Virus record (IMG/VR): IMGVR_UViG_3300027114_000002
Coordinates: 1 to 36,863 of that record
Origin: a virus
Length of the DNA stretch: 36,863 bases
Direction: 5' to 3' (one strand)
Shown: positions 1-36,863 of the stretch, piece after piece
Layout: each line of letters opens with the position of its first letter
How positions within the stretch are numbered: the stretch's first letter is position 1
The notes under the pieces: model-generated
What the model saw: only the letters and a program-made list of their open reading frames with translations
What the model was told of the DNA's origin: nothing
Databases searched by the model: none
Translations under genes and position numbers: made by a program

Positions 1-99
1 AAGGCATCACGGAGAAGGATGCTATCCTAGCGGCAGTACGCGGTTTAGTTAACCGTGAAATAAGTTCGAGCAATGAACTGACTGATGATGAGATCACGC
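1..99. repeat. Left copy of the 99-bp terminal direct overlap (identical to 36765..36863)
   Basis: I compared the two ends base by base and they match exactly. Confidence 0.95.
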
Positions 100-134
100 T
101 TATTATCAAAAACCTGGCGGTTGTCGGTTCATGA
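1..134 (+). CDS. 3' end of the wrap-around annealase-like gene that starts at 36347 (partial in this linearisation)
   Basis: The reading frame from 36347 continues through the 99-bp terminal overlap. It ends at TGA 132..134, which overlaps the ATG at 131 (ATGA). Confidence 0.6.
   Translation, partial: GITEKDAILAAVRGLVNREISSSNELTDDEITLIIKNLAVVGS
113..122 (-). promoter_or_regulatory. Copy F of the exact 10-mer AACCGCCAGG (reverse orientation), 9 nt upstream of the dCMP deaminase ATG
   Basis: The + strand reads CCTGGCGGTT. A second AACCG half-site follows on the minus strand (gAACCGacAACCGCCAGG). Confidence 0.5.
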
Positions 135-556
135 CTCGAATGTCTTGGGACAAATATGGATTGGAGATTGCGAGAGCAGCCTCCTATCGCAGTGAAGATC
201 CATATCTAAAAGTTGGTGCATGTGTTCTACGTGGGGATAGAAGCATAATAAGCATCGGCTACAATGGGGCTGCGCCTGGCGTCGATATTCCTTGGGGAGA
301 TAGAGACGCTAGGCGTGGTTTTGTAATACACGCAGAGGTGAATGCATTGCGGTATTGCACACCAGATCAAACAAAGGGTGGATATTTATATGTGACTCAT
401 CATCCTTGTTCTGAATGCATAAAGGTAATTGCTAGTTACGGAATTGCAAATGTTATGTATTCTGATTTGATAGATGGAGCAGTTTACGATCTATCTTCAA
501 TTGCTGAATTGGCAAAAGCTTTTAATATTTCATTAAAACAGGAGGTAAAACAATGA
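131..556 (+). CDS. Deoxycytidylate (dCMP) deaminase, cytidine/deoxycytidylate deaminase family
   Basis: It has the zinc-binding motifs HAEVNAL and HHPCSECIKVI (HAE...PCxxC). Its 141 aa length fits ComEB/T4 cd-type enzymes. Confidence 0.85.
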   Translation: MTRMSWDKYGLEIARAASYRSEDPYLKVGACVLRGDRSIISIGYNGAAPGVDIPWGDRDARRGFVIHAEVNALRYCTPDQTKGGYLYVTHHPCSECIKVIASYGIANVMYSDLIDGAVYDLSSIAELAKAFNISLKQEVKQ

Positions 557-984
557 GCGCTTTACAAATGATTTTGGATAATCAAAGAAAATTGCAGTTA
601 AAGTCATATGGAGTAGATATTACTACTTTTGATGAAGAACAAAGAGCAGCATATATCCGAGACATGTCTTTGGCATTAACAGATGAGTTGCACGAAGCAT
701 TAAATGAAACCGGTTGGAAACCATGGGCTACAAGTCGGCATATAAACCGATTGGCATTTATTGGTGAAATGATAGATGTACTTCATTTTTGGTGTAATTT
801 AGTTTTAGTTGCAAATGTCAATGAACAAGAGATTTTAGATGTCTATTTTGCTAAAGCCGAAAAGAATGCTAAGCGTCAATTGGTTGGTTACGACGGAGTA
901 GAAGGCAAGTGCAAGACTTGTGGACGAGCATATGATGATGCAGCAGTCCTATGTACTCCAATTGCTTGCGAGCACATAGAATGA
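553..984 (+). CDS. All-alpha NTP pyrophosphohydrolase (dimeric dUTPase/MazG/dCTPase-like) with a C-terminal Cys cluster
   Basis: It has the acidic metal-binding helices DELHEALNE and EMIDVLHF typical of the MazG/dimeric dUTPase superfamily. A GGAGG RBS lies upstream. The C-terminal tail reads CKTCG...C...C. Confidence 0.65.
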   Translation: MSALQMILDNQRKLQLKSYGVDITTFDEEQRAAYIRDMSLALTDELHEALNETGWKPWATSRHINRLAFIGEMIDVLHFWCNLVLVANVNEQEILDVYFAKAEKNAKRQLVGYDGVEGKCKTCGRAYDDAAVLCTPIACEHIE

Positions 985-1979
985 GTTACGTCTTAGATGA
1001 TGTAGTCACCTCGTTTACAGATCGGATTGCAAGTCATAGATCTGCTTGGCCAAGAATGCAGAAATGCATGGTTGATGATGCGCTTAACACTAAATCTGAG
1101 ATTGCTTTTGGCAATGATCAACTTGTTAAAGAAAACACATGGTTAGTATCGACTCCTATGGAATTCAAAGGTGAAGTCTTTAATCTATTTGGTGGTTACA
1201 CAAAAGAGACTAGAGATAGAATTGCTAGAGTTTTAGATATGGATCTTGCCAATATTAAAGCTTTGGACATGCCTATTGGCGATATTGAAAGAATTCTTCG
1301 TCCACGTGCGGCAAAGACTGATTTTGACTTTACAGAATCAGAATGGTCAAAAATTCGTGATCTAATGAAATGCGAAGTTATCAAACACGAAGATCTTGTA
1401 TTAGATATTCAAAGAGTAGTTATCGGTGATTCTCATTCTATTTCAAGGTATAGAGCAAATACTGTTGTCTATCGTCACGATGGTTTAACACTTCACGGTT
1501 TAACGGAAAGAGGAGTCGAACCTTATCTTCCTGATTACTTTGTTCCACATTTAGTTATTTACGCAGGAAATGTAGACATTAGACATCATTTATGTAGACA
1601 GTTGGATCCTGAAGGTTCAGCACGTAGGTTGGTTAGTAATCTTAGAATGCATCTAGAATATATGCAGCAAAAAGGTAAAATAGGAACATTTGAAGTTACT
1701 GCACCCTATCCGATTGAGTTTGAAGAGCGTAAAATTCCAAAAACGGGATTTTACAAAGGTACAGCTTTTTATGGATCTCATCCAGCACGTGACAGAGTTC
1801 GTTCAGTCATGACAAACGAGATGAAATATCAGTTTGACAATGTTCATGAATGGCCAACTAATTGGTACATGATCGATCCAGAAGATTATGCAAAAACATA
1901 CATGGAAAAGCCTGGATCAGTCCATTTATCACCTGAGTTTTATGAATGGGATTTGGTTAACAATGCCGCAAATAACTGA
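981..1979 (+). CDS. Protein with a C-terminal SGNH/GDSL-type hydrolase-like domain
   Basis: The start overlaps the upstream stop (ATGA). Block I is VIGDSHS, block III is AGNVD, and the block V-like segment is VHLSPEFY. The N-terminal ~150 aa have no recognisable motif. Confidence 0.5.
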   Translation: MSYVLDDVVTSFTDRIASHRSAWPRMQKCMVDDALNTKSEIAFGNDQLVKENTWLVSTPMEFKGEVFNLFGGYTKETRDRIARVLDMDLANIKALDMPIGDIERILRPRAAKTDFDFTESEWSKIRDLMKCEVIKHEDLVLDIQRVVIGDSHSISRYRANTVVYRHDGLTLHGLTERGVEPYLPDYFVPHLVIYAGNVDIRHHLCRQLDPEGSARRLVSNLRMHLEYMQQKGKIGTFEVTAPYPIEFEERKIPKTGFYKGTAFYGSHPARDRVRSVMTNEMKYQFDNVHEWPTNWYMIDPEDYAKTYMEKPGSVHLSPEFYEWDLVNNAANN

Positions 1980-3015
1980 AACCATCTACTGGGAAGACTT
2001 TAAGAAGTATTATGACAAAGCTGCCATCTTGCAAACTATAAACATTGCAAGTGACAAAGGCCGTGATACTTCTGAAGATCTACATGTAGATGATCCTTTG
2101 CAACATCACATTACTATTTACGACACAGTAGATCGTGAGTTTGCCGGATTTAGCAATGCTATCCAGCAGATTTGGTATGGATCAAACAATCCAAAAAAAT
2201 GGCAAGTTGATAGTCGTTTTGATGGTTACAACTTGCATGCAATGGATTGGTTTTATCTTTTTATGATTCACAGAGTGACTGGATCAGGTGCTTCGTTTAG
2301 TTATGACCATGGATTTAGAAACAGTATACTTTCAGATATGGCTCTCAAAACTGATAACATGATTCATATGAGAAACTATGTCTTAAGTGAGATGAAAACT
2401 GGTAGACCAATTTTTACAAGTATTGGTAATCAGATTCCACAATTTCCTAAGCCAAATGCAGAGTATCCTCGTGGATCGCAACTTTACATTTCAGAATATA
2501 TGCCTCATTTGGTTAAAGATTTTTATACTCATTTGTCCTATAATCCATTGACGATGTCCATTAGAGATGGGGTTGATTGGATCAATGAATGGCACAAATC
2601 TCAAGGTCTTAAGTGTTTCCATTTTGTAATGACAGCATTTGTAATGGATGTTGCTCAATATTTCCCTACATTGATAGATCCATGGAGTCAAGTAAACTAT
2701 GGAAGCAATGCAATCAAGGCGTTGAATTTATTGTTTAAGAACGAAGGTTACAAGCAAAAAGACTTTTTAGATGCTGCAATGGAGATCATTTGTAATGAGT
2801 TTAGATCTCCTTACGATCCGCGCGACCATGAAAGAAACTTAGGTAAAGGATTAAGTTTAGAAGATGTTGCATGTGATTATGTACGTTACGTTGAATGTTA
2901 CGTACCAAAAGGTTATGAACATTTAGAACCTTGGCAAGTAACAAACAAATCACTGATTCCTCATCATGCAAAGCATTGGACATACCACAAACACTTGGAG
3001 GCTAAAAATGTTTAA
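1963..3015 (+). CDS. Hypothetical ~350 aa protein, a candidate base-modification enzyme by context only
   Basis: It is a long ORF with coding-like composition. The start is uncertain (ATG at 1942 or 1963). I recognise no catalytic motif with certainty, although an HRVTGSGASF segment is notable. Confidence 0.45.
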   Translation: MPQITETIYWEDFKKYYDKAAILQTINIASDKGRDTSEDLHVDDPLQHHITIYDTVDREFAGFSNAIQQIWYGSNNPKKWQVDSRFDGYNLHAMDWFYLFMIHRVTGSGASFSYDHGFRNSILSDMALKTDNMIHMRNYVLSEMKTGRPIFTSIGNQIPQFPKPNAEYPRGSQLYISEYMPHLVKDFYTHLSYNPLTMSIRDGVDWINEWHKSQGLKCFHFVMTAFVMDVAQYFPTLIDPWSQVNYGSNAIKALNLLFKNEGYKQKDFLDAAMEIICNEFRSPYDPRDHERNLGKGLSLEDVACDYVRYVECYVPKGYEHLEPWQVTNKSLIPHHAKHWTYHKHLEAKNV

Positions 3016-3895
3016 GATAACAGAAGACTCTTCGAGTAAGTATTCATACAAGTCACGTGAAGAATGGTTAGATCTTGCAGGCGATTGGGTTGATGAAACT
3101 CAAATGCCAAATATAGGTACATTTCACGGTGCAACAATATGGGACGATTCTGTAACTGGAGTTGGTACAAAAGGTCGTTGGGGAGATCTATTAGTTAAAA
3201 CTATGGAATCAGATCATCTGGTTTATGTACAACCTAGAGTCGGTTGGGCAGGAGTTTCATTAGCTGCTCTTGCAAAGAAATATAACAAAAAGTTAACATT
3301 GTTCATGCCTTCTTCAAAAGTTGTAAGTGACCATCAATTAGTTTGTATTGAAAGAGGGGCAAATCCAATCTTTCGAAGAATTGCAGCAATGCCAGTTCTA
3401 AACAAATATGCAAAAGATTGGGCAGAACAAAATAATGCTCAGTTTGTGCCATTTGGTTTGGATCATCCACTAGTTGTTGCGGCTGGAGTGAAATCAACAA
3501 TTCAACAATGGGGAGCTCGAGATGAACCAAGAGACGTTGTATCAGTTATTAGTACAGGAGTTCTCACGAGAACTCTCCAAATTGCTTGGCCAAATGCAAC
3601 CTTCCACGGAATTGCAGTTGCAAGAAACTTACATGCAGGAGAGATCGGAAGAGCGGACGTTACAACTTACCATAAAGCTTTCAGAGAAAAAGCTGAGTAT
3701 GCAGACAAGATCAATGAAGAGATCAACTCCGCGCCAACCTACGATTGCAAAGGTTTAGAAAGGTTTATGTTGGACAAAACATCTGCTCCTAAAACACCTT
3801 TAACTTTATTGTGGAATGTGGCAGGTGACGTAAAACCAGTTATAATGGACCATTCACAAGTTGATAGTTTCAGAGAATGGGGTGAGTTTAGATGA
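3008..3895 (+). CDS. PLP-dependent enzyme, fold type II (ACC deaminase/D-Cys desulfhydrase/TrpB-like)
   Basis: A GGAGG RBS lies 6 nt before ATG 3008. WDDSVTGVGTKGRWGDLL resembles the K(R/E)DD..GGNKxRK PLP-lysine motif. It is followed by a VYVQPRVGWAGVSLAALAKKYNKKLTLFMP Rossmann-like segment. Confidence 0.55.
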   Translation: MFKITEDSSSKYSYKSREEWLDLAGDWVDETQMPNIGTFHGATIWDDSVTGVGTKGRWGDLLVKTMESDHLVYVQPRVGWAGVSLAALAKKYNKKLTLFMPSSKVVSDHQLVCIERGANPIFRRIAAMPVLNKYAKDWAEQNNAQFVPFGLDHPLVVAAGVKSTIQQWGARDEPRDVVSVISTGVLTRTLQIAWPNATFHGIAVARNLHAGEIGRADVTTYHKAFREKAEYADKINEEINSAPTYDCKGLERFMLDKTSAPKTPLTLLWNVAGDVKPVIMDHSQVDSFREWGEFR

Positions 3896-4335
3896 TTACA
3901 ATCATCGAAGGTTCTGATGGAACAGGCAAAACAACTTATGCTCAAAAATTAACAGAACGATACAATGCACAATATTTGCATGCCGAACAACCAAGATCTA
4001 GATTATGGGTTGATGAATATATTCGACCATTAACTTCTAGTAACATGGTATTAGATCGATGGCATTTAGGTGAATTTGTATGGCCAAAGATTTTTGGAAG
4101 AGTATCATTATTTGATGAAACCACATTTGATTATTGCAATTGGGAACTTGCTAAACTTGGAGCTAGGTTAATCCTTTTAACAAGATCAGAAGATGCAATA
4201 GCTGAAGAATTATTAAGACGTGGCGAAGAAATGCAAATCGATGCAGTATTACATTCAAGATCTTTATTTGTAGAAGCTTTTAGACAAGTGAAATATTTAG
4301 ACAAAACAATAATCCATAGTGAGGTGGTTAGGTAA
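3892..4335 (+). CDS. P-loop nucleotide kinase, thymidylate kinase (Tmk)-like dNMP kinase
   Basis: IIEGSDGTGKTT matches the Tmk P-loop (EGxDGxGKTT). A DRW motif sits at the DRY/DRH position. LILLTRSEDAIAEELLRRGEE aligns with the Tmk lid region. At 147 aa it is short for the family. Confidence 0.7.
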   Translation: MITIIEGSDGTGKTTYAQKLTERYNAQYLHAEQPRSRLWVDEYIRPLTSSNMVLDRWHLGEFVWPKIFGRVSLFDETTFDYCNWELAKLGARLILLTRSEDAIAEELLRRGEEMQIDAVLHSRSLFVEAFRQVKYLDKTIIHSEVVR

Positions 4336-5144
4336 TGCATATAATTACAGAAAATCCAAGCGAAGCTTTAGAGTTAGCAACTCAGTATGTTATTGAACAT
4401 GGTGAAGCCATATCTCCTCGCGGAATGGTTACTAGAGAACTTCTTAATGTAACTTTACAAGTAGAAAAGCCATGGAACATACCTGTATCTATGGAAAACC
4501 GTAAACTAAATCATAATATCGGTATCAAAGAAGCCTTACAACTTGTTGGACAAGTTACGGATCCAGAAGCAATGACAAGTACCAGTCAAGTGTTTGGAAA
4601 GTTTATGGATAATGGAATACTTCATGGTGCTTATGGTCCGCGTATTCACGGTAATCTAAACAAAGTTGTTGAGCAGTTAAAAAAAGATTACTCTACAAGA
4701 CAAGCTGTTTTGACCATCTTTGATTCTAACAAAGATCTAAATGTTGATGTTAAAGATGTTCCTTGTACCTTAAACCTACAGTACTTTATTAGAGACAATA
4801 AGTTAATTGCTCGAACAAATATGAGAAGTAATGACGTATTTCTAGGTCTTCCATATGATTTAACTCAGTTTATTGCTTTACAAGGAGCAATTGCAAAAGC
4901 TTTAGATATTGAAATGGGTCAATACGTTCACGTTGTTGGAAGTATGCACATTTATGATGAACATATACCTCAAGCTCAATGGATTAAAGCATACTTCAAC
5001 GGATCATTCAAAGACTATGAACCAATGTGGACTGGCAATAATATTGGTGAAATCAGTCATACTGCAAGATCTATTCTTAAAGGTAACATTCCTGAACGTT
5101 TAACCCGTTTTGAAAGATTTTTAGCAGGTAAAATCAATGACTGA
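4335..5144 (+). CDS. Thymidylate synthase superfamily enzyme, predicted deoxycytidylate 5-hydroxymethyl- (or methyl-) transferase
   Basis: DVPCTLNLQYF carries the catalytic Cys. MRSNDVFLGLPYD aligns with E. coli ThyA QRSCDVFLGLPFN. GSMHIYDEH aligns with GGDTHLYSNH. Asp replaces the Asn177-equivalent residue. Confidence 0.8.
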   Translation: MHIITENPSEALELATQYVIEHGEAISPRGMVTRELLNVTLQVEKPWNIPVSMENRKLNHNIGIKEALQLVGQVTDPEAMTSTSQVFGKFMDNGILHGAYGPRIHGNLNKVVEQLKKDYSTRQAVLTIFDSNKDLNVDVKDVPCTLNLQYFIRDNKLIARTNMRSNDVFLGLPYDLTQFIALQGAIAKALDIEMGQYVHVVGSMHIYDEHIPQAQWIKAYFNGSFKDYEPMWTGNNIGEISHTARSILKGNIPERLTRFERFLAGKIND

Positions 5145-5271
5145 ACCTGTGGCACGATGTGAAGCATGTGGATCTTGGACTTATTTACATGCAATAGATA
5201 AACTGATGGGTCAACCACATTTTTGCAATAATTGCAAAGCCAGACAGAAAGGAAAGAAACATGCTGCCTAA
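5137..5271 (+). CDS. Small zinc-ribbon protein (44 aa)
   Basis: MTEPVARCEACGSW...FCNNCKARQKGKKHAA contains two CxxC pairs. The ATG overlaps the upstream stop. It falls below the ORF-track size cut-off. Confidence 0.45.
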   Translation: MTEPVARCEACGSWTYLHAIDKLMGQPHFCNNCKARQKGKKHAA

Positions 5272-5614
5272 TCAAAGTGAAGTTGTCAAGCGCCTGAGCG
5301 AATTATCGCGTATGCTCGATGCTGCAACTGAAGAAATAGCAGCATTAGATGACCAATCTGTTCGTGCAAAAGGATCTTATGAAGTAGCATATGCAAAATC
5401 CTTTTTAGAATCCAATGGATCAATGGATGTCAGGCGCCAAGAAGCAATTCTTGCTTGCGCTGATCTGCGTCTTGCAATGGAAATTGCAGAAGCTCAAGTC
5501 AGAGCAATAAAAGAAAGAATTAACACATTGAGGTCACAAATATCCATTGGTCAATCATTATCAGCTGCAATTAGACAACAATTTAGTGCTGAAGGCGTAG
5601 GTCAATATACATGA
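5261..5614 (+). CDS. Hypothetical coiled-coil protein
   Basis: The ORF is tightly packed between its neighbours and has a helical, heptad-like composition. Confidence 0.5.
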   Translation: MLPNQSEVVKRLSELSRMLDAATEEIAALDDQSVRAKGSYEVAYAKSFLESNGSMDVRRQEAILACADLRLAMEIAEAQVRAIKERINTLRSQISIGQSLSAAIRQQFSAEGVGQYT

Positions 5615-5877
5615 GATTTAGAAGCAAGAAAATGGCTAAGAAATATGTTGAAAGGCGCAAACTAGTTGCACAAATGCTAGAAACTTATCCCATATGCCAA
5701 AGATGCAATGCAAAGGCGTCCGAAGAAATTCATGAGGTTCTCAGTAGAGCTCGTGGTGGAGATATTTTAGACATTGAGAACTGCAGAGCTTTATGTCATA
5801 TGTGTCACTTCTGGATTACAACAAATCCAGCAGAAGCGCTAAAAACAGGCTGGTTAAAGAATTCCTGGGATAAATGA
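5611..5877 (+). CDS. HNH endonuclease (small)
   Basis: CQRCNA...EEIHEVLSRARGG...NCRALCHMCHFWI shows a CxxC...H...N...CxxCH HNH/zinc pattern. Confidence 0.65.
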   Translation: MRFRSKKMAKKYVERRKLVAQMLETYPICQRCNAKASEEIHEVLSRARGGDILDIENCRALCHMCHFWITTNPAEALKTGWLKNSWDK

Positions 5878-6041
5878 TGCCAACTTATGACTACAAATGC
5901 CAAAAATGCGGAATCACAGTCGAAGTTACACACTCAATTTCAGAACACGGTCCTAGATGTGATTGTGGAGAAGTTATGCAAAAAGTTTTTACCGTTGTAC
6001 CCGCTATTTTCAAAGGTGACGGATGGGGAGGACAAAAATGA
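5877..6041 (+). CDS. FmdB-family zinc-ribbon protein (54 aa)
   Basis: MPTYDYKCQKCG...RCDCGE matches the N-terminal YxYxCxxCG signature of the CxxC_CxxC_SSSS family. Confidence 0.6.
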   Translation: MPTYDYKCQKCGITVEVTHSISEHGPRCDCGEVMQKVFTVVPAIFKGDGWGGQK

Positions 6042-6376
6042 CCAACTTATCTAGAAAAAGACGAGGTAGAGAAACAGAATTGATTTTTGCTGAGTATTTG
6101 AAGACACAAGGTTGGACTTATGCTGAAGCGACAAGTTCATCAGCTGCAGGAACCGACATTAAAGGAGTTATCGGAGTTGATTGGGAACTTAAAGCCAGAG
6201 CGGACTTTGATCCTAGATCAGCAATGAAACAACAACAAAAACGCATCAAAGAAGGCGTAATCCCCATCGCTGTTTTAAGGCAGAATGGACAAGGTGAAGC
6301 CGATATTGAGAATTGGCCAGCATGTGTTCCAGTAAGCATTATGATCCAATTACTTAAAGAGGCGGGTTATTTGTGA
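6038..6376 (+). CDS. PD-(D/E)XK nuclease, Holliday-junction-resolvase-like
   Basis: A GGGGAGG RBS lies 7 nt before ATG 6038. GTDIKGVIGVDWELKAR gives a D...ExK motif, preceded by an E in RETELIF. Confidence 0.5.
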   Translation: MTNLSRKRRGRETELIFAEYLKTQGWTYAEATSSSAAGTDIKGVIGVDWELKARADFDPRSAMKQQQKRIKEGVIPIAVLRQNGQGEADIENWPACVPVSIMIQLLKEAGYL

Positions 6377-6651
6377 CAATTAGAGATTTATCATTTGATC
6401 GAGAAGTTGTTCCTTGGATGAAAGAAGGCAATTGTACTGATCCATCAATTGATCCAGATTGGTTTTTCCCAGATAGTGAACACGAAAACAACATAGAACA
6501 AAGAATGGCTTTGGATATGTGCAAAACATGTCCAGTAAAAATGAATTGCTTAGGTTATGCACTCAACAATTGGCCAGTATATGGCATTTGGGGTGGAATG
6601 CGAAATAAACAACTAAAAGATCTAGCGAGACAAATAAAGGAGCAAAAATGA
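6373..6651 (+). CDS. whiB: WhiB-family transcriptional regulator
   Basis: It has the four-Cys pattern NCTD...CKTCPVKMNC (C-x(n)-C-x2-C-x5-C). It also has DPDWFFP and a C-terminal GIWGG turn followed by a basic tail. Confidence 0.9.
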   Translation: MTIRDLSFDREVVPWMKEGNCTDPSIDPDWFFPDSEHENNIEQRMALDMCKTCPVKMNCLGYALNNWPVYGIWGGMRNKQLKDLARQIKEQK

Positions 6652-7046
6652 GTGCAGCAATAACAATTAAAGGTCGTGTTGGTAAAGACATGGACATAAA
6701 GTTTACACAACAAGGTAAAGCGTATGTTCCATTTAGTGTTGTGTCCAATGTACGTAAAAAAGTTAATGAAGAATGGGTCGATGCTGACACAAGTTGGTGG
6801 GAATGCAAAGCTTTTGGAGGTTATGCCGAGGCTCTTGTAGATAACATCAAACGAGGCGATCTGGTGACTATTACAGGAACAATTAAGCAAACAACATGGA
6901 TTGACAAAGACGGAAATAAGCGCTCGTCATATGAGGTCCTGGTAGATACTATTGCAAAACAGATTGTAGTTCAAAAGTATCACGGAACACCAAGAACAAA
7001 GAATGCAGATCCTGTAACATGGGATCCTACCGAAGGAGTATTTTAA
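6648..7046 (+). CDS. ssb: Single-stranded DNA-binding protein (OB fold)
   Basis: ITIKGRVGKDMDIKFTQQGKAYVPFSV...WWECKAFGGYAE...KRGDLVTITGTIKQTTW is the typical SSB OB-fold pattern. Confidence 0.8.
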   Translation: MSAAITIKGRVGKDMDIKFTQQGKAYVPFSVVSNVRKKVNEEWVDADTSWWECKAFGGYAEALVDNIKRGDLVTITGTIKQTTWIDKDGNKRSSYEVLVDTIAKQIVVQKYHGTPRTKNADPVTWDPTEGVF

Positions 7047-7507
7047 TGTCAGTTAAAGCTATGACCTATGTATGGGAAAACTCTCCCTACAATGGCAATG
7101 CTTTAATTGTCCATTTAGCATTGGCAGATCATTGTGACGATCAAGGCATTTGTTGGCCAAGTCAGCAATATTTGGCAGATAAGTGCAAGATAAGTGTCAG
7201 ACAAATTCGCAGAATCATTCACCAAATGATTGCTGATAACTATTTGTTTATAGAACAGCATTCGAGAGCTGGTATTTCTAATAATCGTTACAGATTGTTA
7301 TTTAGAAAGCCGCAGGTCACTGATGTCCTGTCCACAGAATATGACGACTCTAAACGTCCTGCGGCTGAGGTCACAGCTGTGGCCAGCGGTAGAGGTCAAG
7401 CTGATGGCCACCCTAATCATCATATAACCATCAATAATCACCAGAGAAAAGGTCCACCAGAAGAAGTTAAATTGATGATAGAAAGGCTAAGAAAGAAAAA
7501 TGGATAA
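7046..7507 (+). CDS. Winged-helix/HTH DNA-binding protein (replication-initiator or regulator-like)
   Basis: A GAAGGAG RBS precedes ATG 7046. The segment ALIVHLALADHCDDQGICWPSQQYLADKCKISVRQIRRIIHQM is characteristic of HTH_36-type phage proteins. Confidence 0.55.
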   Translation: MSVKAMTYVWENSPYNGNALIVHLALADHCDDQGICWPSQQYLADKCKISVRQIRRIIHQMIADNYLFIEQHSRAGISNNRYRLLFRKPQVTDVLSTEYDDSKRPAAEVTAVASGRGQADGHPNHHITINNHQRKGPPEEVKLMIERLRKKNG

Positions 7508-8111
7508 ATGCCTTAGTTGTCGTGGGGTAAGCGAGAAAGGTGCTTGTCCACATTGCAGAAGAAGATTAAAAAAAATGCTTAATGAGTTAATTGCATTCAT
7601 TGATCTTCTCATTGCTAGTCCTTCCCTAAGACAACAGGTATCTTCCAAACAAGAAGGTAGAGGTTCATTATCTGATAGATCAGTAATCAATGTCCAAATT
7701 GTTGATCTTATTTCTAAAACAGGTGTTCAAAGTGTTCTACAATCATGGTGTGAGTATGTTGTAGAAACAAGAAGTCTTAACACTGATTGTCTTAAGTCTA
7801 CTAAACAAACAAACAAACTTCACATATTGCATAACGTATTGGACACTCACACCGATTGGTTAGCTGATGGTGAATTATGGACTGATTACTACAATGAGAT
7901 CAAAGAACCATGGACAACATTAAGACGCATTATCTATGGTGAGAGAAAACCACCTGAAGCAGTTAAATGTCCTGTACAAGATTGCATTGGTAGTTTAAGA
8001 TTAGAACCTAATGGTGATGTCCATTGTATACACGATAAGACACATCAATGGGCATATGAGCAATGGTCAAGATTAGCCAAACTTATGGTAGAAACCTCTG
8101 TACAAACATGA
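7500..8111 (+). CDS. Hypothetical protein with N-terminal and C-terminal zinc-finger-like Cys/His clusters
   Basis: The clusters are CLSCRG...CPHCRRRL and CPVQDC...HCIHDKTH. Confidence 0.5.
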   Translation: MDKCLSCRGVSEKGACPHCRRRLKKMLNELIAFIDLLIASPSLRQQVSSKQEGRGSLSDRSVINVQIVDLISKTGVQSVLQSWCEYVVETRSLNTDCLKSTKQTNKLHILHNVLDTHTDWLADGELWTDYYNEIKEPWTTLRRIIYGERKPPEAVKCPVQDCIGSLRLEPNGDVHCIHDKTHQWAYEQWSRLAKLMVETSVQT

Positions 8112-8162
8112 TGTTGTGTCATACAATAGGAACTACCGAGCTACAGCTATCTAACAAATCGG

Positions 8163-8477
8163 ATGCTAATGAATAAACCATGTTTAGATTGTGGTGTGTT
8201 AGCAAACAAACCTAGATGTCCTATGTGCAATAAGAAGTATCAGAAGTTTAAAGCAACCTCTCGTCCTTCACGTGCAGATAGGGGTTACGATGCAAATTGG
8301 AAAAGGTTATCAAAACAACTAAGACTATTGCAACCTTATTGTTCTATTTGTAAAGCAACCAACGATTTGACTGTGGATCACATAACACCGTTATCGAGTG
8401 GTGGTCTCACAGTTGAATCGAACTTGCAAGTTCTATGTAGACGATGCAACAGCAGCAAAGGTACTTCCTCTTCCTGA
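8163..8477 (+). CDS. HNH endonuclease (packaging-associated type, adjacent to terminase)
   Basis: Motifs are CLDCG...CPMC, then YCSICKATNDLTVDHITPLSSGG...NLQVLCRRCNSSKG. Confidence 0.85.
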   Translation: MLMNKPCLDCGVLANKPRCPMCNKKYQKFKATSRPSRADRGYDANWKRLSKQLRLLQPYCSICKATNDLTVDHITPLSSGGLTVESNLQVLCRRCNSSKGTSSS

Positions 8478-8627
8478 ATAACATAATGTTATATTAAATC
8501 CCATAGAGGGCCAACGGGTGGTATGGTATGGCCTAAAAGTACATGCATAAACCGCGCTGGATACCCCGCATCCATGGGAGCGTGCAAAGTATCAAAATTA
8601 TTGATTTGACCAAACTGGAGGAATTTG

Positions 8628-9089
8628 ATGACCGCGGGTCGTCCACGCAAACCTATCGAACAGAAGCGCAAAACAGGCCGAACTCCTACAACGGATTCAG
8701 GCGGTCGCAAACTTCCTGATGTTCAGAAGGTCACTGTCTTGCCGATGGCCGATGGTATTCCGACTCCTCCTATGGATCTAGGTCTAGAAGGCCGAGAGCT
8801 TTGGGGAAAAGCTTGGGATCGTGCAATCACTTGGCTTTCTCCTGTAAGTGATTTGACACAAGTTCATCATGCTTGTCGAGTGGCAGATGATCTTAATTTG
8901 GCAAGAACAGTTTACAATACGACACGTGACTCACAAGACGGGCGGCTTGTGGTTGCACTAAGTAAATCTTTCCATGAGGCTTTGGCCTCGTTAGGATTTA
9001 CACCAACATCTCGCTCGCAATTAGGCGTAGCGGAGGTTAAGCGTGTCACAGCTCTCGAACAACTTATTGCTACCAAACGAGCCAAGTAA
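8628..9089 (+). CDS. terS: Terminase small subunit (P27-like)
   Basis: The N-terminus TAGRPRKPIEQKRKTGRTP is typical of the P27 family. A GGAGGA RBS lies upstream, and the gene sits directly before terL. Confidence 0.75.
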   Translation: MTAGRPRKPIEQKRKTGRTPTTDSGGRKLPDVQKVTVLPMADGIPTPPMDLGLEGRELWGKAWDRAITWLSPVSDLTQVHHACRVADDLNLARTVYNTTRDSQDGRLVVALSKSFHEALASLGFTPTSRSQLGVAEVKRVTALEQLIATKRAK

Positions 9090-10605
9090 TTCTTGGCCTC
9101 CTAAGTGGCTTACGCCTGTATCTGAAGAAGATCAATTAAGAGGCGATGGACCTGTCTTCAAACAGTTTGCTGAAACAGTTTGTCGTGTTACAAAAGATTC
9201 ATTAGGCGGTCAAGCAGGCGAGTTAATTCGTTTTCGCAGTTGGCAAGAGAAGCTTCTTAACCATGCTTTGGCTAGAAAAGAAAACGGTAGATTTAAGCAC
9301 CGCATTGCCTTGATCGGAATGGCACGCAAGAATGGCAAGTCTGCTCTTGGTGCTTCTGTTGGTCTAGCAGGTTTAACACTAGGCGGACAAGGTTCTGAGA
9401 TCTATTCATGCGCAGCAGATAGAGAGCAAGCAAGAATTGTGTTCGGTACTGCTAAACGAATGGTTGAACTAGACGAAGAACTGTCTAAAATGTTTACGCT
9501 TTACCGCGATGCAATCGAATATAAGGATACAGGTTCTGTCTATAAAGTCCTCTCGGCAGAGGCTTACACAAAAGAAGGTCTCAATCCGTCACCTCTTGTG
9601 ATCTTCGATGAAGTTCATGCGCAGCCAAATCGCGAACTTTGGGATGTAATGTCTCTTGCCGGAGGCGCTAGAGCAGACTCTTTGTTGTTTGGTATTACTA
9701 CGGCAGGTGTAAAAACACAGACCGATGGTCAAGATTCTTTGTGTTATTCACTTTACCAATATGGTCAGCAGTTAGTTAAAAAAGAATTAGAAGATCCGTC
9801 ATTCTTCTTTGCTTGGTGGGAACCAAAGAATGTAGAGGCAGACCATCGAGAACGATTCATGTGGGAAGAATCAAACCCAGGTTTCAACGACATTGTCGAC
9901 TCTGAAGATTTTGAGTCTTCAGTGCTCAGAACACCAGAAGCAGAATTTCGAACTAAAAGAACTAACTGCTTTGTTTCAACAGCTACTGCATGGCTTCCTG
10001 CCGGAAGCTGGGATGCATTGGTTGACAAAGACAGAATGCCAATGCAAGGTGAAGATGTCATTCTCGCATTCGATGGAGCCTTTTCTAATGACTCAACAGC
10101 TCTAATTGCGTGGCTTATAGGTTCTGAAAAGCCACATTTAATGGTCGTAGGACTATGGGAAAGACCACTTGATGCTGATCAAGCATGGCACGTGCCTGTT
10201 GCAGAGGTTGAAAAGACGATTGTTGATGCTTGTAGAGATGGCAGATTTAACGTAAAAGAGATTGTTTTTGATCCTGCACGATGGAACAGAACTTTCATGG
10301 TGCTAGATGAAGATGGTTTACCTTGCGTTTCATATCCTAACTCTGCAGAACGTATGGTTCCTGCCACACAAAAGTTTTATGAAGCAGTAGTTAACCAGTC
10401 ATTTACACACGATGGAGATGAACGTCTTGCACGACATGTGGCAAACTGTGTAACAAAACAATCATCACGAGGTGTCATGGTTGCTAAGGCATCATCTAGA
10501 AGAAAAGTAGATGCTGCGGTTGCTTCTATTTTTGGTTATGACCGAGCAACTCAACCTCCTGCACCTAAAGAACCAGTTGCAAAATATTTCTCAATACAAG
10601 TATGA
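9043..10605 (+). CDS. terL: Terminase large subunit
   Basis: The Walker A-like segment is GMARKNGKSAL and the Walker B-like segment is LVIFDEVH. The size (520 aa) and position fit terL. The start is uncertain because it overlaps terS by 47 nt. Confidence 0.85.
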   Translation: MSQLSNNLLLPNEPSNSWPPKWLTPVSEEDQLRGDGPVFKQFAETVCRVTKDSLGGQAGELIRFRSWQEKLLNHALARKENGRFKHRIALIGMARKNGKSALGASVGLAGLTLGGQGSEIYSCAADREQARIVFGTAKRMVELDEELSKMFTLYRDAIEYKDTGSVYKVLSAEAYTKEGLNPSPLVIFDEVHAQPNRELWDVMSLAGGARADSLLFGITTAGVKTQTDGQDSLCYSLYQYGQQLVKKELEDPSFFFAWWEPKNVEADHRERFMWEESNPGFNDIVDSEDFESSVLRTPEAEFRTKRTNCFVSTATAWLPAGSWDALVDKDRMPMQGEDVILAFDGAFSNDSTALIAWLIGSEKPHLMVVGLWERPLDADQAWHVPVAEVEKTIVDACRDGRFNVKEIVFDPARWNRTFMVLDEDGLPCVSYPNSAERMVPATQKFYEAVVNQSFTHDGDERLARHVANCVTKQSSRGVMVAKASSRRKVDAAVASIFGYDRATQPPAPKEPVAKYFSIQV

Positions 10606-10613
10606 GGAGCATC

Positions 10614-10754
10614 ATGAAAAAAATTGACTTTTCCTTATTTGTAGAATTGGCAGGAGTAATTCTTGTTGCAGTCGGGGTCGCTATGTTCTCTGTTCCACTT
10701 GCCTTTATTACGGTAGGCGGATTTCTTATTTGGGCTACAGAAAAGGCTAACTGA
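10614..10754 (+). CDS. Small membrane protein (46 aa)
   Basis: A GAGGAG RBS precedes the ATG. The sequence has two hydrophobic segments (LAGVILVAVGVAMF and LAFITVGGFLIW). It falls below the ORF-track cut-off. Confidence 0.5.
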   Translation: MKKIDFSLFVELAGVILVAVGVAMFSVPLAFITVGGFLIWATEKAN

Positions 10755-11104
10755 TGACAGCTGGAATTTATAACGCAACCATAGATCAAGGCGCAACATG
10801 GAGCGTTACAGTCACATATACAGATTCAACTGGCGCACCAATCAACTTGACTGGTTATACAGCAGCAATGCAGGTTCGCCAACAGTATAATTCTACAGAT
10901 GCAGATCTAACATTAACCAGTCCTAATGGTGGAATTGTTATCACACCTTTGACTGGAGTTATTGTTATTACAATGACAGCTACACAAACAGCTTCTCTTG
11001 AAGAAGGTTTCTATGTGTATGATGTCGAACTTACATCAGGAACTTTTAAAGATCGTATGATGCAAGGGCAATTGACTGTTGCTCCAGAGGTGACGCGTGT
11101 CTGA
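10754..11104 (+). CDS. Small beta-rich (Ig-like) structural protein
   Basis: The composition is Thr/Val-rich with alternating beta-strand patterns. The gene is translationally coupled to its neighbours. Confidence 0.4.
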
Positions 11105-13112
11105 TAATCAAATCACCGTTGTCAAAGATGTCAATACAGTAACTATTGCTGATGCTGGTACTCAAGGTCCTATCGGTCCTACCGGTCCTACCGGTGCAAC
11201 CGGTATTCAAGGACCAACTGGCGCAACAGGTCCTACAGGTTCTCAAGGAATTCAAGGCGTAACAGGTCCTACTGGAGCACAAGGAATCCAAGGACCTACT
11301 GGTCCTACCGGTTCTCAAGGAGTTACAGGTCCAACAGGAGCGCAAGGACCAACCGGTCCTACTGGTCCTCAAGGAATTCAAGGCGTTACCGGACCGACAG
11401 GTCCGCAAGGCATTCAAGGAATTCAAGGACCAACCGGACCAACCGGCGCACAGGGAATTCAGGGTCAAACAGGACCGACCGGACCACAAGGAATTCAGGG
11501 TCCGACAGGACCGACTGGAGCACAAGGAATCCAAGGAGAAACCGGACCTACAGGACCAACAGGTTCTCAGGGAATCCAGGGACCGACTGGTCCAACTGGA
11601 CCGCAGGGAATTCAAGGACCGACTGGACCGACTGGACCGACTGGAGCAGATTCATTTGTAACAGGACCAACGGGATCAACAGGTCCACAAGGAATCCAAG
11701 GTGTTCAAGGTATACAAGGAATTGAAGGACCAACTGGTCCAATAGGACCAACAGGATCTACTGGACCAACAGGAGCAGCTTCAACTGTTACTGGTCCGAC
11801 TGGCGCGACAGGACCAACCGGTCCGCAAGGTGTTTCAGGACCTACAGGACCTACAGGATCTGCTGGCGCAGATGGAGATAGATACAAAACTACATCCACT
11901 ACGTCACTATTAGTTGGCAATGGCACAAAAACTTTAACTACTGTTGATCTTAATTTAGATTATTCAACAGCTCAGAACGTTGTAATTTCATACGACATAA
12001 ATAATGTTATGCGCGGTGGAGTTGTAAGTTATAACGGAACAACTGGAGTTTTAGTTGTAGATGTAATTAAACATGATGGTGCCGGAACATATACATCTTG
12101 GGAAATTAACTTAGATGGATCAGTTGGAATCCAAGGTGCAACAGGTCCGACAGGACCGACAGGTGCAACTGGAACTATTGGTGCAACTGGAGCAACTGGA
12201 GCAACTGGAGCCACAGGTCCTACCGGTTCAACAGGTTTAACAGGTGATACCGGACCTACTGGTCCGACCGGTGCGCAAGGAATTCAAGGTGTCCAAGGAA
12301 TCCAGGGAGTTACAGGACCGACCGGTCCGCAAGGACCAACCGGTCCGACCGGAGCGCAAGGTATTCAAGGAGAAATTGGCGCGACAGGACCGACCGGTCC
12401 GCAAGGAATTGAAGGACCAACTGGTCCAACAGGTCCTCAAGGAGATCAGGGAATTCAAGGTGTTACCGGTCCGACTGGTCCTCAGGGAATTCAGGGTCAA
12501 ACCGGACCTACAGGTCCTCAGGGAGATCAGGGAATCCAGGGACCGACAGGTCCGACAGGTCCGCAAGGCATTCAAGGAGTTACAGGTCCAACAGGTGCCC
12601 AGGGCATTCAAGGCGATATCGGCCCAACAGGTCCAACAGGTGCCCAGGGAATTCAAGGTGTAACTGGTCCAACTGGCCCAACAGGCGCAGTCGGTGCGAC
12701 AGGCCCCGCTGGAACCAACGGCGCCACAGGTCCAACAGGTCCTGCGGGTACAAACGGCGCGACAGGTCCTACAGGTGCGACAGGTGCGGCAGGTGCCGCG
12801 GCTGCTACCACATACTCTTACACAGCCACAGCTGGACAAACGACATTCAGTGGCGCAGATTTGAACACACTCACTCTTGCCTACACTGTTGGTGCTGAGC
12901 AAGTCTACCTCAATGGCGTGCTCCTTGTACGAGGCAGCGATTATACAGCAAGCAACGGCACCAGCGTTGTGCTTGCAAGTGGCGCCGTTGTTAGCGATTC
13001 GCTTTTGGTTGTAGCGTACGGCGCATTTAACGTCGCCAACACCTACACACAAGTACAAGTTGACGCATTACTTCAAAGTTCAGTCGCAGCTGACGTTATG
13101 GACATCTACTAG
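11097..13112 (+). CDS. Collagen-like (Gly-X-Y) repeat fibre protein
   Basis: There are two long uninterrupted G-X-Y tracts (GPTGPQGIQ-type, about aa 22-260 and 345-560). They are separated by a globular insert and followed by a ~110 aa globular C-terminal domain. Confidence 0.85.
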
Positions 13113-13127
13113 AGAAAGTTGTAACTA

Positions 13128-13433
13128 ATGGCAACCGTATCAAAAGCGCTTTTTCGAGGCGCTGCAACAACAACAACCAGCACACTGCTTTACACAGTGC
13201 CAGCATCAACAACAACCGTCGTAACTGATATAGTAGTTGCAAATACCGCAGGCTCGTCTGGAACGTTTACCATCTCACTTGATGATGTCGTGCTTGCGAA
13301 CACTATCACAATCGGTTCAAACGATACGACTGTCATATCGCTAAAGCAGGTGCTTGCCACAGCGAAAACGATTAAGGGCGGCGCGTCTGCAACCTCAATC
13401 AACTTTCACATATCAGGCGTAGAGATTTCGTAA
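13128..13433 (+). CDS. Hypothetical beta-rich structural protein
   Basis: The ORF is Thr/Val/Ala-rich and syntenic with the fibre genes. Confidence 0.45.
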   Translation: MATVSKALFRGAATTTTSTLLYTVPASTTTVVTDIVVANTAGSSGTFTISLDDVVLANTITIGSNDTTVISLKQVLATAKTIKGGASATSINFHISGVEIS

Positions 13434-14389
13434 TGCCATACGTAGCGAAAATGTCAAACGCGGGTGGCACAAAATCGCTAACTCGGTATATTGATTTCCT
13501 TGCGGGCAACACAGCGGCGTTGGTTTATTCGGCCTATGTGCTTGGCGGTAGTTCTTCAACGCAGGGGTCTCGCATTCCGTGGGACACTGGTACTCGCACA
13601 ACTTTGTCAATTGGTGTTGCTTTTGGTGGTTCAACATCATCTGGCACTTATGTCGGAGTGCGCGGCCAAACAATCGCTGGAGTTGCATCTGGACTGAAGT
13701 GGGCGTTTGCGACAGAAACGCAGTCGTCTTATGCAACCACTAATTCGTTCACGTATGTTGGCGGCACTTACTATGACTCAACCAATTATATGTGGTCAAA
13801 TGGTGGCGGTGGGTACCCAGGCTTTACAAACCGCTCCAAGTTGTCTTTTGCAAATGATACTGTGACGAATGGGTTAGCCACACTTGCAGTTCAAAGGTAC
13901 GGTGGGGCGGGTTACGCAAACTCTGGCGGGTCTGGATATGCAGTCGGTGGGTACAACAGCCTTACGTCTCTTGTCTCAGCTTGGCAAAAGTTTTCACTTT
14001 CTACAGACACAAGCCAAAACACTGGCAACAACGCCGAAGGCCGTTATGACCCAATGGGCACTTTTAATACTGGTGTTCGTGGTTATTTAGTCGGCGGCCA
14101 AAACGGTGGTTCCGTAAGCATTCAGAGTGTTGAGTATCAGTCTTTTGCGACCGATTCAACAACGCTACAAAGCAATATTCTAAGCAATGGCGCTGCTGGT
14201 TGTGGTGTTCCACAACAAAATGGCAACGGTTTTTATATCTGCGGCGGCTACTGGTACGACGGCACAACACGGTACGAAAGCAGATGCGACTTTTACACAT
14301 TCGCAACAAGCACAAACTCATCAACCTCAACTACGCTTCCAAGCGCTGTGAGTTCACCCGCGTACTTCTCCAGTCAGGCAGCATACTAA
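13433..14389 (+). CDS. Kelch-like beta-propeller repeat protein (putative receptor or carbohydrate binding)
   Basis: A blade signature recurs about every 50 aa, including YVLGGSS, GYAVGGYNS...W, GYLVGGQNGG and FYICGGYWYDG. Confidence 0.5.
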   Translation: MPYVAKMSNAGGTKSLTRYIDFLAGNTAALVYSAYVLGGSSSTQGSRIPWDTGTRTTLSIGVAFGGSTSSGTYVGVRGQTIAGVASGLKWAFATETQSSYATTNSFTYVGGTYYDSTNYMWSNGGGGYPGFTNRSKLSFANDTVTNGLATLAVQRYGGAGYANSGGSGYAVGGYNSLTSLVSAWQKFSLSTDTSQNTGNNAEGRYDPMGTFNTGVRGYLVGGQNGGSVSIQSVEYQSFATDSTTLQSNILSNGAAGCGVPQQNGNGFYICGGYWYDGTTRYESRCDFYTFATSTNSSTSTTLPSAVSSPAYFSSQAAY

Positions 14390-14943
14390 TGGACCAAATC
14401 TACATTGAGCCCGAAGTTTTGCGGGCCATTCAAGAGATTCAACAGCCACGCTCCCGTTATCAGCTAGATAAGTTTGTGGTAAGTCAACACGACACTGAAG
14501 AGATGCGCTACTTTCAAGTTTTAATTGAATTGCAGTCGCTGTTTTTTGGCATTCGCAGACTCACACTTGCTGTTCAGAAAGCTGACATCGAAATCGCTCG
14601 CTTGCGTGCAACAGGTGACGAGATTGACGAGATTATAGCGCAAGAAAAAGAGCTTTACTCTGAAGAAACGCGCTTGGCTTTAATAGGCTCAAAACGTGAA
14701 TGGGACATCTTGCTTGAAATCTGGGAAGCATTTCCGATTAAATACACAAGAGAACAAATCGAAATCGCGCAACCTGATTATTGGGCACTTAGATTGCGTC
14801 GTCAAGCAGAACTCGAGCTCATCGGCAGTGGTCGCATGACATACAGCCAACTTGAAGCAATGCGACAAGCCAGTTCTCTTGAGTCTTTTGTAACTGAACT
14901 GGAACAAGCACGTGATGTGTTAGAGATGATTAACAGACAATGA
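14389..14943 (+). CDS. Hypothetical helical protein
   Basis: ATG 14389 overlaps the upstream TAA. The part of the track ORF upstream of this ATG overlaps the preceding gene and is rejected. Confidence 0.5.
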   Translation: MDQIYIEPEVLRAIQEIQQPRSRYQLDKFVVSQHDTEEMRYFQVLIELQSLFFGIRRLTLAVQKADIEIARLRATGDEIDEIIAQEKELYSEETRLALIGSKREWDILLEIWEAFPIKYTREQIEIAQPDYWALRLRRQAELELIGSGRMTYSQLEAMRQASSLESFVTELEQARDVLEMINRQ

Positions 14944-15086
14944 CATTTCCGAATCCGATGCCAAACAAAGAAGTAATTGACCCTGAAACTGGTATTGTTA
15001 CTCTTGTGCCGATGACAGAAGAAGAATACACCGCTGCCATGCCAGCGCTTGTTTATCCAGTTGCAACCGAAGGAGCTGCAGAGTGA
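14940..15086 (+). CDS. Small hypothetical protein (48 aa)
   Basis: It has ATGA overlap with the upstream gene and GTGA overlap with the downstream gene. Confidence 0.35.
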   Translation: MTFPNPMPNKEVIDPETGIVTLVPMTEEEYTAAMPALVYPVATEGAAE

Positions 15087-16114
15087 CTAGAGCACGCGAC
15101 ACCGCCAACACACAGGAAAACATCGGTGGTCCAGTTGCGCCCGTGGTCGCTGGCAAGAATAAAATCATCAATGGCGATTTTTCTGTGTGGCAGCGCGGCA
15201 CGAGTTTCGTTACGAATAGTGCGTACACAGCAGACCGTTGGTTTATTTCCGCAGACGATGTCACTGGAATCGCTTTAAGTCAGCAGATTTTTACGCCAGG
15301 AACTGCGCCTGTCGCTGGATGTGAGGGTGTGTACTTTTACCGATACGCTAGAACCTCAGGCACAACTACGTACAACCAACTTTATCAGCCTATTGAGAAT
15401 GTACAAACGTTTGCGGGTCAAACGGCGACGTTTTCTTTTTGGGCCAAGGCAAACGCTTCAACGACTATTAGCGTTGTTGGATACCAGCTGTTTGGCACTG
15501 GCGGAAGCAGCCCAGTTGACATAGGTTTAACTGGCACTGCTTCACTAACCACTTCTTGGCAGCGTTTCTCATTTACGACGAACGTTCCATCTATTGCTGG
15601 CAAAACCGTTGGTGCAGGAAGCGCGATTCGCCCGATGCTCAACTTTGGCACTGGCAATAAAACAATTGACATTTGGGGTGTTCAGTTTGAAGCGGGAAGC
15701 GTAGCAACACCATTCACCCCAGCTGGTGGCGGGTTCCCTGGCGCGGAGTTGGCATTGTGTCAGCGGTATTATTTCAGAGTCAATGCTTTTGCGACATCTC
15801 AGTATGCCATATTTGGTGCTGGCGGTGGCAATAGCGCGACACAAGCTAGAACGATTGTGCCTTTCCCAGCAACCATGAGAACAAAACCAAGTGCGATAGA
15901 CTACCCCACCCTTGGTTCTAATTTTTCCATTATCGCCTACGATGACAGCATGAACGTCGCGCCGACTGGTTTAATACTTGATGGAAATCAAACAGACACA
16001 CAATCTGGCTACTTGTTGTGGAATACATCAAGTGGAGTCGTTGCAAACAGGCCATGCGTTGTTAGAGGACTTGCAACGACTGGCGCCTACGTCGGTTTTA
16101 CAGCGGAGCTATAA
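15083..16114 (+). CDS. Tail-fibre/receptor-binding-like protein
   Basis: The N-terminus TRARDTANT plus INGDFSVWQRG is a pattern seen in phage fibre proteins. The rest is beta-rich. Confidence 0.45.
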   Translation: MTRARDTANTQENIGGPVAPVVAGKNKIINGDFSVWQRGTSFVTNSAYTADRWFISADDVTGIALSQQIFTPGTAPVAGCEGVYFYRYARTSGTTTYNQLYQPIENVQTFAGQTATFSFWAKANASTTISVVGYQLFGTGGSSPVDIGLTGTASLTTSWQRFSFTTNVPSIAGKTVGAGSAIRPMLNFGTGNKTIDIWGVQFEAGSVATPFTPAGGGFPGAELALCQRYYFRVNAFATSQYAIFGAGGGNSATQARTIVPFPATMRTKPSAIDYPTLGSNFSIIAYDDSMNVAPTGLILDGNQTDTQSGYLLWNTSSGVVANRPCVVRGLATTGAYVGFTAEL

Positions 16115-16266
16115 TGGACAATGTGACTTTGGTTGAGATTGAATCTGTCGGAATCGTTGAGACTCATGTGGTTATCGACCACGGCGATGGTTCCTTCACT
16201 TCAATGCTCAAAACAACTTACGACGAAATGATTGCGCAACAAGAAGTTACAAAACCACTTCTATGA
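16114..16266 (+). CDS. Small hypothetical protein (50 aa)
   Basis: It has TAATG overlap upstream and ATGA overlap downstream. Confidence 0.35.
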   Translation: MDNVTLVEIESVGIVETHVVIDHGDGSFTSMLKTTYDEMIAQQEVTKPLL

Positions 16267-16283
16267 ACAAGGTCGGGGGACCA

Positions 16284-17345
16284 ATGAAAATTGCTGTTTA
16301 TACTATTGCTCTTAACGAACAAGATTTTGTAGAACGTTGGTATAAAAGTGCAAAACAAGCCGACTATCTTTTAATTGCTGATACAGGATCAAAAGATCTT
16401 ACAGTTAAATATGCTCAAAACTTAGGGATAAATGTAATACAAATTGCAGTTAAACCTTGGCGGTTTGATGATGCTAGAAATGCTGCCTTAGCCGCGCTTC
16501 CTATTGACATAGATTACTGCATAGCTTTAGATATGGATGAAGAACTACAAACTGGTTGGCGCCACGAACTTGAATTAGTAAAACCTGAAGTTACAAGACC
16601 AAGATATAAATACACTTGGTCATGGAATCCTGACGGATCTGCTGGTTTAACTTATGGTGGAGACAAGATCCATTCTAGGAAAAATTATAGGTGGAAACAT
16701 CCTGTACATGAAGTTTTAACTTGCACAACTAATGAAGTACAAGCATGGACAAAGTTAGAAATACATCATCATCCAGATGAGGCTAAATCTAGAGGTCAAT
16801 ACTTTAATTTGCTTGCTCAATCTGTTATAGAAGATCCAACAGACGATCGAAACTGTTTCTATAATGCTAGAGAATTGTTTTTTCATAATAAGTGGACAGA
16901 AGCAATTAAAGAGTTCAAACGTCACCTAAGTCTTCCAAAAGCTCAGTGGAAACCAGAACGAGCAGCATCAATGAGATACCTTGCTAAAATGGAAGAATCA
17001 GAAAGAGAATCTTGGTTGTTAAAAGCAATTGCAGAATCTCCTAATAGCCGAGAACCTAGAGTTGATCTTGCTCAGTATTACTATTCAAAAAATCTTTGGT
17101 TAGACTGTTACGCACATGCTCATGCTGCTCTACGAATCACAGAACAACCACTTGAATATCTAGTAGAATCAGATGCTTGGGGATACTTGCCTCATGATCT
17201 TATTGCAATCTCATGCTACAATATGGACAAACTAGAAGAAGCAAAAGAACACGGTGAGAAAGCTGTAGAACTAGCACCATGGATCGACAGACTTAAGCAA
17301 AATGTTATTTACTATAAAAAAGCACTCGTCATGAAAGGCAACTAA
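16284..17345 (+). CDS. Family 2 (GT-A) glycosyltransferase with a C-terminal TPR-like helical domain
   Basis: IAVYTIALNEQDFVERW...LLIADTGSKDLT...FDDARNAAL...ALDMDEEL contains the DxD motif. The C-terminal half is helical-repeat-like. A GGGGGA RBS precedes ATG 16284. Confidence 0.7.
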   Translation: MKIAVYTIALNEQDFVERWYKSAKQADYLLIADTGSKDLTVKYAQNLGINVIQIAVKPWRFDDARNAALAALPIDIDYCIALDMDEELQTGWRHELELVKPEVTRPRYKYTWSWNPDGSAGLTYGGDKIHSRKNYRWKHPVHEVLTCTTNEVQAWTKLEIHHHPDEAKSRGQYFNLLAQSVIEDPTDDRNCFYNARELFFHNKWTEAIKEFKRHLSLPKAQWKPERAASMRYLAKMEESERESWLLKAIAESPNSREPRVDLAQYYYSKNLWLDCYAHAHAALRITEQPLEYLVESDAWGYLPHDLIAISCYNMDKLEEAKEHGEKAVELAPWIDRLKQNVIYYKKALVMKGN

Positions 17346-18791
17346 ATGAGTCTATCAAATAGACTGCGCAAAACAGGAGAGAAACGGAATAATAACCAAT
17401 TCTTGGAACCGTTTTTGCCTGGTCGTGCTTTGTATGCAACTCCAGCTGGAGTGGAAGTAAACTCTGATACTGCAATTAGAATGTCAACTGTTTATGCTTG
17501 CGTACGTCTATTAGGTGACACTATTAGTTCTCTTCCACTATCTGCTTATGTCCGTCGTGGTCGTTCTAGAATAAATTATGCCTCTGTTTATGGAGAATTA
17601 CCTAAGTGGATTAACAATCCAAATCCTGACTCAACTCGTTTAGAGTTTTACGAACAAGTAATTTCATCTTTAAACCTTCATGGTAATGCATTCATTCTAA
17701 CCGTACGTGACGATATGGGCGACGTTCAAGAACTGTACTGCATAAACCCACTCCAAGTTCGTATACGTCGTCCTGATCCTATGGGTGAGATTGAGTACAT
17801 AGTTACAATTGGTCAGAATGCGCAAGATCCTGTAAATCAATTCTATGACAATCTACAACCTTTTGATCCAATGTCAACAAAAACTATGGTCCTGACAAAG
17901 AATGAAATGTTGCACATTCCTATGTTTAGACTACCTGGTCAGTTACTTGGACTTGGTCCCATTGCAGCCGCTCGTGTAACTTTAGGATCAGCTATGGCTG
18001 CAGAAGTTTATGCAGCAAGTTACTTTGGAAACGCAGCAAATCCTGGGGGAGTTATTGAATCACCAGGTGAAATGACTGAAGAACAAGCAGCTGATATTGC
18101 ACGAAACTGGAACATGTCACATACAGGACCTTATCGTGCTGGAAAACTTGGCATTCTAACTAGTGGTGCAACATTCAAGCCACTTACTCTTAATGCTGCA
18201 GATGCACAACTTCTAGAAGTACGTAGATTTGGCGTAGAAGAAATTGCTAGACTATTCCGTGTACCTGTATCTTTGCTTGGTCACCCAGTTGCTGGCGCAA
18301 TGTCATTTGCATCTGTTGAAGCTCAGAACTTGTCATTTGTTCAGCATTCTTTACGTCCTTTGCTTGAAAGACTAGAACAAGCACTTTCACCATTACTTCC
18401 TGAACCAGACGGATTTATTAAGTTTAACCTCGATGCGTTACTACGTGGAACAACACTAGAACGCTATGATGCCTATACAAAAGGTTTGCGTGAAGGCTTT
18501 TTAAGTCTCAATGATGTCCGTTACGTAGAAGATCTTGCACCTCTTGGAGAGTCTGGAGATCAATACCGAGTTCCACTGCAAAATATTGATGCAGCAGACG
18601 CAAAAGATGTTGGCCTAAACCTACGTGCCGACATTGCAGCCAAGTTAATACAAGTAGGTTTTGATCCAAAATCTGTAATTGAAGCTGTTGGTTTACCTGA
18701 TATGAATCATACAGGTTTGCCTTCAAATCAGTTGCAACCAATTTCAACAATTGATCCAACGGATCCCAAAGCGGCATACGAGGTCGAGTAG
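17346..18791 (+). CDS. Portal protein (HK97 family)
   Basis: The MSTVYACVRLLGDTISSLPL signature, the 481 aa size, and the position before the protease and capsid genes all fit a portal protein. Confidence 0.85.
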   Translation: MSLSNRLRKTGEKRNNNQFLEPFLPGRALYATPAGVEVNSDTAIRMSTVYACVRLLGDTISSLPLSAYVRRGRSRINYASVYGELPKWINNPNPDSTRLEFYEQVISSLNLHGNAFILTVRDDMGDVQELYCINPLQVRIRRPDPMGEIEYIVTIGQNAQDPVNQFYDNLQPFDPMSTKTMVLTKNEMLHIPMFRLPGQLLGLGPIAAARVTLGSAMAAEVYAASYFGNAANPGGVIESPGEMTEEQAADIARNWNMSHTGPYRAGKLGILTSGATFKPLTLNAADAQLLEVRRFGVEEIARLFRVPVSLLGHPVAGAMSFASVEAQNLSFVQHSLRPLLERLEQALSPLLPEPDGFIKFNLDALLRGTTLERYDAYTKGLREGFLSLNDVRYVEDLAPLGESGDQYRVPLQNIDAADAKDVGLNLRADIAAKLIQVGFDPKSVIEAVGLPDMNHTGLPSNQLQPISTIDPTDPKAAYEVE

Positions 18792-18823
18792 TGTTGAATG
18801 AAGAGAAAGACTCAAGGAGCAAA

Positions 18824-19603
18824 ATGAAAAAAATCGAACGACGCACATATACTGTGCAAGATGTTGAAACTCGGGCAGATGACGATGGAAAGCTACGCTT
18901 GTCAGGATATGCAGCAAAGTTTGATAGTCCTAGCGTTCCACTACCATTTGTTGAAACAATTGCTAGAGGTGCATTTAGAAAAACACTAACAGAAATACCT
19001 GATGTCCGATTACTAGTTAATCATGAGGGACTTCCATTGGCTCGTACTAAAAATGGTACAATGACACTAACTGAAGATGAAGTCGGACTAAGATTTGATG
19101 CTGAATTAGCAAATACTCAAGAAGCAAGAGACTTGCATGCTCTTATTGCCAGAGGCGATGTAGATCAAATGAGTTTTGCTTTTCGTGTAATTAGACAAAA
19201 GTGGAACGAAGACCGTACGATGCGTGTTTTAACAGAAGTATCATTAGCTGATGGAGATGTTTCAGTAGTTACGTATCCAGCTTACCCAGCCACTTCAGTT
19301 GAAGCTCGTGAACATCTAAAAAATGCTATCACAGCTGTCAAAGAAGGAAGAGAAGTATCTGGAGACTCTCTCTTAGTTCTAAAAACTATTTTTGAAGACC
19401 TAAGCGAAGGTCATGACTATGTAATGAAGTCAGTAGAACTAATGGCTCAACTACTAGGAAATCAAGAAGTAGTTGTAGAAGATGAAATTGAAGATTCTAA
19501 TTATATGGAAGACGAAGAAGATAAAAACTTAATTGAAGAAGTTTCTGTACCAAGATCTATATCTCTTCGTCTAGCGAAAGCAATCGTTAATAATACAAAA
19601 TAA
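18824..19603 (+). CDS. Prohead maturation protease (HK97/S78 family)
   Basis: LSGYAAKFDSPS...ARGAFRKTL...LLVNHEG...QMSFAF fits the family. An AAGGAG RBS precedes ATG 18824. The C-terminal tail is acidic. Confidence 0.8.
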   Translation: MKKIERRTYTVQDVETRADDDGKLRLSGYAAKFDSPSVPLPFVETIARGAFRKTLTEIPDVRLLVNHEGLPLARTKNGTMTLTEDEVGLRFDAELANTQEARDLHALIARGDVDQMSFAFRVIRQKWNEDRTMRVLTEVSLADGDVSVVTYPAYPATSVEAREHLKNAITAVKEGREVSGDSLLVLKTIFEDLSEGHDYVMKSVELMAQLLGNQEVVVEDEIEDSNYMEDEEDKNLIEEVSVPRSISLRLAKAIVNNTK

Positions 19604-19717
19604 TATTCTGTAGGTAAATTGCTTACAGATACCGAAGTCGGAGCGAGACTCACACCCGAAAAGCGCCGTGATGCTTATCGCCACCACCTCGACCAAACTC
19701 ATAAGGAGCAGAATACA

Positions 19718-21061
19718 ATGTCATACCTTGACAAAGTAATCGAGCGCCGTGATGCAGTTAAGGCAGAAATGGATACAGTTCTAGAAGCAGTTGCTGCTGA
19801 AGAACGTACCGACCTTACTGCAGAGGAGACCGAGAAGGTTGACGCTCTTGTAGAAGAGTCACGTTCACTCGATGCAAAGATCGAAAAGCTAAAGACACAG
19901 GCTGATGCAGATGCTAAAGCTGCAGAAATGCGTTCAGCAGTTGCACCAGTTGCAACTCCAGTAGGTGGCGCTCGCGTTATCTCTGAAGCACGTACATATT
20001 CACCAGAAGCAGAAGCATCATTCGTGAAGGATGCGTACAACGCACAATTCAAGAACGATTACGCTGCATCTGAGCGTCTTGCACGCCACATGCGTGAAGA
20101 AAAAATCGAAAACCGCGCAGTTGCCACTGGCAACTTCGATGGTCTTGTAGTACCACAGTACCTAACAGATCTAGCTGCACCATTTGCACGTGCTGGTCGT
20201 CCATTCTTGGATGCTGCCACAAACAAGCATGCACTTCCTGCAAGCGGAATGACACTGAACATCAGCCGCATGACAACAGGTACAACAACTGCAATCCAGG
20301 CAACAGAAAACGCTTCAGTATCTAACACAGATGCTGATGACACACTATTGACTATCAATGTGCGTACAGTTGCAGGTCAGCAGGACATTTCACGCCAAGC
20401 AATCGAGCGCGGTACAGGAATTGATCAGTTCATTCTTGCAGACCTCATTCGTTCATGGCACACAACTCTTGATAACCAATGCCTAAACGGTGCTGGTACA
20501 TCAGGAACAGTTCTTGGTCTTGATGCTTCAGGTGGAAACGCAATCACATATACATCTGCATCTCCAACAGTAGCGCTTCTTTACCCAAAGCTAGCTGACG
20601 CTGTACAACAGATCCAGACAACTGCATTCCAGCAACCAACACACTGGATCATGCACCCACGCCGCTTAGCATATCTAATTGCTGCAGTGGATTCATCTAA
20701 CCGTCCACTTGTTGTTCCAACAGCTGGTGGTCCAATGAACACAATCGCATCTGGCGCAGGAGCAGTATCATATGGTAACTCAGGTTACTCATTGATGGGT
20801 CTTCCAATCATCACAGATGCTAACGTTGTTACAAACGCAGGTGCTGGTACAAACCAGGACAAGATTTACTGCGTTGCTGCACCTGAAATGCACCTTTGGG
20901 AGCAACCAGGATCACCATTTGCATTGAACTTTGATGCAACTAGTGCTGGCAGTTTGACAATTAAGTCTGTTGTTTACGGCTACGCAGCCTTCTCAGCAGG
21001 TCGTTACCCAGGAGCTGCCTCGATTATCTCAGGCACAGGTTTGGTAGCGCCAACTTTCTAA
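19718..21061 (+). CDS. Major capsid protein (HK97 fold) with an N-terminal coiled-coil delta/scaffold domain
   Basis: An AAGGAG RBS precedes ATG 19718. A helical, acidic N-terminal ~110 aa is followed by a capsid-like body. The gene follows the protease and ends at a strong terminator hairpin. Confidence 0.8.
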   Translation: MSYLDKVIERRDAVKAEMDTVLEAVAAEERTDLTAEETEKVDALVEESRSLDAKIEKLKTQADADAKAAEMRSAVAPVATPVGGARVISEARTYSPEAEASFVKDAYNAQFKNDYAASERLARHMREEKIENRAVATGNFDGLVVPQYLTDLAAPFARAGRPFLDAATNKHALPASGMTLNISRMTTGTTTAIQATENASVSNTDADDTLLTINVRTVAGQQDISRQAIERGTGIDQFILADLIRSWHTTLDNQCLNGAGTSGTVLGLDASGGNAITYTSASPTVALLYPKLADAVQQIQTTAFQQPTHWIMHPRRLAYLIAAVDSSNRPLVVPTAGGPMNTIASGAGAVSYGNSGYSLMGLPIITDANVVTNAGAGTNQDKIYCVAAPEMHLWEQPGSPFALNFDATSAGSLTIKSVVYGYAAFSAGRYPGAASIISGTGLVAPTF

Positions 21062-21079
21062 GCAAAGCTTAGAACAATA

Positions 21080-21121
21080 GTGTGAGACCGGTAAGACTCC
21101 CCCGACTTACCGGTCTCACAC
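21080..21121 (+). terminator. Strong stem-loop after the capsid gene (16-bp perfect stem, 10-nt loop)
   Basis: GTGTGAGACCGGTAAG-actcccccga-CTTACCGGTCTCACAC. No U-tract follows, so it may act as an attenuator or mRNA stabiliser. Confidence 0.6.
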
Positions 21122-21232
21122 CTTAAAACGGGGTAAATATGAAACTTAAATTATTTAAGAAAAAGCAAACAGCAACGGCTTTGCCCGATTTAGAACGAGC
21201 AATGCAGCCTAAATCAGAGAAAAGGATAACGC

Positions 21233-21841
21233 ATGGCACTAACAAACGCCTATTGCACCCTGTCGGATGTCAAGAATGCTCTTGCAATCGAGGACATCAA
21301 TGATGATCTAGCTATTGAAGCCGCTATTGCTGCTGCATGTAGAATGATTGATGACTATACTGGTAGATTTTTTTACAAAGATGGCACAACTGCCGCACCT
21401 GTAGTTCGTTATTACACACCAAATGACTGGTGGATCTGTAACCTTGATGATTTTATTTCAATCAACGAAATTGCAACAGATGAAAACTTTGACCGTAGTT
21501 ATACAACAGTTTGGTCTGCAACAGATTACATGGTAGAACCAATTAACAATCCACGTAGAGGTTGGCCTTATACACGAATTTTAGCTGTTGACCGATATCT
21601 TTTCCCTCGTTTATATCCTCAGACTGTAAAAGTCACAGGAGTATGGGGATGGTCTGCTATACCTTCAGAGATCAATTTAGCTGCACGTTTACAAGCATCT
21701 AGACTATTTATCCGTAAACAATCACCATTTGGAGTTGCTGGTTCCGTTGATATGGGAACGGTAAGATTAACTTCTAGACTTGATCCTGACGTTGAAGCAT
21801 TGATTCGTCCACTAAAGAAACTAAATGGAGTTGCTTACTAA
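21233..21841 (+). CDS. Head-tail connector/adaptor (gp6-like)
   Basis: The N-terminus YCTLSDVKNALAIED...AIEAAIAAACRMIDDYTGRFF is typical of gp6-like adaptors. Confidence 0.65.
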   Translation: MALTNAYCTLSDVKNALAIEDINDDLAIEAAIAAACRMIDDYTGRFFYKDGTTAAPVVRYYTPNDWWICNLDDFISINEIATDENFDRSYTTVWSATDYMVEPINNPRRGWPYTRILAVDRYLFPRLYPQTVKVTGVWGWSAIPSEINLAARLQASRLFIRKQSPFGVAGSVDMGTVRLTSRLDPDVEALIRPLKKLNGVAY

Positions 21842-22248
21842 TGCAACCAAGCAAAGTCCGAGATGGATTAAAAGCCAATCTTCAGTCAATTGAAGGTCTT
21901 AGAGTTTATGATCTTGTTCCTGATGTGATAGTTCCACCGTGTGCAATCATTGGTCAATTAGATCTTGTATTTGATTTGAATAATGCTAGAGGTTTGGACT
22001 CTGCAAGTGTAGATGTAATGGTTATTGTCCAAAGATTCTCAGAGCGAACAGGTCAAGATAAACTTGACAAATATCTTTCTGGTTCAGGTGATTATTCAAT
22101 AAAAGCAGCGATTGAATCAGATCGTACTCTCGGTGGAGTTGTTGATACACTTAGAGTTACCGCGGCTCAATCAGGAGTTTACCAAACAGCTGATGTTGAA
22201 TATCTATCATACCGCTATCAGGTAACAATATATGGAGATGGAGAATAA
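21841..22248 (+). CDS. Head-tail joining/neck protein
   Basis: The call rests only on position between the adaptor and the tail tube, and on size. Confidence 0.4.
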   Translation: MQPSKVRDGLKANLQSIEGLRVYDLVPDVIVPPCAIIGQLDLVFDLNNARGLDSASVDVMVIVQRFSERTGQDKLDKYLSGSGDYSIKAAIESDRTLGGVVDTLRVTAAQSGVYQTADVEYLSYRYQVTIYGDGE

Positions 22249-22424
22249 TGTCATACACAGTAAAATCCGATAATTTTGAACTCGGAAATAAGAAAAAAGG
22301 TGACCAAGTCACTGAAAAAGAATTGCTTGATGCAGGTTGTAACCCTGAAGCACTAGTTAAGGGTGAACACTTATCAAGTAATACACCAATCAAACCAGCA
22401 ACAGAAAAAGGAGCGGACGAATAA
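22248..22424 (+). CDS. Small hypothetical protein (58 aa)
   Basis: It has TAATG overlaps at both ends. Confidence 0.4.
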   Translation: MSYTVKSDNFELGNKKKGDQVTEKELLDAGCNPEALVKGEHLSSNTPIKPATEKGADE

Positions 22425-22843
22425 TGGCCCGTTTAGTTCTTACCAACGCATACATCACTATTAACGCAGTTAATCTTTCAGATCATATTGCTAGCATTAC
22501 ACTAACCACAACTGACGATGTTGTTGAAACAACAGCTTTTGGTACAACGGCTCGAACACGAGTTGCTGGACTTGCTGATAACTCAATTGCATTAGAGTTC
22601 CATCAGGATTATGCAGCGGCTTCCGTTGAAGCAACAATTAACGCAGCTGGAGCTTCTCTTGTTGGTACAACAACAGCAGTAGTTGTTAAGCCAAATGGCG
22701 CAACAACTTCAGCTACAAATCCTGCTTATAGTTTTAATGCACTTGTTTCAGAGTGGACTCCACTTAATGGTGCAGTTGGCGAACTAGCAACAACTTCGGT
22801 CACTTGGCCGATTGATGGAGCAATCACAAAGGCGGTTTCATAG
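22424..22843 (+). CDS. Major tail (tube) protein, paralogue 1
   Basis: It lies before the chaperone and tape measure. It is strongly similar to the next ORF, sharing MAR(L/I)VLTN...DVVETTAFG(T/N)TARTRVAGLADNS...ALVSEWTPLNGAVGELAT. Confidence 0.65.
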   Translation: MARLVLTNAYITINAVNLSDHIASITLTTTDDVVETTAFGTTARTRVAGLADNSIALEFHQDYAAASVEATINAAGASLVGTTTAVVVKPNGATTSATNPAYSFNALVSEWTPLNGAVGELATTSVTWPIDGAITKAVS

Positions 22844-23232
22844 TGGCACGTATTGTTTTAACTAACGTTGCTGTCACTTTTGGTGTAACAGACATTTCAT
22901 CTTATGTGACTTCTGTGACTCTAGGATCAACTTATGACGTAGTCGAAACAACTGCATTTGGTAACACAGCTCGCACGCGAGTTGCCGGTTTAGCCGATAA
23001 TAGTGTTTCCTTTGAGTTCAATCAAGACTACGCAGCAAGCGCATTAGAATCAGTTATTTATCCAACTCTTGGTACAGCAGTTTCAATTACTGTTCGTCCA
23101 GTAGCTGGTAGTTCGCCTGCATACTCATTCAGTGCTTTAGTTTCAGAATGGACTCCTTTGAATGGAGCTGTTGGAGAACTTGCTACTGCATCAGTTACTT
23201 GGCCAATTAGTGGTACAATCACCAAATCCTAA
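22843..23232 (+). CDS. Major tail (tube) protein, paralogue 2
   Basis: It is a tandem paralogue of 22424..22843 and is 10 aa shorter in the central region. Confidence 0.65.
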   Translation: MARIVLTNVAVTFGVTDISSYVTSVTLGSTYDVVETTAFGNTARTRVAGLADNSVSFEFNQDYAASALESVIYPTLGTAVSITVRPVAGSSPAYSFSALVSEWTPLNGAVGELATASVTWPISGTITKS

Positions 23233-23250
23233 TCTAACAAGGGGGAAATC

Positions 23251-23529
23251 ATGGACGGTCTTGGAATCAAAGTAAAGACAATCGAAGGCAACGAGACAAC
23301 TTATAAGTTAACTCCACGCGTCATTGTTGCATTTGAACAGCAATATGGCAAAGGAATGCCTAAATTGCTCGGAGAAGAACAAAAAATCGAACATGTTTAT
23401 TGGTTAGCATGGAAGTGTATGCAATCGAATGGCGTCATTGTTAAACCATTTGGTCCTGAATTCTTAGACACAATTGAGTCTGCTGAATTGGATTCAGATG
23501 ATTCTTTCGGATCCACCGAGACAGCTTAA
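23251..23529 (+). CDS. Tail assembly chaperone (gpG-like)
   Basis: The call rests on its 92 aa size, acidic C-terminus and position between the tube genes and the tape measure. A GGGGGA RBS lies upstream. Confidence 0.6.
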   Translation: MDGLGIKVKTIEGNETTYKLTPRVIVAFEQQYGKGMPKLLGEEQKIEHVYWLAWKCMQSNGVIVKPFGPEFLDTIESAELDSDDSFGSTETA

Positions 23530-23651
23530 CGTACAACGTAGCAGCTATCTCGGTGGAAACTGGAATTTCACCAATAGATCTAATAGATGCACCTGAAGGA
23601 ATACTTGAGGCAATTACTATTTATCTCAAAGAGCGAGCAAAAGGTGGATAA

Positions 23652-24209
23652 ATGGAAGAAGACACCAGAATAATTTTAACCGGCATAGAACCAACTCTTA
23701 AAGCTCTTAAAGAGTTTGATAAAAAAGCTGTTACTAAGTTCAATAAAATAGTTAATACTGAATTGAACAATGCTGAAAGTGCTGCTCATCGTTTAGTTGA
23801 TAGCATTCAAAGTAGAACTACAAATACTCCAATGCGTAATTGGAGACCAACAGCAGCAGTAAGTGGACGAACATGGGGCGGTGCTGGTTGGCCTGCTTGG
23901 GATACTAATACAATTAAAGCAGGAATTACTGTCTCTAAAGCGCAACGACGTACTCGTAAAGATTATACTAGTAGTGCAGGCGCCTTGCTAAATACTTCTG
24001 ACGCCGGTAAAGTATTTGAACTTTCAGGACGTAACAAAAGTAGTGGATCATTTATTGAAAGACTTAATTGGTTTGGCAAAGCTTCTCGTTTGGTTTGGAA
24101 AGTTGTAGATAAAGAACGGCCAAGAATTGAAAAAGTAGTAGAAAAAGCATTAGAAGACGCAAAACGTGAATTACAAAATCATCTTGATTCAGCGGGAAAG
24201 GTAGACTAA
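23652..24209 (+). CDS. Hypothetical tail-module protein (possibly the T part of a chaperone G/GT pair)
   Basis: It is in the same frame as the -1 frame extension 23502..23648. Only one TAA separates the two. Confidence 0.45.
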   Translation: MEEDTRIILTGIEPTLKALKEFDKKAVTKFNKIVNTELNNAESAAHRLVDSIQSRTTNTPMRNWRPTAAVSGRTWGGAGWPAWDTNTIKAGITVSKAQRRTRKDYTSSAGALLNTSDAGKVFELSGRNKSSGSFIERLNWFGKASRLVWKVVDKERPRIEKVVEKALEDAKRELQNHLDSAGKVD

Positions 24210-24210
24210 A

Positions 24211-25776
24211 ATGGCAGTTGGTGCAGTAGTCGCCCGCATCCTTACGCAATACTCTGATAAAGGTACAAAAGCCGCAGTCAAAGATATTAGTAAGATGGAA
24301 AAGAAGTTTGGCGATTTCGCTAATAGAACTGCAAAAAAGTTTGGTCTAGCTGCAATTGCAGCAGGAGCTTTTGCAGCAAAGATTGGCTATGATGCTGTCA
24401 AAGCCGCAATGGAAGATCAGAAGTCTCAAGCACTTCTTGCCAACTCACTTAGAAATACAGTTAGTGCTACAGATGCAACTATTGCAGCAACAGAAGAATA
24501 CATCACCGCAATGCAAGCAGAGTTTGGTATTGCAGATGATCAGTTGCGTCCAGCTCTTGCAAATCTTGCTGCCGTAACCGGAGATGTCGGCAAAGCTCAG
24601 TCTTTGCTTGGTGTTTCAATGGATATTGCAGCAGCAAAAACTATAGGTTTAGATGCTGCTTCTAAACTTGTTTCTAAAGCATACGGTGGAAACATTGGGG
24701 CACTTAAGAAACTATTTCCACAAATATCCGCAGCAACTGTTAAATCTAAAGACTTTGCAGCAGCAATGCGTGAGATTTCAGGTGAAACAAAAGGCGCAGC
24801 TGCCGCAGCCGCTAATACGTTTGCTGGACAAATGGAACGTATTAAACTTGCTTTCGGTGAAGCATCTGAATCACTCGGTTATAAGTTAATTCCACAAATC
24901 AAATCATTTGCTGATCTTATTATTAACAAGGCTATTCCTGCCATTCAAAAGTTTGTAGACGAAAATGGCGATAAAATAGCAAACGGTTTTAAGGTATCAA
25001 TTCAGTACGGTATTGCTTTTGCAAAGTTAATGTACGATATGTTTAGTTTTGTTGCTAGAAACATTAAAGTATTTGCAACTCTTGGAGCCGTAATTATTGC
25101 TGCTTTCTTTGGAGCTAAAGTTGCTGGAGCGGTTGCCGCTTTAGTAACAGGAATTCAAGCAATTATTAAGGTCATGAAAGCACTGCGTACTGTTTCACTT
25201 GCATCTGCAGCCGCAACTGCATTGGCAACAGGTGGTATTTCAGCCGCAGCTGGAGCAGCAGCATTTGGAGTTGCTTTAGTAGGTATTGGTGTTGCAGCAA
25301 ATAAGTTTAATAAAGATTCAGATAAAGCTGCTGATTCATTAGGCAAGTTTGACTTTAATGCTAAAGGATTTTCTGCCTCAGCATCAGATTATACAAAAGG
25401 CATAGAAGGAATGACCGGTGCAACTAACGGTCTCACTACTGCAACAAAAGATGCAGCAAAGTCAACAGCATTATTATTACAACTGCAAAAAAAGTTTGGA
25501 TTAAAAGGACTTAAAGAAACTGATCCAATTACACTTGAAGCGATTCGTAAGAATCAAATCAAACAACAAAAACTTGGTATTTCAAGTCCAACAATCTCAT
25601 TATTAGCATCTGCTGGACATGGAAACATTGCTAAGAACACAACAATGAATGGTGGAAATATCACAGTCAATGTTGCTGGTTCTGTTGTTTCACAAGGTGA
25701 TCTTGTAAATGGTATTAAGAATGGTCTTGCAACTCTTATGCGCCGACGTGGTGGCAGTCAGTTTGCGGTGCTCTAA
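24211..25776 (+). CDS. Tape measure protein
   Basis: It is Ala-rich and helical, with a central hydrophobic segment (FATLGAVIIAAFFGAKVAGAVAALV). It lies before Dit and is 521 aa long. Confidence 0.8.
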   Translation: MAVGAVVARILTQYSDKGTKAAVKDISKMEKKFGDFANRTAKKFGLAAIAAGAFAAKIGYDAVKAAMEDQKSQALLANSLRNTVSATDATIAATEEYITAMQAEFGIADDQLRPALANLAAVTGDVGKAQSLLGVSMDIAAAKTIGLDAASKLVSKAYGGNIGALKKLFPQISAATVKSKDFAAAMREISGETKGAAAAAANTFAGQMERIKLAFGEASESLGYKLIPQIKSFADLIINKAIPAIQKFVDENGDKIANGFKVSIQYGIAFAKLMYDMFSFVARNIKVFATLGAVIIAAFFGAKVAGAVAALVTGIQAIIKVMKALRTVSLASAAATALATGGISAAAGAAAFGVALVGIGVAANKFNKDSDKAADSLGKFDFNAKGFSASASDYTKGIEGMTGATNGLTTATKDAAKSTALLLQLQKKFGLKGLKETDPITLEAIRKNQIKQQKLGISSPTISLLASAGHGNIAKNTTMNGGNITVNVAGSVVSQGDLVNGIKNGLATLMRRRGGSQFAVL

Positions 25777-26864
25777 TGCCAGCAAATGCACCTACACTTA
25801 CCGTTTCTTTTAGTAATGGCGGAGCTTTTACGGCTGTTAGTGCTGATCTTTTGCTATCTGTTGAAATCCGTAGAGGTCGTCAATACCAAAATGACTTTTT
25901 AGAAGCTGGAACTGCTGATGTTGTATTAAATAACCAATCAGGAGCATTTGATCCAAGCAACACATCAAGTCCATGGTATGGAATTTTGATTGCAGGAATG
26001 CAAGTAAGAATTCAAGGCAATTCTACAACCATCTTTACAGGTTACTTAGAAAACAATGAAGTAAACCAAGGTATTTATCCTACAGTTTCATTGACATTTG
26101 TCGACGGTCTTGCACAGATTGCCAAAGCAATTGCGCCTGCTCTTGCAACAAGTTCATTTCAAGAAACTGCTTCAGCTAGAGCAACAAGAGCTCTTGATCT
26201 TGCTGAGTGGACCGGTGGACGCAGTTTGACTGGAACTACTGTCATGCAAAAGACAAAACAAAATATGAGTTGTCTTGAAATGTTAGAACAATGTGCAAAC
26301 TGTGTCGGTGGACGATTCTATGTAAGTCGATCAGGAGTTGCAACACTTGTTCCATTGGCTGATAAGTTCAGTCGTCCGACTAGATTATTATTTAGCGATC
26401 AAGGCGATGCAAATAGTGTTGGATATGATGGCATCATTACAAATCCTGGAACTGATTATGTTTACAATGAAGCAATAGTATTTAGAGGACCAAAGAAAAC
26501 TCAGAAGACTGCAAAGTTTACTTCTAGTGTTTCTACATATGGACTAAAGTCCAAAAAACTTGATGCGCCTATTTTTGATGATACAAGTGCTGCAAATCTT
26601 GCTTTATATGCCGCTAGAAAAGATGCTGATGCAGTTGTATTAGCTGAACAAATAGATTTTACAGCAATCGGTATTGGTGTACTTGCTACAGATATGCTTG
26701 AGACTGAACTTAATGATCTTGTCCAAGTTAAGCGTCTTACATATGATGGTAGAAATATTACGATCAATTGCGTAGTAGAAGGATTGGCACATTCAATTAC
26801 TGCAGATAATTGGAGAGTTAGTTACTTCACATCTGTAGTTGATCCTTATACGATTACGATTTAG
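25776..26864 (+). CDS. Distal tail protein (Dit-like)
   Basis: The call rests on its position immediately after the tape measure and on its size. Confidence 0.55.
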   Translation: MPANAPTLTVSFSNGGAFTAVSADLLLSVEIRRGRQYQNDFLEAGTADVVLNNQSGAFDPSNTSSPWYGILIAGMQVRIQGNSTTIFTGYLENNEVNQGIYPTVSLTFVDGLAQIAKAIAPALATSSFQETASARATRALDLAEWTGGRSLTGTTVMQKTKQNMSCLEMLEQCANCVGGRFYVSRSGVATLVPLADKFSRPTRLLFSDQGDANSVGYDGIITNPGTDYVYNEAIVFRGPKKTQKTAKFTSSVSTYGLKSKKLDAPIFDDTSAANLALYAARKDADAVVLAEQIDFTAIGIGVLATDMLETELNDLVQVKRLTYDGRNITINCVVEGLAHSITADNWRVSYFTSVVDPYTITI

Positions 26865-26872
26865 GGGAAATA

Positions 26873-28570
26873 ATGCCACTTTGTCCGCAAATCACAATCA
26901 CTCCAATTACAGTTACTACAACTGGAATGACTCAGACTTCAATCATTCCCATTGTTGCAGCAACAACAGAAGAGACTGACGAACTTCAAACCGAAATCAA
27001 TTCTATTGAAGCATCTGTTAATGGAAAGAATCATATTTACCGACAAGCAACTGCTCCAGATGGATCTGTTTATCCTTTAACTGAAGGCGATGTTTGGTTC
27101 GATACCGATGATGGAAATAAACAATACTATTGGACCGGTTTAGCGTGGGTTTCAGTGCAAGATCTTGGAATTCAAGCAGCAGAAGATGCAGCTGCAGCAG
27201 CTTCATCAGCTGCAGCAGCGGCAACTGCAGCATCAGCAGCAGCAACCGCAGCTGCAACTGCGGCAGCGGCAGCGGCAACTGCGGCGCAAACAACTGCCGA
27301 TGGTAAAAATAAGATCTATCGACAAACAACTATGCCAACTACAGGTCCTTTCACAGAAGGAGATCTTTGGTTTGATACAGATGACGATAACAAGTTTTAT
27401 CGTTACACTAGTGGTGTATTTTCTCCTTTTACTCTAGGAAATGAAGCTCTTGCTTCTTTATCTGCAACTAAACTTACAGCTGGAACTATTGATGCTTCTG
27501 TCATTACAGTCTCAAATATCAATGCAGGAAATATTTCGACTGGTGTACTTAATGCTGATCGTATTCAAGCAGCAAGTATTACTGGAGCAAAATTAGTTGC
27601 TGGCACTATTGAAGCAGTATCAATTGCTGCCGGTACAATTACAGGTGCAAAACTTGCGGTAGGAACTATTGAAGCAGTATCAATTGCTGCCGGTACAATT
27701 ACAGGTGCAAAAATTGCAGCATCAACTATTACAGCAAGCAATATTGCTACAGCAACAATTACTGCTGACCAAATCGCAGGTGCCACAATCACTGCGGCTG
27801 AAATCGCAGCAGAGACCATCACCGCGGCCGAAATCGCAGCAGCAACAATTACCGTTGACAAATTAGTTGCAGGTACGTTAACTGCATTTACTCTTCAAAC
27901 TTCAACTGGCACACGTAGAGTTACAATCTCAGCAGCAAACAACGCAATTTCATTTAGAGAAGCTGGAACAACTGTTGGTTGGGTTGGTCCTGCATCTGTT
28001 GATGGCGTAGTAATTCATTATGGTTCTACTTTTAATGCAAATGTAACCACATATCCAAATGCGTATGTATCTTCAGGCGACGCTAGAATTGCTTTCAGTT
28101 CAACAAAATATGTGCAAGTTAGCACTACTGGAGTTGTTTGCAGCGGTGATTTGTATAGTCTTACAAACTTTTACAATCAAGATACAACTACTACAGCAAA
28201 CGCAGCAAATACGTGGATGTCGGCAACAACTGGATTAACTCGTAGAAGCACTGCATCTAGTCAAAGATACAAAGAAAATATTGTAGATGTCAGAACAATT
28301 ACCGAACTTGATCCAAACAAATTGTTAAGCTTACCAGTTCGTGCATTTAACTATAAAGCGGACTATTTAGATGCTGCAGATGACCGGTCAGGTTTAATGT
28401 TGCCAGGATTTATTGCAGAAGAAGTTGCAGAAGTTTATTCAATAGCTGCTGATAAAAATGATGGTGTAATAGAATCTTGGAATGATCGTTTTGTTGTTCC
28501 AGGCATGTTGGCTTTAATTCAAGATCTACACGTGCGTATACAAACACTTGAGGGGAATGCAAATGGATAA
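26873..28570 (+). CDS. Tail fibre/tip protein with a C-terminal intramolecular chaperone (peptidase S74-like) domain
   Basis: The C-terminus SSQRYKENIVDV...LPVRAFNYKAD...GFIAEEVAEV fits S74. There is a decapeptide-periodic xxITxxxIxx beta-helix-like region, a duplicated GKNxIYRQ...GD(V/L)WFDTDD motif and a poly-Ala linker. Confidence 0.7.
   Translation: MPLCPQITITPITVTTTGMTQTSIIPIVAATTEETDELQTEINSIEASVNGKNHIYRQATAPDGSVYPLTEGDVWFDTDDGNKQYYWTGLAWVSVQDLGIQAAEDAAAAASSAAAAATAASAAATAAATAAAAAATAAQTTADGKNKIYRQTTMPTTGPFTEGDLWFDTDDDNKFYRYTSGVFSPFTLGNEALASLSATKLTAGTIDASVITVSNINAGNISTGVLNADRIQAASITGAKLVAGTIEAVSIAAGTITGAKLAVGTIEAVSIAAGTITGAKIAASTITASNIATATITADQIAGATITAAEIAAETITAAEIAAATITVDKLVAGTLTAFTLQTSTGTRRVTISAANNAISFREAGTTVGWVGPASVDGVVIHYGSTFNANVTTYPNAYVSSGDARIAFSSTKYVQVSTTGVVCSGDLYSLTNFYNQDTTTTANAANTWMSATTGLTRRSTASSQRYKENIVDVRTITELDPNKLLSLPVRAFNYKADYLDAADDRSGLMLPGFIAEEVAEVYSIAADKNDGVIESWNDRFVVPGMLALIQDLHVRIQTLEGNANG
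27606..27713 (+). repeat. 60-bp tandem duplication inside the fibre gene
   Basis: ctattgaagcagtatcaattgctgccggtacaattacaggtgcaaaa occurs at 27606 and again at 27666 without mismatch. Confidence 0.9.
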
Positions 28571-28709
28571 TCAGACAGAACTAGACATAAACGTGGTTAT
28601 TGCTGTATTAAGAGAGCAAATCGGTTTGCTAGCTCTGGACAAAGCAATGCTCACAGCTAGAATTGGGGATCTAGAAACAAAACTCAAGGAGAAGAATGAC
28701 TGTGAATGA
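28563..28709 (+). CDS. Small coiled-coil protein (48 aa)
   Basis: The ATG overlaps the end of the fibre gene, and the sequence has a helical heptad composition. Confidence 0.35.
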   Translation: MDNQTELDINVVIAVLREQIGLLALDKAMLTARIGDLETKLKEKNDCE

Positions 28710-28896
28710 CTGGGCTGCTTTAATACTTGCGGTCATATCGATACTAGGATCGTTTGTAGTGGCTATACGTTGGTTGGTAAAACATTTCTTAAATGAATTA
28801 AAGCCAAATGGTGGATCAAGTTTGAAAGATTCGGTTGTTAGATTAGAAACTCAAATGGAATTGATAGTAAAGATGCTTACAAAGGAGATAAAATGA
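28696..28896 (+). CDS. Holin-like/lysis-associated membrane protein (1 TM)
   Basis: It has one N-terminal TM segment (WAALILAVISILGSFVVAIRWLV) followed by a charged helical tail. It sits upstream of the holin and lysin. Confidence 0.5.
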   Translation: MTVNDWAALILAVISILGSFVVAIRWLVKHFLNELKPNGGSSLKDSVVRLETQMELIVKMLTKEIK

Positions 28897-29129
28897 AAGA
28901 AACTAAGAAACTAATTATTCGTCTTGCTGCAGTTTTTTATGTATCTGCATTAGCAACAATTGGAGCAGGTTCATTATTTGGAGTTCCAGCAGCTACAGCC
29001 GCAGGAATTGCTGGTCTTCTAGCAGTTGCTAAAGTTGGAGAATCACTTGCAAAAGCTTATATTGCCGATGGCAAACTAAGCAAAGATGAAATTGACGGAG
29101 CGTTTAACGAACCAAAGGGTAAAAAGTGA
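28893..29129 (+). CDS. Holin (2 TM)
   Basis: It has two hydrophobic segments and a charged C-terminus, and it lies immediately upstream of the endolysin. Confidence 0.6.
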   Translation: MKETKKLIIRLAAVFYVSALATIGAGSLFGVPAATAAGIAGLLAVAKVGESLAKAYIADGKLSKDEIDGAFNEPKGKK

Positions 29130-29608
29130 ATCTAACCGAAATTGCTGATGGTTATATTGGTTATACAGAAGGACCAAATAACGACACAACCTTTGGCAAG
29201 TGGTACAAATTAAACCATCAACCGTGGTGTGCAATGTCCGCATCAAAGATCTTTCATGAAGCTGGAATGATTAAAGCTGTTGCTCCAAAGACTAATCCTA
29301 AAGGTTTTGCATCATGCGATCAGTGGCTAAAGTATTTAACTGCAAATAATCAGTTAGTGCCAATTGGCCAAGCACAACGAGGAGACATTGTTTTCTTTCA
29401 GTTTGATAGTGATGCTCAACCAGATCATGTCGGCATTGTCCGCTATCACAATACAAAATTAAAGTATATGAATGTATGGGAAGGCAACACGTCGGACAAC
29501 AAAAAAGGTAGTCAATCAAATGGCGACGGGTTCTACTTAAAACGACGCAAGTACGATACAATTATGGCAGTTGCACGTCCAACAAGCATTGGAACAGGAA
29601 AGAAATAA
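29126..29608 (+). CDS. Endolysin, CHAP/NlpC-P60-type peptidoglycan amidase/peptidase
   Basis: QPWCAMSASKIF carries the catalytic Cys. RGDIVFFQF...PDHVGIV carries the His, and WEGNTS is also present. Confidence 0.75.
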   Translation: MNLTEIADGYIGYTEGPNNDTTFGKWYKLNHQPWCAMSASKIFHEAGMIKAVAPKTNPKGFASCDQWLKYLTANNQLVPIGQAQRGDIVFFQFDSDAQPDHVGIVRYHNTKLKYMNVWEGNTSDNKKGSQSNGDGFYLKRRKYDTIMAVARPTSIGTGKK

Positions 29609-29859
29609 TGGCAGCTGCGGGGGATTTATCAAAAGACATTGGTGAAATACTTAAACCAACTCGTGATAAAAAGTGCATATTAGGAAAGTATTTTGAAGAT
29701 CTATCAGATGATGATTCTACTTCATTAGAAGTATTGTTAAACTCTACTGTATCTAACGCCAAAATATCTGATCTGCTTAATCGTCACGGATTTGCAATAG
29801 GTGAAACTGCAATTTGGAAACATAGAGCTGGCAGTTGTGCCTGCGTGAGGCCTCAATGA
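29608..29859 (+). CDS. Hypothetical small protein (possible HTH)
   Basis: It is an ORF with TAATG coupling to the upstream gene. Confidence 0.4.
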   Translation: MAAAGDLSKDIGEILKPTRDKKCILGKYFEDLSDDDSTSLEVLLNSTVSNAKISDLLNRHGFAIGETAIWKHRAGSCACVRPQ

Positions 29860-30905
29860 CAATTTCTGAAGAAGCAAAACAATTACAACTTGAGTCTGAT
29901 CCAAATGTTACTGAATTACGTCAAACACTCGTACGAACACAAAAAGAATTATCTAAAGCAAAACAACGCACAGAAGAATTAGTAGAAGCCACAATCCAAG
30001 CATGTAAAGATGCAACTTTGGCTTTAGGTCCAATGAAACCTATTGAAGGTCCAAAACCAGATAAACGCCGCAAAAGAGCAGAAGTTGCTTTGTGGCATTT
30101 AACTGATTGGCAAGGTGCAAAAGTAACTCCTAGTTATAACTCAGAAATCATGAGAACTAGAGTTATGGACTTTACAATAAAGGCAACTAAAATTACTGAA
30201 ATACAAAGACAAGACCATCCAGTCAATGATGTTGTTATCTGCTTTGGTGGAGATATGGTCGAAGGTCTTTTTAATTATCCAGCTCAATTGTGGGAAATTG
30301 ATCTTAGTCTTTATGACCAGTACATAACTGTTAGTCGTCTGATTGTAGATGTTGTAAGGCAAGCACTAGCAGTTTATCAACATGTAACTGTAATTGCAGA
30401 ATGGGGAAATCATGGCCGAATCGGAAACAAAAGAGCAGACGTACCGAAGTCTGACAATTTTGATCGTATGTGTTATGAGCTTGCTCGTCAGTTACTTTGT
30501 TCTGAAGAAGCAACTGCTAAAAGACTGACATGGGATCCACGCCATGGTGTTGAAGATATTCAACGCATTGAAATCGGTAATTATCGAGCTTTGCTTATGC
30601 ACGGCGATGAAGTTGGTAGATCTGGTTTTGCTTCTCCGGCCGGATGGCAAGCAGCTGGAAACCGTTGGAAAGCCGGAGCATACGACTGGGAATTTCAAGA
30701 TATATACCTCGGTCATTACCATCGTCATGCGCAAGAACCATTGTCAGATGGTCTTGGATCTGTATATTGGACCGGTTCAACAGAGTCCGATAACCGCTAC
30801 GCACGAGACTCTATGGCGGCCTCAGGTGTTCCTTCTCAAAGATTGCACTTCATTGATCCCGAACGAGGTCGTGTCACTGCTTGTTATCAAGTTTGGTTAG
30901 ACTAA
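29856..30905 (+). CDS. Calcineurin-like metallophosphoesterase with an N-terminal coiled coil
   Basis: Motifs are GGDMVEG (GDxxD-like), WGNHGR (GNH), LLMHGDE and LGHYHRH (GHxH). The first DxH motif appears to be LTDWQ. Confidence 0.7.
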   Translation: MTISEEAKQLQLESDPNVTELRQTLVRTQKELSKAKQRTEELVEATIQACKDATLALGPMKPIEGPKPDKRRKRAEVALWHLTDWQGAKVTPSYNSEIMRTRVMDFTIKATKITEIQRQDHPVNDVVICFGGDMVEGLFNYPAQLWEIDLSLYDQYITVSRLIVDVVRQALAVYQHVTVIAEWGNHGRIGNKRADVPKSDNFDRMCYELARQLLCSEEATAKRLTWDPRHGVEDIQRIEIGNYRALLMHGDEVGRSGFASPAGWQAAGNRWKAGAYDWEFQDIYLGHYHRHAQEPLSDGLGSVYWTGSTESDNRYARDSMAASGVPSQRLHFIDPERGRVTACYQVWLD

Positions 30906-31174
30906 TGAACCGCAAAGAGATCTTAGAAGAAGCAACTTATTTAATTTATAACGATCGACAAGCAGATTATGGAACTCCACAACAAAACCATGATCGAATT
31001 GCAAAGCTTTGGAGTGTAGTTTTAGGCATTACCGTAGAACCTTGGCAAGTTGCATTATGCATGAATCAAGTAAAAGTTGCTAGACTAGTCCAATCACCTG
31101 AGAAATTAGATGGTTGGATAGATGGAGCAGCTTATATGGCTATTGGCGGAGAACTGGCTACGGAGGAAAAATGA
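30905..31174 (+). CDS. Small conserved phage protein of unknown function
   Basis: NDRQADYGTPQQNHDRIAKLW...KVARL resembles a widespread phage helical domain. I cannot assign a function. Confidence 0.4.
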   Translation: MNRKEILEEATYLIYNDRQADYGTPQQNHDRIAKLWSVVLGITVEPWQVALCMNQVKVARLVQSPEKLDGWIDGAAYMAIGGELATEEK

Positions 31175-31767
31175 CAACACTCATTGCATTTCAACATGAT
31201 GACTATTGCATCATTGCCGCAGATACCCAAACAACTGGTTATGACATGAGAGCTGATTGTTCTCCAATGGGCAAAATTGCAGAGAATGGCAAGTATTTAG
31301 TTTCTGCTGCAGGTTTAGTCCGAGGCATGAATCTGATCCAACACGCTTTTAATCCACCAGCTCCTCCAAGATCAAAGAATCTAGATAAGTTTATGGTGAC
31401 TCAGTTTGTGCCAAATCTACGCAAAACCTTCGGAATCTCAGGTTATGACATCAAATCTGAAGGCTATCCATCATCTTTTGAGAATGATTTCATAGTTGCC
31501 GTCAATGGAACTATCTACTTTATCGATGAAGTCTATGGATTAGAAAAGACAAAAGACAAGGTTTACACAACAGGAACAGGCGCTAAACTCGCTCTTGGAG
31601 CTGCTCACGCGCTAGGAATTGATGAAGTAGATGATTATGAAGACGCAATTGAAATCTTAGAACAAGCGGTTAAAACTGCCATTCGATTCGATATAAATAG
31701 CGGTGGTCAAGTCCAAGTTGCAGTACAAACAAGAGCTGGAAAGAATCACATTGCATTCCTAGATTAA
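31171..31767 (+). CDS. Proteasome beta/HslV-like Ntn-hydrolase (Thr protease)
   Basis: A GGAGGA RBS precedes the start. After Met removal the protein begins TTLIAF...IIAADTQTT, giving Thr1 and Asp17, with a Lys at position 34. GTGAKLALGAAHAL aligns with HslV GSGGPYAQAAARAL. Confidence 0.7.
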   Translation: MTTLIAFQHDDYCIIAADTQTTGYDMRADCSPMGKIAENGKYLVSAAGLVRGMNLIQHAFNPPAPPRSKNLDKFMVTQFVPNLRKTFGISGYDIKSEGYPSSFENDFIVAVNGTIYFIDEVYGLEKTKDKVYTTGTGAKLALGAAHALGIDEVDDYEDAIEILEQAVKTAIRFDINSGGQVQVAVQTRAGKNHIAFLD

Positions 31768-31782
31768 AAGAACAAAAAAGAA

Positions 31783-31820
31783 GCCCCTGCCTTTCGGCAG
31801 GGGCCTTTTTCTTTTTGTTT
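31783..31820. terminator. Bidirectional rho-independent terminator between convergent genes
   Basis: The hairpin GCCCCTGCC-tttc-GGCAGGGGC is followed by CTTTTTCTTTTTGTTTT and preceded by an A-rich tract (aaagaacaaaaaagaa). Confidence 0.85.
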
Positions 31821-32785
31821 TAGCGAACCATCTCCAAAACTCGATCTGAGAGAGATGTTCCTTGATTCATCATGAATCGCTCGCCTGCAGCAAAATCATC
31901 TGCTGAACGAGTTGTCCGGGTCCATTGTTCGAACTCTGTGAAAGCATTAACAATTCCCCATGCTGTTCCCTTGATATTTTCTTGTGTAGATCCATTCCAG
32001 ATTCCTAGAAGTGTTCCACGGCGTTCTTCAACATTCTTAACTTGACGATCTGTCATGTTTTCTTCGATTGGCATTACATCTTTGACGATTGTCCAGAAGT
32101 CAGAGTTAGCAACTTTCTTATCAAATAGAGAAGATGAAAGAAGGTTGAATTCTTCATTTGACTTAAGAACCACACCTAGAGTTTGACGAACATCTTCGAT
32201 CTTGACATTCATACGAGCTGAATGACGGAAAGAGATAGAAGAAGCATTAGTCCAACGTGTCATTCCGTTTGTGCAGATCAGACGAAGATACTTGATTTCA
32301 AAGCGAAGTGAATCTGTTCCATCGTGAGTATTTGATGCAACTAAAAATGCTTCTACTGGATCAACATTCTTAAGAGTAAGATCAAGAGTGTTTGGAAGCT
32401 TTGCAGCCATAAAGATCTTCTTGCCACCGCGTAATTCACCAGCTGACTGGTAAATCGCACCGGCTTCGTACATAACAGAGTCCACAATATTGACGATGTC
32501 GTTGTTCTGGACAATTGTGTATGTAGGTGAAGTGATTCCAAGAACAGAAGCTGATCCGTCCTTATTGACACGAGTTGTAGCAACTTTGTCTTCAAGCTGA
32601 ACGACTGTCACGCCGCCATTGTTAATTGCTGTAGTTGAAAGTGGAGTGTGCTGAACTTCCCAATCAAGATTTGCATTCTCAAGAACTTGAACTGCAGAGA
32701 TTTGCTCGTCACTTGAATTTACCCATGTTGCTGTGCTGATCCATGGAGCCTTGCGACGTGCTGCGTTCTGGATTTGTACTGACAT
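31820..32785 (-). CDS. DUF932-like phage/plasmid protein (TIGR03299-like), function unknown
   Basis: APWISTATWV...LENANLDWEV...TTRVNKDGSASVLGITSPTYTIVQNND...LRGGKKIFMAAKL...NTHDGTDSLRFEIKYLRLICTNGM matches the pattern I recall for this family. Confidence 0.7.
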   Translation of the reverse strand: MSVQIQNAARRKAPWISTATWVNSSDEQISAVQVLENANLDWEVQHTPLSTTAINNGGVTVVQLEDKVATTRVNKDGSASVLGITSPTYTIVQNNDIVNIVDSVMYEAGAIYQSAGELRGGKKIFMAAKLPNTLDLTLKNVDPVEAFLVASNTHDGTDSLRFEIKYLRLICTNGMTRWTNASSISFRHSARMNVKIEDVRQTLGVVLKSNEEFNLLSSSLFDKKVANSDFWTIVKDVMPIEENMTDRQVKNVEERRGTLLGIWNGSTQENIKGTAWGIVNAFTEFEQWTRTTRSADDFAAGERFMMNQGTSLSDRVLEMVR

Positions 32786-32794
32786 TTTTTGCCT

Positions 32795-32804
32795 CCTGGC
32801 GGTT
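32795..32804 (-). promoter_or_regulatory. Copy A of AACCGCCAGG, fused to the SD of the DUF932-like gene
   Basis: The minus strand reads CAUCAGaaUAAACCGCCAGGAGGcaaaaaAUG. Confidence 0.55.
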
Positions 32805-32807
32805 TAT

Positions 32808-32873
32808 TCTGATGGACTCATCAGCAGTGTCATTTAACACTGGACACTCCTTGCGGAGTGTTTCGTCCTTAGA
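32808..32873 (-). ncRNA. Type II hammerhead self-cleaving ribozyme
   Basis: The minus strand reads ucuaaGGAC-GAAA-CACUCC-gcaa-GGAGUG-UC-CAGUGU-uaaaug-ACACUG-CUGAUGA-GUCC-aucaga. All core nucleotides are present: C3 U4 G5 A6 U7 G8 A9, G12 A13 A14, A15.1-U16.1 and C17. G10.1-C11.1 closes the open stem II, while stems I and III are capped. Confidence 0.85.
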
Positions 32874-33009
32874 TCTTATGAAGATATACTGCGGCAGCTT
32901 GGCAATTTATGCATTCATGCGATTCTGCACCATATTTTCCCCAAGCAACTTCTTGAGTAGTTTTACAAAAAACACATTTTGCAATTACATATTTTGGCAT
33001 AGTAATCAT
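32869..33009 (-). CDS. Small zinc-ribbon protein (46 aa), first cistron of the minus-strand operon
   Basis: An AGGAGGA RBS lies 6 nt before the ATG (33009). MITMPKYVIAKCVFCKT...HECINCQ contains two CxxC pairs. The stop codon lies inside the 5' strand of ribozyme stem II. Confidence 0.55.
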   Translation of the reverse strand: MITMPKYVIAKCVFCKTTQEVAWGKYGAESHECINCQAAAVYLHKI

Positions 33010-33019
33010 TTGATTTCCT

Positions 33020-33029
33020 CCTGGCGGTT
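33020..33029 (-). promoter_or_regulatory. Copy B of AACCGCCAGG, fused to the SD of the zinc-ribbon gene and preceded by a hairpin
   Basis: The minus strand reads GCAACC-aacc-GGUUGC-caUAAACCGCCAGGAGGaaaucaaAUG. Confidence 0.55.
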
Positions 33030-33104
33030 TATGGCAACCGGTTGGTTGCTCATAGGTACATTCAATACTGTCCATCGTCCTTTGTACACTTCATTTGAAA
33101 AGAT

Positions 33105-33133
33105 CTTTTGGAACCTTTTGGAACCTTTTGGAG
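33105..33133. repeat. 10-bp tandem iterons CTTTTGGAAC x2 plus CTTTTGGAG
   Basis: I read these directly. They have helical-turn (10-bp) phasing and lie in the divergent intergenic region. Confidence 0.85.
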
Positions 33134-33191
33134 TCCGTTTAGTCCAGATCGAGCGGCCAGGTTTGTCCCAGGACCACGGACATATCGATCC

Positions 33192-33207
33192 GAGTATATT
33201 TATACTC
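33192..33207. promoter_or_regulatory. Perfect palindrome GAGTATA-tt-TATACTC (operator-like)
   Basis: I read this directly. It lies in the divergent intergenic region. Confidence 0.5.
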
Positions 33208-33225
33208 CACACAAATGGACCCGCG

Positions 33226-33250
33226 TCCTGGTGGATCCTGGTGGTTCTGG
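33226..33250. repeat. 10-bp tandem iterons TCCTGGTGGA, TCCTGGTGGT, TCTGG
   Basis: I read these directly. Confidence 0.8.
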
Positions 33251-33377
33251 CTAATCTGTATGCTGCCGGCCAGAACAGATGTTCTAGTAAATAAGATCTT
33301 AAAGAAACATTTCCACAAATGGTGGATATTTGTCCACATTCAGTGTATATTGGTCCTTGTAAGCAACCGCTTACCTA

Positions 33378-33387
33378 AACCGCCAGG
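33378..33387 (+). promoter_or_regulatory. Copy C of AACCGCCAGG, fused to the SD of the first rightward early gene and preceded by a hairpin
   Basis: The sequence reads GTAAGC-aacc-GCTTAC-cTAAACCGCCAGGAGtaaaaATG. Confidence 0.55.
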
Positions 33388-33394
33388 AGTAAAA

Positions 33395-33610
33395 ATGAAC
33401 ACAATGTCACAAGAACAAACATCATGGAACAACGTTTGTGGACTTCCAGTTAAGTTTCTATTAACTAGAATTGTATTGAACTACGCAAACGGATCTTCAT
33501 CTCTTGAAGAATACACAGAATACTACAATCGCATGACTGTAGAACAAAAGCAATTTGCTGATGACATGGTAATGGAAATTGCAATTGCTACAAAGAAGGA
33601 GATGATCTAA
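33395..33610 (+). CDS. Hypothetical early protein (71 aa)
   Basis: The ATG follows the SD within motif copy C. The upstream part of the track ORF is rejected. Confidence 0.5.
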   Translation: MNTMSQEQTSWNNVCGLPVKFLLTRIVLNYANGSSSLEEYTEYYNRMTVEQKQFADDMVMEIAIATKKEMI

Positions 33611-33825
33611 TGTCACCACTTATTAAAGACATTATGAAAGTTACAAAAATGTCCGAATCTAATGCAAAAGAAATTGAAACAATTATTGAAGAATATTTTG
33701 ATTTAGATCAGTCAGAAGCAACTCAAAGCGAAATCAATTCTACTATTCGAGATGCAGTAGCATTTAAGAATATGAAATGTAATCATCCAAAAGGAACTCA
33801 ACACGGATTGGAGTGTATCGCATAA
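33610..33825 (+). CDS. Hypothetical early protein (71 aa)
   Basis: It has TAATG coupling to the upstream gene. Confidence 0.5.
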   Translation: MSPLIKDIMKVTKMSESNAKEIETIIEEYFDLDQSEATQSEINSTIRDAVAFKNMKCNHPKGTQHGLECIA

Positions 33826-34016
33826 TGAGTCACAAACTAATTGACGAGAATGGCGTAGAAATTCAAGGAAAGATCAGAATGGTATTTGTCTGCGATATGT
33901 GTGGCAACACAGCTGATTTTTACCATGGTATGTCCACATACGCAAAAACTATTGGTGAAAAAGTAACTGGTGAAAGTTATTGTTCTGAAATCTGTGCAAG
34001 AAAGGCGGTTGCATAA
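33825..34016 (+). CDS. Small Cys-rich (zinc-ribbon-like) protein
   Basis: The Cys pattern is CDMCGN...CSEIC. It has TAATG coupling to the upstream gene. Confidence 0.5.
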   Translation: MSHKLIDENGVEIQGKIRMVFVCDMCGNTADFYHGMSTYAKTIGEKVTGESYCSEICARKAVA

Positions 34017-34174
34017 TGACTAAAAGATCTGGAAAACTTAAGTGTGCTGCTTGTGGATCAGAAGTTTTGGTTTCTAGTAGAGCATATGGAGGATTACCGC
34101 GTTGGGTTTGCGCTGTTCAAACTTGTATAAACTCAGAAATTGCTTTAGATTTGGAGGAGTCAAGTGGCTTGTAA
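34016..34174 (+). CDS. Small zinc-ribbon-like protein (52 aa)
   Basis: The Cys pattern is KCAACGS...WVCAVQTC. It has TAATG coupling and falls below the track cut-off. Confidence 0.4.
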   Translation: MTKRSGKLKCAACGSEVLVSSRAYGGLPRWVCAVQTCINSEIALDLEESSGL

Positions 34175-34280
34175 TTTATGTCAAGATAAAGGATTTATTT
34201 TCCATATTTTTAGGCAAGAATATGATGTTGAAACTTGTCCATGTCAGCAACCAAAGGAGATTAAAAATGAAACTAACTAA
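34164..34280 (+). CDS. Small Cys-rich protein (38 aa, GTG start)
   Basis: A GGAGGAG RBS lies 4 nt before the GTG. The Cys pattern is ACNLCQDKG...CPC. Confidence 0.3.
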   Translation: MACNLCQDKGFIFHIFRQEYDVETCPCQQPKEIKNETN

Positions 34281-34413
34281 ACGTGGTAAACGAGTTCGTG
34301 CTGTATTGATCTTAATTGGTCTTTGGGCATGGTGGAAAATATCTGGAAATCTTTGGTGGGTTGAAGATCATTATTGTTGGGGTGAAATGGTTGAATGTTA
34401 CTTTCCAAAGTAA
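34267..34413 (+). CDS. Small membrane protein (48 aa)
   Basis: An AAGGAG RBS lies 7 nt before ATG 34267. The sequence has a basic N-terminus and a TM segment (AVLILIGLWAWW). Confidence 0.5.
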   Translation: MKLTKRGKRVRAVLILIGLWAWWKISGNLWWVEDHYCWGEMVECYFPK

Positions 34414-34421
34414 TGGACGAC

Positions 34422-34451
34422 CAACCGGAGAACCGCCAGGTAAACCGGTTG
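34422..34451 (+). promoter_or_regulatory. Copy D of AACCGCCAGG presented in the loop of a 7-bp hairpin
   Basis: The sequence reads CAACCGG-agAACCGCCAGGtaaa-CCGGTTG. It contains three AACCG half-sites. Confidence 0.5.
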
Positions 34452-34522
34452 ATCGCTAGCGGATTGTACATTATATTTTTGATATTTGTTTTGTCCGCTT
34501 ATGAAACACGGCAAATCAATGT

Positions 34523-34528
34523 TACAAT
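34523..34528 (+). promoter_or_regulatory. Candidate -10 element (TACAAT) upstream of the Xis/MerR-like gene
   Basis: The hexamer lies in a 138-bp intergenic gap and its -35 is poor (TTATGA at 18 nt). This is only a weak call. Confidence 0.2.
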
Positions 34529-34551
34529 GGTCACTACGGACAGATTAGGAT

Positions 34552-34740
34552 ATGCGCATGACAACTGAAAATCGAAAGTCCCTTAGCACAGGGCAAGCTG
34601 CAAAGCTCATTGGACGCAACTCACGAACTGTTCGTCGTTGGGTTGATCTTGGAAAAGTTGAAGGTTATAAAACACCTTCTAACTTACGTTACGTTTATCA
34701 AGATGCATTAGACGCATTGATGAATGGAACCAAAAGCTAA
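34552..34740 (+). CDS. Excisionase/MerR-type HTH DNA-binding protein
   Basis: LSTGQAAKLIGRNSRTVRRWVDLGKVEGYK is a typical HTH_17 pattern. An alternative start at 34558 has better SD spacing. Confidence 0.65.
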   Translation: MRMTTENRKSLSTGQAAKLIGRNSRTVRRWVDLGKVEGYKTPSNLRYVYQDALDALMNGTKS

Positions 34741-34815
34741 CTAACACAACGACTAGGAGGCAACTATGTTTGTGTTTATTTATGCTGTTTCTATCCGCCG
34801 TCAGAGGAAAGATGG

Positions 34816-35265
34816 CTGAAGGTCTTAGCAATCGTTGTAGCCTTTTTATTAGTAACACCAAATGCAAATGCGGTGGACTATAAAACAGCTGCAGCAAGAG
34901 TTCCAAAAGATCAAATTGCTTATGCAAAATGCGTAAGTCATCATGAATCAAGAGGGAACTATAAGGCAGTAGGAGATGTGTCTTCTGCAAGAGGACGATG
35001 GCAATTTTTAGATAAGCAATGGAGACATGGTTTATCTTTTATGGTTGCAAACAGATTAGTAGATCATGGAATGCCAAAATCTAGGGTTAAGAAGCTGGTG
35101 AAACACCTGCAATCAAAGTCCATAGATGCATGGGATCCGATCTACCAAGATGTAGGATTTGTAGCAGCGTTGAACGCAAAGTACCATTGGTCCGGTTGGA
35201 CACATTGGGCGGTCAATTCTAAATGTAATGAATTAGTACCAACTACAATAAAACGAAAGGCATAA
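34816..35265 (+). CDS. Secreted transglycosylase-like (SLT/Rpf-like) protein, start unresolved
   Basis: The in-frame upstream sequence encodes the Sec signal peptide KVLAIVVAFLLVTPNANA|VDY. The body has HHESRGNYKAV...ARGRWQFLDKQW. No ATG, GTG or TTG lies in frame upstream of 34873, and a CTG sits at 34816. Confidence 0.55.
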   Translation: MKVLAIVVAFLLVTPNANAVDYKTAAARVPKDQIAYAKCVSHHESRGNYKAVGDVSSARGRWQFLDKQWRHGLSFMVANRLVDHGMPKSRVKKLVKHLQSKSIDAWDPIYQDVGFVAALNAKYHWSGWTHWAVNSKCNELVPTTIKRKA

Positions 35266-35266
35266 A

Positions 35267-35602
35267 ATGTCAGAAACCGCCAGGGAATGGTTCGAGCCAC
35301 GACAATTATCTTTATTGGCTGATCCGATTGATGAACAGTTTAATAAGTTTCATCATGAGAATCCACATATCTATCGTCAGTTAGTTGATCTAGCATACCA
35401 ATGGAAAAATGCTGGACATGACATTTGTTCAATAGATTTGTTGATTAACAAATTGAGATGGGAAATTGGTATCCGATCAACGGGGGATCAATTTGCTATC
35501 TCAAACAATTACGCTAGTCGCTATTCAAGGTTAATTGAGGCAACAGAAAAACCACTTGCTAATTTCTTTACTAAGAGAACTTTAAAGAGCTCATGGGACT
35601 AG
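35267..35602 (+). CDS. Hypothetical protein
   Basis: It is a well-packed ORF. Motif copy E lies at codons 3-6. Confidence 0.5.
   Translation: MSETAREWFEPRQLSLLADPIDEQFNKFHHENPHIYRQLVDLAYQWKNAGHDICSIDLLINKLRWEIGIRSTGDQFAISNNYASRYSRLIEATEKPLANFFTKRTLKSSWD
35275..35284 (+). promoter_or_regulatory. Copy E of AACCGCCAGG (just inside the 5' end of the CDS)
   Basis: The sequence reads ATGtcagaAACCGCCAGGgaatgg. Confidence 0.4.
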
Positions 35603-36363
35603 AACGTATTGAAACAAAACGTGGTCATAAATATGAACTCGATGGTCAACCTGTCAAAGGTGTGACAACTCTTATCGGTTCTGGTATGCCTAAACCTGCG
35701 CTTCCATATTGGAGTGCAAAATTAGTTGCAGAATATGTCTTCGATAATTTTGCAAACCTTCCAAACTTGATGACTCGTGAACGAGAAGAAGCCGTAAAGT
35801 TCTTGAAAATGATTCCTTGGAATCAACGAGACAAAGCGGGAGCACGAGGTACAGAAATCCATGCAATTGCTGAAACTATTATTCATGGTGGAGAAGCTGA
35901 AGTTGCTGGTGAGTTTGCTCAGTATGTCGATGGCTATGTTGAATGGCTAGATCAATGGGAAGTCATTCCTGTTTTGACTGAGAAAGTTGTAGCAAACCGT
36001 GTTCATGGTTATGCAGGAACTTTTGATGCCATTCTTAAGTTCGGCAGCGGTCCATTAACTGGCAAAACTTATCTTTGTGATTGGAAGACAAGTTCTGGAG
36101 TTTATGGAGAAATGGCAATGCAAATTGCAGCTTATGCAAATGCAGATTTCTACCTCGACGAGGAAGGCAATGAAATACCTATGCCCGAAGTTGATGGATT
36201 AGGAATTGTGCATGTATCTCCAAATGGAACAACATTTCATGAGGTGACAGATGTTGATCTTGCATGGGATTCGTTTCTAACTGTTATTGATTTGGCAAAC
36301 AGATTAGAACATATTGAAGGTTTATTAACACAACTAGGGGGATTAAATGGACAAGCGTCTTGA
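35593..36363 (+). CDS. PD-(D/E)XK exonuclease (RecB/Cas4/YqaJ-like)
   Basis: Motifs are GTEIHAIAE, GYAGTFDAIL, LCDWKTS (D...D/ExK) and QIAAY (QxxxY). Confidence 0.7.
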   Translation: MGLERIETKRGHKYELDGQPVKGVTTLIGSGMPKPALPYWSAKLVAEYVFDNFANLPNLMTREREEAVKFLKMIPWNQRDKAGARGTEIHAIAETIIHGGEAEVAGEFAQYVDGYVEWLDQWEVIPVLTEKVVANRVHGYAGTFDAILKFGSGPLTGKTYLCDWKTSSGVYGEMAMQIAAYANADFYLDEEGNEIPMPEVDGLGIVHVSPNGTTFHEVTDVDLAWDSFLTVIDLANRLEHIEGLLTQLGGLNGQAS

Positions 36364-36863
36364 AAATTATGTAGATGTACCACAGCGAATAAAACTGTTT
36401 TATGAGAAATATCCAGAAGGTTCACTGCAAATGGATCCTGATCTGCAGTTTCAGACAGTTGGAGATCAGATTATTGTGATTGGTAGAGCTTATGCTTACC
36501 GTCATCCAGGAGATGAAAAGCCCGGTATTGGTACAGCTCAAGAGTATTTACCAGGAAAAACTAATTTTACTCGTGGCAGTGAGATCCAAAACCTTGAGAC
36601 AAGTTGCTGGGGTAGAGCAATTGGAGCATTAGGTATAGGCATAGATAAAGCAATTGCAAGTAAAGAAGAAGTTGAACTTGCAATGGAACGCAATAAACCA
36701 GATAAAGTCATGATGAAACGTGCAAATCCTGGTTTGAAGCAAATAGTAGAGTTGCTAGGAGCAAAAGGCATCACGGAGAAGGATGCTATCCTAGCGGCAG
36801 TACGCGGTTTAGTTAACCGTGAAATAAGTTCGAGCAATGAACTGACTGATGATGAGATCACGC
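36347..36863 (+). CDS. Putative ssDNA-annealing/recombination protein (Rad52/Sak-like), 5' part that continues at 1..134
   Basis: An AGGGGGA RBS lies upstream. GIGTAQEY...RGSEIQNLETSCWGRAIGALGIGI resembles the annealase core. The gene follows an exonuclease. It is missing from the ORF track because it runs off the window end. Confidence 0.45.
   Translation, partial: MDKRLENYVDVPQRIKLFYEKYPEGSLQMDPDLQFQTVGDQIIVIGRAYAYRHPGDEKPGIGTAQEYLPGKTNFTRGSEIQNLETSCWGRAIGALGIGIDKAIASKEEVELAMERNKPDKVMMKRANPGLKQIVELLGAKGITEKDAILAAVRGLVNREISSSNELTDDEIT
36765..36863. repeat. Right copy of the 99-bp terminal overlap
   Basis: It is identical to 1..99. Confidence 0.95.

Follow-up and report, generated by a model that had tools for sequence, protein, structure and literature searches.

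The locus and its genomic setting

The window analysed here, i.e., the whole 36,863-nt stretch of an IMG/VR virus record, carries seven overlapping plus-strand ORFs at positions 131–5144 (g1–g7; Table 1), essentially at the coordinates given in a preliminary description of this DNA, which had inferred seven consecutive, translationally coupled genes. Indeed, all seven ORFs are present and every junction overlaps, by ATGA at g1/g2 (553–556), g2/g3 (981–984) and g5/g6 (3892–3895), by TAATG at g6/g7 (4333–4337), and by 17 nt and 8 nt at g3/g4 (1963–1979) and g4/g5 (3008–3015), respectively. The start of g3 was set to 981 rather than 951 because many homologues are 332 aa long, and that of g5 to 3008 rather than 2966 because its homologues have 295 aa.

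The seven-gene array is not free-standing, given that the ATG of g1 overlaps the stop codon of an upstream ORF. The ends of the window share an exact 99-nt terminal overlap, so that the genome is circular or complete at 36,764 bp, which places the start of the upstream ORF at 36347, across the junction from g1. The C-terminal 43 residues of this ORF are encoded at 3–134, the ORF is preceded by an exonuclease gene (35593–36363), and its intact 183-aa orthologue lies directly 5′ of g1 in a relative (L013). The phage itself is a small freshwater actinobacterial phage, siphovirus-like and of 37 kb. More than 40 IMG/VR contigs carry these genes in identical order, at 60–98% amino-acid identity, as does a contig with a g3-g4 fusion inside an otherwise identical seven-gene operon; thus, the cluster is no chance juxtaposition.

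Table 1. Features of the locus
Feature	Position	Strand	Evidence
Upstream 183-aa ORF, unknown function	36347..36863, wraps circular junction, ends 134	+	Coupled translationally to g1
g1, dCMP deaminase (zinc deaminase; HAE and PCxxC motifs)	131..556	+	PF00383 E 1.5e-19; phrog_174 E 1.7e-37
g2, all-alpha dNTP pyrophosphatase (dimeric dUTPase/MazG-like)	553..984	+	PF08761 E 3e-12; phrog_18650 E 3e-34
g3, two-domain protein with SGNH-hydrolase-fold C-terminal domain	981..1979	+	AF2 model pLDDT 91; Foldseek
g4, all-helical protein, predicted member of the aGPT-Pplase / amino-acid:DNA transferase / HMUDK_hel structural superfamily	1963..3015	+	AF2 pLDDT 94; Foldseek
g5, fold-type-II PLP enzyme	3008..3895	+	phrog_7093 E 1.2e-27; PF00291 weak (E 0.0018)
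g6, short Tmk-like P-loop kinase (EGSDGTGKTT; LDRWH)	3892..4335	+	PF02223/AAA_33 N-terminal matches; phrog_761
g7, thymidylate-synthase-family pyrimidine hydroxymethylase, dCMP-type active-site residues	4335..5144	+	PF00303 E 2e-22

Nucleotide-level genes and the target base

The identities previously assigned to five of the products, namely, a dCMP deaminase (g1), an all-alpha NTP pyrophosphatase (g2), a fold-type-II PLP enzyme (g5), a Tmk-like dNMP kinase (g6) and a thymidylate synthase (TS)-family C5 hydroxymethylase/methylase homologue (g7), hold up in the profile searches of Table 1. Within 10 kb of the g3-g4-g5 trio, a dCMP deaminase is encoded in 9 of 15 diverged lineages. Judging from sequence similarity, g2 is a homologue of the T4 dCTPase/dUTPase gp56 (25% identity over the full length, E 1e-11), although homology does not fix its substrate specificity, and its 53% identity to ‘dUTPases’ of Microbacterium phages without known modification counts against the pathway proposed below.

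The g6 kinase, the only Walker-A ORF found in a Walker-A scan of the genome, probably acts at the nucleotide level, on hm-dCMP. In iterative HMM searches, members of its family were found to adjoin Asp-type TS homologues, among them one in actinophage DSL-LC01, which has no trio, whereas M6 gp54 and the ViI-type kinases were not recovered. Another member is gp29 of Microbacterium phage Brahms (E 5e-25); the 5-hmdU DNA kinases (5-HMUDKs) and g6 also belong to different PHROGs. Thus, the possibility raised earlier that g6 is related to 5-HMUDKs can be set aside in favour of the Tmk-like nucleotide-kinase family. Homologues of M6 gp54 or ViI-type kinases were found in none of 80 loci, i.e., a 5-HMUDK homologue does not accompany the trio, and for many trio loci the nearest P-loop kinase, if any, is more than 6 kb away.

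The best PDB match of g7 is the CMP 5-hydroxymethylase MilA (E 4e-21). We aligned g7 with ThyA of E. coli, gp42 of T4 and three hydroxymethylases that act on dUMP; the roles of ThyA N177, L143 and D169 are restated in PMC13326640. In g7, the catalytic Cys lies within KDVPC, Asp occupies the L143 position, D169 is retained (RSND) and Asp is found at the N177 position (GLPYD). The replacement of both L143 and N177 by Asp rules out an ordinary ThyA. The dCMP hydroxymethylase T4 gp42 has the same pattern, with Asp at the L143 and N177 positions and D169 kept, whereas Asn stands at the N177 position in the dUMP hydroxymethylases from M6, from a ViI-like and from an SPO1-like phage. In diverged loci, the TS homologues that adjoin the trio show Asp there in every readable motif, T4-gp42-like versions included. 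Furthermore, two relatives (L063 and L076) encode ThyX and dCMP deaminase inside the same cluster, so that they make dTMP normally, and the presence of ThyX in some relatives argues for cytosine, rather than thymine, as the target base. We consider this inference likely to be correct, in the absence of nucleoside analysis for the phage or any relative. The Asp rule for cytosine specificity, however, rests on mutagenesis of only a few enzymes, and hm-dUMP might in principle arise from hm-dCMP through the action of a dCMP deaminase.

The g3-g4-g5 module

The products of g3 and g4 have no matches in Pfam or NCBIfam searches. The assignment of g3 as an SGNH-hydrolase-like protein is upheld by structure comparison: the top Foldseek matches in the PDB are all SGNH/GDSL esterases (2hsj, E 1e-4, probability 1.0, ~190 aligned columns). 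An N-terminal alpha/beta domain of unknown type (~1–140) precedes the SGNH domain. Across the family, which comprises 477 clusters at 50% identity, the invariant residues are G149-D150-S151-H152, G196-N197-x-D199 and S313-x-H315; g3 thus retains the Ser/Asn/His catalytic set usual in esterases and acyltransferases but lacks the block V Asp (G312 in its place).

The relationships of g4 rest on predicted structure alone. Its top 11 Foldseek matches in BFVD all belong to the aGPT-Pplase/AADT/HMUDK_hel superfamily, led by A0A6J5L8T5, an ‘Amino acid:DNA transferase domain’ protein (E 1e-17, TM 0.82), and including the SP10 5-hmdU DNA kinase (E 1e-4), Pplase1 (E 1e-3) and PhiW-14 HMUDK_hel (E 0.014). 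By contrast, none of 48 family members matched Pfam, and neither a PDB sequence search nor profile-profile comparison with clade-2 AADTs gave a match. The link to aGPT-pyrophosphorylases considered in the preliminary description is therefore supported as structural superfamily membership only, not by Pfam or profile-profile matches, and g4 represents a new clade without a Pfam signature. Its sole invariant Cys, C304, lies in the motif L-E300-D-V-x-C304-D; C304 and E300 may correspond to the catalytic Cys and Glu of M6 gp51 and PaMx11 gp46, judging only from motif resemblance (ExVxC) and relative position, without superposition of the models.

The closest characterised relative of g5 is M6 gp52, a proven DNA-acting decarboxylase (PMC8989533) that falls in the same PHROG (phrog_7093, E 2e-159). 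The two are connected in hhalign (E 1e-4) and both have the C-terminal YDxK...WNxG motifs. The predicted Schiff-base lysine of g5 is K55 (G-T-K-G-R), which the family profile aligns with the PLP-binding lysine in cysteine synthases (SVKCR). Whether g5 likewise decarboxylates its substrate is, by our inference, an evenly balanced question.

The three genes are tightly linked. In all 15 g4 lineages (≤70% identity, adequate flanks), g3 is located within 3 kb of g4, with g5 nearby. Proteins in which g3 (N-terminal) is fused to g4 (C-terminal) were observed in seven independent representative clusters (A1 HMM E-values down to 4e-152), and in one protein, present in two assemblies, g3 is joined to a genuine HMUDK_hel domain (PF18723, E 4.5e-11), paralleling the fusion of a P-loop kinase to a helical domain in SP10 gp186. 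Thus, g3 is an obligate partner of g4. The linkage of the trio with hydroxymethylase genes holds on phage backbones that differ widely, and only 5 matches, all on MAG contigs, were found in 185,579 species genomes. Given the strict co-occurrence and the fusions, we read the trio as one functional unit, a widespread, uncharacterised three-enzyme module; with its virus restriction and co-occurrence, the notion that the middle genes are housekeeping AMGs can be rejected.

A proposed two-stage pathway and its relation to known systems

These observations support the original proposal of a pyrimidine-C5 hypermodification operon that combines T4/SPO1-like nucleotide genes with a middle trio for elaboration of the C5 substituent. 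We propose, with a probability of roughly 0.6 and without chemical evidence, that the operon encodes a two-stage pathway to C5-hypermodified cytosine, in which a T4-like supply of hmC is followed by kinase-independent tailoring on DNA. In the first, pre-replicative stage, g2 would reduce competing dNTPs (dCTP and/or dUTP) to monophosphates, g7 would convert dCMP to 5-hydroxymethyl-dCMP, g6 would phosphorylate the latter towards the triphosphate, and g1 would divert part of the dCMP to dUMP, keeping up the dTTP supply. No recognisable DNA polymerase is encoded among the phage ORFs scanned, so that the host replisome would incorporate hm-dCTP.

In the second, post-replicative stage, the glycosylase-like helical protein g4 would bind DNA and flip out 5hmC, while g3, replacing the step performed by the P-loop 5-hmdU DNA kinase in thymine systems, would turn the 5-CH2OH into a leaving group, most likely by O-acylation through Ser151/His315. 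The g4 protein, possibly via Cys304/Glu300, would then exchange this group for a nucleophile, probably a free amino acid reacting through its side chain. The appended amino acid would be remodelled by g5 (Lys55), most likely by decarboxylation, leaving an amine on the C5 substituent as a barrier to host nucleases. The final product is inferred only, above all as regards what is appended. The activating role of g3 is tentative, somewhat less likely than not, and neither an acyl donor nor a precedent for acyl transfer to DNA is known to us that would back such chemistry.

It is possible, albeit unlikely, that pathway and 5hmC target are as proposed but g3 is not the activating enzyme. In one version, g4 would be merely a DNA-binding, base-flipping scaffold and g3 would esterify the 5-CH2OH directly with an acyl or aminoacyl group, comparable to 5hmC carbamoylation or glucosylation; in the other, g3 would act downstream of g4, as an esterase or amidase unmasking what has been attached, either ahead of the PLP step or following it. 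The catalytic set kept in g3 is compatible with such roles, acyl transfer to a hydroxyl acceptor requires no prior activation, g3 also pairs or fuses with HMUDK_hel domains, of which those of SP10 accompany a different catalytic domain, and there are precedents both for DNA hypermodification with aminoacyl-tRNA as the donor (Mom; PMC13219725) and for direct O-derivatisation of 5hmC (PMC8670742). However, the invariant Cys and flanking acidic residues of the g4 family would be needless in a pure scaffold, and g5 could not decarboxylate an amino acid esterified through its alpha-carboxyl group. The g3-g4 fusions do not discriminate between the versions because fusion of consecutive enzymes fits either order.

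To our knowledge, all characterised enzymes of the g4 superfamily (AADT) and the characterised PLP enzymes act on 5-hmU-derived DNA, which speaks for thymidine hypermodification of the M6, ViI or PhiW-14 type, a scenario we regard as less likely still. Here, 5-hm-dUMP would be made from dUMP by g7 directly, or g1 would deaminate hm-dCMP, with g2 as a dTTPase/dUTPase, g6 as a divergent 5-hmdU DNA kinase, g4 as an amino-acid:DNA transferase, g5 as a decarboxylase and g3 in accessory tailoring. The inventory matches that of the reconstructed dapT pathway (dCMP deaminase, dUMP hydroxymethylase, dUTPase-fold dTTPase/dUTPase, 5-HMUDK and Pplase2; PMC13458397) and fits the M6/ViI pathways (PMC8989533), g5 shares its PHROG with M6 gp52, and the kinase gene is directly 5′ of the hydroxymethylase gene, the two being adjacent in ViI-like phages as well. 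Nevertheless, g7 and all readable homologues in the clusters have Asp at the uracil/cytosine-discriminating position where three dUMP hydroxymethylases of T-modifying phages have Asn, ThyX in the L063 and L076 clusters argues that dTTP is wanted, and g6 fits poorly as a DNA kinase, given its separate PHROG, the failure of its HMM to reach 5-HMUDKs, its presence in phages without the trio and the many trio loci without a nearby P-loop kinase.

That only stage 1 concerns DNA (plain 5hmC or pool balancing), with the trio acting on a free nucleotide before replication or on another small molecule in unrelated auxiliary metabolism, would suit the lack of a DNA kinase, the mostly small-molecule substrates of fold-type-II PLP enzymes and SGNH esterases, and the nucleoside-antibiotic pathway of MilA, the closest solved relative of g7, but is very improbable considering that the g4 fold family is DNA-glycosylase-like, its characterised members flipping bases from duplex DNA (PMC11472151), that M6 gp52, the nearest characterised relative of g5, is a DNA-acting enzyme, that the trio is virus-restricted and hydroxymethylase-linked across disparate phages, and that a bulky dNTP would have to be accepted by the host polymerase. 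We infer with considerable confidence that the trio acts on DNA rather than on nucleotides.

The preliminary description knew of no characterised pathway with this enzyme combination, and we likewise found no matching system in the literature searched. In the thymidine hypermodification systems (M6, ViI, PaMx11, PhiW-14, SP10 and SH-Ab 15599), dUMP hydroxymethylase is followed by 5-hmdU DNA kinase, aGPT-Pplase2/AADT and a PLP decarboxylase or other tailoring enzymes (PMC5889632, PMC8989533, PMC11472151, PMC13458397). The proposed cytosine pathway resembles these in supplying a hydroxymethyl-pyrimidine before replication and elaborating it on DNA afterwards, in the shared helical superfamily of g4 and PHROG of g5, in the accompanying dCMP deaminase and dUTPase-fold pyrophosphatase, and in the fusion of pathway enzymes (cf. 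SP10 gp186 and metagenomic kinase-PLP-Pplase fusions). It differs in the cytosine-type Asp of g7, in the invariant and sometimes fused SGNH-fold partner of the helical protein in place of any 5-HMUDK homologue, in a g4 clade undetected by Pfam aGPT-Pplase/AADT/HMUDK_hel models or profile comparison, and in the ThyX genes beside the cluster in some relatives.

The T-even 5hmC pathway comprises gp56 dCTPase, gp42 dCMP hydroxymethylase, gp1 dNMP kinase, cd dCMP deaminase and alpha/beta-glucosyltransferases. Its logic, as suggested previously, is recognisable here in the gp56-homologous g2, the gp42-like Cys/Asp/Asp active-site pattern of g7, and a nucleotide kinase and dCMP deaminase that imply the same rewiring of the pool. 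Unlike gp1, however, g6 is Tmk-like, tailoring involves g3, g4 and g5 rather than sugar transfer (the scan of non-structural ORFs gave no glycosyltransferase), and the genome is that of a small actinophage without a polymerase among the scanned ORFs.

Post-replicative derivatisation of 5hmC is known for 5-carbamoyloxymethylcytosine (PMC8670742), and TET-dependent 5hmC clusters include P-loop kinase and aGPT-Pplase genes, where a route through 5hmC phosphorylation is only hypothesised; Burke et al. had speculated that kinase/Pplase-type enzymes may use 5hmC (PMC8256090). As in those systems, 5hmC in DNA would be the acceptor for further tailoring, but it would originate from a nucleotide-level hydroxymethylase, as opposed to the C5-methyltransferase and TET of the TET-dependent clusters, with neither a P-loop DNA kinase nor a carbamoyltransferase, and with an SGNH-like partner not described in either study. 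Three points go beyond the preliminary description, namely, a target base that is most likely cytosine, the obligate and sometimes fused pairing of the SGNH protein with the helical protein, and the lack of a DNA kinase. If the cytosine model is true, an esterase-like protein would stand in for the DNA kinase of all known thymine pathways.

Gene cluster, genome and conserved core

The preliminary description had read seven translationally coupled genes as a hydroxymethyl-pyrimidine hypermodification cluster, and our analysis both supports and sharpens this reading: the cluster is probably a cytosine-directed system, with a pair formed by its SGNH-fold and helical proteins and without a DNA kinase. 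The proposed layout is borne out as well, as seven plus-strand ORFs with overlapping junctions encode a deaminase (g1), a pyrophosphatase (g2), an SGNH-fold protein (g3), a helical protein (g4), a fold-type-II PLP enzyme (g5), a Tmk-like kinase (g6) and a hydroxymethylase of the thymidylate synthase (TS) family (g7). Judging from the lengths of homologues, 981 and 3008 are the favoured putative starts of g3 and g5, respectively. The stop codon of an upstream ORF, which extends past the left edge of the window, overlaps the ATG of g1, so that the gene array extends upstream. Given the exact match between the 99-nt termini, the window covers one whole phage genome, 36,764 bp long and either circularly closed or terminally redundant; upon closure, the ORF upstream of g1 begins at 36347, after an exonuclease gene, and is 183 aa long, a length taken from the relative L013. 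A scan of the cluster detected no excess of promoter-like or terminator-like sites over shuffled sequence, and neither the cluster as a nucleotide query nor g4 in a tblastn search had a match among 50,697 phage records.

Features of the cluster and of the genome that carries it
Feature	Position	Strand	Detail
Seven-gene cluster	131-5144	+	g1-g7
g1/g2 junction	553	+	ATGA overlap
g2/g3 junction	981	+	ATGA overlap
g3/g4 junction	1963-1979	+	17-nt overlap
g4/g5 junction	3008-3015	+	8-nt overlap
g5/g6 junction	3892	+	ATGA overlap
g6/g7 junction	4333-4337	+	TAATG overlap
Replication/recombination genes	5261-8111 and 29835-36363		O-like initiator, SSB, RusA-like resolvase, HNH, two exonucleases
WhiB-like gene	6373-6651		
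Collagen-like protein gene	11097-13112		671 aa, Gly-X-Y repeats
HslV/proteasome-like peptidase gene	31114-31767		
DUF932 protein gene	31820-32785	-	
Window termini	1-99 and 36765-36863		99 nt, exact match

The phage is a small siphovirus-like actinophage encoding WhiB, SSB, an O-like initiator, a RusA-like resolvase, TerL, an endolysin and two exonucleases. The WhiB-family regulator, the low GC content (~0.39 for the window) and the lake-metagenome relatives suggest that the host is a low-GC freshwater actinobacterium. No DNA polymerase, glycosyltransferase or methyltransferase was found among the ORFs scanned, which excluded the presumably structural 13-28 kb block; in the absence of a polymerase from this set, a modified dNTP would need to be accepted by the host replisome. 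Elsewhere in the genome, the collagen-like protein, of the tail-fibre type, is encoded where the GC content rises locally to 0.50-0.55 (genome average ~0.39), and the DUF932 gene, the sole minus-strand one among the long ORFs scanned, adjoins the peptidase gene.

The conserved core of the cluster is the trio g3, g4 and g5 rather than all seven genes. When IMG/VR was scanned by pattern for the g4 family, 225 loci were confirmed, and 80 of these were retained. In tblastn searches with all seven proteins, the complete gene order was kept in close relatives, and in distant ones the three genes of the trio were still neighbours, arranged as g3-g4-g5 or g3-g5-g4. Once g4 was clustered at 70% identity and sufficient flanking sequence was required, g3 lay no more than 3 kb from g4, with g5 nearby, in all 15 lineages; a TS homologue was located within 10 kb in 9 of the 15, and so was a dCMP deaminase (9 of 15). 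Uncultured aquatic phages carry the trio very widely, and the backbones on which it is found extend from 37-kb actinophages to T4-like genomes and ones of jumbo size. Only five hits, all on MAG contigs, were obtained in 185,579 species genomes, indicating that the module is virus-restricted; with this restriction and the strict linkage, the possibility that the middle genes are host-derived auxiliary genes of amino acid metabolism is rejected.

Proteins in which g3 (N-terminal) is fused to g4 (C-terminal) form seven independent clusters among the long matches to the g3 profile, and one of them, P0361, belongs to an operon that otherwise equals the one described here (deaminase, pyrophosphatase, fusion, PLP-like enzyme, kinase and an Asp-type TS, i.e., one with Asp at the position of Escherichia coli ThyA N177). 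Furthermore, a protein from two separate assemblies combines Methyltransf_21, g3 and HMUDK_hel, the helical domain of 5-hmdU DNA kinases (5-HMUDKs; PF18723, E 4.5e-11). At locus L011, these 3 components are separate genes near an Asp-type TS, an inositol-1-phosphate synthase and two ATP-grasp enzymes, and the L011/L012 region (5588-15393) also contains guanylate-kinase-like and Tmk-like genes, a layout that suggests a family of related, chemically distinct cytosine modifications. Being fused both to g4 and to HMUDK_hel, g3 emerges as a general, physically coupled partner of this helical superfamily. Its place beside the helical protein is that of the P-loop kinase in SP10 gp186, and it likewise corresponds to the kinase position in the described kinase-PLP-Pplase fusions (PMC8989533). 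In L088 (2632-4729), a relative of the T4 gp42 type, the neighbours of the trio are a MazG/PRA-PH pyrophosphatase and a protein with the N-terminal domain of dATP/dGTP diphosphohydrolases (PF18909, E 8.5e-31), which hints that the purine nucleotide pool may be manipulated too.

Target base and nucleotide-level enzymes

The inference on the target base rests primarily on g7, whose closest solved relative (best PDB match) is the CMP hydroxymethylase MilA. In this enzyme family, Asn at the ThyA N177 position specifies uracil and Asp cytosine, an acidic residue at the L143 position accompanies hydroxymethylation, and Asn at the D169 position marks 5-hydroxycytosine synthases (PMC13326640). In a direct alignment, the L143 and N177 positions of g7 are both occupied by Asp (GLPYD in the latter case), and D169 is retained; this pattern, catalytic Cys included, is the signature of the T4 gp42 dCMP hydroxymethylase. 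By contrast, the dUMP hydroxymethylases M6 gp58, May gp169 (ViI-like) and Goe26 ThyA (SPO1-like) have Asn at the N177 position, so that g7 does not meet the dUMP-specific signature of the M6 and ViI thymidine systems. The TS homologues that adjoin diverged relatives of the trio in IMG/VR and other contigs, down to 24-40% identity, have Asp at this position wherever the motif is readable, and several of them are clearly gp42-like. Moreover, the diverged relatives L063 and L076 encode ThyX and a dCMP deaminase within the same cluster, implying that dTMP synthesis continues, which suits replacement of cytosine rather than of thymine. On these sequence grounds, cytosine is quite likely the target base. 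Nevertheless, deamination of hm-dCMP to hm-dUMP remains possible and cannot be excluded from sequence. Synthesis of 5-hydroxycytosine by g7 is rejected, as the diagnostic D169N substitution is absent, and an ordinary ThyA, which would have undermined the original proposal, is rejected on the basis of L143D, N177D and the match to MilA.

Among isolates, the nearest hydroxymethylase is that of actinophage DSL-LC01, which is of the Asp type and is flanked by a g6-family kinase and a dCMP deaminase; a glycosyltransferase gene lies ~7 kb downstream, and the trio is absent from the 16.8 kb examined.

The comparison with 5-hmdU DNA kinases that had been suggested for g6 (3892..4335) does not show it to be a homologue. 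It is the sole ORF of the genome found to contain a Walker A motif, within a Tmk-type P-loop (EGSDGTGKTT) accompanied by DRW, and its match to the M6 kinase gp54 is confined to the P-loop. An iterative HMM of the g6 family gathers Tmk-like kinases adjoining Asp-type hydroxymethylases, including the one in the trio-less region of DSL-LC01, and retrieves neither M6 gp54 nor two ViI-type (May) kinases; g6 belongs to phrog_761 whereas 5-HMUDKs belong to phrog_800 and phrog_139; and gp29 of Microbacterium phage Brahms is a g6-family member that lies beside a g2 homologue without the trio. A role of g6 as a DNA kinase is accordingly rejected as the primary reading, and g6 is best read as a nucleotide-level hm-dCMP kinase. 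Phmmer searches with the 5-HMUDKs M6 gp54 and May gp170 found no match in the 80 trio loci or the window, and in many trio loci a P-loop kinase is missing within 6 kb. The presence of a 5-HMUDK, as a homologue of M6 gp54, ViI gp67/gp243 or PhiW-14 gp37, is thus a feature of the M6 and ViI systems that the cluster does not meet. Given the lack of such a homologue and the nucleotide kinase family of g6, the DNA-level module operates without a 5-HMUDK.

The remaining two genes fit nucleotide supply. The g1 product is a dCMP deaminase (PF00383, E 1.5e-19), and that of g2 a pyrophosphatase of the dimeric dUTPase/MazG type (PF08761) that shows full-length homology to the T4 dCTPase/dUTPase gp56 (25% identity, E 1e-11) and closer (53% identity) to proteins of Microbacterium phages, which are actinophages, annotated as dUTPases. 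Whether g2 prefers dCTP or dUTP is not readable from its sequence, and a gp56-type dCTPase role would rest on homology alone. In Brahms (L094, 3953-5021), the g2 homologue (53% identity) adjoins the g6 homologue (HMM E 5e-25), and both a TS homologue and the trio are absent from the 8.4 kb examined; the same pair is found in cluster-EA-type Microbacterium phages, which are apparently unmodified.

The g3-g4-g5 module and its predicted chemistry

In the absence of sequence matches for g3 and g4, their families were collected and aligned, and structures were predicted. A single-sequence search with g3 found no match in Pfam, NCBIfam or PDB, and a profile search of PDB with its family yielded only spurious uS15 matches. 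The model (pLDDT 91), however, has a C-terminal domain resembling SGNH/GDSL esterases (Foldseek against PDB, probability 1.0, target-normalised TM 0.5-0.6), and the invariant residues include G149-D150-S151 with the Ser of GDS(H), G196-N197-x-D199 with the Asn of GxND, and the C-terminal His H315. This domain therefore meets the superfamily criterion of a flavodoxin-like fold plus block I, III and V residues, although G312 stands in place of the block V Asp, which, together with the lack of a Pfam SGNH match, makes g3 a divergent member; nothing similar to the N-terminal ~140 residues was found. Searched against 1.84 billion representative proteins, the g3 profile matched 477 clusters at 50% identity.

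T4-like phages of Aeromonas and Stenotrophomonas also encode g3 homologues, located between motA and nrdC.10; these isolates are possible cultivable entry points for the study of g3. In Aeromonas phage 31 (L001, NC_007022, 6959-9346), this homologue is a fusion protein of 795 aa with a weak match to HMUDK_hel (E 0.0036) at its C-terminus, and a sodium:solute symporter gene adjoins; in Aeromonas phage 25 (L002, NC_008208, 3776-7047), the neighbour is a UDP-galactopyranose mutase gene.

For g4, there was no match in NCBIfam, none in PDB by single-sequence search, none in Pfam at E<=1 even with 48 family members included, and none in a PDB profile search with the family. Hhalign comparison of the family with M6 gp51 or with a 7-sequence alignment of clade 2 amino-acid:DNA transferases (AADTs, a clade of the aGPT-Pplases) gave probabilities below 1.5%, and comparisons with the C-terminus of phage 31 ORF233c and the L011 HMUDK_hel protein were insignificant. 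By Pfam and profile, g4 is thus not a member of the AADTs typified by M6 gp51, PaMx11 gp46, ViI gp247 and PhiW-14 gp109. The all-helical AF2 model (pLDDT 94) tells a different story: its best 11 Foldseek matches in BFVD are all viral members of the AADT/aGPT-Pplase/HMUDK_hel superfamily (E 1e-17 to 0.3, TM <=0.82), so that the predicted structure meets the criterion of the glycosylase-like all-helical fold common to AADTs, Pplase1 and HMUDK_hel. Hence, of the relationship between 1963..3015 and the aGPT-pyrophosphorylases that had been suggested for checking, the structural part stands, whereas Pfam and profile comparison do not support it; in view of the insignificant hhalign results, we drop the sequence-level link to AADTs and retain the structural one.

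The AADT active site comprises an essential Cys and a neighbouring Glu (E-T-V-L-C in M6 gp51; Cys247 in PaMx11 gp46). Only one Cys, C304, is invariant in the g4 family; it lies in the motif L-E-D-V-x-C-D, in which E300, D301 and D305 are invariant too; the E(-4)...C spacing is the same as in M6 gp51, and the relative positions are 87% and 85% of the length, respectively. No significant alignment or superposition links the two motifs, though, and in the best hhalign match, itself insignificant, the M6 motif falls opposite another g4 segment, so that equivalence of C304 to the AADT active-site Cys is not established.

The affinities of g5 are clearer. NCBIfam has no model for it, but both g5 (E 1.2e-27) and M6 gp52 (E 2e-159) match phrog_7093, and M6 gp52 is a PLP decarboxylase shown to be active on amino-acid-modified DNA (PMC8989533). 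The two proteins have C-terminal YDxK...WNxG motifs in common, and the invariant Lys55 of the g5 family lines up with the lysine that binds PLP in cysteine synthases (O-acetylserine sulfhydrylases). Thus, g5 meets the M6 gp52/ViI gp226 family criterion, with a Schiff-base lysine, decarboxylase activity itself being inferred. Domains of the g5 type also occur at residues 397-631 of an 810-aa annotated "DNA modification methylase" (Erythrobacter phage vB_EliS_R6L gp1, L003; HMM E 1e-42) and after two ParB/sulfiredoxin genes in Microcystis phage Mae-JY30 (L004, 5986-6696; E 4e-38), which may represent another DNA-modification setting of this family.

In thymine pathways, a kinase phosphorylates 5-hmU, the AADT cysteine attacks C6 and the phosphate departs to leave an exocyclic methylene, an amino-acid nucleophile is added, and PLP enzymes decarboxylate the appended amino acid when its alpha-amine is free (PMC8989533, PMC11472151). 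By analogy with this chemistry and from the natural fusions, we infer 3 steps: g3 would prepare the 5-CH2OH of flipped-out 5hmC, O-acylation being the type of reaction expected of a Ser/His SGNH enzyme; g4 would carry out the substitution, with C304 as the only invariant Cys; and g5 would decarboxylate the resulting product. As the cluster lacks a radical-SAM isomerase, the amino acid would be linked via its side chain, as in ViI O-serinyl-T, leaving the alpha-amine free for the PLP enzyme. Alternatively, g3 could be the transferase proper or a trimming esterase instead of the activating enzyme, a question that remains open. The boldest reading still compatible with these data is that an SGNH enzyme complexed with, and often fused to, a new helical clade provides kinase-independent activation or derivatisation of 5hmC in DNA and, with the PLP enzyme, yields a chemically undescribed, amino-acid-derived hypermodified cytosine; we put its probability at about 0.45. 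Without nucleoside data, every functional statement beyond fold and family is a prediction.

Implications and relation to known systems

To our knowledge, every amino-acid or polyamine hypermodification of phage DNA that has been characterised biochemically affects thymine, with a P-loop DNA kinase taking the first step. Should the module work as proposed, this chemistry would reach cytosine, a new SGNH-fold enzyme class would act on DNA bases alongside a new, Pfam-invisible clade of base-flipping transferases, and g3, g4 and g5, given their very wide distribution, would serve as markers by which modified genomes can be predicted from metagenomic data. Modified cytosines matter for evasion of restriction and CRISPR, for nanopore base-calling, for the bias of sequencing libraries against phages that carry them and for the repertoire of enzymes available for modifying DNA.

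In the open-access literature, we found no paper joining SGNH proteins to hypermodification and no description of a 5hmC kinase or AADT product, although an unseen description cannot be excluded. The published systems considered comprise thymine hypermodification (PMC5889632, PMC8989533, PMC11472151, PMC13458397), glycosylated 5hmC and 5hoC (PMC13326640), 5-carbamoyloxymethyl-C (PMC8670742) and TET-dependent clusters, where action of kinase/Pplase enzymes on 5hmC has been no more than a speculation (PMC8256090). Unlike the T4 hmC pathway, the cluster includes no glycosyltransferase, nor do the other non-structural ORFs scanned (13-28 kb left out). Where the thymine systems employ a kinase and an AADT, it has a new obligate pair, an SGNH-fold protein and a putative, divergent helical transferase.

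Follow-up and report, generated by a model that had tools for sequence, protein, structure and literature searches.

Which base does the operon at the beginning of this viral sequence modify, and what do the three uncharacterised genes at its core contribute? The window, i.e., the whole stretch of 36,863 nucleotides analysed (IMG/VR record IMGVR_UViG_3300027114_000002), carries these genes, termed here A, B and C, between genes of nucleotide metabolism (Table 1). An initial annotation, made from the sequence, had proposed that they belong to a base-modification operon and install an amino-acid- or ester-derived side chain on a 5-hydroxymethyl pyrimidine. Its observations on genes, start sites and motifs are confirmed, while its interpretation as a whole is partly supported. 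A, B and C are real open reading frames on the + strand, placed as first described. The ATG of gene A shares an ATGA with the upstream stop, and the same Met opens its homologs. Gene B homologs are mostly 350 amino acids long and share its start Met; with the start at 1942 of the original gene call, the protein has 357 residues. Gene C homologs are 295 amino acids long. The motifs GDSHS (149-153), GNVD (196-199) and VHLSPEFY (314-321) of gene A and GVGTKGRWG (50-58) of gene C were verified codon by codon.

Table 1. Genes of the putative modification operon and the evidence for their assignment
Feature	Position	Strand	Evidence
dCMP deaminase, T4 cd-like	131..556	+	Pfam PF00383, E 1.5e-19; phrog_174 "dCMP deaminase", E 1.7e-37
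gp56-like all-alpha NTP pyrophosphatase	553..984	+	Pfam dUTPase_2, E 3.2e-12; T4 gp56 pairwise BLASTP, E 1e-11
Gene A, 332 aa, N-terminal α/β and SGNH-fold domain	981..1979	+	AlphaFold2, Foldseek, invariant columns
Gene B, 350 aa, all-helical, divergent aGPT-Pplase/ADDT superfamily	1963..3015	+	AlphaFold2, BFVD Foldseek, motif comparison
Gene C, 295 aa, fold-type II PLP enzyme, M6 gp52/ViI gp226 family	3008..3895	+	phrog_7093, hhalign, motif alignment
Small P-loop kinase, 147 aa, TMPK-like	3892..4335	+	Pfam Thymidylate_kin, E 4.9e-5 (weak); TIGR00041, E 7e-5
Thymidylate-synthase (TS) homolog, dCMP hydroxymethylase signature	4335..5144	+	Best PDB match MilA; diagnostic residues

The target base and its supply

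Sequence signatures strongly support cytosine, in its hydroxymethyl form, as the modified base, because the TS homolog bears a dCMP-hydroxymethylase signature and the product of 553..984, labelled a dUTPase, is by BLASTP homology a T4 gp56-like dCTPase. The best PDB match of the TS homolog is the CMP 5-hydroxymethylase MilA (E 3.8e-21), ranking above all thymidylate synthases. Its residues D141, C144, D167 and D175 correspond to E. coli L143, C146, D169 (retained) and N177. Asp at the L143, D169 and N177 equivalents denotes a dCMP substrate and a hydroxymethyl, not a 5-hydroxy, product (PMC13326640). T4 gp42 and MilA share this active-site signature, which is found in 28 of the 28 type-1 TS homologs that could be read beside A-B-C modules. 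The L143D and N177D replacements, the kept D169 and the gp56-like dCTPase speak against thymine as the target base.

The gp56-like pyrophosphatase would thus remove dCTP and supply dCMP. The small kinase exhibits thymidylate-kinase-like motifs (IEGSDGTGKTT and DRW), does not match the 5-hmdU DNA kinase family PF18748, and has only the P-loop in common with PaMx11 gp49. Where the TS gene stands apart from A-B-C (loci L013 and L091), the kinase accompanies the TS gene. A T4-type pathway requires a dNMP kinase for 5hm-dCMP, namely T4 gp1, and conversion of 5hm-dCMP to the diphosphate is the most likely role of the small kinase. The deaminase gene, the first of the operon and a member of its nucleotide-pool part, is a neighbour of the module in 22 of the 30 related loci. 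The operon therewith contains a homolog or analog for each of the four T4 functions of hmC synthesis (gp56 dCTPase, gp42 dCMP hydroxymethylase, gp1 dNMP kinase and cd). Whereas T4 acts on hmC with α- and β-glucosyltransferases, the operon lacks a glycosyltransferase and carries A, B and C instead.

Folds and motifs of the three proteins

The SGNH assignment of gene A is borne out by its AlphaFold2 model (pLDDT 91.3). Residues ~145-332 match the solved SGNH hydrolases 2hsj, 4s1p and 3mil (Foldseek probability 1.00; TM normalised to target 0.52-0.60) and thus share the fold of the SGNH/GDSL superfamily, which includes PAF acetylhydrolase and sialate O-acetylesterases; no Pfam SGNH model matches this part. 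Block I is a GDS with Ser151 (nt 1431-1433), and blocks II, III and V provide Gly168, Asn197 (1569-1571) and His315 (1923-1925), respectively. All 33 gene-A homologs compared, which share 36-89% identity with the window protein, keep G149, D150, S151, H152, G168, N197, D199 and H315 unchanged, a conservation beyond chance. Gene A departs from the superfamily in its block V, where P-G-S-V-H replaces D-x-x-H and the canonical Asp is absent, in its block III, which reads G-N-x-D instead of G-x-N-D, and in an additional invariant Arg/His/Glu set (R165, D167, R201, H203, E246, E248, R250). It also possesses an obligatory N-terminal domain and is obligatorily associated with a DNA base-flipping domain. 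The loop formed by residues 246-260 is disordered yet conserved.

Residues 1-140 form a conserved α/β domain with invariant D6, H19, W23 and E61, and these N-terminal ~140 residues have no sequence match in Pfam, NCBIfam or the PDB. They had been described as an orphan domain, but are not separable: of the 150 best representatives of the family, nearly all combine them with the SGNH part, the few shorter matches being short, apparently truncated sequences. Among its 464 representatives the two domains are almost always found together. Fold and motifs suggest the acyl-esterase/transferase chemistry first proposed for gene A. SGNH enzymes are mostly hydrolases, however, and A could therefore remove a group rather than install one. 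To our knowledge, an SGNH enzyme has not been reported so far in DNA base modification.

Gene B had been left without an assignable motif, which is correct at the sequence level: Pfam, PHROG, NCBIfam and PDB sequences yield no match for it, the comparison with the Pfam models ADDT and HMUDK_hel is negative up to E 1, and neither an HMMER profile nor hhalign connects it to PaMx11 gp46 or gp50. Its AlphaFold2 model is all-helical (pLDDT 94.5) and, in Foldseek searches of BFVD, resembles ADDT-labelled viral models (TM 0.80, E 1e-17), followed more distantly by the SP10 5-hmdU DNA kinase (TM 0.49), Pplase1 (TM 0.43) and the helical domains of PhiW-14 and phiRSL1. PaMx11 gp46 (PUGT, PDB 8Z2M/8Z2N) is the only solved amino-acid:DNA transferase; it binds DNA and flips out a base, with Cys247 proposed to attack C6 and E243/T244 placing a metal on O4 (PMC11472151). 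The two proteins are both all-helical with a C-terminal E-[TD]-x-x-C-x-[WY] motif, the invariant E300-D301-x-x-C304 of gene B (nt 2860-2874) aligning with E243-T244-x-x-C247 of gp46. Gene B differs by its 60 additional residues and by Asp301 in place of Thr244, which may serve to recognise the cytosine 4-amino group. Structure 8Z2M of gp46 is not among the PDB matches listed by Foldseek and a sequence-profile link is lacking; membership of the superfamily therefore rests on predicted-structure matches and a short motif. With these, gene B appears to be a very divergent member of the aGPT-Pplase/amino-acid:DNA-transferase superfamily, in agreement with its position, pointed out earlier, where hypermodification clusters usually carry the group-transfer enzyme.

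The PLP lysine of gene C, a fold-type II enzyme, lies where the initial annotation had placed it. In alignments this residue, K55 (nt 3170-3172), which is invariant in 31 homologs, coincides with the PLP lysine of CysK and with the Lys of "SK.R" in gp52. The ACC deaminase/D-Cys desulfhydrase label was replaced: gene C belongs to phrog_7093 (E 1.1e-27), as does M6 gp52 (E 2.2e-159), to which hhalign connects it directly (E 8.8e-5), and the closest solved sequences are, weakly, cysteine synthases. The M6 gp52/ViI gp226 family fits better; both of these enzymes decarboxylate amino-acid:nucleobase conjugates in DNA (PMC8989533). To note, Erythrobacter phage ZS04 has a fusion that joins a C-type domain to domains of ParB and DNA methyltransferase type.

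Partners of gene A and distribution of the triad

Each of the 70 IMG/VR loci that extend far enough around gene A has a helical partner next to it, a count that leaves out 10 contigs ending less than 2.9 kb downstream of gene A; this partner is gene B in 30 loci and a Pfam HMUDK_hel protein in 40. Natural fusions of A with a gene-B-type domain, A being first, were found in seven 50%-identity cluster representatives (profile E 1e-153 to 4e-19). In P0382 gene A is fused to a Pfam-significant HMUDK_hel domain, and ORF233c of Aeromonas phage 31 is a second A::HMUDK_hel fusion (transitive homology, E 2.7e-22). The latter phage also exhibits a T4-type gp42 signature, hence an hmC context in a cultured phage; cultured Aeromonas phages make the pathway testable.

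That the three genes belong together, as first proposed, is confirmed by their neighbourhoods: 27 of 30 related IMG/VR loci contain A, B and C as well as the TS homolog, the three other contigs ending at or just past gene B (two) or 3.2 kb beyond it. The highly divergent loci L013, L014 and L091 likewise contain all four. The A-B-C triad itself is present in L008, L011-L014, L091 and 28 of the 30 type-1 IMG/VR loci, with A and B down to 27-30% identity, and apparently represents a widespread enzyme set decorating 5hmC in viral DNA. The P-loop kinase lies in the same operon in 27 of the 30 type-1 loci, and bears an unexplained C-terminal extension of ~200 residues in L013 and L014. Searches for the kinase gave no homolog in L008, L011, L012 and the 40 type-2 modules, although A and a helical protein are present there. 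Gene C is replaced in this second type of module by a methyltransferase and an inositol-phosphate-synthase-like gene, and the amino-acid logic proposed below does not extend to such modules. Depending on the module, gene A is accompanied by the PLP enzyme, by inositol-phosphate synthase and methyltransferase, by UDP-galactopyranose mutase or by a solute symporter; a gp56-like pyrophosphatase homolog adjoins gene-A modules of both types.

A proposed pathway and its alternatives

In phages M6, ViI, PaMx11, SP10 and ΦW-14, a 5-hmdU DNA kinase acts first, then an aGPT-Pplase2/ADDT and thereafter tailoring enzymes, among them a PLP decarboxylase (PMC8989533, PMC5889632). The window resembles these systems in its overall logic: a TS homolog would provide the 5-hydroxymethyl pyrimidine nucleotide for incorporation into DNA, and this DNA would then be the substrate of a helical member of the aGPT-Pplase superfamily and of a PLP enzyme of the gp52/gp226 type. 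The genes are likewise clustered and sometimes fused, as in SP10 gp186, which combines kinase and helical domain. In contrast, the base is predicted to be cytosine (N177D, L143D) and not uracil/thymine, a 5-hmdU DNA kinase (PF18748) is not recognisable, and gene B is too divergent for the Pfam ADDT or HMUDK_hel models. The novelty lies in the partner of the helical enzyme: an obligate, often fused, two-domain SGNH-fold protein stands where the known thymine pathways have a DNA kinase.

We favour, with moderate confidence, a pathway of cytosine hypermodification in which the flanking genes would form the nucleotide-level half and A, B and C the DNA-level half. Its first step is strongly supported by signatures: the gp56-like pyrophosphatase would yield dCMP, the TS homolog would convert it to 5-hydroxymethyl-dCMP, and the TMPK-like kinase would phosphorylate the latter, so that replication would introduce 5hmC into phage DNA, as in T4. 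A and B would then act on 5hmC in DNA as a single two-part enzyme, an architecture shown by adjacency and fusions, with a chemistry proposed by analogy. B would be the helical base-flipping subunit, its Cys304 attacking C6 of the flipped pyrimidine; the leaving group would depart from the 5-methylene and a nucleophile add, as proposed for PaMx11 gp46. A would assume the role of the P-loop 5-hmdU DNA kinase of thymine systems. In the preferred version, its Ser151/His315 site would esterify the 5-CH2OH, for example from an acyl-thioester donor, and B would exchange the esterified hydroxyl, now a leaving group, for an amino acid attached via its side chain. C, as its family membership supports, would engage the free α-amine of the amino acid on the DNA in a Schiff base and remove the carboxyl group, so that cytosine would end up with a positively charged side chain bearing an amine.

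An activating role for A would be unnecessary if the small kinase could act as a DNA kinase. The TMPK-like protein, alone or with B, would then phosphorylate 5hmC in DNA, B would displace the phosphate with an amino acid, C would decarboxylate it, and A would be a late tailoring esterase/acyltransferase trimming or acylating the group. This arrangement reproduces the logic of the proven thymine pathways (kinase, ADDT, PLP decarboxylase), leaves SGNH enzymes to their ordinary job of hydrolysis or acyl transfer on small groups, and could draw on the frequent presence of the kinase in type-1 operons and on the extension in L013 and L014. We nevertheless consider it unlikely. The kinase has thymidylate-kinase motifs rather than a PF18748 match, and its likeness to gp49 is limited to the P-loop; it stays beside the TS gene, not A-B-C, once the groups separate, and is undetected in the modules listed above. 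It is also the sole candidate for the dNMP kinase that a T4-type pathway needs (RB69 and DLP3 being precedents), and a tailoring enzyme is hardly expected to be fused to a base-flipping domain in nine independent lineages.

Somewhat less probable still is that A is itself the group transferase, a Ser151 acyl-enzyme passing an acyl or aminoacyl group to the 5-CH2OH to form an ester, with B only binding DNA and flipping the base, and C acting on the ester-linked amino acid or making the donor. The Ser/Gly/Asn/His blocks are intact and invariant across the family, A's fusion to two helical-domain clades suggests an interchangeable DNA-handling module, and its partners vary between modules. B retains its invariant Cys/Glu catalytic motif, though, which a passive scaffold would be expected to lose; esters of the benzylic type would be labile in DNA, and one formed through the α-carboxyl would deprive a gp52-type decarboxylase of the group that it removes. 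Very unlikely, finally, is an action of A, B and C on free nucleotides or small metabolites (e.g., precursor salvage or synthesis), the genes being merely co-transcribed with the hydroxymethylase. The cysteine synthases, closest solved sequence relatives of C, do act on free amino acids, but its characterised relatives use DNA-bound ones, DNA binding and base flipping characterise both the solved gp46 and the proteins structurally related to B, and the C-type domain of phage ZS04 is joined to domains of DNA-acting proteins.

The operon and its target base

The window is a complete metagenomic phage contig (36,863 bp, ~40% G+C) whose + strand carries seven translationally coupled genes between 131 and 5144, joined by ATGA and TGATG junctions. 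Their coordinates, together with those of a few other genes of the contig, are collected below.

Features of the window discussed in the text
Feature	Coordinates	Strand	Size	Remarks
dCMP deaminase	131-556	+		family matches
Dimeric-dUTPase-family pyrophosphatase	553-984	+		homologous to T4 gp56 dCTPase
Gene A (SGNH-type)	981-1979	+	332 aa	
Gene B (helical)	1963-3015	+	350 aa	
Gene C (PLP)	3008-3895	+	295 aa	
Kinase	3892-4335	+	147 aa	thymidylate-kinase motifs
Thymidylate-synthase (TS) homolog	4335-5144	+		best solved relative MilA
Group of WhiB transcription factor, two HNH endonucleases and DUF932 gene	5611-5877, 6373-6651, 8163-8477, 31820-32785	DUF932 on -		WhiB: PF02467, E 1.7e-15

The target base can be read from the TS homolog. 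Its top solved match is MilA, a CMP 5-hydroxymethylase (E 3.8e-21), which ranks above every true thymidylate synthase. Under the diagnostic residue rules for viral TS homologs published in 2026 (PMC13326640), Asp175, at the position of E. coli ThyA N177, points to dCMP as the substrate; Asp141, at the position of L143, where the rules ask for Asp/Glu, points to a hydroxymethyl and not a methyl product; and Asp167, which keeps D169 of ThyA, argues against a 5-hydroxy-dCMP synthase. The catalytic Cys is present (C144). As a control, the dUMP hydroxymethylase of phage PaMx11 carries Asn at the N177 position, and the dCMP-hydroxymethylase signature was found in 28/28 readable TS homologs near modules containing genes A, B and C. 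With this signature and its flanking genes, the operon appears from its sequence to be a T4-style 5-hydroxymethyl-dCTP factory acting on cytosine, with three extra genes in its middle. The initial annotation had proposed that these genes tailor a side chain on a 5-hydroxymethyl pyrimidine, in thymidine or cytidine hypermodification. The finding stands, and so does its general interpretation once corrected to cytosine, the TS signature deciding for cytidine and against thymine hypermodification. A 5-hydroxycytosine pathway of the RB69 type is likewise rejected, as D169 is retained.

The three central genes and their relatives

The three genes are real and correctly positioned, and their starts agree with the lengths and N-termini of their homologs. 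The motifs first noticed in genes A (GDSHS, GNVD, VHLSPEFY) and C (GVGTKGRWG) lie where they had been placed, with core residues invariant in 31-33 homologs down to 36% identity.

Gene C matches phrog_7093 (E 1.1e-27), of which gp52 of phage M6 is a core member (E 2.2e-159), and alignment of the C-family profile with gp52 by hhalign gives E 8.8e-5 over 185 columns. Both proteins contain the motifs SK.R, S(T/S)G, RN, YD.K, and FWN(V/I). Lys55, invariant in gene C homologs, aligns with the PLP lysine of CysK (cysteine synthase) in a PDB profile search and with the Lys of the gp52 SK.R motif. The Pfam PALP model scores 18.2 bits, below its gathering score of 35. These profiles would assign gene C to the PLP-decarboxylase family of M6 gp52 and ViI gp226, two purified enzymes acting in DNA on Cα-glycinyl-thymine and O-serinyl-thymine, which they decarboxylate, and the only ones for which amino-acid decarboxylation on a DNA base has been shown (PMC8989533). 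The resemblance to ACC deaminase initially suggested finds no support beyond the fold type held in common. To note, gp7 of Erythrobacter phage ZS04 (L005:2326-4764, 812 aa) combines a gp52-type PLP domain with ParB-like, N6/N4 DNA methyltransferase and phrog_12517 domains; L002 and L006:4378-6696 are grouped with it, and Microcystis phage Mae-JY30 encodes these parts as separate neighbouring genes. The fusion of a gene C-type domain to ParB and a DNA methyltransferase again indicates DNA as the substrate, and these proteins may belong to another, unrelated DNA modification system that uses the PLP domain.

Gene B has 367 metagenomic homologs and no match in Pfam, PHROG, NCBIfam or PDB sequences. 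PF18724 (ADDT) and PF18723 (HMUDK_hel) were matched neither by the window protein at E 0.1 nor by 38 family members at E 1, whereas the Pfam controls PaMx11 gp46 and gp50 do match (E 1.6e-27 and 5.6e-41). An AlphaFold2 model built from the 38 homologs is all-helical (pLDDT 94.5, pTM 0.92). Foldseek against the PDB returned no match with TM > 0.22, the solved gp46 (8Z2M) not being among the results. In BFVD, the 5-hmdU DNA kinase of SP10 (E 1.7e-4), Pplase1, a clade-1 Pplase (E 1.7e-3), and the helical domains of phiRSL1 and PhiW-14 (E 0.02-0.05) were retrieved as more distant structural matches. At the level of predicted structures, the all-helical fold is thus common to gene B and members of the aGPT-Pplase/ADDT superfamily. 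Furthermore, the gene B motif E300-D301-V-A-C304-D-Y has the spacing of E243-T244-x-x-C247-x-W in PaMx11 gp46, a short motif aligned by eye, and E300, D301 and C304 are invariant in 38/38 homologs. The pattern E-x-x-x-C-x-aromatic also occurs in PaMx11 gp50, in the HMUDK_hel protein of locus L009 and in the C-terminus of an Aeromonas phage 31 protein. In gp46, E243/T244 keep a metal on O4 of a flipped-out pyrimidine, whose C6 is the proposed target of attack by Cys247 (PMC11472151). Sequence comparisons yielded no link: hhalign failed for gp46 and for the phage 31 C-terminus, as did the gene B HMMER profile for gp46, gp50 and the L009 helical protein, so that the connection to ADDT/HMUDK_hel consists of predicted-structure comparison and catalytic motif. 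Association with a 5-hydroxymethylpyrimidine synthase is also observed, a TS homolog being present in the operon of the window and of 27/30 loci in which gene A adjoins gene B. On the structural matches and the motif, gene B would form a very divergent clade of the aGPT-Pplase/ADDT superfamily, outside both Pfam families.

The gene A model (pLDDT 91.3) is confident save for a conserved loop, 251-260. Its N-terminal 140 residues are modelled as an α/β domain with invariant residues of its own, for which relatives were not detected and no family is assignable. Residues ~145-332 bear out the SGNH type proposed from the sequence: Foldseek of the model recovers the three-layer α/β/α SGNH-hydrolase fold, matching PDB entries 2hsj, 4s1p, 3mil, 4rw0, and 7pzh with probability 1.00 (TM (target) 0.52-0.60, E 2e-4 to 7e-3, ~190 columns). 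SGNH blocks I (Ser151), II (Gly168), and III (Asn197) are all present, and GDSHS 149-153, D167-G168, and G196-N197-x-D199 are invariant in 33/33 homologs. Block III is spaced G-N-x-D instead of the canonical G-x-N-D. In block V (D-x-x-H), His315 is invariant but the catalytic Asp three positions before it is replaced by Gly or Arg (P-[GR]-S-V-H); the invariant Glu309 might serve in its stead. The protein also has unusual additional invariant Arg, His, and Glu residues. Curated SGNH/GDSL models of Pfam (at E 0.1) and NCBIfam did not match gene A, nor did the family profile match PDB sequences. In a full-database profile search, 464 clusters (50% identity) were found; both domains are covered by all but a few of the best 150, the exceptions being short, apparently truncated sequences.

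Fusions and neighbourhoods of gene A

Fusions and neighbourhoods both link gene A to a helical partner. Seven of the cluster representatives (P0361, P0384, P0379, P0391, P0437, P0456, and P0441) are single proteins with an N-terminal A part and a C-terminal gene B-type domain (profile E 1e-153 to 4e-19). P0382 is a triple fusion of an FkbM methyltransferase, a Pfam-significant HMUDK_hel domain, and A. ORF233c of Aeromonas phage 31 (L001:5959-8346, 795 aa) joins A to a C-terminal HMUDK_hel-type domain homologous to a Pfam-significant HMUDK_hel protein (E 2.7e-22). Among 80 IMG/VR loci examined of at least 593, gene B adjoins gene A in 30, HMUDK_hel lies within 4 kb downstream of A in 40, and the remaining 10 contigs end before the expected position of the partner.

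Within the 30 B-type loci, gene C is present in 28; two of the three lacking the TS homolog are contigs ending at or just past gene B. The complete A-B-C set is kept in L008, L011/L012, L013, L014, and L091, where A is 27-34% identical. The initial annotation had made its idea depend on the three genes co-occurring with the TS homolog, and this co-occurrence is upheld, the triad and the TS homolog being kept in most related loci. Two of these loci have additional genes. In the 52-kb contig L013, an RtcB RNA-ligase gene (7835-9004) lies between the A and B homologs, and the TS homolog, kinase and dCMP deaminase are located 7 kb away on the opposite strand. In L011, a 183-kb T4-like marine contig, an unassigned 350-aa gene (6948-8000) between the B and C homologs faintly resembles both the gene B profile and the C-terminal region of the fusion P0437, and may be a second helical-domain paralog.

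The HMUDK_hel-associated loci form a second, very conserved module, found mostly in marine viral contigs of up to 234 kb (L009, L010, L045-L095; e.g. L009:2550-8593). Its order is A, a myo-inositol-1-phosphate-synthase-like gene (Ino1-like, PF01658), a 158-aa gene, an FkbM methyltransferase (PF05050), HMUDK_hel (PF18723), and a gp56-like pyrophosphatase, with no PLP gene. It accounts for 40/80 IMG/VR loci, plus 10 truncated ones carrying the Ino1-like gene, and may make an inositol-derived base modification.

Cultured T4-like Aeromonas phages may hold further variants. Phages 31 and 44RR2.8t encode the 795-aa fusion directly 3' of a phage sodium:solute symporter gene (PF00474; L001:4366-5889). 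Phage 31 gp42 (L096:933-1628) carries a signature of the hydroxymethylcytosine type; the stretches examined showed no glucosyltransferase. In Aeromonas phage 25 (L004:2776-6047), the gene A homolog stands alone, 3' of a UDP-galactopyranose mutase gene (PF03275, E 5e-54), and is also preceded by a 358-aa protein without family match; this locus may reflect a furanose-sugar variant of the system. The Aeromonas T4-like matches and the mutase neighbour prompted consideration of gene A as an arabinosyl- or glycosyltransferase, which was rejected for the window, as the protein has no glycosyltransferase fold or motif; in phage 25 its homolog may still have such a role.

A possible pathway and its alternatives

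The nearest known system is the thymidine hypermodification of phages M6, ViI, PaMx11, SP10, and ΦW-14, with which the window module has its overall logic in common. It differs in that its base is cytosine, it has no recognisable DNA kinase, and it adds an SGNH-fold partner. From the gene set, folds, conserved catalytic-type residues, fusions, and co-occurrence shown by these comparisons, a pathway may be sketched. According to established family knowledge, 5hm-dCTP would be made and then incorporated into DNA, where gene B would flip the base and act by covalent catalysis through attack of its Cys on C6. The hydroxyl would have to be turned into a leaving group ahead of this chemistry. By analogy, gene A may substitute for the 5-hmdU DNA kinase: the helical domain is joined to a P-loop kinase in SP10 and to gene A here, and the Ser/His site of an SGNH enzyme could form an acyl-enzyme and esterify the hydroxyl. 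Gene C would finally perform PLP-dependent decarboxylation of an amino acid with free α-amine and α-carboxylate; since both groups stay free, the linkage would run through the side chain. A bolder reading, given about one chance in three, makes gene A the first member of a new class of DNA-base-modifying enzymes. As an SGNH-fold catalytic subunit docked on, or fused to, an aGPT-Pplase-type base-flipper, it would activate the 5-hydroxymethyl group of cytosine in double-stranded DNA, or acylate it, in place of the ATP-dependent DNA kinase that all known pathways use. Gene A and its helical core would then be a platform for at least two cytosine hypermodifications, one amino-acid-derived and decarboxylated (window), the other inositol-derived and methylated (marine). 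That gene A is a new enzyme activity has a realistic chance, of the order of one third.

Other assignments of the same genes have to be weighed. The small kinase of the operon could be the DNA kinase, leaving gene A as a tailoring esterase. Its sequence does not indicate membership of the 5-hmdU DNA kinases (P-loop 5-HMUDK): PF18748 is not matched at E 0.1, the BLASTP alignment with PaMx11 gp49 is limited to 20 P-loop residues, and the best weak matches are thymidylate kinase models and YorR. Moreover, in L013 and L091, where the TS homolog lies apart from A-B-C, the kinase adjoins the TS gene, and the marine modules containing A yielded no kinase homolog; this favours, though it does not prove, a role at the nucleotide level. 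Alternatively, gene A would itself be the transferase and gene B a scaffold, a reading to be set beside the invariant Glu, Asp, and Cys of the gene B motif; or all three genes would act off DNA, to be set beside the domain composition of ZS04 gp7. As for the kinase itself, its counterparts in two divergent relatives are longer (L013:17655-18638 (-) and L014:11311-12432; 327-373 aa compared to 147 aa), and their extra ~200 C-terminal residues matched no Pfam family.

No paper in the searchable literature reports an SGNH protein combined with an aGPT-Pplase, or an SGNH enzyme in phage DNA hypermodification; this scope excludes Iyer et al. 2013, who reportedly defined the aGPT-Pplase families. 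In that searchable literature, an amino-acid-type hypermodification of 5hmC is likewise not described, and the characterised non-glycosyl hypermodifications proceeding via a 5-hydroxymethyl pyrimidine are all on thymine, with a P-loop DNA kinase first. The module may represent a cytosine counterpart whose first enzyme differs. It is present on at least 593 IMG/VR contigs, and its carriers include freshwater actinophage-like genomes, marine phages of large size and Aeromonas phages in culture. Its confirmation would enlarge the known repertoire of natural DNA bases, give an old fold a new enzyme activity, account for the resistance of these phage DNAs to restriction and sequencing, and provide tools for site-selective derivatisation of 5hmC, useful in epigenomics. 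The proposal can be put to a direct test, since gene A homologs are encoded by three cultured Aeromonas phages, 31, 44RR2.8t, and 25.

The window phage itself seems to have no close relative in culture: megablast of its first 8 kb against 50,697 phage records gave no match, nor did tblastn of gene B and the kinase against phage records. No DNA polymerase was seen among the window ORFs covered by a non-systematic scan, so the modified dNTP may be used by the host polymerase. The WhiB gene suggests that this host is actinobacterial. One of the two HNH endonuclease genes lies just 5' of the terminase region. At 11001-13000, G+C rises up to 0.50-0.55 with an AT skew of about +0.2, compared to a G+C of 0.34-0.44 in most of the contig; this rise coincides with a 671-aa ORF (11097-13112).

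What the first reader, a model, noticed from the sequence alone, without database searches (positions are those of the whole stretch)
4335..5144. TS-family enzyme carries Asp at the Asn177-equivalent specificity position, predicting a cytosine rather than uracil substrate
The segment NMRSNDVFLGLPYDLTQF aligns without gaps to E. coli ThyA YQRSCDVFLGLPFNIASY. The ThyA Asn (N177 in E. coli, N229 in L. casei) hydrogen-bonds O4/N3 of dUMP, and here it is Asp.

In the literature this Asn/Asp switch is the main determinant of dUMP versus dCMP preference. T4 dCMP hydroxymethylase has Asp179, and swapping the residue shifts specificity in both enzymes.

The catalytic Cys (VPC), the RS.D motif and the H.Y motif are all retained, so the enzyme is probably active. 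It most likely makes 5-hydroxymethyl-dCMP or 5-methyl-dCMP. Sequence alone cannot tell hydroxymethylase from methylase.
Basis: partly seen in the sequence, partly recalled or inferred. Interest (0 to 1): 0.7.

Follow-up and report, generated by a model that had tools for sequence, protein, structure and literature searches.

The report
Phage dCMP hydroxymethylase in hypermodification operon
The gene is almost certainly a phage enzyme that turns dCMP into 5-hydroxymethyl-dCMP, as in phage T4, and it sits in one operon with three uncharacterised enzymes that probably decorate the resulting modified cytosine in DNA.

Summary
ORF 4335-5144 (269 aa) is a thymidylate-synthase-superfamily protein. 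Its Asp175 (codon GAT, 4857-4859) aligns without gaps to E. coli Asn177, T4 gp42 Asp179 and MilA Asp186.

- **Signature:** the enzyme has the full T4 gp42 signature (D143, C146, T147, M165, D169, D177 in E. coli numbering), invariant in 117 homologs.
- **dUMP hydroxymethylases** (M6, ViI-like, SPO1-like) have N147, N165 and N177.
- **The Xp12 dCMP methylase** has N143, P147 and L165.
- **5-hydroxy-dCMP synthases** have N169.

The gene is the last of seven translationally coupled genes: dCMP deaminase, gp56-like dCTPase, SGNH-like protein, aGPT-Pplase/amino-acid:DNA-transferase-like protein, M6-gp52-like PLP enzyme, TMPK-like kinase and the hydroxymethylase.

The three middle genes form a conserved viral module. 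In IMG/VR loci it lies beside a D-type hydroxymethylase in 63 of 63 cases. It was absent from all 81 loci around dUMP-type hydroxymethylases.

The enzyme itself is a new member of a known kind. The module suggests an undescribed hypermodification built on 5-hydroxymethylcytosine.

The parts
131..556 (+). dCMP deaminase, first gene of the operon
   Evidence: It matches Pfam PF00383 at E=1.5e-19. Its end overlaps the next gene by ATGA. A homolog lies next to D-type TS genes in L006 and L007 and in 51 of 80 IMG/VR loci.
553..984 (+). gp56-like all-alpha NTP pyrophosphatase, a probable dCTPase/dUTPase that supplies dCMP
   Evidence: It matches Pfam PF08761 dUTPase_2 at E=3.2e-12. BLASTP to T4 gp56 dCTPase gives E=1e-11 over residues 2-113 of its 143, and T4 gp56 itself hits PF08761.
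981..1979 (+). SGNH/GDSL-hydrolase-like protein with an extra N-terminal domain of about 140 aa. The ORF opens at 951, but most homologs start at the ATG at 981.
   Evidence: - AlphaFold2 model pLDDT is 90.
- Foldseek against the PDB finds SGNH esterases and acetyl-esterases.
- 10 of 30 family members hit PF00657.
- G159-D160-S161-H162, G206-N207-x-D209 and H325 are invariant.
- It hits phrog_13881 and phrog_17781.
- In 8 protein clusters it is fused to the next gene's family.
1942..3015 (+). aGPT-Pplase / amino-acid:DNA-transferase-like helical protein, from a family with no Pfam model
   Evidence: - AlphaFold2 model pLDDT is 93.7.
- Foldseek against BFVD hits 'Amino acid:DNA transferase domain' proteins (TM 0.79), the SP10 5-hmdU DNA kinase, Pplase1 and the PhiW-14 HMUDK helical domain.
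- E307, D308, C311 and D312 are invariant, along with the HRVTGSGASF motif.
- hhalign gives a weak match to the Montesquieu clade-1 aGPT-Pplase over the Cys motif.
- The family has 164 representative clusters.
3008..3895 (+). Fold-type-II PLP enzyme, a profile-level homolog of M6 gp52. The ORF opens at 2966, but homologs start at 3008.
   Evidence: It hits phrog_7093 at E=1.2e-27. M6 gp52, the PLP-dependent decarboxylase of the 5-NedU pathway, is the core member of that phrog at E=2e-159 (PMC8989533). It has a weak Pfam PALP match. G67-x-K69-x-R71 and S196-T197-G198 are invariant.
3892..4335 (+). Small TMPK-like P-loop kinase, a probable 5hm-dCMP (dNMP) kinase
   Evidence: - It has weak matches to Thymidylate_kin and AAA_33, TIGR00041 and phrog_761.
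- It carries GSDGTGKT and DRW motifs.
- Homologs occur in the modules of L006 and L007, which lack the three middle genes (E=3e-31 and 3e-14).
- It is homologous to the N-terminus of the kinase beside the D-type TS of phage DSL-LC01.
- Only the P-loop resembles the M6 gp54 DNA kinase.
4335..5144 (+). TS-superfamily enzyme, predicted dCMP hydroxymethylase (5hm-dCMP synthase). This is the finding.
   Evidence: It overlaps the kinase gene by one base, TAATG.
4857..4859 (+). Codon GAT for Asp175, equivalent to E. coli Asn177, T4 gp42 Asp179 and MilA Asp186
4755..4769 (+). Codons for D141-V-P-C144-T145, equivalent to E. coli L143, C146 and H147. These carry the hydroxymethylase marker Asp, the catalytic Cys and the gp42-type Thr.
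   Evidence: PMC13326640 covers position 143, and PMC8670742 covers position 147.

Best explanation
ORF 4335-5144 encodes a deoxycytidylate hydroxymethylase of the T4 gp42 type.

**Proposed pathway.** All steps are inferred from homology; none was measured.
1. The gp56-like pyrophosphatase (553-984) hydrolyses dCTP to dCMP.
2. The TS-like enzyme attacks C6 of dCMP with Cys144 and takes the methylene from 5,10-methylene-THF.
3. Water, rather than hydride, then adds to the exocyclic methylene, because Asp replaces Leu143. The product is 5-hydroxymethyl-dCMP.
4. Asp175 reads the N3/N4 face of cytosine.
5. The adjacent TMPK-like kinase (3892-4335) makes the diphosphate. Host enzymes make the triphosphate.
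6. A host polymerase, or an unrecognised phage one, places 5hmC in the phage DNA. tblastn with two PolA, one PolB and one Prim-Pol protein found nothing in this complete 36.8 kb genome.
7. The dCMP deaminase plays the role of T4 cd: it drains dCMP and feeds dTMP synthesis.

**Second layer (less certain).** Three co-translated genes lie between the pyrophosphatase and the kinase: an SGNH-like protein, an aGPT-Pplase/AADT-like protein and an M6-gp52-like PLP enzyme. They probably convert 5hmC in DNA into a further-modified cytosine. This would parallel the amino-acid-derived thymidine hypermodifications of M6 and ViI, but built on cytosine.
For: **The enzyme**
- Pfam TS match at E=2e-22. The best solved relative is MilA CMP 5-hydroxymethylase at E=4e-21.
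- The signature D143/C146/T147/M165/R166/S167/D169/D177/H207/Y209 is identical to T4 gp42 and invariant in 117 homologs.
- Contrast enzymes differ as expected. dUMP hydroxymethylases of M6, May, Goe26 and Montesquieu have N147 and N177. The Xp12 methylase has N143, P147 and L165 and sits beside a DHFR gene. The 5hodCMP marker D169N is absent.
- The deoxyribose markers R126 and S167 are present.
- The window has no DHFR-like ORF.

**The nucleotide module**
- The gp56 homology is E=1e-11.
- The four-gene core (deaminase, dUTPase_2, kinase, TS) recurs without the three extra genes in L006 and L007.
- The operon's genes are joined by overlapping stop and start codons.

**The three-gene module**
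- All three genes are present in 71 of 80 IMG/VR loci, with AADT-like identity to the window protein from 33 to 98% and varied gene order.
- All 63 classifiable neighbouring TS genes are D-type, including ones with near-gp42 motifs. A further 3 of 3 in MAG contigs are also D-type.
- None of 81 loci around N-type hydroxymethylases carries the module.
- In the T4-like contig L088 the module sits between gene 42 and uvsX, where T4 has beta-glucosyltransferase.
- Eight protein clusters fuse the SGNH-like and AADT-like proteins.
- The AADT-like fold was assigned, and the PLP enzyme belongs to the M6 gp52 family, phrog_7093.
Against: - No enzymology or DNA chemistry was possible. Residue 177 is a major determinant of pyrimidine preference, not an absolute one.
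- The operon's dCMP deaminase could in principle deaminate 5hm-dCMP to 5hm-dUMP. The final base would then be a thymine analogue.
- The AADT-like protein matches no aGPT-Pplase Pfam model and no solved structure.
- No 5-HMUDK-type DNA kinase with a helical domain was found, so the activation step for the second layer is unknown.
- The loci in the association counts are not phylogenetically independent.
- The absence of a polymerase gene was checked only by tblastn with a few polymerases.
Confidence: 0.8

Rival explanations
1. The operon makes a thymidine hypermodification after all. Either the TS-like enzyme acts on dUMP despite the Asp, or 5hm-dCMP is deaminated by the operon's dCMP deaminase to 5hm-dUMP. 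That nucleotide would be incorporated in place of T and then modified by the AADT-like and PLP enzymes, as in M6 and ViI.
For: - The gene content resembles published T-hypermodification clusters: deaminase, dUTPase-family protein, kinase, aGPT-Pplase-like protein and gp52-like PLP enzyme.
- The deaminase is tightly linked to D-type TS genes, in 51 of 80 loci against 3 of 81 loci around N-type genes. That could mean functional coupling.
Against: - Every validated or presumed dUMP hydroxymethylase examined keeps N147 and N177. The window enzyme has the gp42 signature.
- The three-gene module is never found next to N-type enzymes (0 of 81).
- It also occurs in T4-like contigs with gp42-like, gp56/MazG-like and cd-like genes, and in the beta-gt slot.
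- The pyrophosphatase is a homolog of the T4 dCTPase.
- T4 itself encodes gp42 and cd without making 5hmU. This point rests on established knowledge, not on a tool result.
Confidence: 0.1
2. The enzyme is a dCMP methylase of the Xp12 type, and the phage DNA carries 5-methylcytosine.
For: Asp at position 177 is shared with the Xp12 enzyme. N229D and N177D mutants of TS methylate dCMP (literature cited).
Against: - The Xp12 enzyme has N143, P147 and L165 and is flanked by DHFR.
- The window enzyme has D143, T147 and M165, like all hydroxymethylases examined, and the genome has no DHFR-like ORF.
- An acidic residue at position 143 is the published hydroxymethylase marker (PMC13326640).
Confidence: 0.05
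3. The enzyme is a 5-hydroxy-dCMP synthase of the RB69/DLP3 type.
For: It shares D177 and an acidic residue at position 143 with those enzymes.
Against: The diagnostic D169N substitution reported for all tested 5hodCMP synthases is absent. RSND is retained, and D169 is invariant in 117 homologs. No arabinosyl or glycosyl pathway lies next to the gene.
Confidence: 0.03
4. The gene is an ordinary thymidylate synthase (ThyA) supplying dTMP.
For: It is a member of PF00303, and public sources name its homologs 'thymidylate synthase'.
Against: - Its scores of 64-70 bits are far below the NCBIfam ThyA equivalog cut-offs of 108-427 bits.
- L143, H147, Q165 and N177 are all replaced.
- The ThyA C-terminal region does not match any TS profile or solved structure beyond about residue 215-223.
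Confidence: 0.01

Closest known systems
Bacteriophage T4 gp42 deoxycytidylate hydroxymethylase, together with the T4 hmC nucleotide pathway (gp56 dCTPase, gp1 dNMP kinase, cd dCMP deaminase)
   Same: - The active-site signature is the same: D143, C146, T147, M165, RSND, D177, H207, Y209.
- It is accompanied by a gp56 homolog, a dNMP-type kinase and a dCMP deaminase.
   Different: - Overall identity is only about 21%.
- The enzyme sits in a 36.8 kb WhiB-encoding siphovirus-like genome in which tblastn with PolA, PolB and Prim-Pol queries found no polymerase.
- All the genes form one operon.
- The kinase is a small TMPK-like protein, not shown to be related to gp1.
- The module occupies the beta-glucosyltransferase slot of a T4-like contig, and tblastn with T4 beta-gt found nothing in the window.
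MilA CMP 5-hydroxymethylase (Streptomyces, mildiomycin pathway; PDB 5b6d)
   Same: It is the best solved-structure match (E=4e-21). Its Asp186 and its Asp at position 143 are conserved in the window enzyme.
   Different: MilA prefers the ribonucleotide through Lys133' and Ala176. The window enzyme has Arg and Ser at those positions, like the deoxyribose enzymes.
Thymidine hypermodification systems of phages M6, ViI, PaMx11, SP10 and PhiW-14 (dUMP hydroxymethylase, 5-HMUDK, aGPT-Pplase/AADT, PLP enzyme)
   Same: - The PLP enzyme belongs to the same PHROG as M6 gp52.
- The helical protein falls in the aGPT-Pplase/HMUDK-helical fold group and has a conserved Cys next to acidic residues.
- The modification genes cluster beside a pyrimidine hydroxymethylase.
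   Different: - The hydroxymethylase is the cytosine type rather than the uracil type.
- The helical protein matches no aGPT-Pplase Pfam model.
- No 5-HMUDK was recognised.
- An SGNH-like protein, often fused to the helical protein, is an obligatory partner. The pathway paper read here (PMC8989533) lists no such protein among those systems' enzymes.
Xanthomonas phage Xp12 dCMP methylase
   Same: It is a TS-superfamily enzyme with Asp at position 177 and a neighbouring dCMP deaminase.
   Different: Xp12 has N143, P147 and L165 and an adjacent DHFR gene. The window enzyme has D143, T147 and M165 and no DHFR.
Metagenomic dCMP hydroxymethylase plus carbamoyltransferase pairs (5-carbamoyloxymethylcytosine; MetaGPA study, PMC8670742)
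   Same: Both are uncultured phage TS homologs with Asp177 and an altered residue 147, paired with enzymes that derivatise 5hmC.
   Different: The partner enzymes here are the SGNH-like, AADT-like and PLP proteins, not a carbamoyltransferase.

Membership tests
Thymidylate synthase superfamily (PF00303) | Significant match to the family profile, with the catalytic Cys, the R166/S167 phosphate binders and the H207/Y209 sugar binders | tested here: met
   E=2.2e-22, 79.9 bits against a cut-off of 24.3. All these residues are present and invariant in the homologs.
Canonical ThyA (dUMP to dTMP) | Score above the NCBIfam equivalog cut-offs; L143, H147 and N177 | tested here: not met
   64-70 bits against cut-offs of 108-427. 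The three residues are D143, T147 and D177.
dCMP hydroxymethylase (T4 gp42 type) | Asp at the position of E. coli N177 (T4 D179) | tested here: met
   Asp175 aligns without gaps to T4 gp42, MilA and E. coli ThyA.
dCMP hydroxymethylase (T4 gp42 type) | Acidic residue at position 143, which admits water to the methylene intermediate | tested here: met
   D141 in KDVPC. The same Asp occurs in T4, M6, May and Goe26. E. coli has Leu and Xp12 has Asn. The rule comes from PMC13326640.
dCMP hydroxymethylase (T4 gp42 type) | Co-varying T147 and M165, seen in gp42 and not in dUMP hydroxymethylases or the Xp12 enzyme | tested here: met
   Position 147 was also flagged by the MetaGPA study.
dCMP hydroxymethylase (T4 gp42 type) | Deoxyribonucleotide determinants: Arg126' and Ser167 | tested here: met
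   R and S are present. MilA has K and A at these positions.
dCMP hydroxymethylase (T4 gp42 type) | Catalysis of dCMP + CH2-THF + H2O to 5hm-dCMP + THF | not testable with these tools
   This needs an enzyme assay or in vivo nucleoside LC-MS.
dCMP hydroxymethylase (T4 gp42 type) | Companion dCTPase and dNMP kinase genes | tested here: met
   A gp56 homolog at E=1e-11. A TMPK-like kinase lies adjacent and is conserved with the TS gene in L006 and L007.
dUMP hydroxymethylase (SPO1 gp29 / ViI / M6 gp58 type) | Asn at position 177, with N147 | tested here: not met
   The window has D177 and T147. M6, May, Goe26, Montesquieu and 81 IMG/VR relatives have N and N.
dCMP methylase (Xp12 type) | Asp177 with a non-acidic residue at 143, and dependence on DHFR | tested here: not met
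   D177 is shared, but position 143 is Asp, against Asn in Xp12. Residues 147 and 165 also differ. The window has no DHFR.
5-hydroxy-dCMP synthase (RB69 gp48 / DLP3 gp80 type) | The D169N substitution | tested here: not met
   D169 is retained and invariant. The criterion comes from PMC13326640.
CMP hydroxymethylase (MilA / BcmA) | Lys133' and Ala176, which give ribose preference | tested here: not met
   The window has Arg and Ser.
Thymidine-hypermodification cluster (Lee et al. 2018 and 2021) | A 5-hmdU DNA kinase: P-loop plus the HMUDK helical domain | tested here: not met
   The window proteins have no HMUDK_hel match. tblastn with M6 gp54 finds nothing. The small kinase shares only the P-loop with M6 gp54 and belongs to the nucleotide core module.
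Thymidine-hypermodification cluster (Lee et al. 2018 and 2021) | An aGPT-Pplase / amino-acid:DNA transferase with a catalytic Cys and a neighbouring Glu | tested here: inconclusive
   - Fold-level relation to AADT, Pplase1 and HMUDK-helical proteins.
- Invariant E307, D308, C311 and D312.
- A weak hhalign match to a clade-1 member over the Cys motif, pairwise E=0.005, probability 7%.
- No Pfam match in 41 members, and no PDB fold match.
Thymidine-hypermodification cluster (Lee et al. 2018 and 2021) | A PLP enzyme of the M6 gp52 family | tested here: met
   phrog_7093 at E=1.2e-27 for the window protein and 2e-159 for M6 gp52. A Lys motif is conserved. Pairwise BLAST is not significant.
Thymidine-hypermodification cluster (Lee et al. 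2018 and 2021) | A dUMP hydroxymethylase as the source of the 5-hydroxymethyl base | tested here: not met
   The associated hydroxymethylase is D-type in 63 of 63 IMG/VR loci and 3 of 3 MAG loci.

The most novel reading that the evidence does not exclude
These phages, which range from freshwater actinophage-like genomes to T4-like marine and aquatic myoviruses, may carry a so far undescribed hypermodified cytosine.

On this reading, 5hmC is incorporated through the gp42-type pathway. It is then derivatised on the DNA by a dedicated three-protein module: an SGNH-like protein, an aGPT-Pplase/AADT-like protein and a gp52-like PLP enzyme. The chemistry would resemble the amino-acid:DNA transfer known only for thymidine. 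Because no 5-HMUDK is present, the 5-hydroxymethyl group might be activated in a different way, possibly by the SGNH-like protein.
Probability: 0.45. Interest if true: 0.85.

Novelty: new variant of a known kind. Interest (0 to 1): 0.6.

Why it matters
The enzyme on its own is another dCMP hydroxymethylase, useful mainly as a well-supported annotation. It shows that four or five active-site positions can separate ThyA, dUMP hydroxymethylase, dCMP hydroxymethylase, dCMP methylase and 5-hydroxy-dCMP synthase.

The wider point is the operon. All amino-acid-type DNA hypermodifications reconstituted so far are built on 5-hydroxymethyluracil. Here a related enzyme set is tied exclusively to the cytosine-type hydroxymethylase, in many unrelated uncultured phages.

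If it makes a new cytosine derivative, several things would follow:
- It would add a new class of natural DNA base.
- It would add new DNA-modifying enzymes, including an SGNH-fold partner.
- It would probably explain resistance of these abundant aquatic phages to restriction and CRISPR systems.
- It would affect how their DNA behaves in sequencing and in cytosine-conversion assays.

The seven genes are compact enough to be synthesised and tested directly.

Tried and rejected
- **Canonical ThyA:** rejected on NCBIfam scores and active-site residues.
- **Thymidine-hypermodification reading from context alone:** considered first, because the operon has a deaminase, a dUTPase-family protein, a kinase and a PLP enzyme. 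It was downgraded after the signature comparison and the 63/63 against 0/81 association.
- **AADT-like protein by sequence:** no Pfam, PHROG or NCBIfam hit. tblastn against 50,697 phage records gave nothing with three different family members. Foldseek against the PDB gave nothing significant. Only BFVD fold matches and a weak hhalign hit to a clade-1 aGPT-Pplase were informative. hhalign to a clade-2 member was negative.
- **Aeromonas 44RR ORF233c:** I tested whether the C-terminal half of this 795-aa protein is AADT-like. There is a weak Pfam HMUDK_hel hit at E=0.0036, but hhalign and hmmsearch were negative, so I make no claim.
- **The two genes upstream of the SGNH-like gene in Aeromonas phage 25:** they are not AADT-like or PLP-like. 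One is a UDP-galactopyranose mutase.
- **Window PLP enzyme against M6 gp52:** pairwise BLAST is not significant. The link is at profile level only.
- **The kinase as a 5-HMUDK-type DNA kinase:** only the P-loop resembles M6 gp54.
- **A single-protein locus search with the Montesquieu hydroxymethylase:** it found one locus, so I replaced it with an alignment-based search.
- **Literature:** searches for a described amino-acid-type 5hmC hypermodification found nothing. One search failed on syntax.
- **Not attempted:** The Asp position therefore rests on gapless sequence alignment to solved structures.
Full report
**1. The observation**

- It matches Pfam Thymidylat_synt (PF00303) at E=2.2e-22.
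- It scores only 64-70 bits against the NCBIfam ThyA equivalog models, whose cut-offs are 108-427 bits. It is therefore a divergent member of the superfamily, not a ThyA.
- Its best solved relative is not a thymidylate synthase. It is MilA, the CMP 5-hydroxymethylase of Streptomyces (5b6d, E=4e-21).
- The motif NMRSNDVFLGLPYD aligns without gaps to E. coli YQRSCDVFLGLPFN, T4 gp42 NMRSNDVVFGFRND and MilA MRANDAFRGAVSD.
- The residue at the Asn177 position is Asp175, codon GAT at 4857-4859.
- The catalytic Cys (Cys144), R166/S167/D169 and H207/Y209 are all present.
- In 117 full-length homologs from metagenomes (40-97% identity) these residues, including the Asp, are invariant.

**2. What the active site says**

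I compared the enzyme with reference enzymes taken from annotated phage genomes.

| Enzyme | Role | Residues (E. coli numbering) |
|---|---|---|
| Window enzyme | this finding | D143, T147, M165, D169, D177 |
| T4 gp42 | dCMP hydroxymethylase | D143, T147, M165, D169, D177 |
| M6 gp58, ViI-like Klebsiella phage May, SPO1-like Goe26, actinophage Montesquieu | dUMP hydroxymethylases | D143, N147, N or I at 165, N177 |
| Xp12 TS homolog | dCMP methylase (by literature); flanked by DHFR and dCMP deaminase | N143, P147, L165, D177 |
| E. coli ThyA | thymidylate synthase | L143, H147, Q165, N177 |

These positions agree with published rules.
- Position 177 sets uracil against cytosine (PMC8670742; PMC5175136).
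- Position 147 was the second most discriminating position in the MetaGPA study.
- An acidic residue at 143 marks hydroxymethylases (PMC13326640).
- D169N marks 5-hydroxy-dCMP synthases (PMC13326640). The window enzyme keeps D169.
- R126 and S167 are the deoxyribose markers that MilA lacks. The window enzyme has both.

It points to dCMP as substrate and hydroxymethyl as product. It argues against the methylase, the 5-hydroxylase, the ribonucleotide enzyme and the dUMP enzyme.

**3. The operon**

The gene is the last of seven + strand genes joined by ATGA, TAATG or 8-nt overlaps.
- **131-556, dCMP deaminase:** PF00383 at E=1.5e-19.
- **553-984, NTP pyrophosphatase:** PF08761. It aligns with T4 gp56 dCTPase over residues 2-113 of its 143 at E=1e-11, and gp56 is itself a PF08761 member.
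- **981-1979, SGNH-like protein.**
- **1942-3015, helical protein.**
- **3008-3895, PLP-fold protein.**
- **3892-4335, small TMPK-like kinase**.
- **4335-5144, the hydroxymethylase.**

Distant relatives of the hydroxymethylase (53% and 42% identity) sit in a four-gene core: deaminase, pyrophosphatase, kinase, hydroxymethylase. That core lacks the three middle genes, and its kinase is homologous to the window's.

The core is the T4 scheme for making 5hm-dCTP (gp56, gp42, a dNMP kinase, cd), compressed into one operon.

The contig has a 99-bp exact terminal repeat, so it is a complete genome of about 36.8 kb. tblastn with PolA, PolB, Prim-Pol, T4 beta-gt, DHFR and M6 gp51, gp53 and gp54 found nothing.

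**4. The three middle genes**

*The 357-aa helical protein*
- It has no Pfam, PHROG or NCBIfam match, alone or across 41 homologs.
- It has no tblastn match in 50,697 phage records.
- A confident AlphaFold2 model (pLDDT 93.7) matches BFVD models named 'Amino acid:DNA transferase domain-containing protein' (TM 0.79). It also matches the SP10 5-hmdU DNA kinase, a clade-1 aGPT-Pplase and the PhiW-14 HMUDK helical domain, more distantly (TM 0.45-0.49) but with Foldseek probability at or near 1.
- The family keeps an invariant E-D-x-x-C-D motif. This recalls the catalytic Cys and neighbouring Glu of clade-2 aGPT-Pplases (PMC8989533). hhalign aligns it weakly to the corresponding motif of a clade-1 member.

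*The 295-309-aa PLP-fold protein*
- It hits phrog_7093 at E=1e-27.
- The core member of that family is M6 gp52, at E=2e-159. M6 gp52 is the PLP-dependent decarboxylase that acts on DNA in the 5-NedU pathway.
- A G-x-K-x-R lysine motif and an S-T-G loop are invariant.

*The 332-342-aa SGNH-like protein*
- It has an SGNH/GDSL hydrolase fold with an extra N-terminal domain.

**5. The module is tied to the cytosine-type enzyme**

*Test set.* An IMG/VR scan with the helical-protein alignment returned 80 loci.
- 71 carry all three genes, and most of the rest are cut by contig ends.
- Identity to the window protein runs from 98% down to 33%. Gene order varies, and the parent contigs range from about 4 to 167 kb.
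- 63 loci hold a TS-like ORF of at least 200 aa. All 63 have D143, T147, M165, D169 and D177, including enzymes only 20-30% identical to the window's, with motifs nearly identical to T4 gp42.
- Three further loci in MAG contigs give the same result.

*Control set.* 81 IMG/VR loci were collected around N147/N177-type hydroxymethylases.
- None has a member of any of the three families within 10 kb.
- Only 3 have a homolog of the window's deaminase.

*Other support.*
- In the T4-like contig L088 the order is PolB, MazG-like pyrophosphatase, gp42-like gene, the helical, PLP and SGNH genes, UvsX, gp41-like helicase, dCMP deaminase. The module therefore occupies the position that beta-glucosyltransferase holds in T4, between gene 42 and uvsX.
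- A full-library profile search found 164 representative clusters of the helical family. In eight of them it is fused to the SGNH-like protein in one polypeptide.

*Caveat.* The loci are not phylogenetically independent, so the counts are not a formal test. The pattern does hold across very different phage lineages.

**6. Interpretation**

- **Shown:** homology, the residue signatures, gene linkage and the fusions.
- **Inferred with good support:** the enzyme makes 5hm-dCMP, and the phage replaces some or all C with 5hmC.
- **Inferred with moderate support:** the three-gene module further modifies 5hmC on DNA, by chemistry related to amino-acid:DNA transfer followed by a PLP-dependent step.

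No 5-HMUDK-type DNA kinase was found. How the hydroxymethyl group would be activated is therefore open. Candidates are the SGNH-like protein, or direct Cys-assisted dehydration, but neither is supported by data here.

The main rival is that the deaminase converts 5hm-dCMP to 5hm-dUMP, so that the product is a thymine analogue. It cannot be excluded, but two things count against it: the exclusive link to gp42-type enzymes in T4-like contexts, and the gp56-type dCTPase.

**7. Comparison with the literature**

Full-text searches found no described amino-acid-type or AADT-type derivative of 5hmC.

The known 5hmC or C5-O derivatives in the papers read are:
- glucosylation (T4);
- carbamoylation (PMC8670742);
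- TET-route glycans;
- 5-hydroxycytosine arabinosides (PMC13326640).

The library does not cover most subscription journals, so prior description elsewhere is possible.

**8. Verdict**

This is a dCMP hydroxymethylase, a new member of a known kind. The surrounding module is the more interesting result: a probable cytosine counterpart of thymidine hypermodification, and a new variant of a known kind if it is real.

Noticed in passing
window 1-99 and 36765-36863: A 99-bp exact direct terminal repeat. The contig is a complete, circularly assembled genome of about 36.76 kb.
   Followed up: partly
window 11097-13112 (+): A 671-aa protein with nine collagen triple-helix repeat matches (PF01391, E=1.7e-69). 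It accounts for the local GC rise to 0.52 and is probably a tail fibre or other virion surface protein.
   Followed up: no
window 16263-17345 (+): A 360-aa protein with a weak family-2 glycosyltransferase match (E=6e-5), just upstream of the portal gene (17346-18791). Its target is unknown; the collagen-like protein and DNA are both possible.
   Followed up: no
window 6373-6651 (+): A WhiB-family regulator (PF02467, E=1.7e-15) in a genome of about 40% GC. This suggests a low-GC actinobacterial host, but the host was not determined.
   Followed up: no
window 5611-5877 and 8163-8477 (+): Two HNH endonuclease genes. One lies just downstream of the modification operon and the other just before the small terminase subunit.
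   Followed up: no
window 31820-32785 (-): The only large minus-strand gene, encoding a DUF932 protein (E=8.5e-42).
   Followed up: no
L014-L093 against L095-L175: A homolog of the window's dCMP deaminase is near the cytosine-type hydroxymethylase in 51 of 80 loci, but near the uracil-type enzyme in only 3 of 81. That is the reverse of what a simple 'deaminase supplies dUMP' role would predict. Detection used a single-sequence phmmer search, so divergent deaminases may have been missed.
   Followed up: partly
L183 2767-6038 (Aeromonas phage 25); L001 4468-8448 and L094 1292-1987 (phage 44RR2.8t): - Among cultured phages, the SGNH-like protein occurs only in T4-like Aeromonas phages (and Stenotrophomonas phage IME13).
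- Phage 44RR2.8t has a D-type gene 42, and the 22-kb stretch around it shows no a-gt or b-gt gene.
- In phage 25 the protein follows a UDP-galactopyranose mutase (GLF, E=5e-54) and a 358-aa unknown protein.
- In 44RR it is the N-terminus of a 795-aa protein next to a Na+/solute symporter.
- These phages may carry an uncharacterised 5hmC modification.
   Followed up: partly
L010 2277-4715 (Erythrobacter phage ZS04); L009 (phage R6L): 812-aa proteins fuse an N6/N4 DNA methylase domain to a PLP-fold domain related to the window's PLP enzyme. This independently hints that this PLP family acts on DNA.
   Followed up: partly
P0361, P0365, P0387, P0392, P0412, P0421, P0428, P0481: Single polypeptides of 560-790 aa that fuse the SGNH-like and AADT-like families.
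   Followed up: yes
L002 5958-8292 (actinophage DSL-LC01); L011 4989-8042 (Gordonia phage Phendrix); L013 4576-7652 (Manatee Spring phage): These phage genomes (two cultured, L013 from a metagenome) annotate a D143/T147/M165/D177 enzyme as 'thymidylate synthase' or 'pyrimidine hmase'. It lies beside a kinase or NTP-PPase and a dCMP deaminase. They probably also make 5hmC, and the two cultured ones could be tested directly.
   Followed up: partly
L023 11067-16638: The operon breaks off inside the PLP gene and reappears inverted (TS, kinase and PLP on the minus strand) at the contig end. This is probably an assembly artefact.
   Followed up: no

Follow-up and report, generated by a model that had tools for sequence, protein, structure and literature searches.

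In a family of uncultured freshwater actinobacterial phages, the ribosome-binding regions of the early genes carry a 10-base word, AACCGCCAGG, at which a single regulator most likely docks to switch these genes together. The window, that is, the whole 36,863-nt stretch of viral DNA analysed here, holds six exact copies (A to F; see the table), against none in 100 dinucleotide-preserving shuffles, and eight matches against 0.88 expected when one mismatch is allowed. The word is the sole dispersed 10-mer of the genome, the remaining repeated 10-mers all lying within one collagen-like repeat gene, and its sub-words CCAGG, AACCG and CCGCC show no over-representation in the genome. Positions 1-99 repeat 36765-36863, so that the window closes as a circle and copy F forms part of the same early region as the other copies.

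The tag is retained at orthologous places in over 100 related contigs from metagenomes, even where protein identity falls to about 60%, with four to seven copies in each contig (112 loci fetched); in the lineages that keep it, the DUF932, exonuclease and helix-turn-helix (HTH) proteins are 58-80% identical. In the relatives' contexts and their alignment the 10-mer is identical between copies, whereas promoter, stem and spacer diverge. Statistically and by conservation, the tag is confirmed as a real observation. The preliminary description had listed the six copies as a word of the early region, and all are present at the positions and on the strands it gave; it had also proposed a regulator's recognition site, and conservation at orthologous positions in every related lineage fetched bears out a selected regulatory site. 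Its caution over the DNA or the RNA level was justified.

What might read such a word? Our best explanation, held tentatively, is that the tag acts as single-stranded RNA, either a translational operator or a cleavage tag, read by one trans-acting factor; AACCGCCAGG may, with the same reserve, form the unvarying centre of a leader tag that is specific to this lineage, associated with gene starts and active in the transcript. The closest known system is the SAS/ESAS of Cluster K mycobacteriophages: SAS follows the same positional logic as the tag, and a role in translation was proposed for it by its authors (PMC3203893, PMC11373665).

Table. Features of the tag system in the window; copies A to F are exact word matches
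Feature	Position	Strand	Remarks
Copy F	113..122	-	transcribed (+) strand reads CCUGGCGGUU, the tag complement
Conserved mRNA structure around copy F	73..132	+	outer stem 73-82 with 123-132; inner hairpin 83-92 with 99-108
Copy A	32795..32804	-	before DUF932 gene (31820-32785), downstream of ribozyme
Alternative hairpin CUGAUG-AGUC-CAUCAG preceding copy A	32809-32824	-	
Putative type II hammerhead ribozyme	32814..32868	-	upstream of DUF932 gene; Rfam RF02276
Ribozyme stem II, GGAC with GUCC	32868-65 with 32817-14	-	
Ribozyme GAA	32864-62	-	
Ribozyme stem III, loop GCAA	32861-55 with 32850-44	-	
Ribozyme C17	32843	-	predicted cut between 32843 and 32842
Ribozyme stem I	32842-37 with 32830-25	-	
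Ribozyme core CUGAUGA	32824-18	-	
Small zinc-ribbon-like gene, 46 aa	32869..33009	-	variable first cistron of leftward operon
Copy B	33020..33029	-	leftward operon leader; start ATG 33009
Copy B 5′ leader stem-loop UAUG-A-GCAACC-AACC-GGUUGC-CAUA	33030..33054	-	
Copy B -10-like TTGAAT	33060-33065	-	5 nt 5′ of stem-loop
Tandem near-copies CCACCAGGA and AACCACCAGG	33226..33246	-	spacer between divergent promoters
Copy C promoter-like site TGGATA, 17 nt, TATATT	33323..33351	+	from consensus scan only
Copy C 5′ leader stem-loop GUAAGC-AACC-GCUUAC	33359..33374	+	begins 7 nt past -10 box
Copy C	33378..33387	+	rightward early operon leader; AGG begins AGGAG; start ATG 33395
Copy D hairpin	34418..34455	+	tag 34431-34440 in 16-nt loop AG-AACCGCCAGG-UAAA; between small early genes and HTH gene
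Promoter-like site of HTH gene	34501-34528	+	
Small winged-HTH protein, HTH_17/excisionase/BldC-like	34552..34740	+	candidate DNA-level binder; Pfam HTH_17 E = 3e-6
Copy E	35275..35284	+	within codons 2-6 of conserved early gene 35267-35602 (PHROG 13625)

In the leaders the tag belongs to a cassette of fixed order: a −10 box, a covarying 5′ stem-loop, the tag fused to the Shine-Dalgarno sequence, 7-10 nt and the start codon. The box is sigma-70-like and is followed after 5-9 nt by a stem-loop of 6-10 bp, with 1-4 nt more before the tag, whose final three bases open the Shine-Dalgarno AGGAG(G). Across 34 distinct leader contexts, preceding about 30 different N-termini from roughly 20 gene families, the tag is always in the sense orientation and 7-10 nt 5′ of the start codon; the −10 box lies anywhere from 14 to 25 nt away from the tag, whereas the tag keeps a fixed distance to the start codon. 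The sequence at copies A, B and C is (A/U)AAACCGCCAGGAG(G/U), 5-7 nt, AUG, in agreement with the earlier report of three copies extended into the Shine-Dalgarno, and the three hairpins with 6-bp stems and 4-nt loops that it placed 1-2 nt 5′ of UAAACCG (CUGAUG/CAUCAG, GCAACC/GGUUGC and GUAAGC/GCUUAC) were all found. Covariation, likewise claimed, holds for the stems beside copies B, C and D, which carry compensatory changes in relatives: at the copy C position the leader stem exists in eight different versions, 100% paired, with such changes in four of six pairs. The copy C cassette stands before many different first genes in relatives and its −10 box is conserved in position in their alignment, with transcription probably starting at the promoter-like site. 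At copy B the −10 register is set by the TAGAAT that relatives carry in the corresponding place (the L120/L122 contexts), and in relatives different genes occupy the place of the 46-aa zinc-ribbon-like gene. Downstream cistrons of the early units overlap (ATGA, TAATG). The predicted accessibility of the tag in leaders nearly equals that of equivalent positions in untagged genes (mean unpaired probability 0.57 vs 0.50), which counts against an RNA reading, and so would a tag-Shine-Dalgarno fusion that was inherited from one ancestral cassette and not selected, as could be the case.

Could the cassette work without a dedicated factor? The tag would then be a cis-acting translation element that, with its 5′ hairpin, provides an optimised, nuclease-protected, unstructured ribosome-loading site (standby or enhancer); recombination would have copied the cassette around the early region as with the promoter-stem-loop cassettes (PeSLs) of T4-type phages, to which the leader cassettes can be likened (PMC2839356), and conservation of the word would reflect the recent copying of the cassettes and their use as recombination linkers. 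We consider this proposal improbable in each of its parts. An exonuclease/annealing-protein pair is encoded beside the region, as synteny shows, and 5′-terminal stem-loops are known mRNA stabilisers, both of which speak for it. So does the presence of the leader cassette before about 20 different, unrelated first genes with junctions within the tag-ATG spacer, the pattern described for PeSL-mediated shuffling (PMC2839356). However, divergence has touched promoter and stem but spared the 10-mer, which points to the word itself as the object of selection, and the remaining genes of the same phage make do with an ordinary short Shine-Dalgarno and no tag. To our knowledge, the tag beyond AGGAGG has no complementarity to the standard actinobacterial 16S rRNA 3′ end, a sequence that may not be the host's, and this too weighs against a factor-free element.

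The hairpin before copy A, earlier taken for an ordinary leader hairpin, has to be reinterpreted: its CUGAUGA is the catalytic core, and GUCC one strand of stem II, of what its sequence and pairing identify as a type II hammerhead ribozyme, predicted to be self-cleaving. The match to Rfam RF02276 scores 29.2 bits (E = 0.0035), under the gathering score of 37; all 17 pairs form in the seven variants, with four compensatory pairs in stem I, loop III reads GCAA, GUAA, AUAA, GCGA, UUCG or UUAC across relatives, and the element is conserved to 60% DUF932 identity. Copy A itself is the least constrained copy, since most relatives carry AAUCGCCAGG or AACCGCUAGG at its position and L348 has lost the tag there. 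A ribozyme that would recreate the order hairpin, tag, Shine-Dalgarno inside an operon, with no promoter needed, counts for a tag read as RNA.

Copies D and E are the most deeply conserved, yet both lie outside the leader cassettes, a further point against a factor-free element. Copy D occupies the loop of a 7-bp hairpin, as first described, with seven perfect pairs, or 11 if one mismatch is allowed; in the seven lineages compared, 95.5% of the stem is paired, compensatory changes affect eight of ten pairs and the loop never varies. Sites that are read single-stranded usually show just this combination of a constant loop and a drifting stem, so copy D counts for the RNA reading. The changes in the leader and copy D stems are all Watson-Crick on both sides, and the covariation is therefore no proof of which strand or nucleic acid folds. 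Extra AACCG pentamers flank four of the six copies (B, C, D and F), as the earlier mention of half-sites would have it, but L348 and L370, in which the loop is intact, lack them in the arms of copy D; the pentamers are thus not part of the recognition unit, and their dispensability favours RNA, as a multi-protomer DNA binder would need them. Copy E is kept directly past the ATG in L143, L370 and L348 (as AACCGCCAGA in L348) and keeps its place 5-8 nt from the start codon in orthologues that differ in the adjacent N-terminal residues, which also counts for the RNA reading; the structure model of its protein (pLDDT 52) is unusable. The degenerate copy reported upstream of terS, CATAAACCGCGCTGG, is present at 8546-8560; it differs from the tag at several positions, and we found no evidence that it belongs to the system.

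The main rival, unlikely but not negligible, makes the tag a double-stranded operator bound by the small winged-HTH protein, which is related to D29 Gp36, L5 Xis and BldC. Sitting just past the early promoters and at copies D, E and F, the protein would block initiation or elongation and so silence or reduce early transcription in the manner of stoperators and Gp36 sites, and the RNA hairpins would be unrelated stabilisers or attenuators. In phages, repeated DNA operators are far commoner than repeated RNA operators, which favours this reading, as does the fact that it covers both copy F, which is antisense, and copy E, which is intragenic, with no added assumptions. Among the candidate binders listed earlier, the Xis-like HTH protein is the one with outside evidence: it is 33% identical to D29 Gp36 over 46 residues (pairwise E = 2e-8), with a very similar recognition helix (NSRTVRRWV vs STKTVRRYI). 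In every lineage its gene follows copy D at a distance of about 110 nt, the recognition helix being as invariant as the tag, and a regulatory role is plausible because no integrase was found among the scanned window genes. The binding sites of D29 Gp36 are asymmetric, GC-rich repeats at gene ends (AGGCGGC, core GCGGC), where it represses downstream genes in a lytic phage that no longer needs an excisionase (PMC12266134); the tag complement CCTGGCGGTT shares GGCGG with these sites, and BldC-family proteins bind asymmetric repeats head to tail (PMC5859096). That the phage encodes a protein of such a family counts against the RNA reading, as does our finding no identifiable RNA-binding protein or nuclease among the early genes. 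Yet a DNA operator gives no reason for paired substitutions in the copy D stem around a fixed loop, or for a variable distance to the −10 box beside a fixed one to the start codon; the direct repeats that Gp36 and BldC need are not conserved at copy D in L348 and L370, and repeat spacing elsewhere varies from 7 to 15 nt. An intra-operon tag past a ribozyme, exactly at the Shine-Dalgarno, is an unexpected place for a promoter operator, and the HTH protein falls below the cut-offs of the BldC and excisionase NCBIfam models.

Copy F stands apart. It does lie just before the modification operon, as described, ending 8 nt 5′ of the dCMP deaminase ATG at 131, but it does not hold as a site of the core system: it is the sole copy antisense to transcription, is specific to the window's own clade (invariant in 10 orthologous contexts with variable flanks, absent in L348, L370, L372 and L271) and sits inside a separate conserved mRNA structure. 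This structure (z-score -3.1; 24 pairs, 98% paired, four compensatory pairs) has an outer stem that covers the deaminase AUG, and its many GC-to-GU changes are compatible only with + strand RNA. An antisense copy has no role in the RNA-tag model and so counts against it. It could have one if the tag were the target of antisense pairing with a complementary phage-made RNA segment, which we think improbable: copy F, at the junction of the structured element that starts the nucleotide-metabolism operon, would be one such segment, and CCUGGYGG repeats between the divergent promoters might be another, with pairing masking the Shine-Dalgarno of tagged cistrons and, at copy F, opening the stem that hides the deaminase start codon. 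The invariance of copy F despite the codons CTG, GCG and GTT in a 41% G+C genome fits such pairing, as does its place between the two covarying helices; the 10-bp duplex comes to -18.4 kcal/mol, dimerisation of a leader with F is predicted to gain 7.6-10.7 kcal/mol over the two separate folds, and the DUF932-leader variants C4 to U and C7 to U retain pairing through G-U. There is also a parallel in Cluster K: phage Anaya carries SAS 15 times in the sense orientation and once in reverse, and the reverse copy makes up the 10-nt loop, CCUCCUAUCC, of a strong hairpin located in a non-coding gap; the region is conserved in 138 Cluster K phages, with compensatory changes in 9 of 36 pairs. However, L348, L370 and L372, which keep the tag in leaders and at copies D and E, lack a complementary 7-mer where copy F would be, and L348 lacks one throughout 12.7 kb spanning the early region. 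The copy F outer stem persists in distant lineages with other junction sequences, so translational coupling alone explains the structure. The near-copies in the spacer between the divergent promoters are the exact 10-mer in some relatives and freely variable in others, which makes their membership of the tag system doubtful and weighs against a second segment, and the structure proposed for that spacer was not supported. One group of tagged genes has a local complement of the tag, which a conserved Asp-Gly-Gly peptide accounts for.

Each early transcription unit of the phage family begins with the leader cassette, whose stem-loop, judging from the probable start sites, would form the 5′ end of the mRNA, and at DUF932 hammerhead self-cleavage would yield an equivalent end of hairpin, tag and Shine-Dalgarno. 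Copy D displays the tag in a hairpin loop at the boundary between the small immediate-early genes and the remaining early region, and copy E places it just within the coding start of a conserved early gene. If the tag is indeed read as single-stranded RNA, the one trans-acting factor recognising it would most likely be an RNA-binding protein or endoribonuclease encoded by the phage. The tag overlaps the ribosome-binding site of each unit's first cistron, so that binding or cutting there would switch the translation or stability of all early units together, in one direction or the other, and downstream cistrons would follow through translational coupling.

The 10-mer AACCGCCAGG is the only dispersed repeated 10-mer in this phage genome. 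All six copies named in the preliminary description were confirmed (A at 32795, minus strand; B at 33020, minus; C at 33378, plus; D at 34431, plus; E at 35275, plus; F at 113, minus), against none in 100 shuffles, and its extended form UAAACCGCCAGGAG(G), three adjacent 6-bp hairpins, copy D hairpin and position of copy F had likewise been read correctly. Counted across the circle junction, the copies span 32795 to 122, with five in sense and one in antisense orientation; the structural region at 8.6-31.8 kb holds none, and sub-words of AACCGCCAGG show no enrichment in the window. Avoidance of Dcm-type (CCWGG) methylation or restriction was rejected as an explanation, with CCAGG and CCTGG at expected frequencies, as was extended Shine-Dalgarno pairing, the word having no complementarity beyond AGGAGG to the standard 3' end of actinobacterial 16S rRNA.

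Two of the earlier claims fared less well. The AACCG half-sites described around the word are enriched near four of the six window copies, but elsewhere their spacing is irregular (7-15 nt), and L348 and L370, two related metagenomic lineages, lack them in the arms of copy D; since two copy D stems lack AACCG, the flanking pentamers are not needed. The degenerate copy CATAAACCGCGCTGG at 8546-8560 is present, but we found no evidence tying it to the tag system. It is contained in a non-coding gap (8478-8627) between the HNH gene and terS that is likely the cos or packaging region.

The genome is circular, about 36.76 kb long and 41% G+C, and a 99-base terminal duplication (1-99 equals 36765-36863) in a circularly closed assembly makes features at the two window ends adjacent. 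Nearly all genes lie on the plus strand. The nucleotide-metabolism block, which also encodes two proteins of about 340-375 aa without assignment and a weak match to a PLP-dependent enzyme, resembles gene sets that make hypermodified thymidine or other non-canonical bases. A 671-aa gene at 11097-13112 holds every other repeated 10-mer of the genome; it is dense in repeated 9-12-mers such as AGGACCAACCGG and GGAATTCAAGG, which by their sequence suggest collagen-like Gly-X-Y repeats in a virion protein. We found no tRNA or tmRNA genes in the window and no nucleotide match to it in the phage collection. Among cultured phages Pontimonas phage phiPsal1 comes nearest (TerL 48% identical), and the host is therefore probably an aquatic actinobacterium.

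Features of the genome and of its early control region, by position in the window
Feature	Position	Strand	Context
Nucleotide-metabolism block	131-5144	+	dCMP deaminase, dUTPase_2-type, P-loop kinase-like and thymidylate-synthase-like proteins
WhiB, SSB, DnaD-like HTH protein, then HNH, terS, terL	HNH-terS-terL from ~8.2 kb	+	After the nucleotide block
Virion genes	After terL, up to bidirectional terminator 31781-31806	+	
DUF932 gene	31820-32785	-	Leftward from the same control region as the 46-aa gene
Type II hammerhead ribozyme (predicted)	32814-32868	-	Between the 46-aa gene and DUF932; cut predicted between 32843 and 32842
Zinc-ribbon-like gene, 46 aa	32869-33009	-	Leftward from the common control region
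Three TTTTGGAACC-type direct repeats	33106-33135		Spacer between divergent early promoters (33100-33300)
Promoter-like site CGGACA-18-TATACT	33177-33206		Same spacer
Tandem near-copies / TCCTGGTGGA repeats	33226-33245		Same spacer; exact in some relatives, free variation in others
Palindrome CCAGAACAGATGTTCTAG (also given as CCAGAACAnnTGTTCTGG)	33270-33287		Same spacer; conserved in all lineages; perfect 18-bp palindrome in L171
Rightward early operon	From 33395, across the circle junction into 131-5144	+	

Conservation in related phages was borne out. Scans of viral and metagenomic contigs gave more than 100 related stretches, most of them close (DUF932 90-98% identical), with deeper lineages at 80% (L143 and L372), 66% (L171 and L254) and 60% (L348) DUF932 identity, as well as L370. 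The early-region word occurs in all related lineages found, at four to seven copies per fetched stretch, and each of these lineages retains the core copies (leaders, D and E). The 14-mer TAAACCGCCAGGAG was found in 117 IMG/VR stretches, and because its matches outside the family are single, in unrelated contigs and without protein similarity to the window, we consider the word specific to this lineage; no analogous repeated word was found in phiPsal1, the nearest phage.

When the contexts were sorted, most copies turned out to share one cassette: a -10 box in constant register (TATATT, TATAAT, TAGAAT, TAGGAT or TTGAAT), followed after 5-9 nt by a short stem-loop, after a further 1-4 nt by the word and 7-10 nt later by ATG or GTG, with the AGG of the word opening the Shine-Dalgarno sequence AGGAG(G). 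The gap from word to start codon is always 7-10 nt across 34 distinct contexts, copies D, E and F being the exceptions, and the distance from -10 box to word varies between 14 and 25 nt. This cassette stands before about 30 different N-termini from about 20 gene families. Its stems are 6-10 bp long and without consensus sequence (AUGAGC, GUAAGC, GCAACC, AUCAGC, GUGAUC, AUAAGC and AUUAAC, each with its exact complement), and pairing is kept by compensatory changes: eight versions are 100% paired, with changes on both sides in 4 of 6 pairs, and although the stems were chosen by eye, which biases pairing counts, slid controls were only 22-31% paired. Because the stem starts 5-9 nt past the -10 box, it would occupy the extreme 5' end of the transcript. 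The predicted accessibility of the tag does not stand out, its unpaired probability of 0.57 in 59 leader contexts being no different from the 0.50 of control genes. Relatives also carry a stemless fourth early cassette, absent from the window, of the form TATAAT-GGTCCAGTACCACT-word (for example L349:3975-4020, GTCCGCAGTGTATAATGGTCCAGTACCACT-AACCGCCAGGAGG), which precedes either of two unrelated genes (MKVRDQ..., or MKYEYNDGG.../MEVQFNDGG...).

Copy A stands in front of the DUF932 gene. The hairpin CUGAUG-AGUC-CAUCAG described next to it does exist, but it is not a plain leader hairpin; it is an alternative fold between the core of a predicted hammerhead ribozyme and the tail after its stem II. 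The 95 nt 5' of DUF932 are near-invariant in all relatives though the upstream gene changes, and on the minus strand they read, in order, GGAC; GAA; ACACUCC-GCAA-GGAGUGU; C; CAGUGU-UAAAUG-ACACUG; CUGAUGA; GUCC. The core as read from the sequence is complete (CUGAUGA, GAA, A15.1-U16.1, C17) and invariant in all variants, the cleavage triplet is GUC, and stems I and III are loop-closed with stem II open and no mispaired bases adjoining the core. All 17 pairs form in each of seven variants. Four compensatory pairs convert CAGUGU/ACACUG of stem I into UGACGU/ACGUCA, with UGGCGU/ACGUCA and a G-U pair in L348, the tetraloop of stem III is swapped among relatives (GCAA, GUAA, AUAA, GCGA, UUCG, UUAC), and the element is kept down to 60% DUF932 identity. 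At gathering thresholds, Rfam gave no match anywhere in the window; the hammerhead was missed because its score against Hammerhead_II (RF02276), 29.2 bits, lies below the threshold of 37, and in permissive scans of the early region and positions 1-400 it was the sole credible match.

In its full catalytic core and its phage setting between genes of one operon the element is like other type II hammerheads. In most of these, but not all, loop I forms a pseudoknot with the tail that follows stem II (RF02276; PMC3088659); read by eye, only AUG/CAU (3 bp), or GAUG/CAUC (4 bp) in L143, could pair in this way here. It differs from them in scoring under the Rfam gathering threshold and in a tail, CAUCAG, that is exactly complementary to CUGAUG of the core; the resulting rival hairpin (32809-32824, minus strand) is invariant in all lineages and might keep the cleaved RNA locked or serve as a gate for the ribozyme. 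Cleavage would free a DUF932 mRNA beginning with the stem I hairpin, followed by a second hairpin, the word and the Shine-Dalgarno sequence, so that the ribozyme-made 5' end would have the same layout as the promoter-proximal leaders. The hammerhead is well supported, and its predicted role would be to separate a variable small gene from DUF932 within one operon. The word of copy A is the least constrained of all: exact matches are limited to the immediate relatives of the window, most relatives have AAUCGCCAGG, three lineages have AACCGCUAGG, and L348 has lost it.

Copies D and E present the word in other ways. The loop of copy D, (A)G-AACCGCCAGG-U(A/U)AA, does not vary among lineages, and the stem of 8-11 bp that closes it differs in each (GACCAACCGG; GAUUAACCGG; GAUCGGUUGG; CUAACCGG; GUUGGCUGG; AGCCGAUUGG), each version pairing with its complement; 95.5% of positions are paired, with changes on both sides in 8 of 10 pairs. 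Copy E falls within the first codons of a conserved early gene (35267-35602), as codons 3-6 in the window and codons 2-5 in L143, L348 and L370 (L348 has AACCGCCAGA), and its position is kept despite changed neighbours (MSETAREW in the window, MKTARSDD in L143). For the protein of this gene we found no family and no solved relative, and a single-sequence model reached a pLDDT of 52.

At which level is the word read? The word is under selection as a unit and is tied to start codons in sense orientation. Together with the covarying hairpins, the same layout at a ribozyme-linked copy, and persistence across lineages, this leads us to infer that it acts in the transcript. We think it fairly possible, though short of probable, that the word is a single-stranded RNA address for one trans-acting factor. 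Such a factor would determine how well the first cistron of every early unit is translated or how stable it is, and the tightly overlapping downstream cistrons would follow by coupling.

A DNA-level alternative, that the word is an operator for the small HTH protein encoded at 34552-34740, is somewhat unlikely in our judgement, yet it has specific points in its favour. This protein of 62 aa matches Pfam HTH_17 (E = 3e-6), matches the NCBIfam excise and BldC models only below their cut-offs, and is 33% identical to Gp36 of phage D29 with a nearly identical recognition helix; tag and recognition helix are both invariant in every lineage found. Gp36, of a lytic phage, binds asymmetric GC-rich repeats (AGGCGGC) and represses downstream genes, requiring at least two repeats 13-19 nt apart (PMC12266134, which also mentions RegB), and the related BldC proteins bind asymmetric repeats head to tail (PMC5859096). 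The parallels with these operators thus include a homologous small MerR-like winged-HTH protein, a GC-rich, asymmetric word whose complement has GGCGG in common with the Gp36 site, and a location at gene boundaries, 5' of the genes that would be controlled; an operator would also accommodate copies E and F readily. However, the window has a single 10-mer per site where Gp36 needs regularly spaced direct repeats, conserved repeats are lacking and the pentamers are dispensable. The copy D stem covaries around an invariant loop, the word keeps its distance from the start codon but not from the promoter, and the window sites are tied to start codons and RNA hairpins. Copy D always lies about 110 nt 5' of the gene for this HTH protein, a gene with an untagged leader and a promoter-like site of its own.

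A further candidate site for a DNA-binding protein occurs in the spacer that separates the divergent early promoters: the palindrome at 33270-33287 looks like an operator for a dimeric one. A small RNA with CCUGGYGG repeats was considered for this spacer and rejected, as RNAalifold gave a fold without covariation support and an alternative helix was no better than shuffles.

Copy F raised the possibility that the word pairs with a complementary RNA. On the transcribed strand it is the complement of the word, invariant in ten contexts with varying flanks, and a 10-bp duplex between the two would be worth -18.4 kcal/mol. It sits at the junction of a conserved mRNA structure (73-132, plus strand) in the 3' end of the gene before the dCMP deaminase, whose outer stem covers the deaminase AUG, itself overlapping the upstream stop codon (ATGA). 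Of its 24 pairs 98% are paired and four are compensatory, and many GC-to-GU changes fit only plus-strand RNA; these changes fall within coding sequence. The structure is probably a translational-coupling device, and its outer stem persists at the copy F site in distant lineages with other sequences. The stable duplex made antisense pairing attractive, but no complement stands at the copy F position in L348, L370 and L372, all of which retain the leaders and copies D and E, and L348 has none anywhere in 12.7 kb. Because the deeper lineages keep the core copies without it, we regard copy F as an addition of one clade outside the core system, and antisense pairing of the word as improbable here. 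A local complement inside tagged genes was also rejected, being confined to one protein family and explained by a conserved Asp-Gly-Gly.

The nearest described phenomenon to the window tag is the start-associated sequence (SAS) of Cluster K mycobacteriophages and its extended form (ESAS). The SAS is a 13-bp word, GGGATAGGAGCCC, that overlaps the Shine-Dalgarno sequence 3-9 bp before start codons of non-structural genes only, in one orientation apart from a single reverse copy and at 11-19 copies per genome, and its function is still unexplained; some copies come after an inverted repeat to which a promoter is now ascribed, and the ESAS are 17-bp imperfect inverted repeats with a consensus, whose departures from it, according to the authors, do not support RNA pairing (PMC3203893, PMC11373665, PMC12699233). 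Shared with the window system are a short asymmetric word whose copies are confined to the non-structural part of an actinophage's genome, a position a few bases before start codons and over the Shine-Dalgarno core of genes of different families, a nearly uniform orientation with one reverse copy, a subset with an upstream promoter-containing inverted repeat, and conservation beyond what 16S pairing explains. The window system is a second instance in logic and not by sequence or lineage. Its word, AACCGCCAGG, has AGGAG alone in common with GGGATAGGAGCCC, and a search for the latter at up to two mismatches, which worked as expected on Mycobacterium phage Anaya, did not match it. Copies are fewer (six in the window and four to seven per fetched relative stretch), the phage lineage and habitat differ from those of the Cluster K phages of Mycobacterium, and the stems drift in sequence while compensatory changes keep them paired, whereas ESAS arms have a conserved consensus. 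The window also adds the loop-displayed copy D, the first-codon copy E and a ribozyme-linked copy.

The lone reverse SAS of Anaya (JF704106; positions 59849-59904 of the record, 29850-29905 of our stretch L258) makes up the 10-nt loop, CCUCCUAUCC, of a strong hairpin that follows a terminator in the gp96-gp97 gap, which is non-coding. The hairpin region is conserved in 138 Cluster K phages, with compensatory changes in 9 of 36 predicted pairs, and we found no description of it in the literature searched. The hairpin may represent an RNA with the SAS complement on display, which keeps the antisense idea alive for Cluster K though it is weak for the window.

Other repeated phage sites share single aspects of the tag. 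The stoperators of Cluster A phages number 20-30, extend over the whole genome including late genes, and are bound by the two-domain immunity repressor of a temperate phage, of the L5 gp71 type (PMC9283540). They too are asymmetric repeated sites of 10-13 bp, oriented with transcription and often in short gaps before genes, through which one regulator would control many units; in contrast, the window copies are confined to the early region. Among the window genes scanned, neither a stoperator-type repressor nor an integrase family was detected.

The nearest functional analogues of the tag's action would be the targets of T4 RegA and RegB, which likewise place a sequence at or over the Shine-Dalgarno sequence of early mRNAs, read in RNA by a phage factor for joint early shut-off. 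GGAG is all that the T4 RegB endoribonuclease recognises, and the sites of the translational repressor RegA have a loose definition, whereas the window tag is a strict word of ten bases; neither protein has a detectable homologue in the window. The PeSLs of T4-type phages are also conserved cassettes of promoter, stem-loop and Shine-Dalgarno sequence before variable small early genes, plausibly recombination linkers in gene shuffling. PeSL stem-loops are terminators, number about 50 per genome, vary in position relative to the promoter (PMC2839356, PMC4122927) and, unlike the window cassettes, carry no extra conserved word. That the word itself is a recombination linker, or an enhancer acting without any factor, seems to us about as improbable as antisense pairing.

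The tag is genuine, conserved, specific to its lineage and associated with start codons, and its RNA anatomy is unusually clear. A tentative reading, which we hold with reserve, is that it constitutes a post-transcriptional early-gene regulon of an actinophage, built on a strict 10-nt single-stranded RNA address read by a dedicated phage factor. The address would follow hairpins at the 5' terminus or a 5' end made by the ribozyme, or occupy the loop of a hairpin. A new RNA-binding protein or nuclease with sequence specificity would read it, or, in certain clades, an RNA complementary to it.

SAS were described in mycobacteriophages in 2011 (PMC3203893) and mark a large share of early genes in phages used therapeutically. 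The window tag, unrelated to them, follows the same positional logic with far clearer RNA anatomy: covarying hairpins, a loop-displayed copy and a hammerhead that would produce an equivalent leader. This suggests that the phenomenon is general in actinophages. The hammerhead adds a well-supported predicted ribozyme with a defined genetic role, and for Cluster K there is now a testable idea, an RNA carrying the SAS complement in a hairpin loop. If the tag is read in RNA, it would point to a new sequence-specific RNA-binding regulator or nuclease and offer a cassette, compact and portable, with which genes could be controlled together in Actinobacteria; and if it does define a post-transcriptional regulon, it would provide the first mechanistic handle on start-associated sequences as a class, including the SAS of Cluster K.

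Follow-up and report, generated by a model that had tools for sequence, protein, structure and literature searches.

Type II hammerhead ribozymes beside small, nonconstant genes of phages and prophages have been known since 2011, and they cleave in vitro and, in some cases, in vivo (PMC3088659, PMC6155905, PMC8782182). Hammerheads adjoining small nonconserved phage open reading frames (ORFs) have been catalogued over the same period, and their role has been described as an open question (PMC6155905, PMC6765202). The majority of type II members, but not all of them, contain a pseudoknot between loop I and the 3' tail that is critical for fast cleavage in consensus ribozymes (PMC3088659). A related arrangement has been put to use in RiboJ, a hammerhead joined to a hairpin that normalizes the 5' untranslated region; uncleaved mRNA decays faster (PMC7536230).

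Here, we analyze a single hammerhead in the genome of a tailed phage (IMGVR_UViG_3300027114_000002; the whole stretch of 36,863 nucleotides [nt] that was analyzed is referred to as the window). Compared with the type II family in Rfam (RF02276; Perreault et al. 2011, PMC3088659), this ribozyme has the same core, the same circular permutation, a conserved A on each side of stem II, and an intergenic phage context, but its stem II is 4 bp long instead of the usual 2, the subclass to which it belongs has a short loop I (5 to 6 nt, U-NNN(N)-G), and, in place of a loop I-tail pseudoknot, its 3' tail can pair with the core strand. Like the clustered prophage hammerheads (PMC3088659 Fig. 3; PMC6155905), for which processing of polycistronic transcripts has been proposed as it is here, it adjoins a small nonconserved ORF, whereas it occurs as a single copy and not in an array, and its variable slot and its DUF932 partner are precisely defined. 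The type II hammerheads of Desulfovibrio vulgaris (PMC8782182) have the same topology and likewise have phage-like and hypothetical genes as neighbors; they are chromosomal, were predicted by existing models, and have had both of their fragments detected in cells by cyPhyRNA-seq, and we liken them to the window ribozyme by description only. In RiboJ (a hammerhead plus a 23-nt hairpin, PMC7536230), as at this locus, the order of elements is hammerhead, hairpin, and Shine-Dalgarno (SD) sequence, and cleavage, which is predicted here, removes variable upstream RNA. RiboJ, however, is an engineered type III sTRSV ribozyme with a hairpin separate from the core, whereas the window hairpin makes use of the core strand of the ribozyme itself and so competes with the active fold. 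With its variable upstream ORF, invariant leader, and second hairpin in the predicted 3' product, the locus may be viewed as a natural counterpart of the RiboJ insulator, although an insulating effect would be a matter of analogy. An earlier note on this sequence had called the ribozyme; what the present analysis adds is a defined variable slot, a recurrent pairing of hammerheads with DUF932, and an alternative hairpin supported by covariation.

RESULTS

The ribozyme lies in a two-gene minus-strand unit.

An exact 99-nt terminal direct repeat (window positions 1-99 and 36765-36863) indicates that the window is a complete circular assembly of ~36.76 kb, and its GC content is 41.4%. Pfam and PHROG searches recognize genes for a large terminase, a collagen-like tail fiber, an endolysin, and exonucleases, as befits a tailed phage. 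The ORF map of the complete circle, together with the domain evidence, agrees with the earlier description of the ribozyme as residing in the only minus-strand operon, which consists of the following:

32869..33009, minus strand: upstream cistron (ORF) of 46 amino acids (aa), zinc-ribbon-like CxxC...CxxC, occupant of a hypervariable cassette slot
31820..32785, minus strand: downstream cistron, DUF932 gene of 321 aa (PF06067, E value of 8.5e-42; phrog_1221, E value of 6.4e-63)
31781..31806, either strand: bidirectional intrinsic-terminator-like hairpin at the end of the unit, from a sequence scan

The 46-aa ORF has no relative in Pfam, in PHROG, or by local tblastn, and a DNA similarity search of region 31700-33400 against 50,697 phage records returned no match. 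A simple sigma-70 scan yielded no convincing promoter for the unit, and cotranscription of the two cistrons is assumed because the 83-nt gap between them contains no terminator. The stop codon of the upstream ORF (UAA, 32871-32869) touches the first ribozyme segment, GGAC. At the other end, the SD of DUF932 (AGGAGG, 32797-32792; start codon at 32785) is closer than the distance of about 20 nt originally given: it lies 16 nt after the GUCC segment that ends the ribozyme and 10 nt after the 66-nt stretch that had been delimited.

All elements of a type II hammerhead are present.

Read base by base on the minus strand from 32873 to 32808, the sequence is UCU AA GGAC GAA A-CACUCC-GCAA-GGAGUG-U C CAGUGU-UAAAUG-ACACUG CUGAUGA GUCC AUC AGA. 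We scored it with a covariance model, R1, constructed from 12 hammerheads of other phage contigs, none of which belongs to the clade of the window. The parts of the ribozyme, which apart from the element as a whole and the cleavage site were assigned by direct reading, are as follows:

32813..32869, minus strand: hammerhead element (R1, 59 bits, E value of 1.4e-14; RF02276, 29.2 bits), conserved at 28 related loci
32865..32868, minus strand: 5' strand of stem II, GGAC (11.4-11.1), partner of GUCC at 32814-32817
32861..32864, minus strand: core G12 A13 A14 (32864-32862) and A15.1 (32861), invariant in 138 members of the class described below
32844..32861, minus strand: stem III, A-CACUCC / GGAGUG-U, with loop GCAA (32851-32854) and U16.1 at 32844
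32842..32843, minus strand: predicted cleavage site, after C17 (32843) and before C1.1 (32842), from its position relative to the core
32825..32842, minus strand: stem I, CAGUGU / ACACUG, with loop UAAAUG (32831-32836)
32818..32824, minus strand: core C3 U4 G5 A6 U7 G8 A9 (CUGAUGA)
32814..32817, minus strand: 3' strand of stem II, GUCC (10.1-10.4)

The nucleotides that define the hammerhead core (C3 U4 G5 A6 N7 G8 A9, G12 A13 A14, A15.1-U16.1, and H17) all occur, in order. The pairs adjoining the core (G10.1-C11.1, C1.1-G2.1, and A15.1-U16.1) are standard, and the stems, of 4, 6(7), and 7 bp, contain no mismatch; an intact core, standard core-adjacent pairs, and freedom from multiple mispairs are what the published acceptance rules for hammerhead candidates demand (PMC3088659 methods). 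The topology is that of type II, in that loops close stems I and III while stem II is open, and both the Rfam and the R1 alignments span the element from end to end. With C17 at 32843, the predicted cut falls between 32843 and 32842, exactly where it had been placed. Hammerhead cleavage after C17 leaves a 2',3'-cyclic phosphate on one product and a 5'-OH on the other.

Two finer points of the earlier description are not conserved features. The extension of stem II by UCU/AGA can be formed there, but it is neither conserved nor stabilizing (−22.0 kcal/mol with the extension versus −22.8 kcal/mol for the hammerhead fold), and we reject it: the extension consists of the last sense codon and the stop codon, its 5' triplet varies freely among relatives (GAU, AAA, AAU, GCU, and others), and forming it costs energy. 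Similarly, the stem III loop is of the GNRA type in the window (GCAA) but varies in relatives among GCAA, GUAA, AUAA, and UUCG.

Covariance models differ in their response to the element.

Scans of the whole window against Rfam at gathering thresholds reported no hammerhead, and the below-threshold match described next, obtained on 301 nt, likewise disappears when the whole window is scanned. The Rfam search that had been suggested as a check gives a score of 29.2 bits with Hammerhead_II (RF02276; E value of 3.7e-4 on 301 nt), which is below the gathering score of 37; the deficit arises because the model expects a 2-bp stem II and a pseudoknot tail and treats GUCCA as a 5-nt insertion. Abandonment of the call had been tied to a score under the gathering threshold combined with a lack of stem conservation in related phages, and since only the first of these is observed, the call stands. 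R1, applied to both strands of the window with filters off, gives the element 59 bits, a value to which stems I and III and the spacing contribute the independent information, as the R1 seeds were fetched by a pattern made from the core and stem II of the window ribozyme. The next-best R1 match in the genome reaches only 11 bits; a second hammerhead is thereby rejected, and the genome contains exactly one such ribozyme. Moreover, the descriptor GACGAAAC..GTC..CTGATGAGTC has one match in the window and none in 100 shuffled versions of it.

The loop I-tail pseudoknot typical of the family is absent: at most 2 bp can form in the window (3 if the last C of stem II is included), against a criterion of at least 4 bp, and among the matches listed for the wider class, pseudoknots of at least 4 bp occur in 14 members when 16.7 are expected, which is no excess. 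Without this pseudoknot, some other tertiary contact must replace the published type II one; the U...G ends of loop I, which are conserved, and the A residues that flank stem II are candidates.

The ribozyme is retained at related DUF932 loci.

Searching with the DUF932 protein retrieved 35 related viral contigs, 28 of which include DNA upstream of the gene, and in all 28, a ribozyme occupies the same place. Among the 26 closest contigs, the ribozyme is invariant except in loop III (GCAA, GUAA, or AUAA). In two others, L027 (80% protein identity) and L043, stem I has changed from CAGUGU/ACACUG to UGACGU/ACGUCA through four compensatory pairs, and loop III of L043 is UUCG. A type II hammerhead also lies ahead of the more-distant DUF932 genes in L046, L110, and L086; all three stems differ there, although the UAAAUG loop I is common to the window, L046, and L110. 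Because conservation of the ribozyme within the 26 closest relatives is no higher than that of the adjacent DUF932 coding sequence, selection on it is evident from the more-distant relatives and from the wider class and not from the clade itself. The completeness of the motif, the 59-bit score of the independent model, its presence at 28 of 28 related loci, and the covariation of its stems together bear out the original call of a complete type II hammerhead between the two cistrons.

The closest DUF932 proteins of cultured phages are less than 35% identical, and three such loci (from an Arthrobacter phage, a Gordonia phage, and a fecal phage) contain no hammerhead, such that the association between hammerhead and DUF932 is lineage limited. 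In a scan of genome contigs, there was no match to the window's own ribozyme and only two to the subclass with the alternative hairpin, both in one Acidobacteria MAG. Our literature search, which covered sources other than the hammerhead and twister gene-association lists (PMC4509812, PMC3867598), found no paper naming both DUF932 and a ribozyme.

The ribozyme bounds a hypervariable gene slot.

In an alignment of 29 sequences (the window and its 28 relatives), column identity is 0.56 to 0.70 across the small ORF and rises to 0.98 to 0.99 from the ribozyme onward, a level that continues through the leader, the SD, and DUF932. The slot is occupied in the relatives by at least eight unrelated ORFs of 46 to ~104 aa, and at most loci, the stop codon of the cassette exactly adjoins GGAC. 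On its right-hand side, then, this hypervariable slot for accessory genes has the ribozyme as a fixed boundary, which agrees, as do the small variable ORFs, with published remarks on phage hammerheads (PMC3088659, PMC6155905). Copies of one leader lie before DUF932, at the left boundary of the slot, and before the first gene of the divergent plus-strand unit:

32789..32807, minus strand: invariant leader AUAAACCGCCAGGAGGCAA, with the DUF932 SD AGGAGG at 32792-32797, one of three copies
33014..33032, minus strand: second copy of leader and SD (repeat AUAAACCGCCAGGAGG, 19 nt), before the variable small ORF, left boundary of the slot
33376-33395, plus strand: third copy of the repeat, before the first plus-strand gene at 33395

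This 19-nt leader with SD (AUAAACCGCCAGGAG) precedes the first genes of the two divergent units as well as DUF932, and it could be a shared translational operator or merely a strong ribosome-binding site that has been reused.

The commonest cassette family (MGIAIGTT...AGYR, ~60 aa) is also found outside the slot, directly upstream of an unrelated hammerhead in L134 (3792-3974) and downstream of DUF932 in L003 (3124-3303), which suggests that the small genes are exchanged among slots bounded by hammerheads.

Hammerheads with a 4-bp stem II form a large class in viral contigs.

A search pattern that kept this core and stem II matches at least 119 stretches of viral contigs, corresponding to at least 121 distinct ribozymes, and among the matches listed, R1 makes 218 hits in 0.95 Mb of contigs that had themselves been fetched by the class pattern. 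When 138 distinct members from the matches listed are placed in a model-fitted alignment, 99.4% of stem cells are paired, compared with 29 to 43% in slid controls, and double-sided changes are seen in 14 of the 17 stem pairs. These are spread over the whole structure: the pairs of stem II covary (GC/AU and AU/UA/CG/GC), five of seven pairs in stem III show compensatory changes, and all six pairs of stem I covary.

Among the matches listed, an upstream stop codon lies −1 to +3 nt from the ribozyme in 107 of 143 distinct members, and an SD-preceded start codon follows the ribozyme by 10 to 35 nt in 110 of the 143, the median downstream ORF being 107 aa long. The window, with gaps of 0 nt to the stop codon and 28 nt to the start codon, fits both ranges and is archetypal. 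Most proteins encoded downstream of class members have no Pfam domain; among the matches listed, the family that most often comes next is DUF932 (7 of 132), ahead of SNF2, AAA_5, ArdC, resolvase, and others.

At the Rfam gathering score, only 4 of the more than 50 R1 matches in nine array loci are recovered. Members with a 4-bp stem II are, hence, underdetected, though bona fide RF02276 members are found alongside them in the arrays: array neighbors of class members do exceed the RF02276 gathering score. That the gathering score misses most of a subclass this abundant in viral contigs is a practical gap.

Several contigs (L133, L118, L130, L111, L036, and L141) contain arrays of 7 to at least 13 type II hammerheads, about one per small gene, within a few kilobases. 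Copies within an array often have stem I or stem III sequences in common, and most score below the Rfam gathering threshold.

The 3' tail can pair with the core strand.

The earlier note had also pointed to a second pairing, between the core and the sequence that follows the ribozyme, that excludes the active one:

32809..32824, minus strand: alternative hairpin CUGAUG-AGUC-CAUCAG, incompatible with stem II and the active core

This hairpin does exist in nearest-neighbor calculations and in fact belongs to the minimum-free-energy fold (−25.6 kcal/mol versus −22.8 kcal/mol for the hammerhead fold). Its AUCAG tail has been retained in every relative, L027 and L043 among them; in the class, roughly one-quarter of the members possess it (31 of 121 distinct ribozymes among the matches listed). 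Helices of at least 5 bp between tail and core strand occur in 40 of the members listed, when shuffled sequences lead one to expect ~7; likewise, among the matches listed, a tail-to-core hairpin of −5 kcal/mol or lower can form in 70 of 191 members versus 15.5 expected from shuffles. N7, the only core position that is free to vary, covaries with the tail base facing it. Among the matches listed, the combination of the two is U/A in 35 cases, C/G in 9, U/G in 2, C/A in 1, and U/U in 1 (Fisher P = 3.8e-7, from counts that ignore phylogeny), and the contigs that supply the C/G cases number six, with stem II sequences that differ and with pairing in three registers. This covariation, again in counts that ignore phylogeny, constitutes direct evidence that selection acts on the pairing itself and not on the sequence alone. 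We found no mention of a competing tail-core hairpin in the hammerhead literature searched.

Other pairings of this kind were also encountered. In L046 and L110, upstream of DUF932, the alternative pairing is UGACGA/UCGUUA. A second type of tail, AG(N3-6)GACU(C/U), is present at, for example, L052 (3437-3499), L119 (2525-2592), and L042 (680-734); it is complementary to (U)GAGUC, that is, to A9 and the 3' strand of stem II, with the 6-bp form reaching U7-G8, and would form an alternative hairpin in another register.

DISCUSSION

Proposed function of the ribozyme.

We consider that the type II hammerhead of the window is functional, that it is situated between the cistrons of a two-gene phage transcript, and that it provides DUF932 with a constant leader, a reading to which we assign a probability of roughly 80%. 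Its most likely function, judged from sequence comparisons, is intercistronic mRNA processing that would give DUF932 a constant, hairpin-capped leader with a 5'-OH end. The transcript would fold into a three-way junction made up of stem II (GGAC/GUCC), stem III with its GCAA loop, and stem I with its UAAAUG loop, and would cleave itself after C17 (32843), constitutively or semiconstitutively. The upstream product, the mRNA of the variable small ORF, would have the stem III hairpin at its 3' end and terminate in a 2',3'-cyclic phosphate; the downstream product would be the DUF932 mRNA, with a 5'-OH immediately at the foot of stem I. The freed strand, CUGAUGAGUCC, could then pair with the conserved AUCAG tail to give another hairpin next to that of stem I; energy calculations on the predicted 3' product yield two neighboring hairpins, followed by the SD region. 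In this manner, the leader and SD of DUF932, 57 nt long and capped by two hairpins, would stay the same irrespective of the cassette gene upstream. Cleavage itself, cotranscription of the cistrons, and effects on stability and translation are what we infer from the comparisons above, and because nearest-neighbor energies favor the inactive fold by 2.8 kcal/mol, the active fraction could be small.

Alternative explanations.

The features that set this ribozyme apart from the Rfam family (a score below the gathering threshold, the lack of a pseudoknot, and a stable competing fold) are those that one might expect of a chance match or an inactive relic, in which the hammerhead consensus is present without cleavage and the hairpins are simply mRNA structure. 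We regard this as very improbable in view of the E value of 1.4e-14 from the independent model, the descriptor's failure to match any of 100 shuffles, the retention of every invariant nucleotide in all relatives while the stems covary, and compliance with the published acceptance rules for hammerheads (PMC3088659 methods). Conservation of the region might instead be due to an internal promoter driving DUF932, since a sigma-70-like sequence, ATGACA-16-CAGAAT (32833-32806, minus strand), matches the consensus at 9 of 12 positions in the scan. Yet the region has four such sites when 5.0 are expected by chance, the −10 element of L027 is CAGAAC and has lost the essential final T, its −35 element is altered by the covariation in stem I, and class members differ freely at these positions without loss of pairing, all of which makes the promoter scarcely credible.

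More substantial are the two explanations that accept the RNA structure or its boundaries but assign them another role. T4-type phages possess repeated regulatory cassettes that serve as comparable exchange arms, and the block of ribozyme and leader could be, in the main, a homology arm for swapping small-ORF cassettes, with RNA cleavage secondary. Consistent with such a recombination boundary, the breakpoint between variable and invariant sequence is no more than ~13 nt from the 5' edge of the ribozyme at all 28 loci and exactly at the edge in most, the breakpoint on the other side of the cassette is the repeated leader, hammerhead copies within one contig have common stems (L086, L036, and L111), and the commonest cassette protein turns up in L134 as well, immediately ahead of an unrelated hammerhead. 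But any conserved flanking sequence could act as a homology arm, whereas the strict catalytic core and the massive stem covariation reflect selection on RNA structure beyond DNA identity; an exchange role would also be compatible with RNA processing and may be its by-product, and as the principal function, we find it unlikely. The main rival to intercistronic processing is the regulated conformational switch that the earlier note had raised as a possibility. In such a switch, CUGAUG/CAUCAG would represent an off state, cleavage and the ratio of gene products would be conditional and not constitutive, and a terminating ribosome, a protein, temperature, or Mg2+ might shift the RNA to the active fold. 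The alternative hairpin is indeed the minimum-free-energy fold, the whole clade has kept it, and class members show both the covariation of N7 with its tail partner and pairing that survives shifts of register. Furthermore, a stop codon adjoins stem II in 75% of the class, such that a terminating ribosome would occlude GGAC and favor the alternative fold. Against this, no trigger or ligand-binding element is identifiable, about two-thirds of class members have no such hairpin, and nearest-neighbor energies leave out the tertiary and Mg2+ stabilization of the active core; moreover, a structured leader after cleavage explains the same hairpin equally well. A brake or switch acting before cleavage and a leader structure acting after it are equally compatible with the data, and we hold regulated switching, like the triggers suggested for it, to be doubtful though worth serious attention.

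A possible two-state subclass.

Returning to intercistronic processing by a functional hammerhead, we tentatively suggest an extension to the subclass with a 4-bp stem II: that evolution has shaped the tail, whose base covaries with N7, for pairing with the core strand of the same RNA. One molecule might then act as a cleavage element and, following cleavage or in its place, as a coaxial double-hairpin 5' cap. Such ribozymes could be natural, self-contained insulators or switches, upstream of which arbitrary accessory genes are plugged in ahead of conserved genes, such as DUF932, a generalization about which we are similarly cautious. If it is true, the two-state subclass would offer the first mechanistic handle on what phage hammerheads do. 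The locus described here is an unusually clean natural experiment, combining one ribozyme in a complete genome, at least eight interchangeable upstream genes, a downstream leader and DUF932 gene that do not vary, and a competing hairpin for which covariation reveals selection.

Additional features of the genome.

Convergent with DUF932 at the common terminator is a gene for an HslV/proteasome-like peptidase (31114-31767, plus strand; phrog_1040, E value of 1e-23, with a weak match to Pfam Proteasome). Subthreshold Rfam matches (isrG at 38.6 bits and several miRNA precursor models) fall at 27188-27285 on the minus strand and also at 27654-27845, within the tail fiber gene (26873-28570), and are probably due to a long hairpin or repeat in the coding sequence. 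Finally, the intergenic region between the divergent units (33035-33210) is noncoding and conserved at 0.9 to 0.96 among relatives, and it contains repeats and palindromes that are probably promoter or operator elements:

33100-33129: tandem CCAAAAGGTT repeats
33192-33207: palindrome GAGTATA-AA-TATACTC
33035-33044: palindrome CAACCGGTTG
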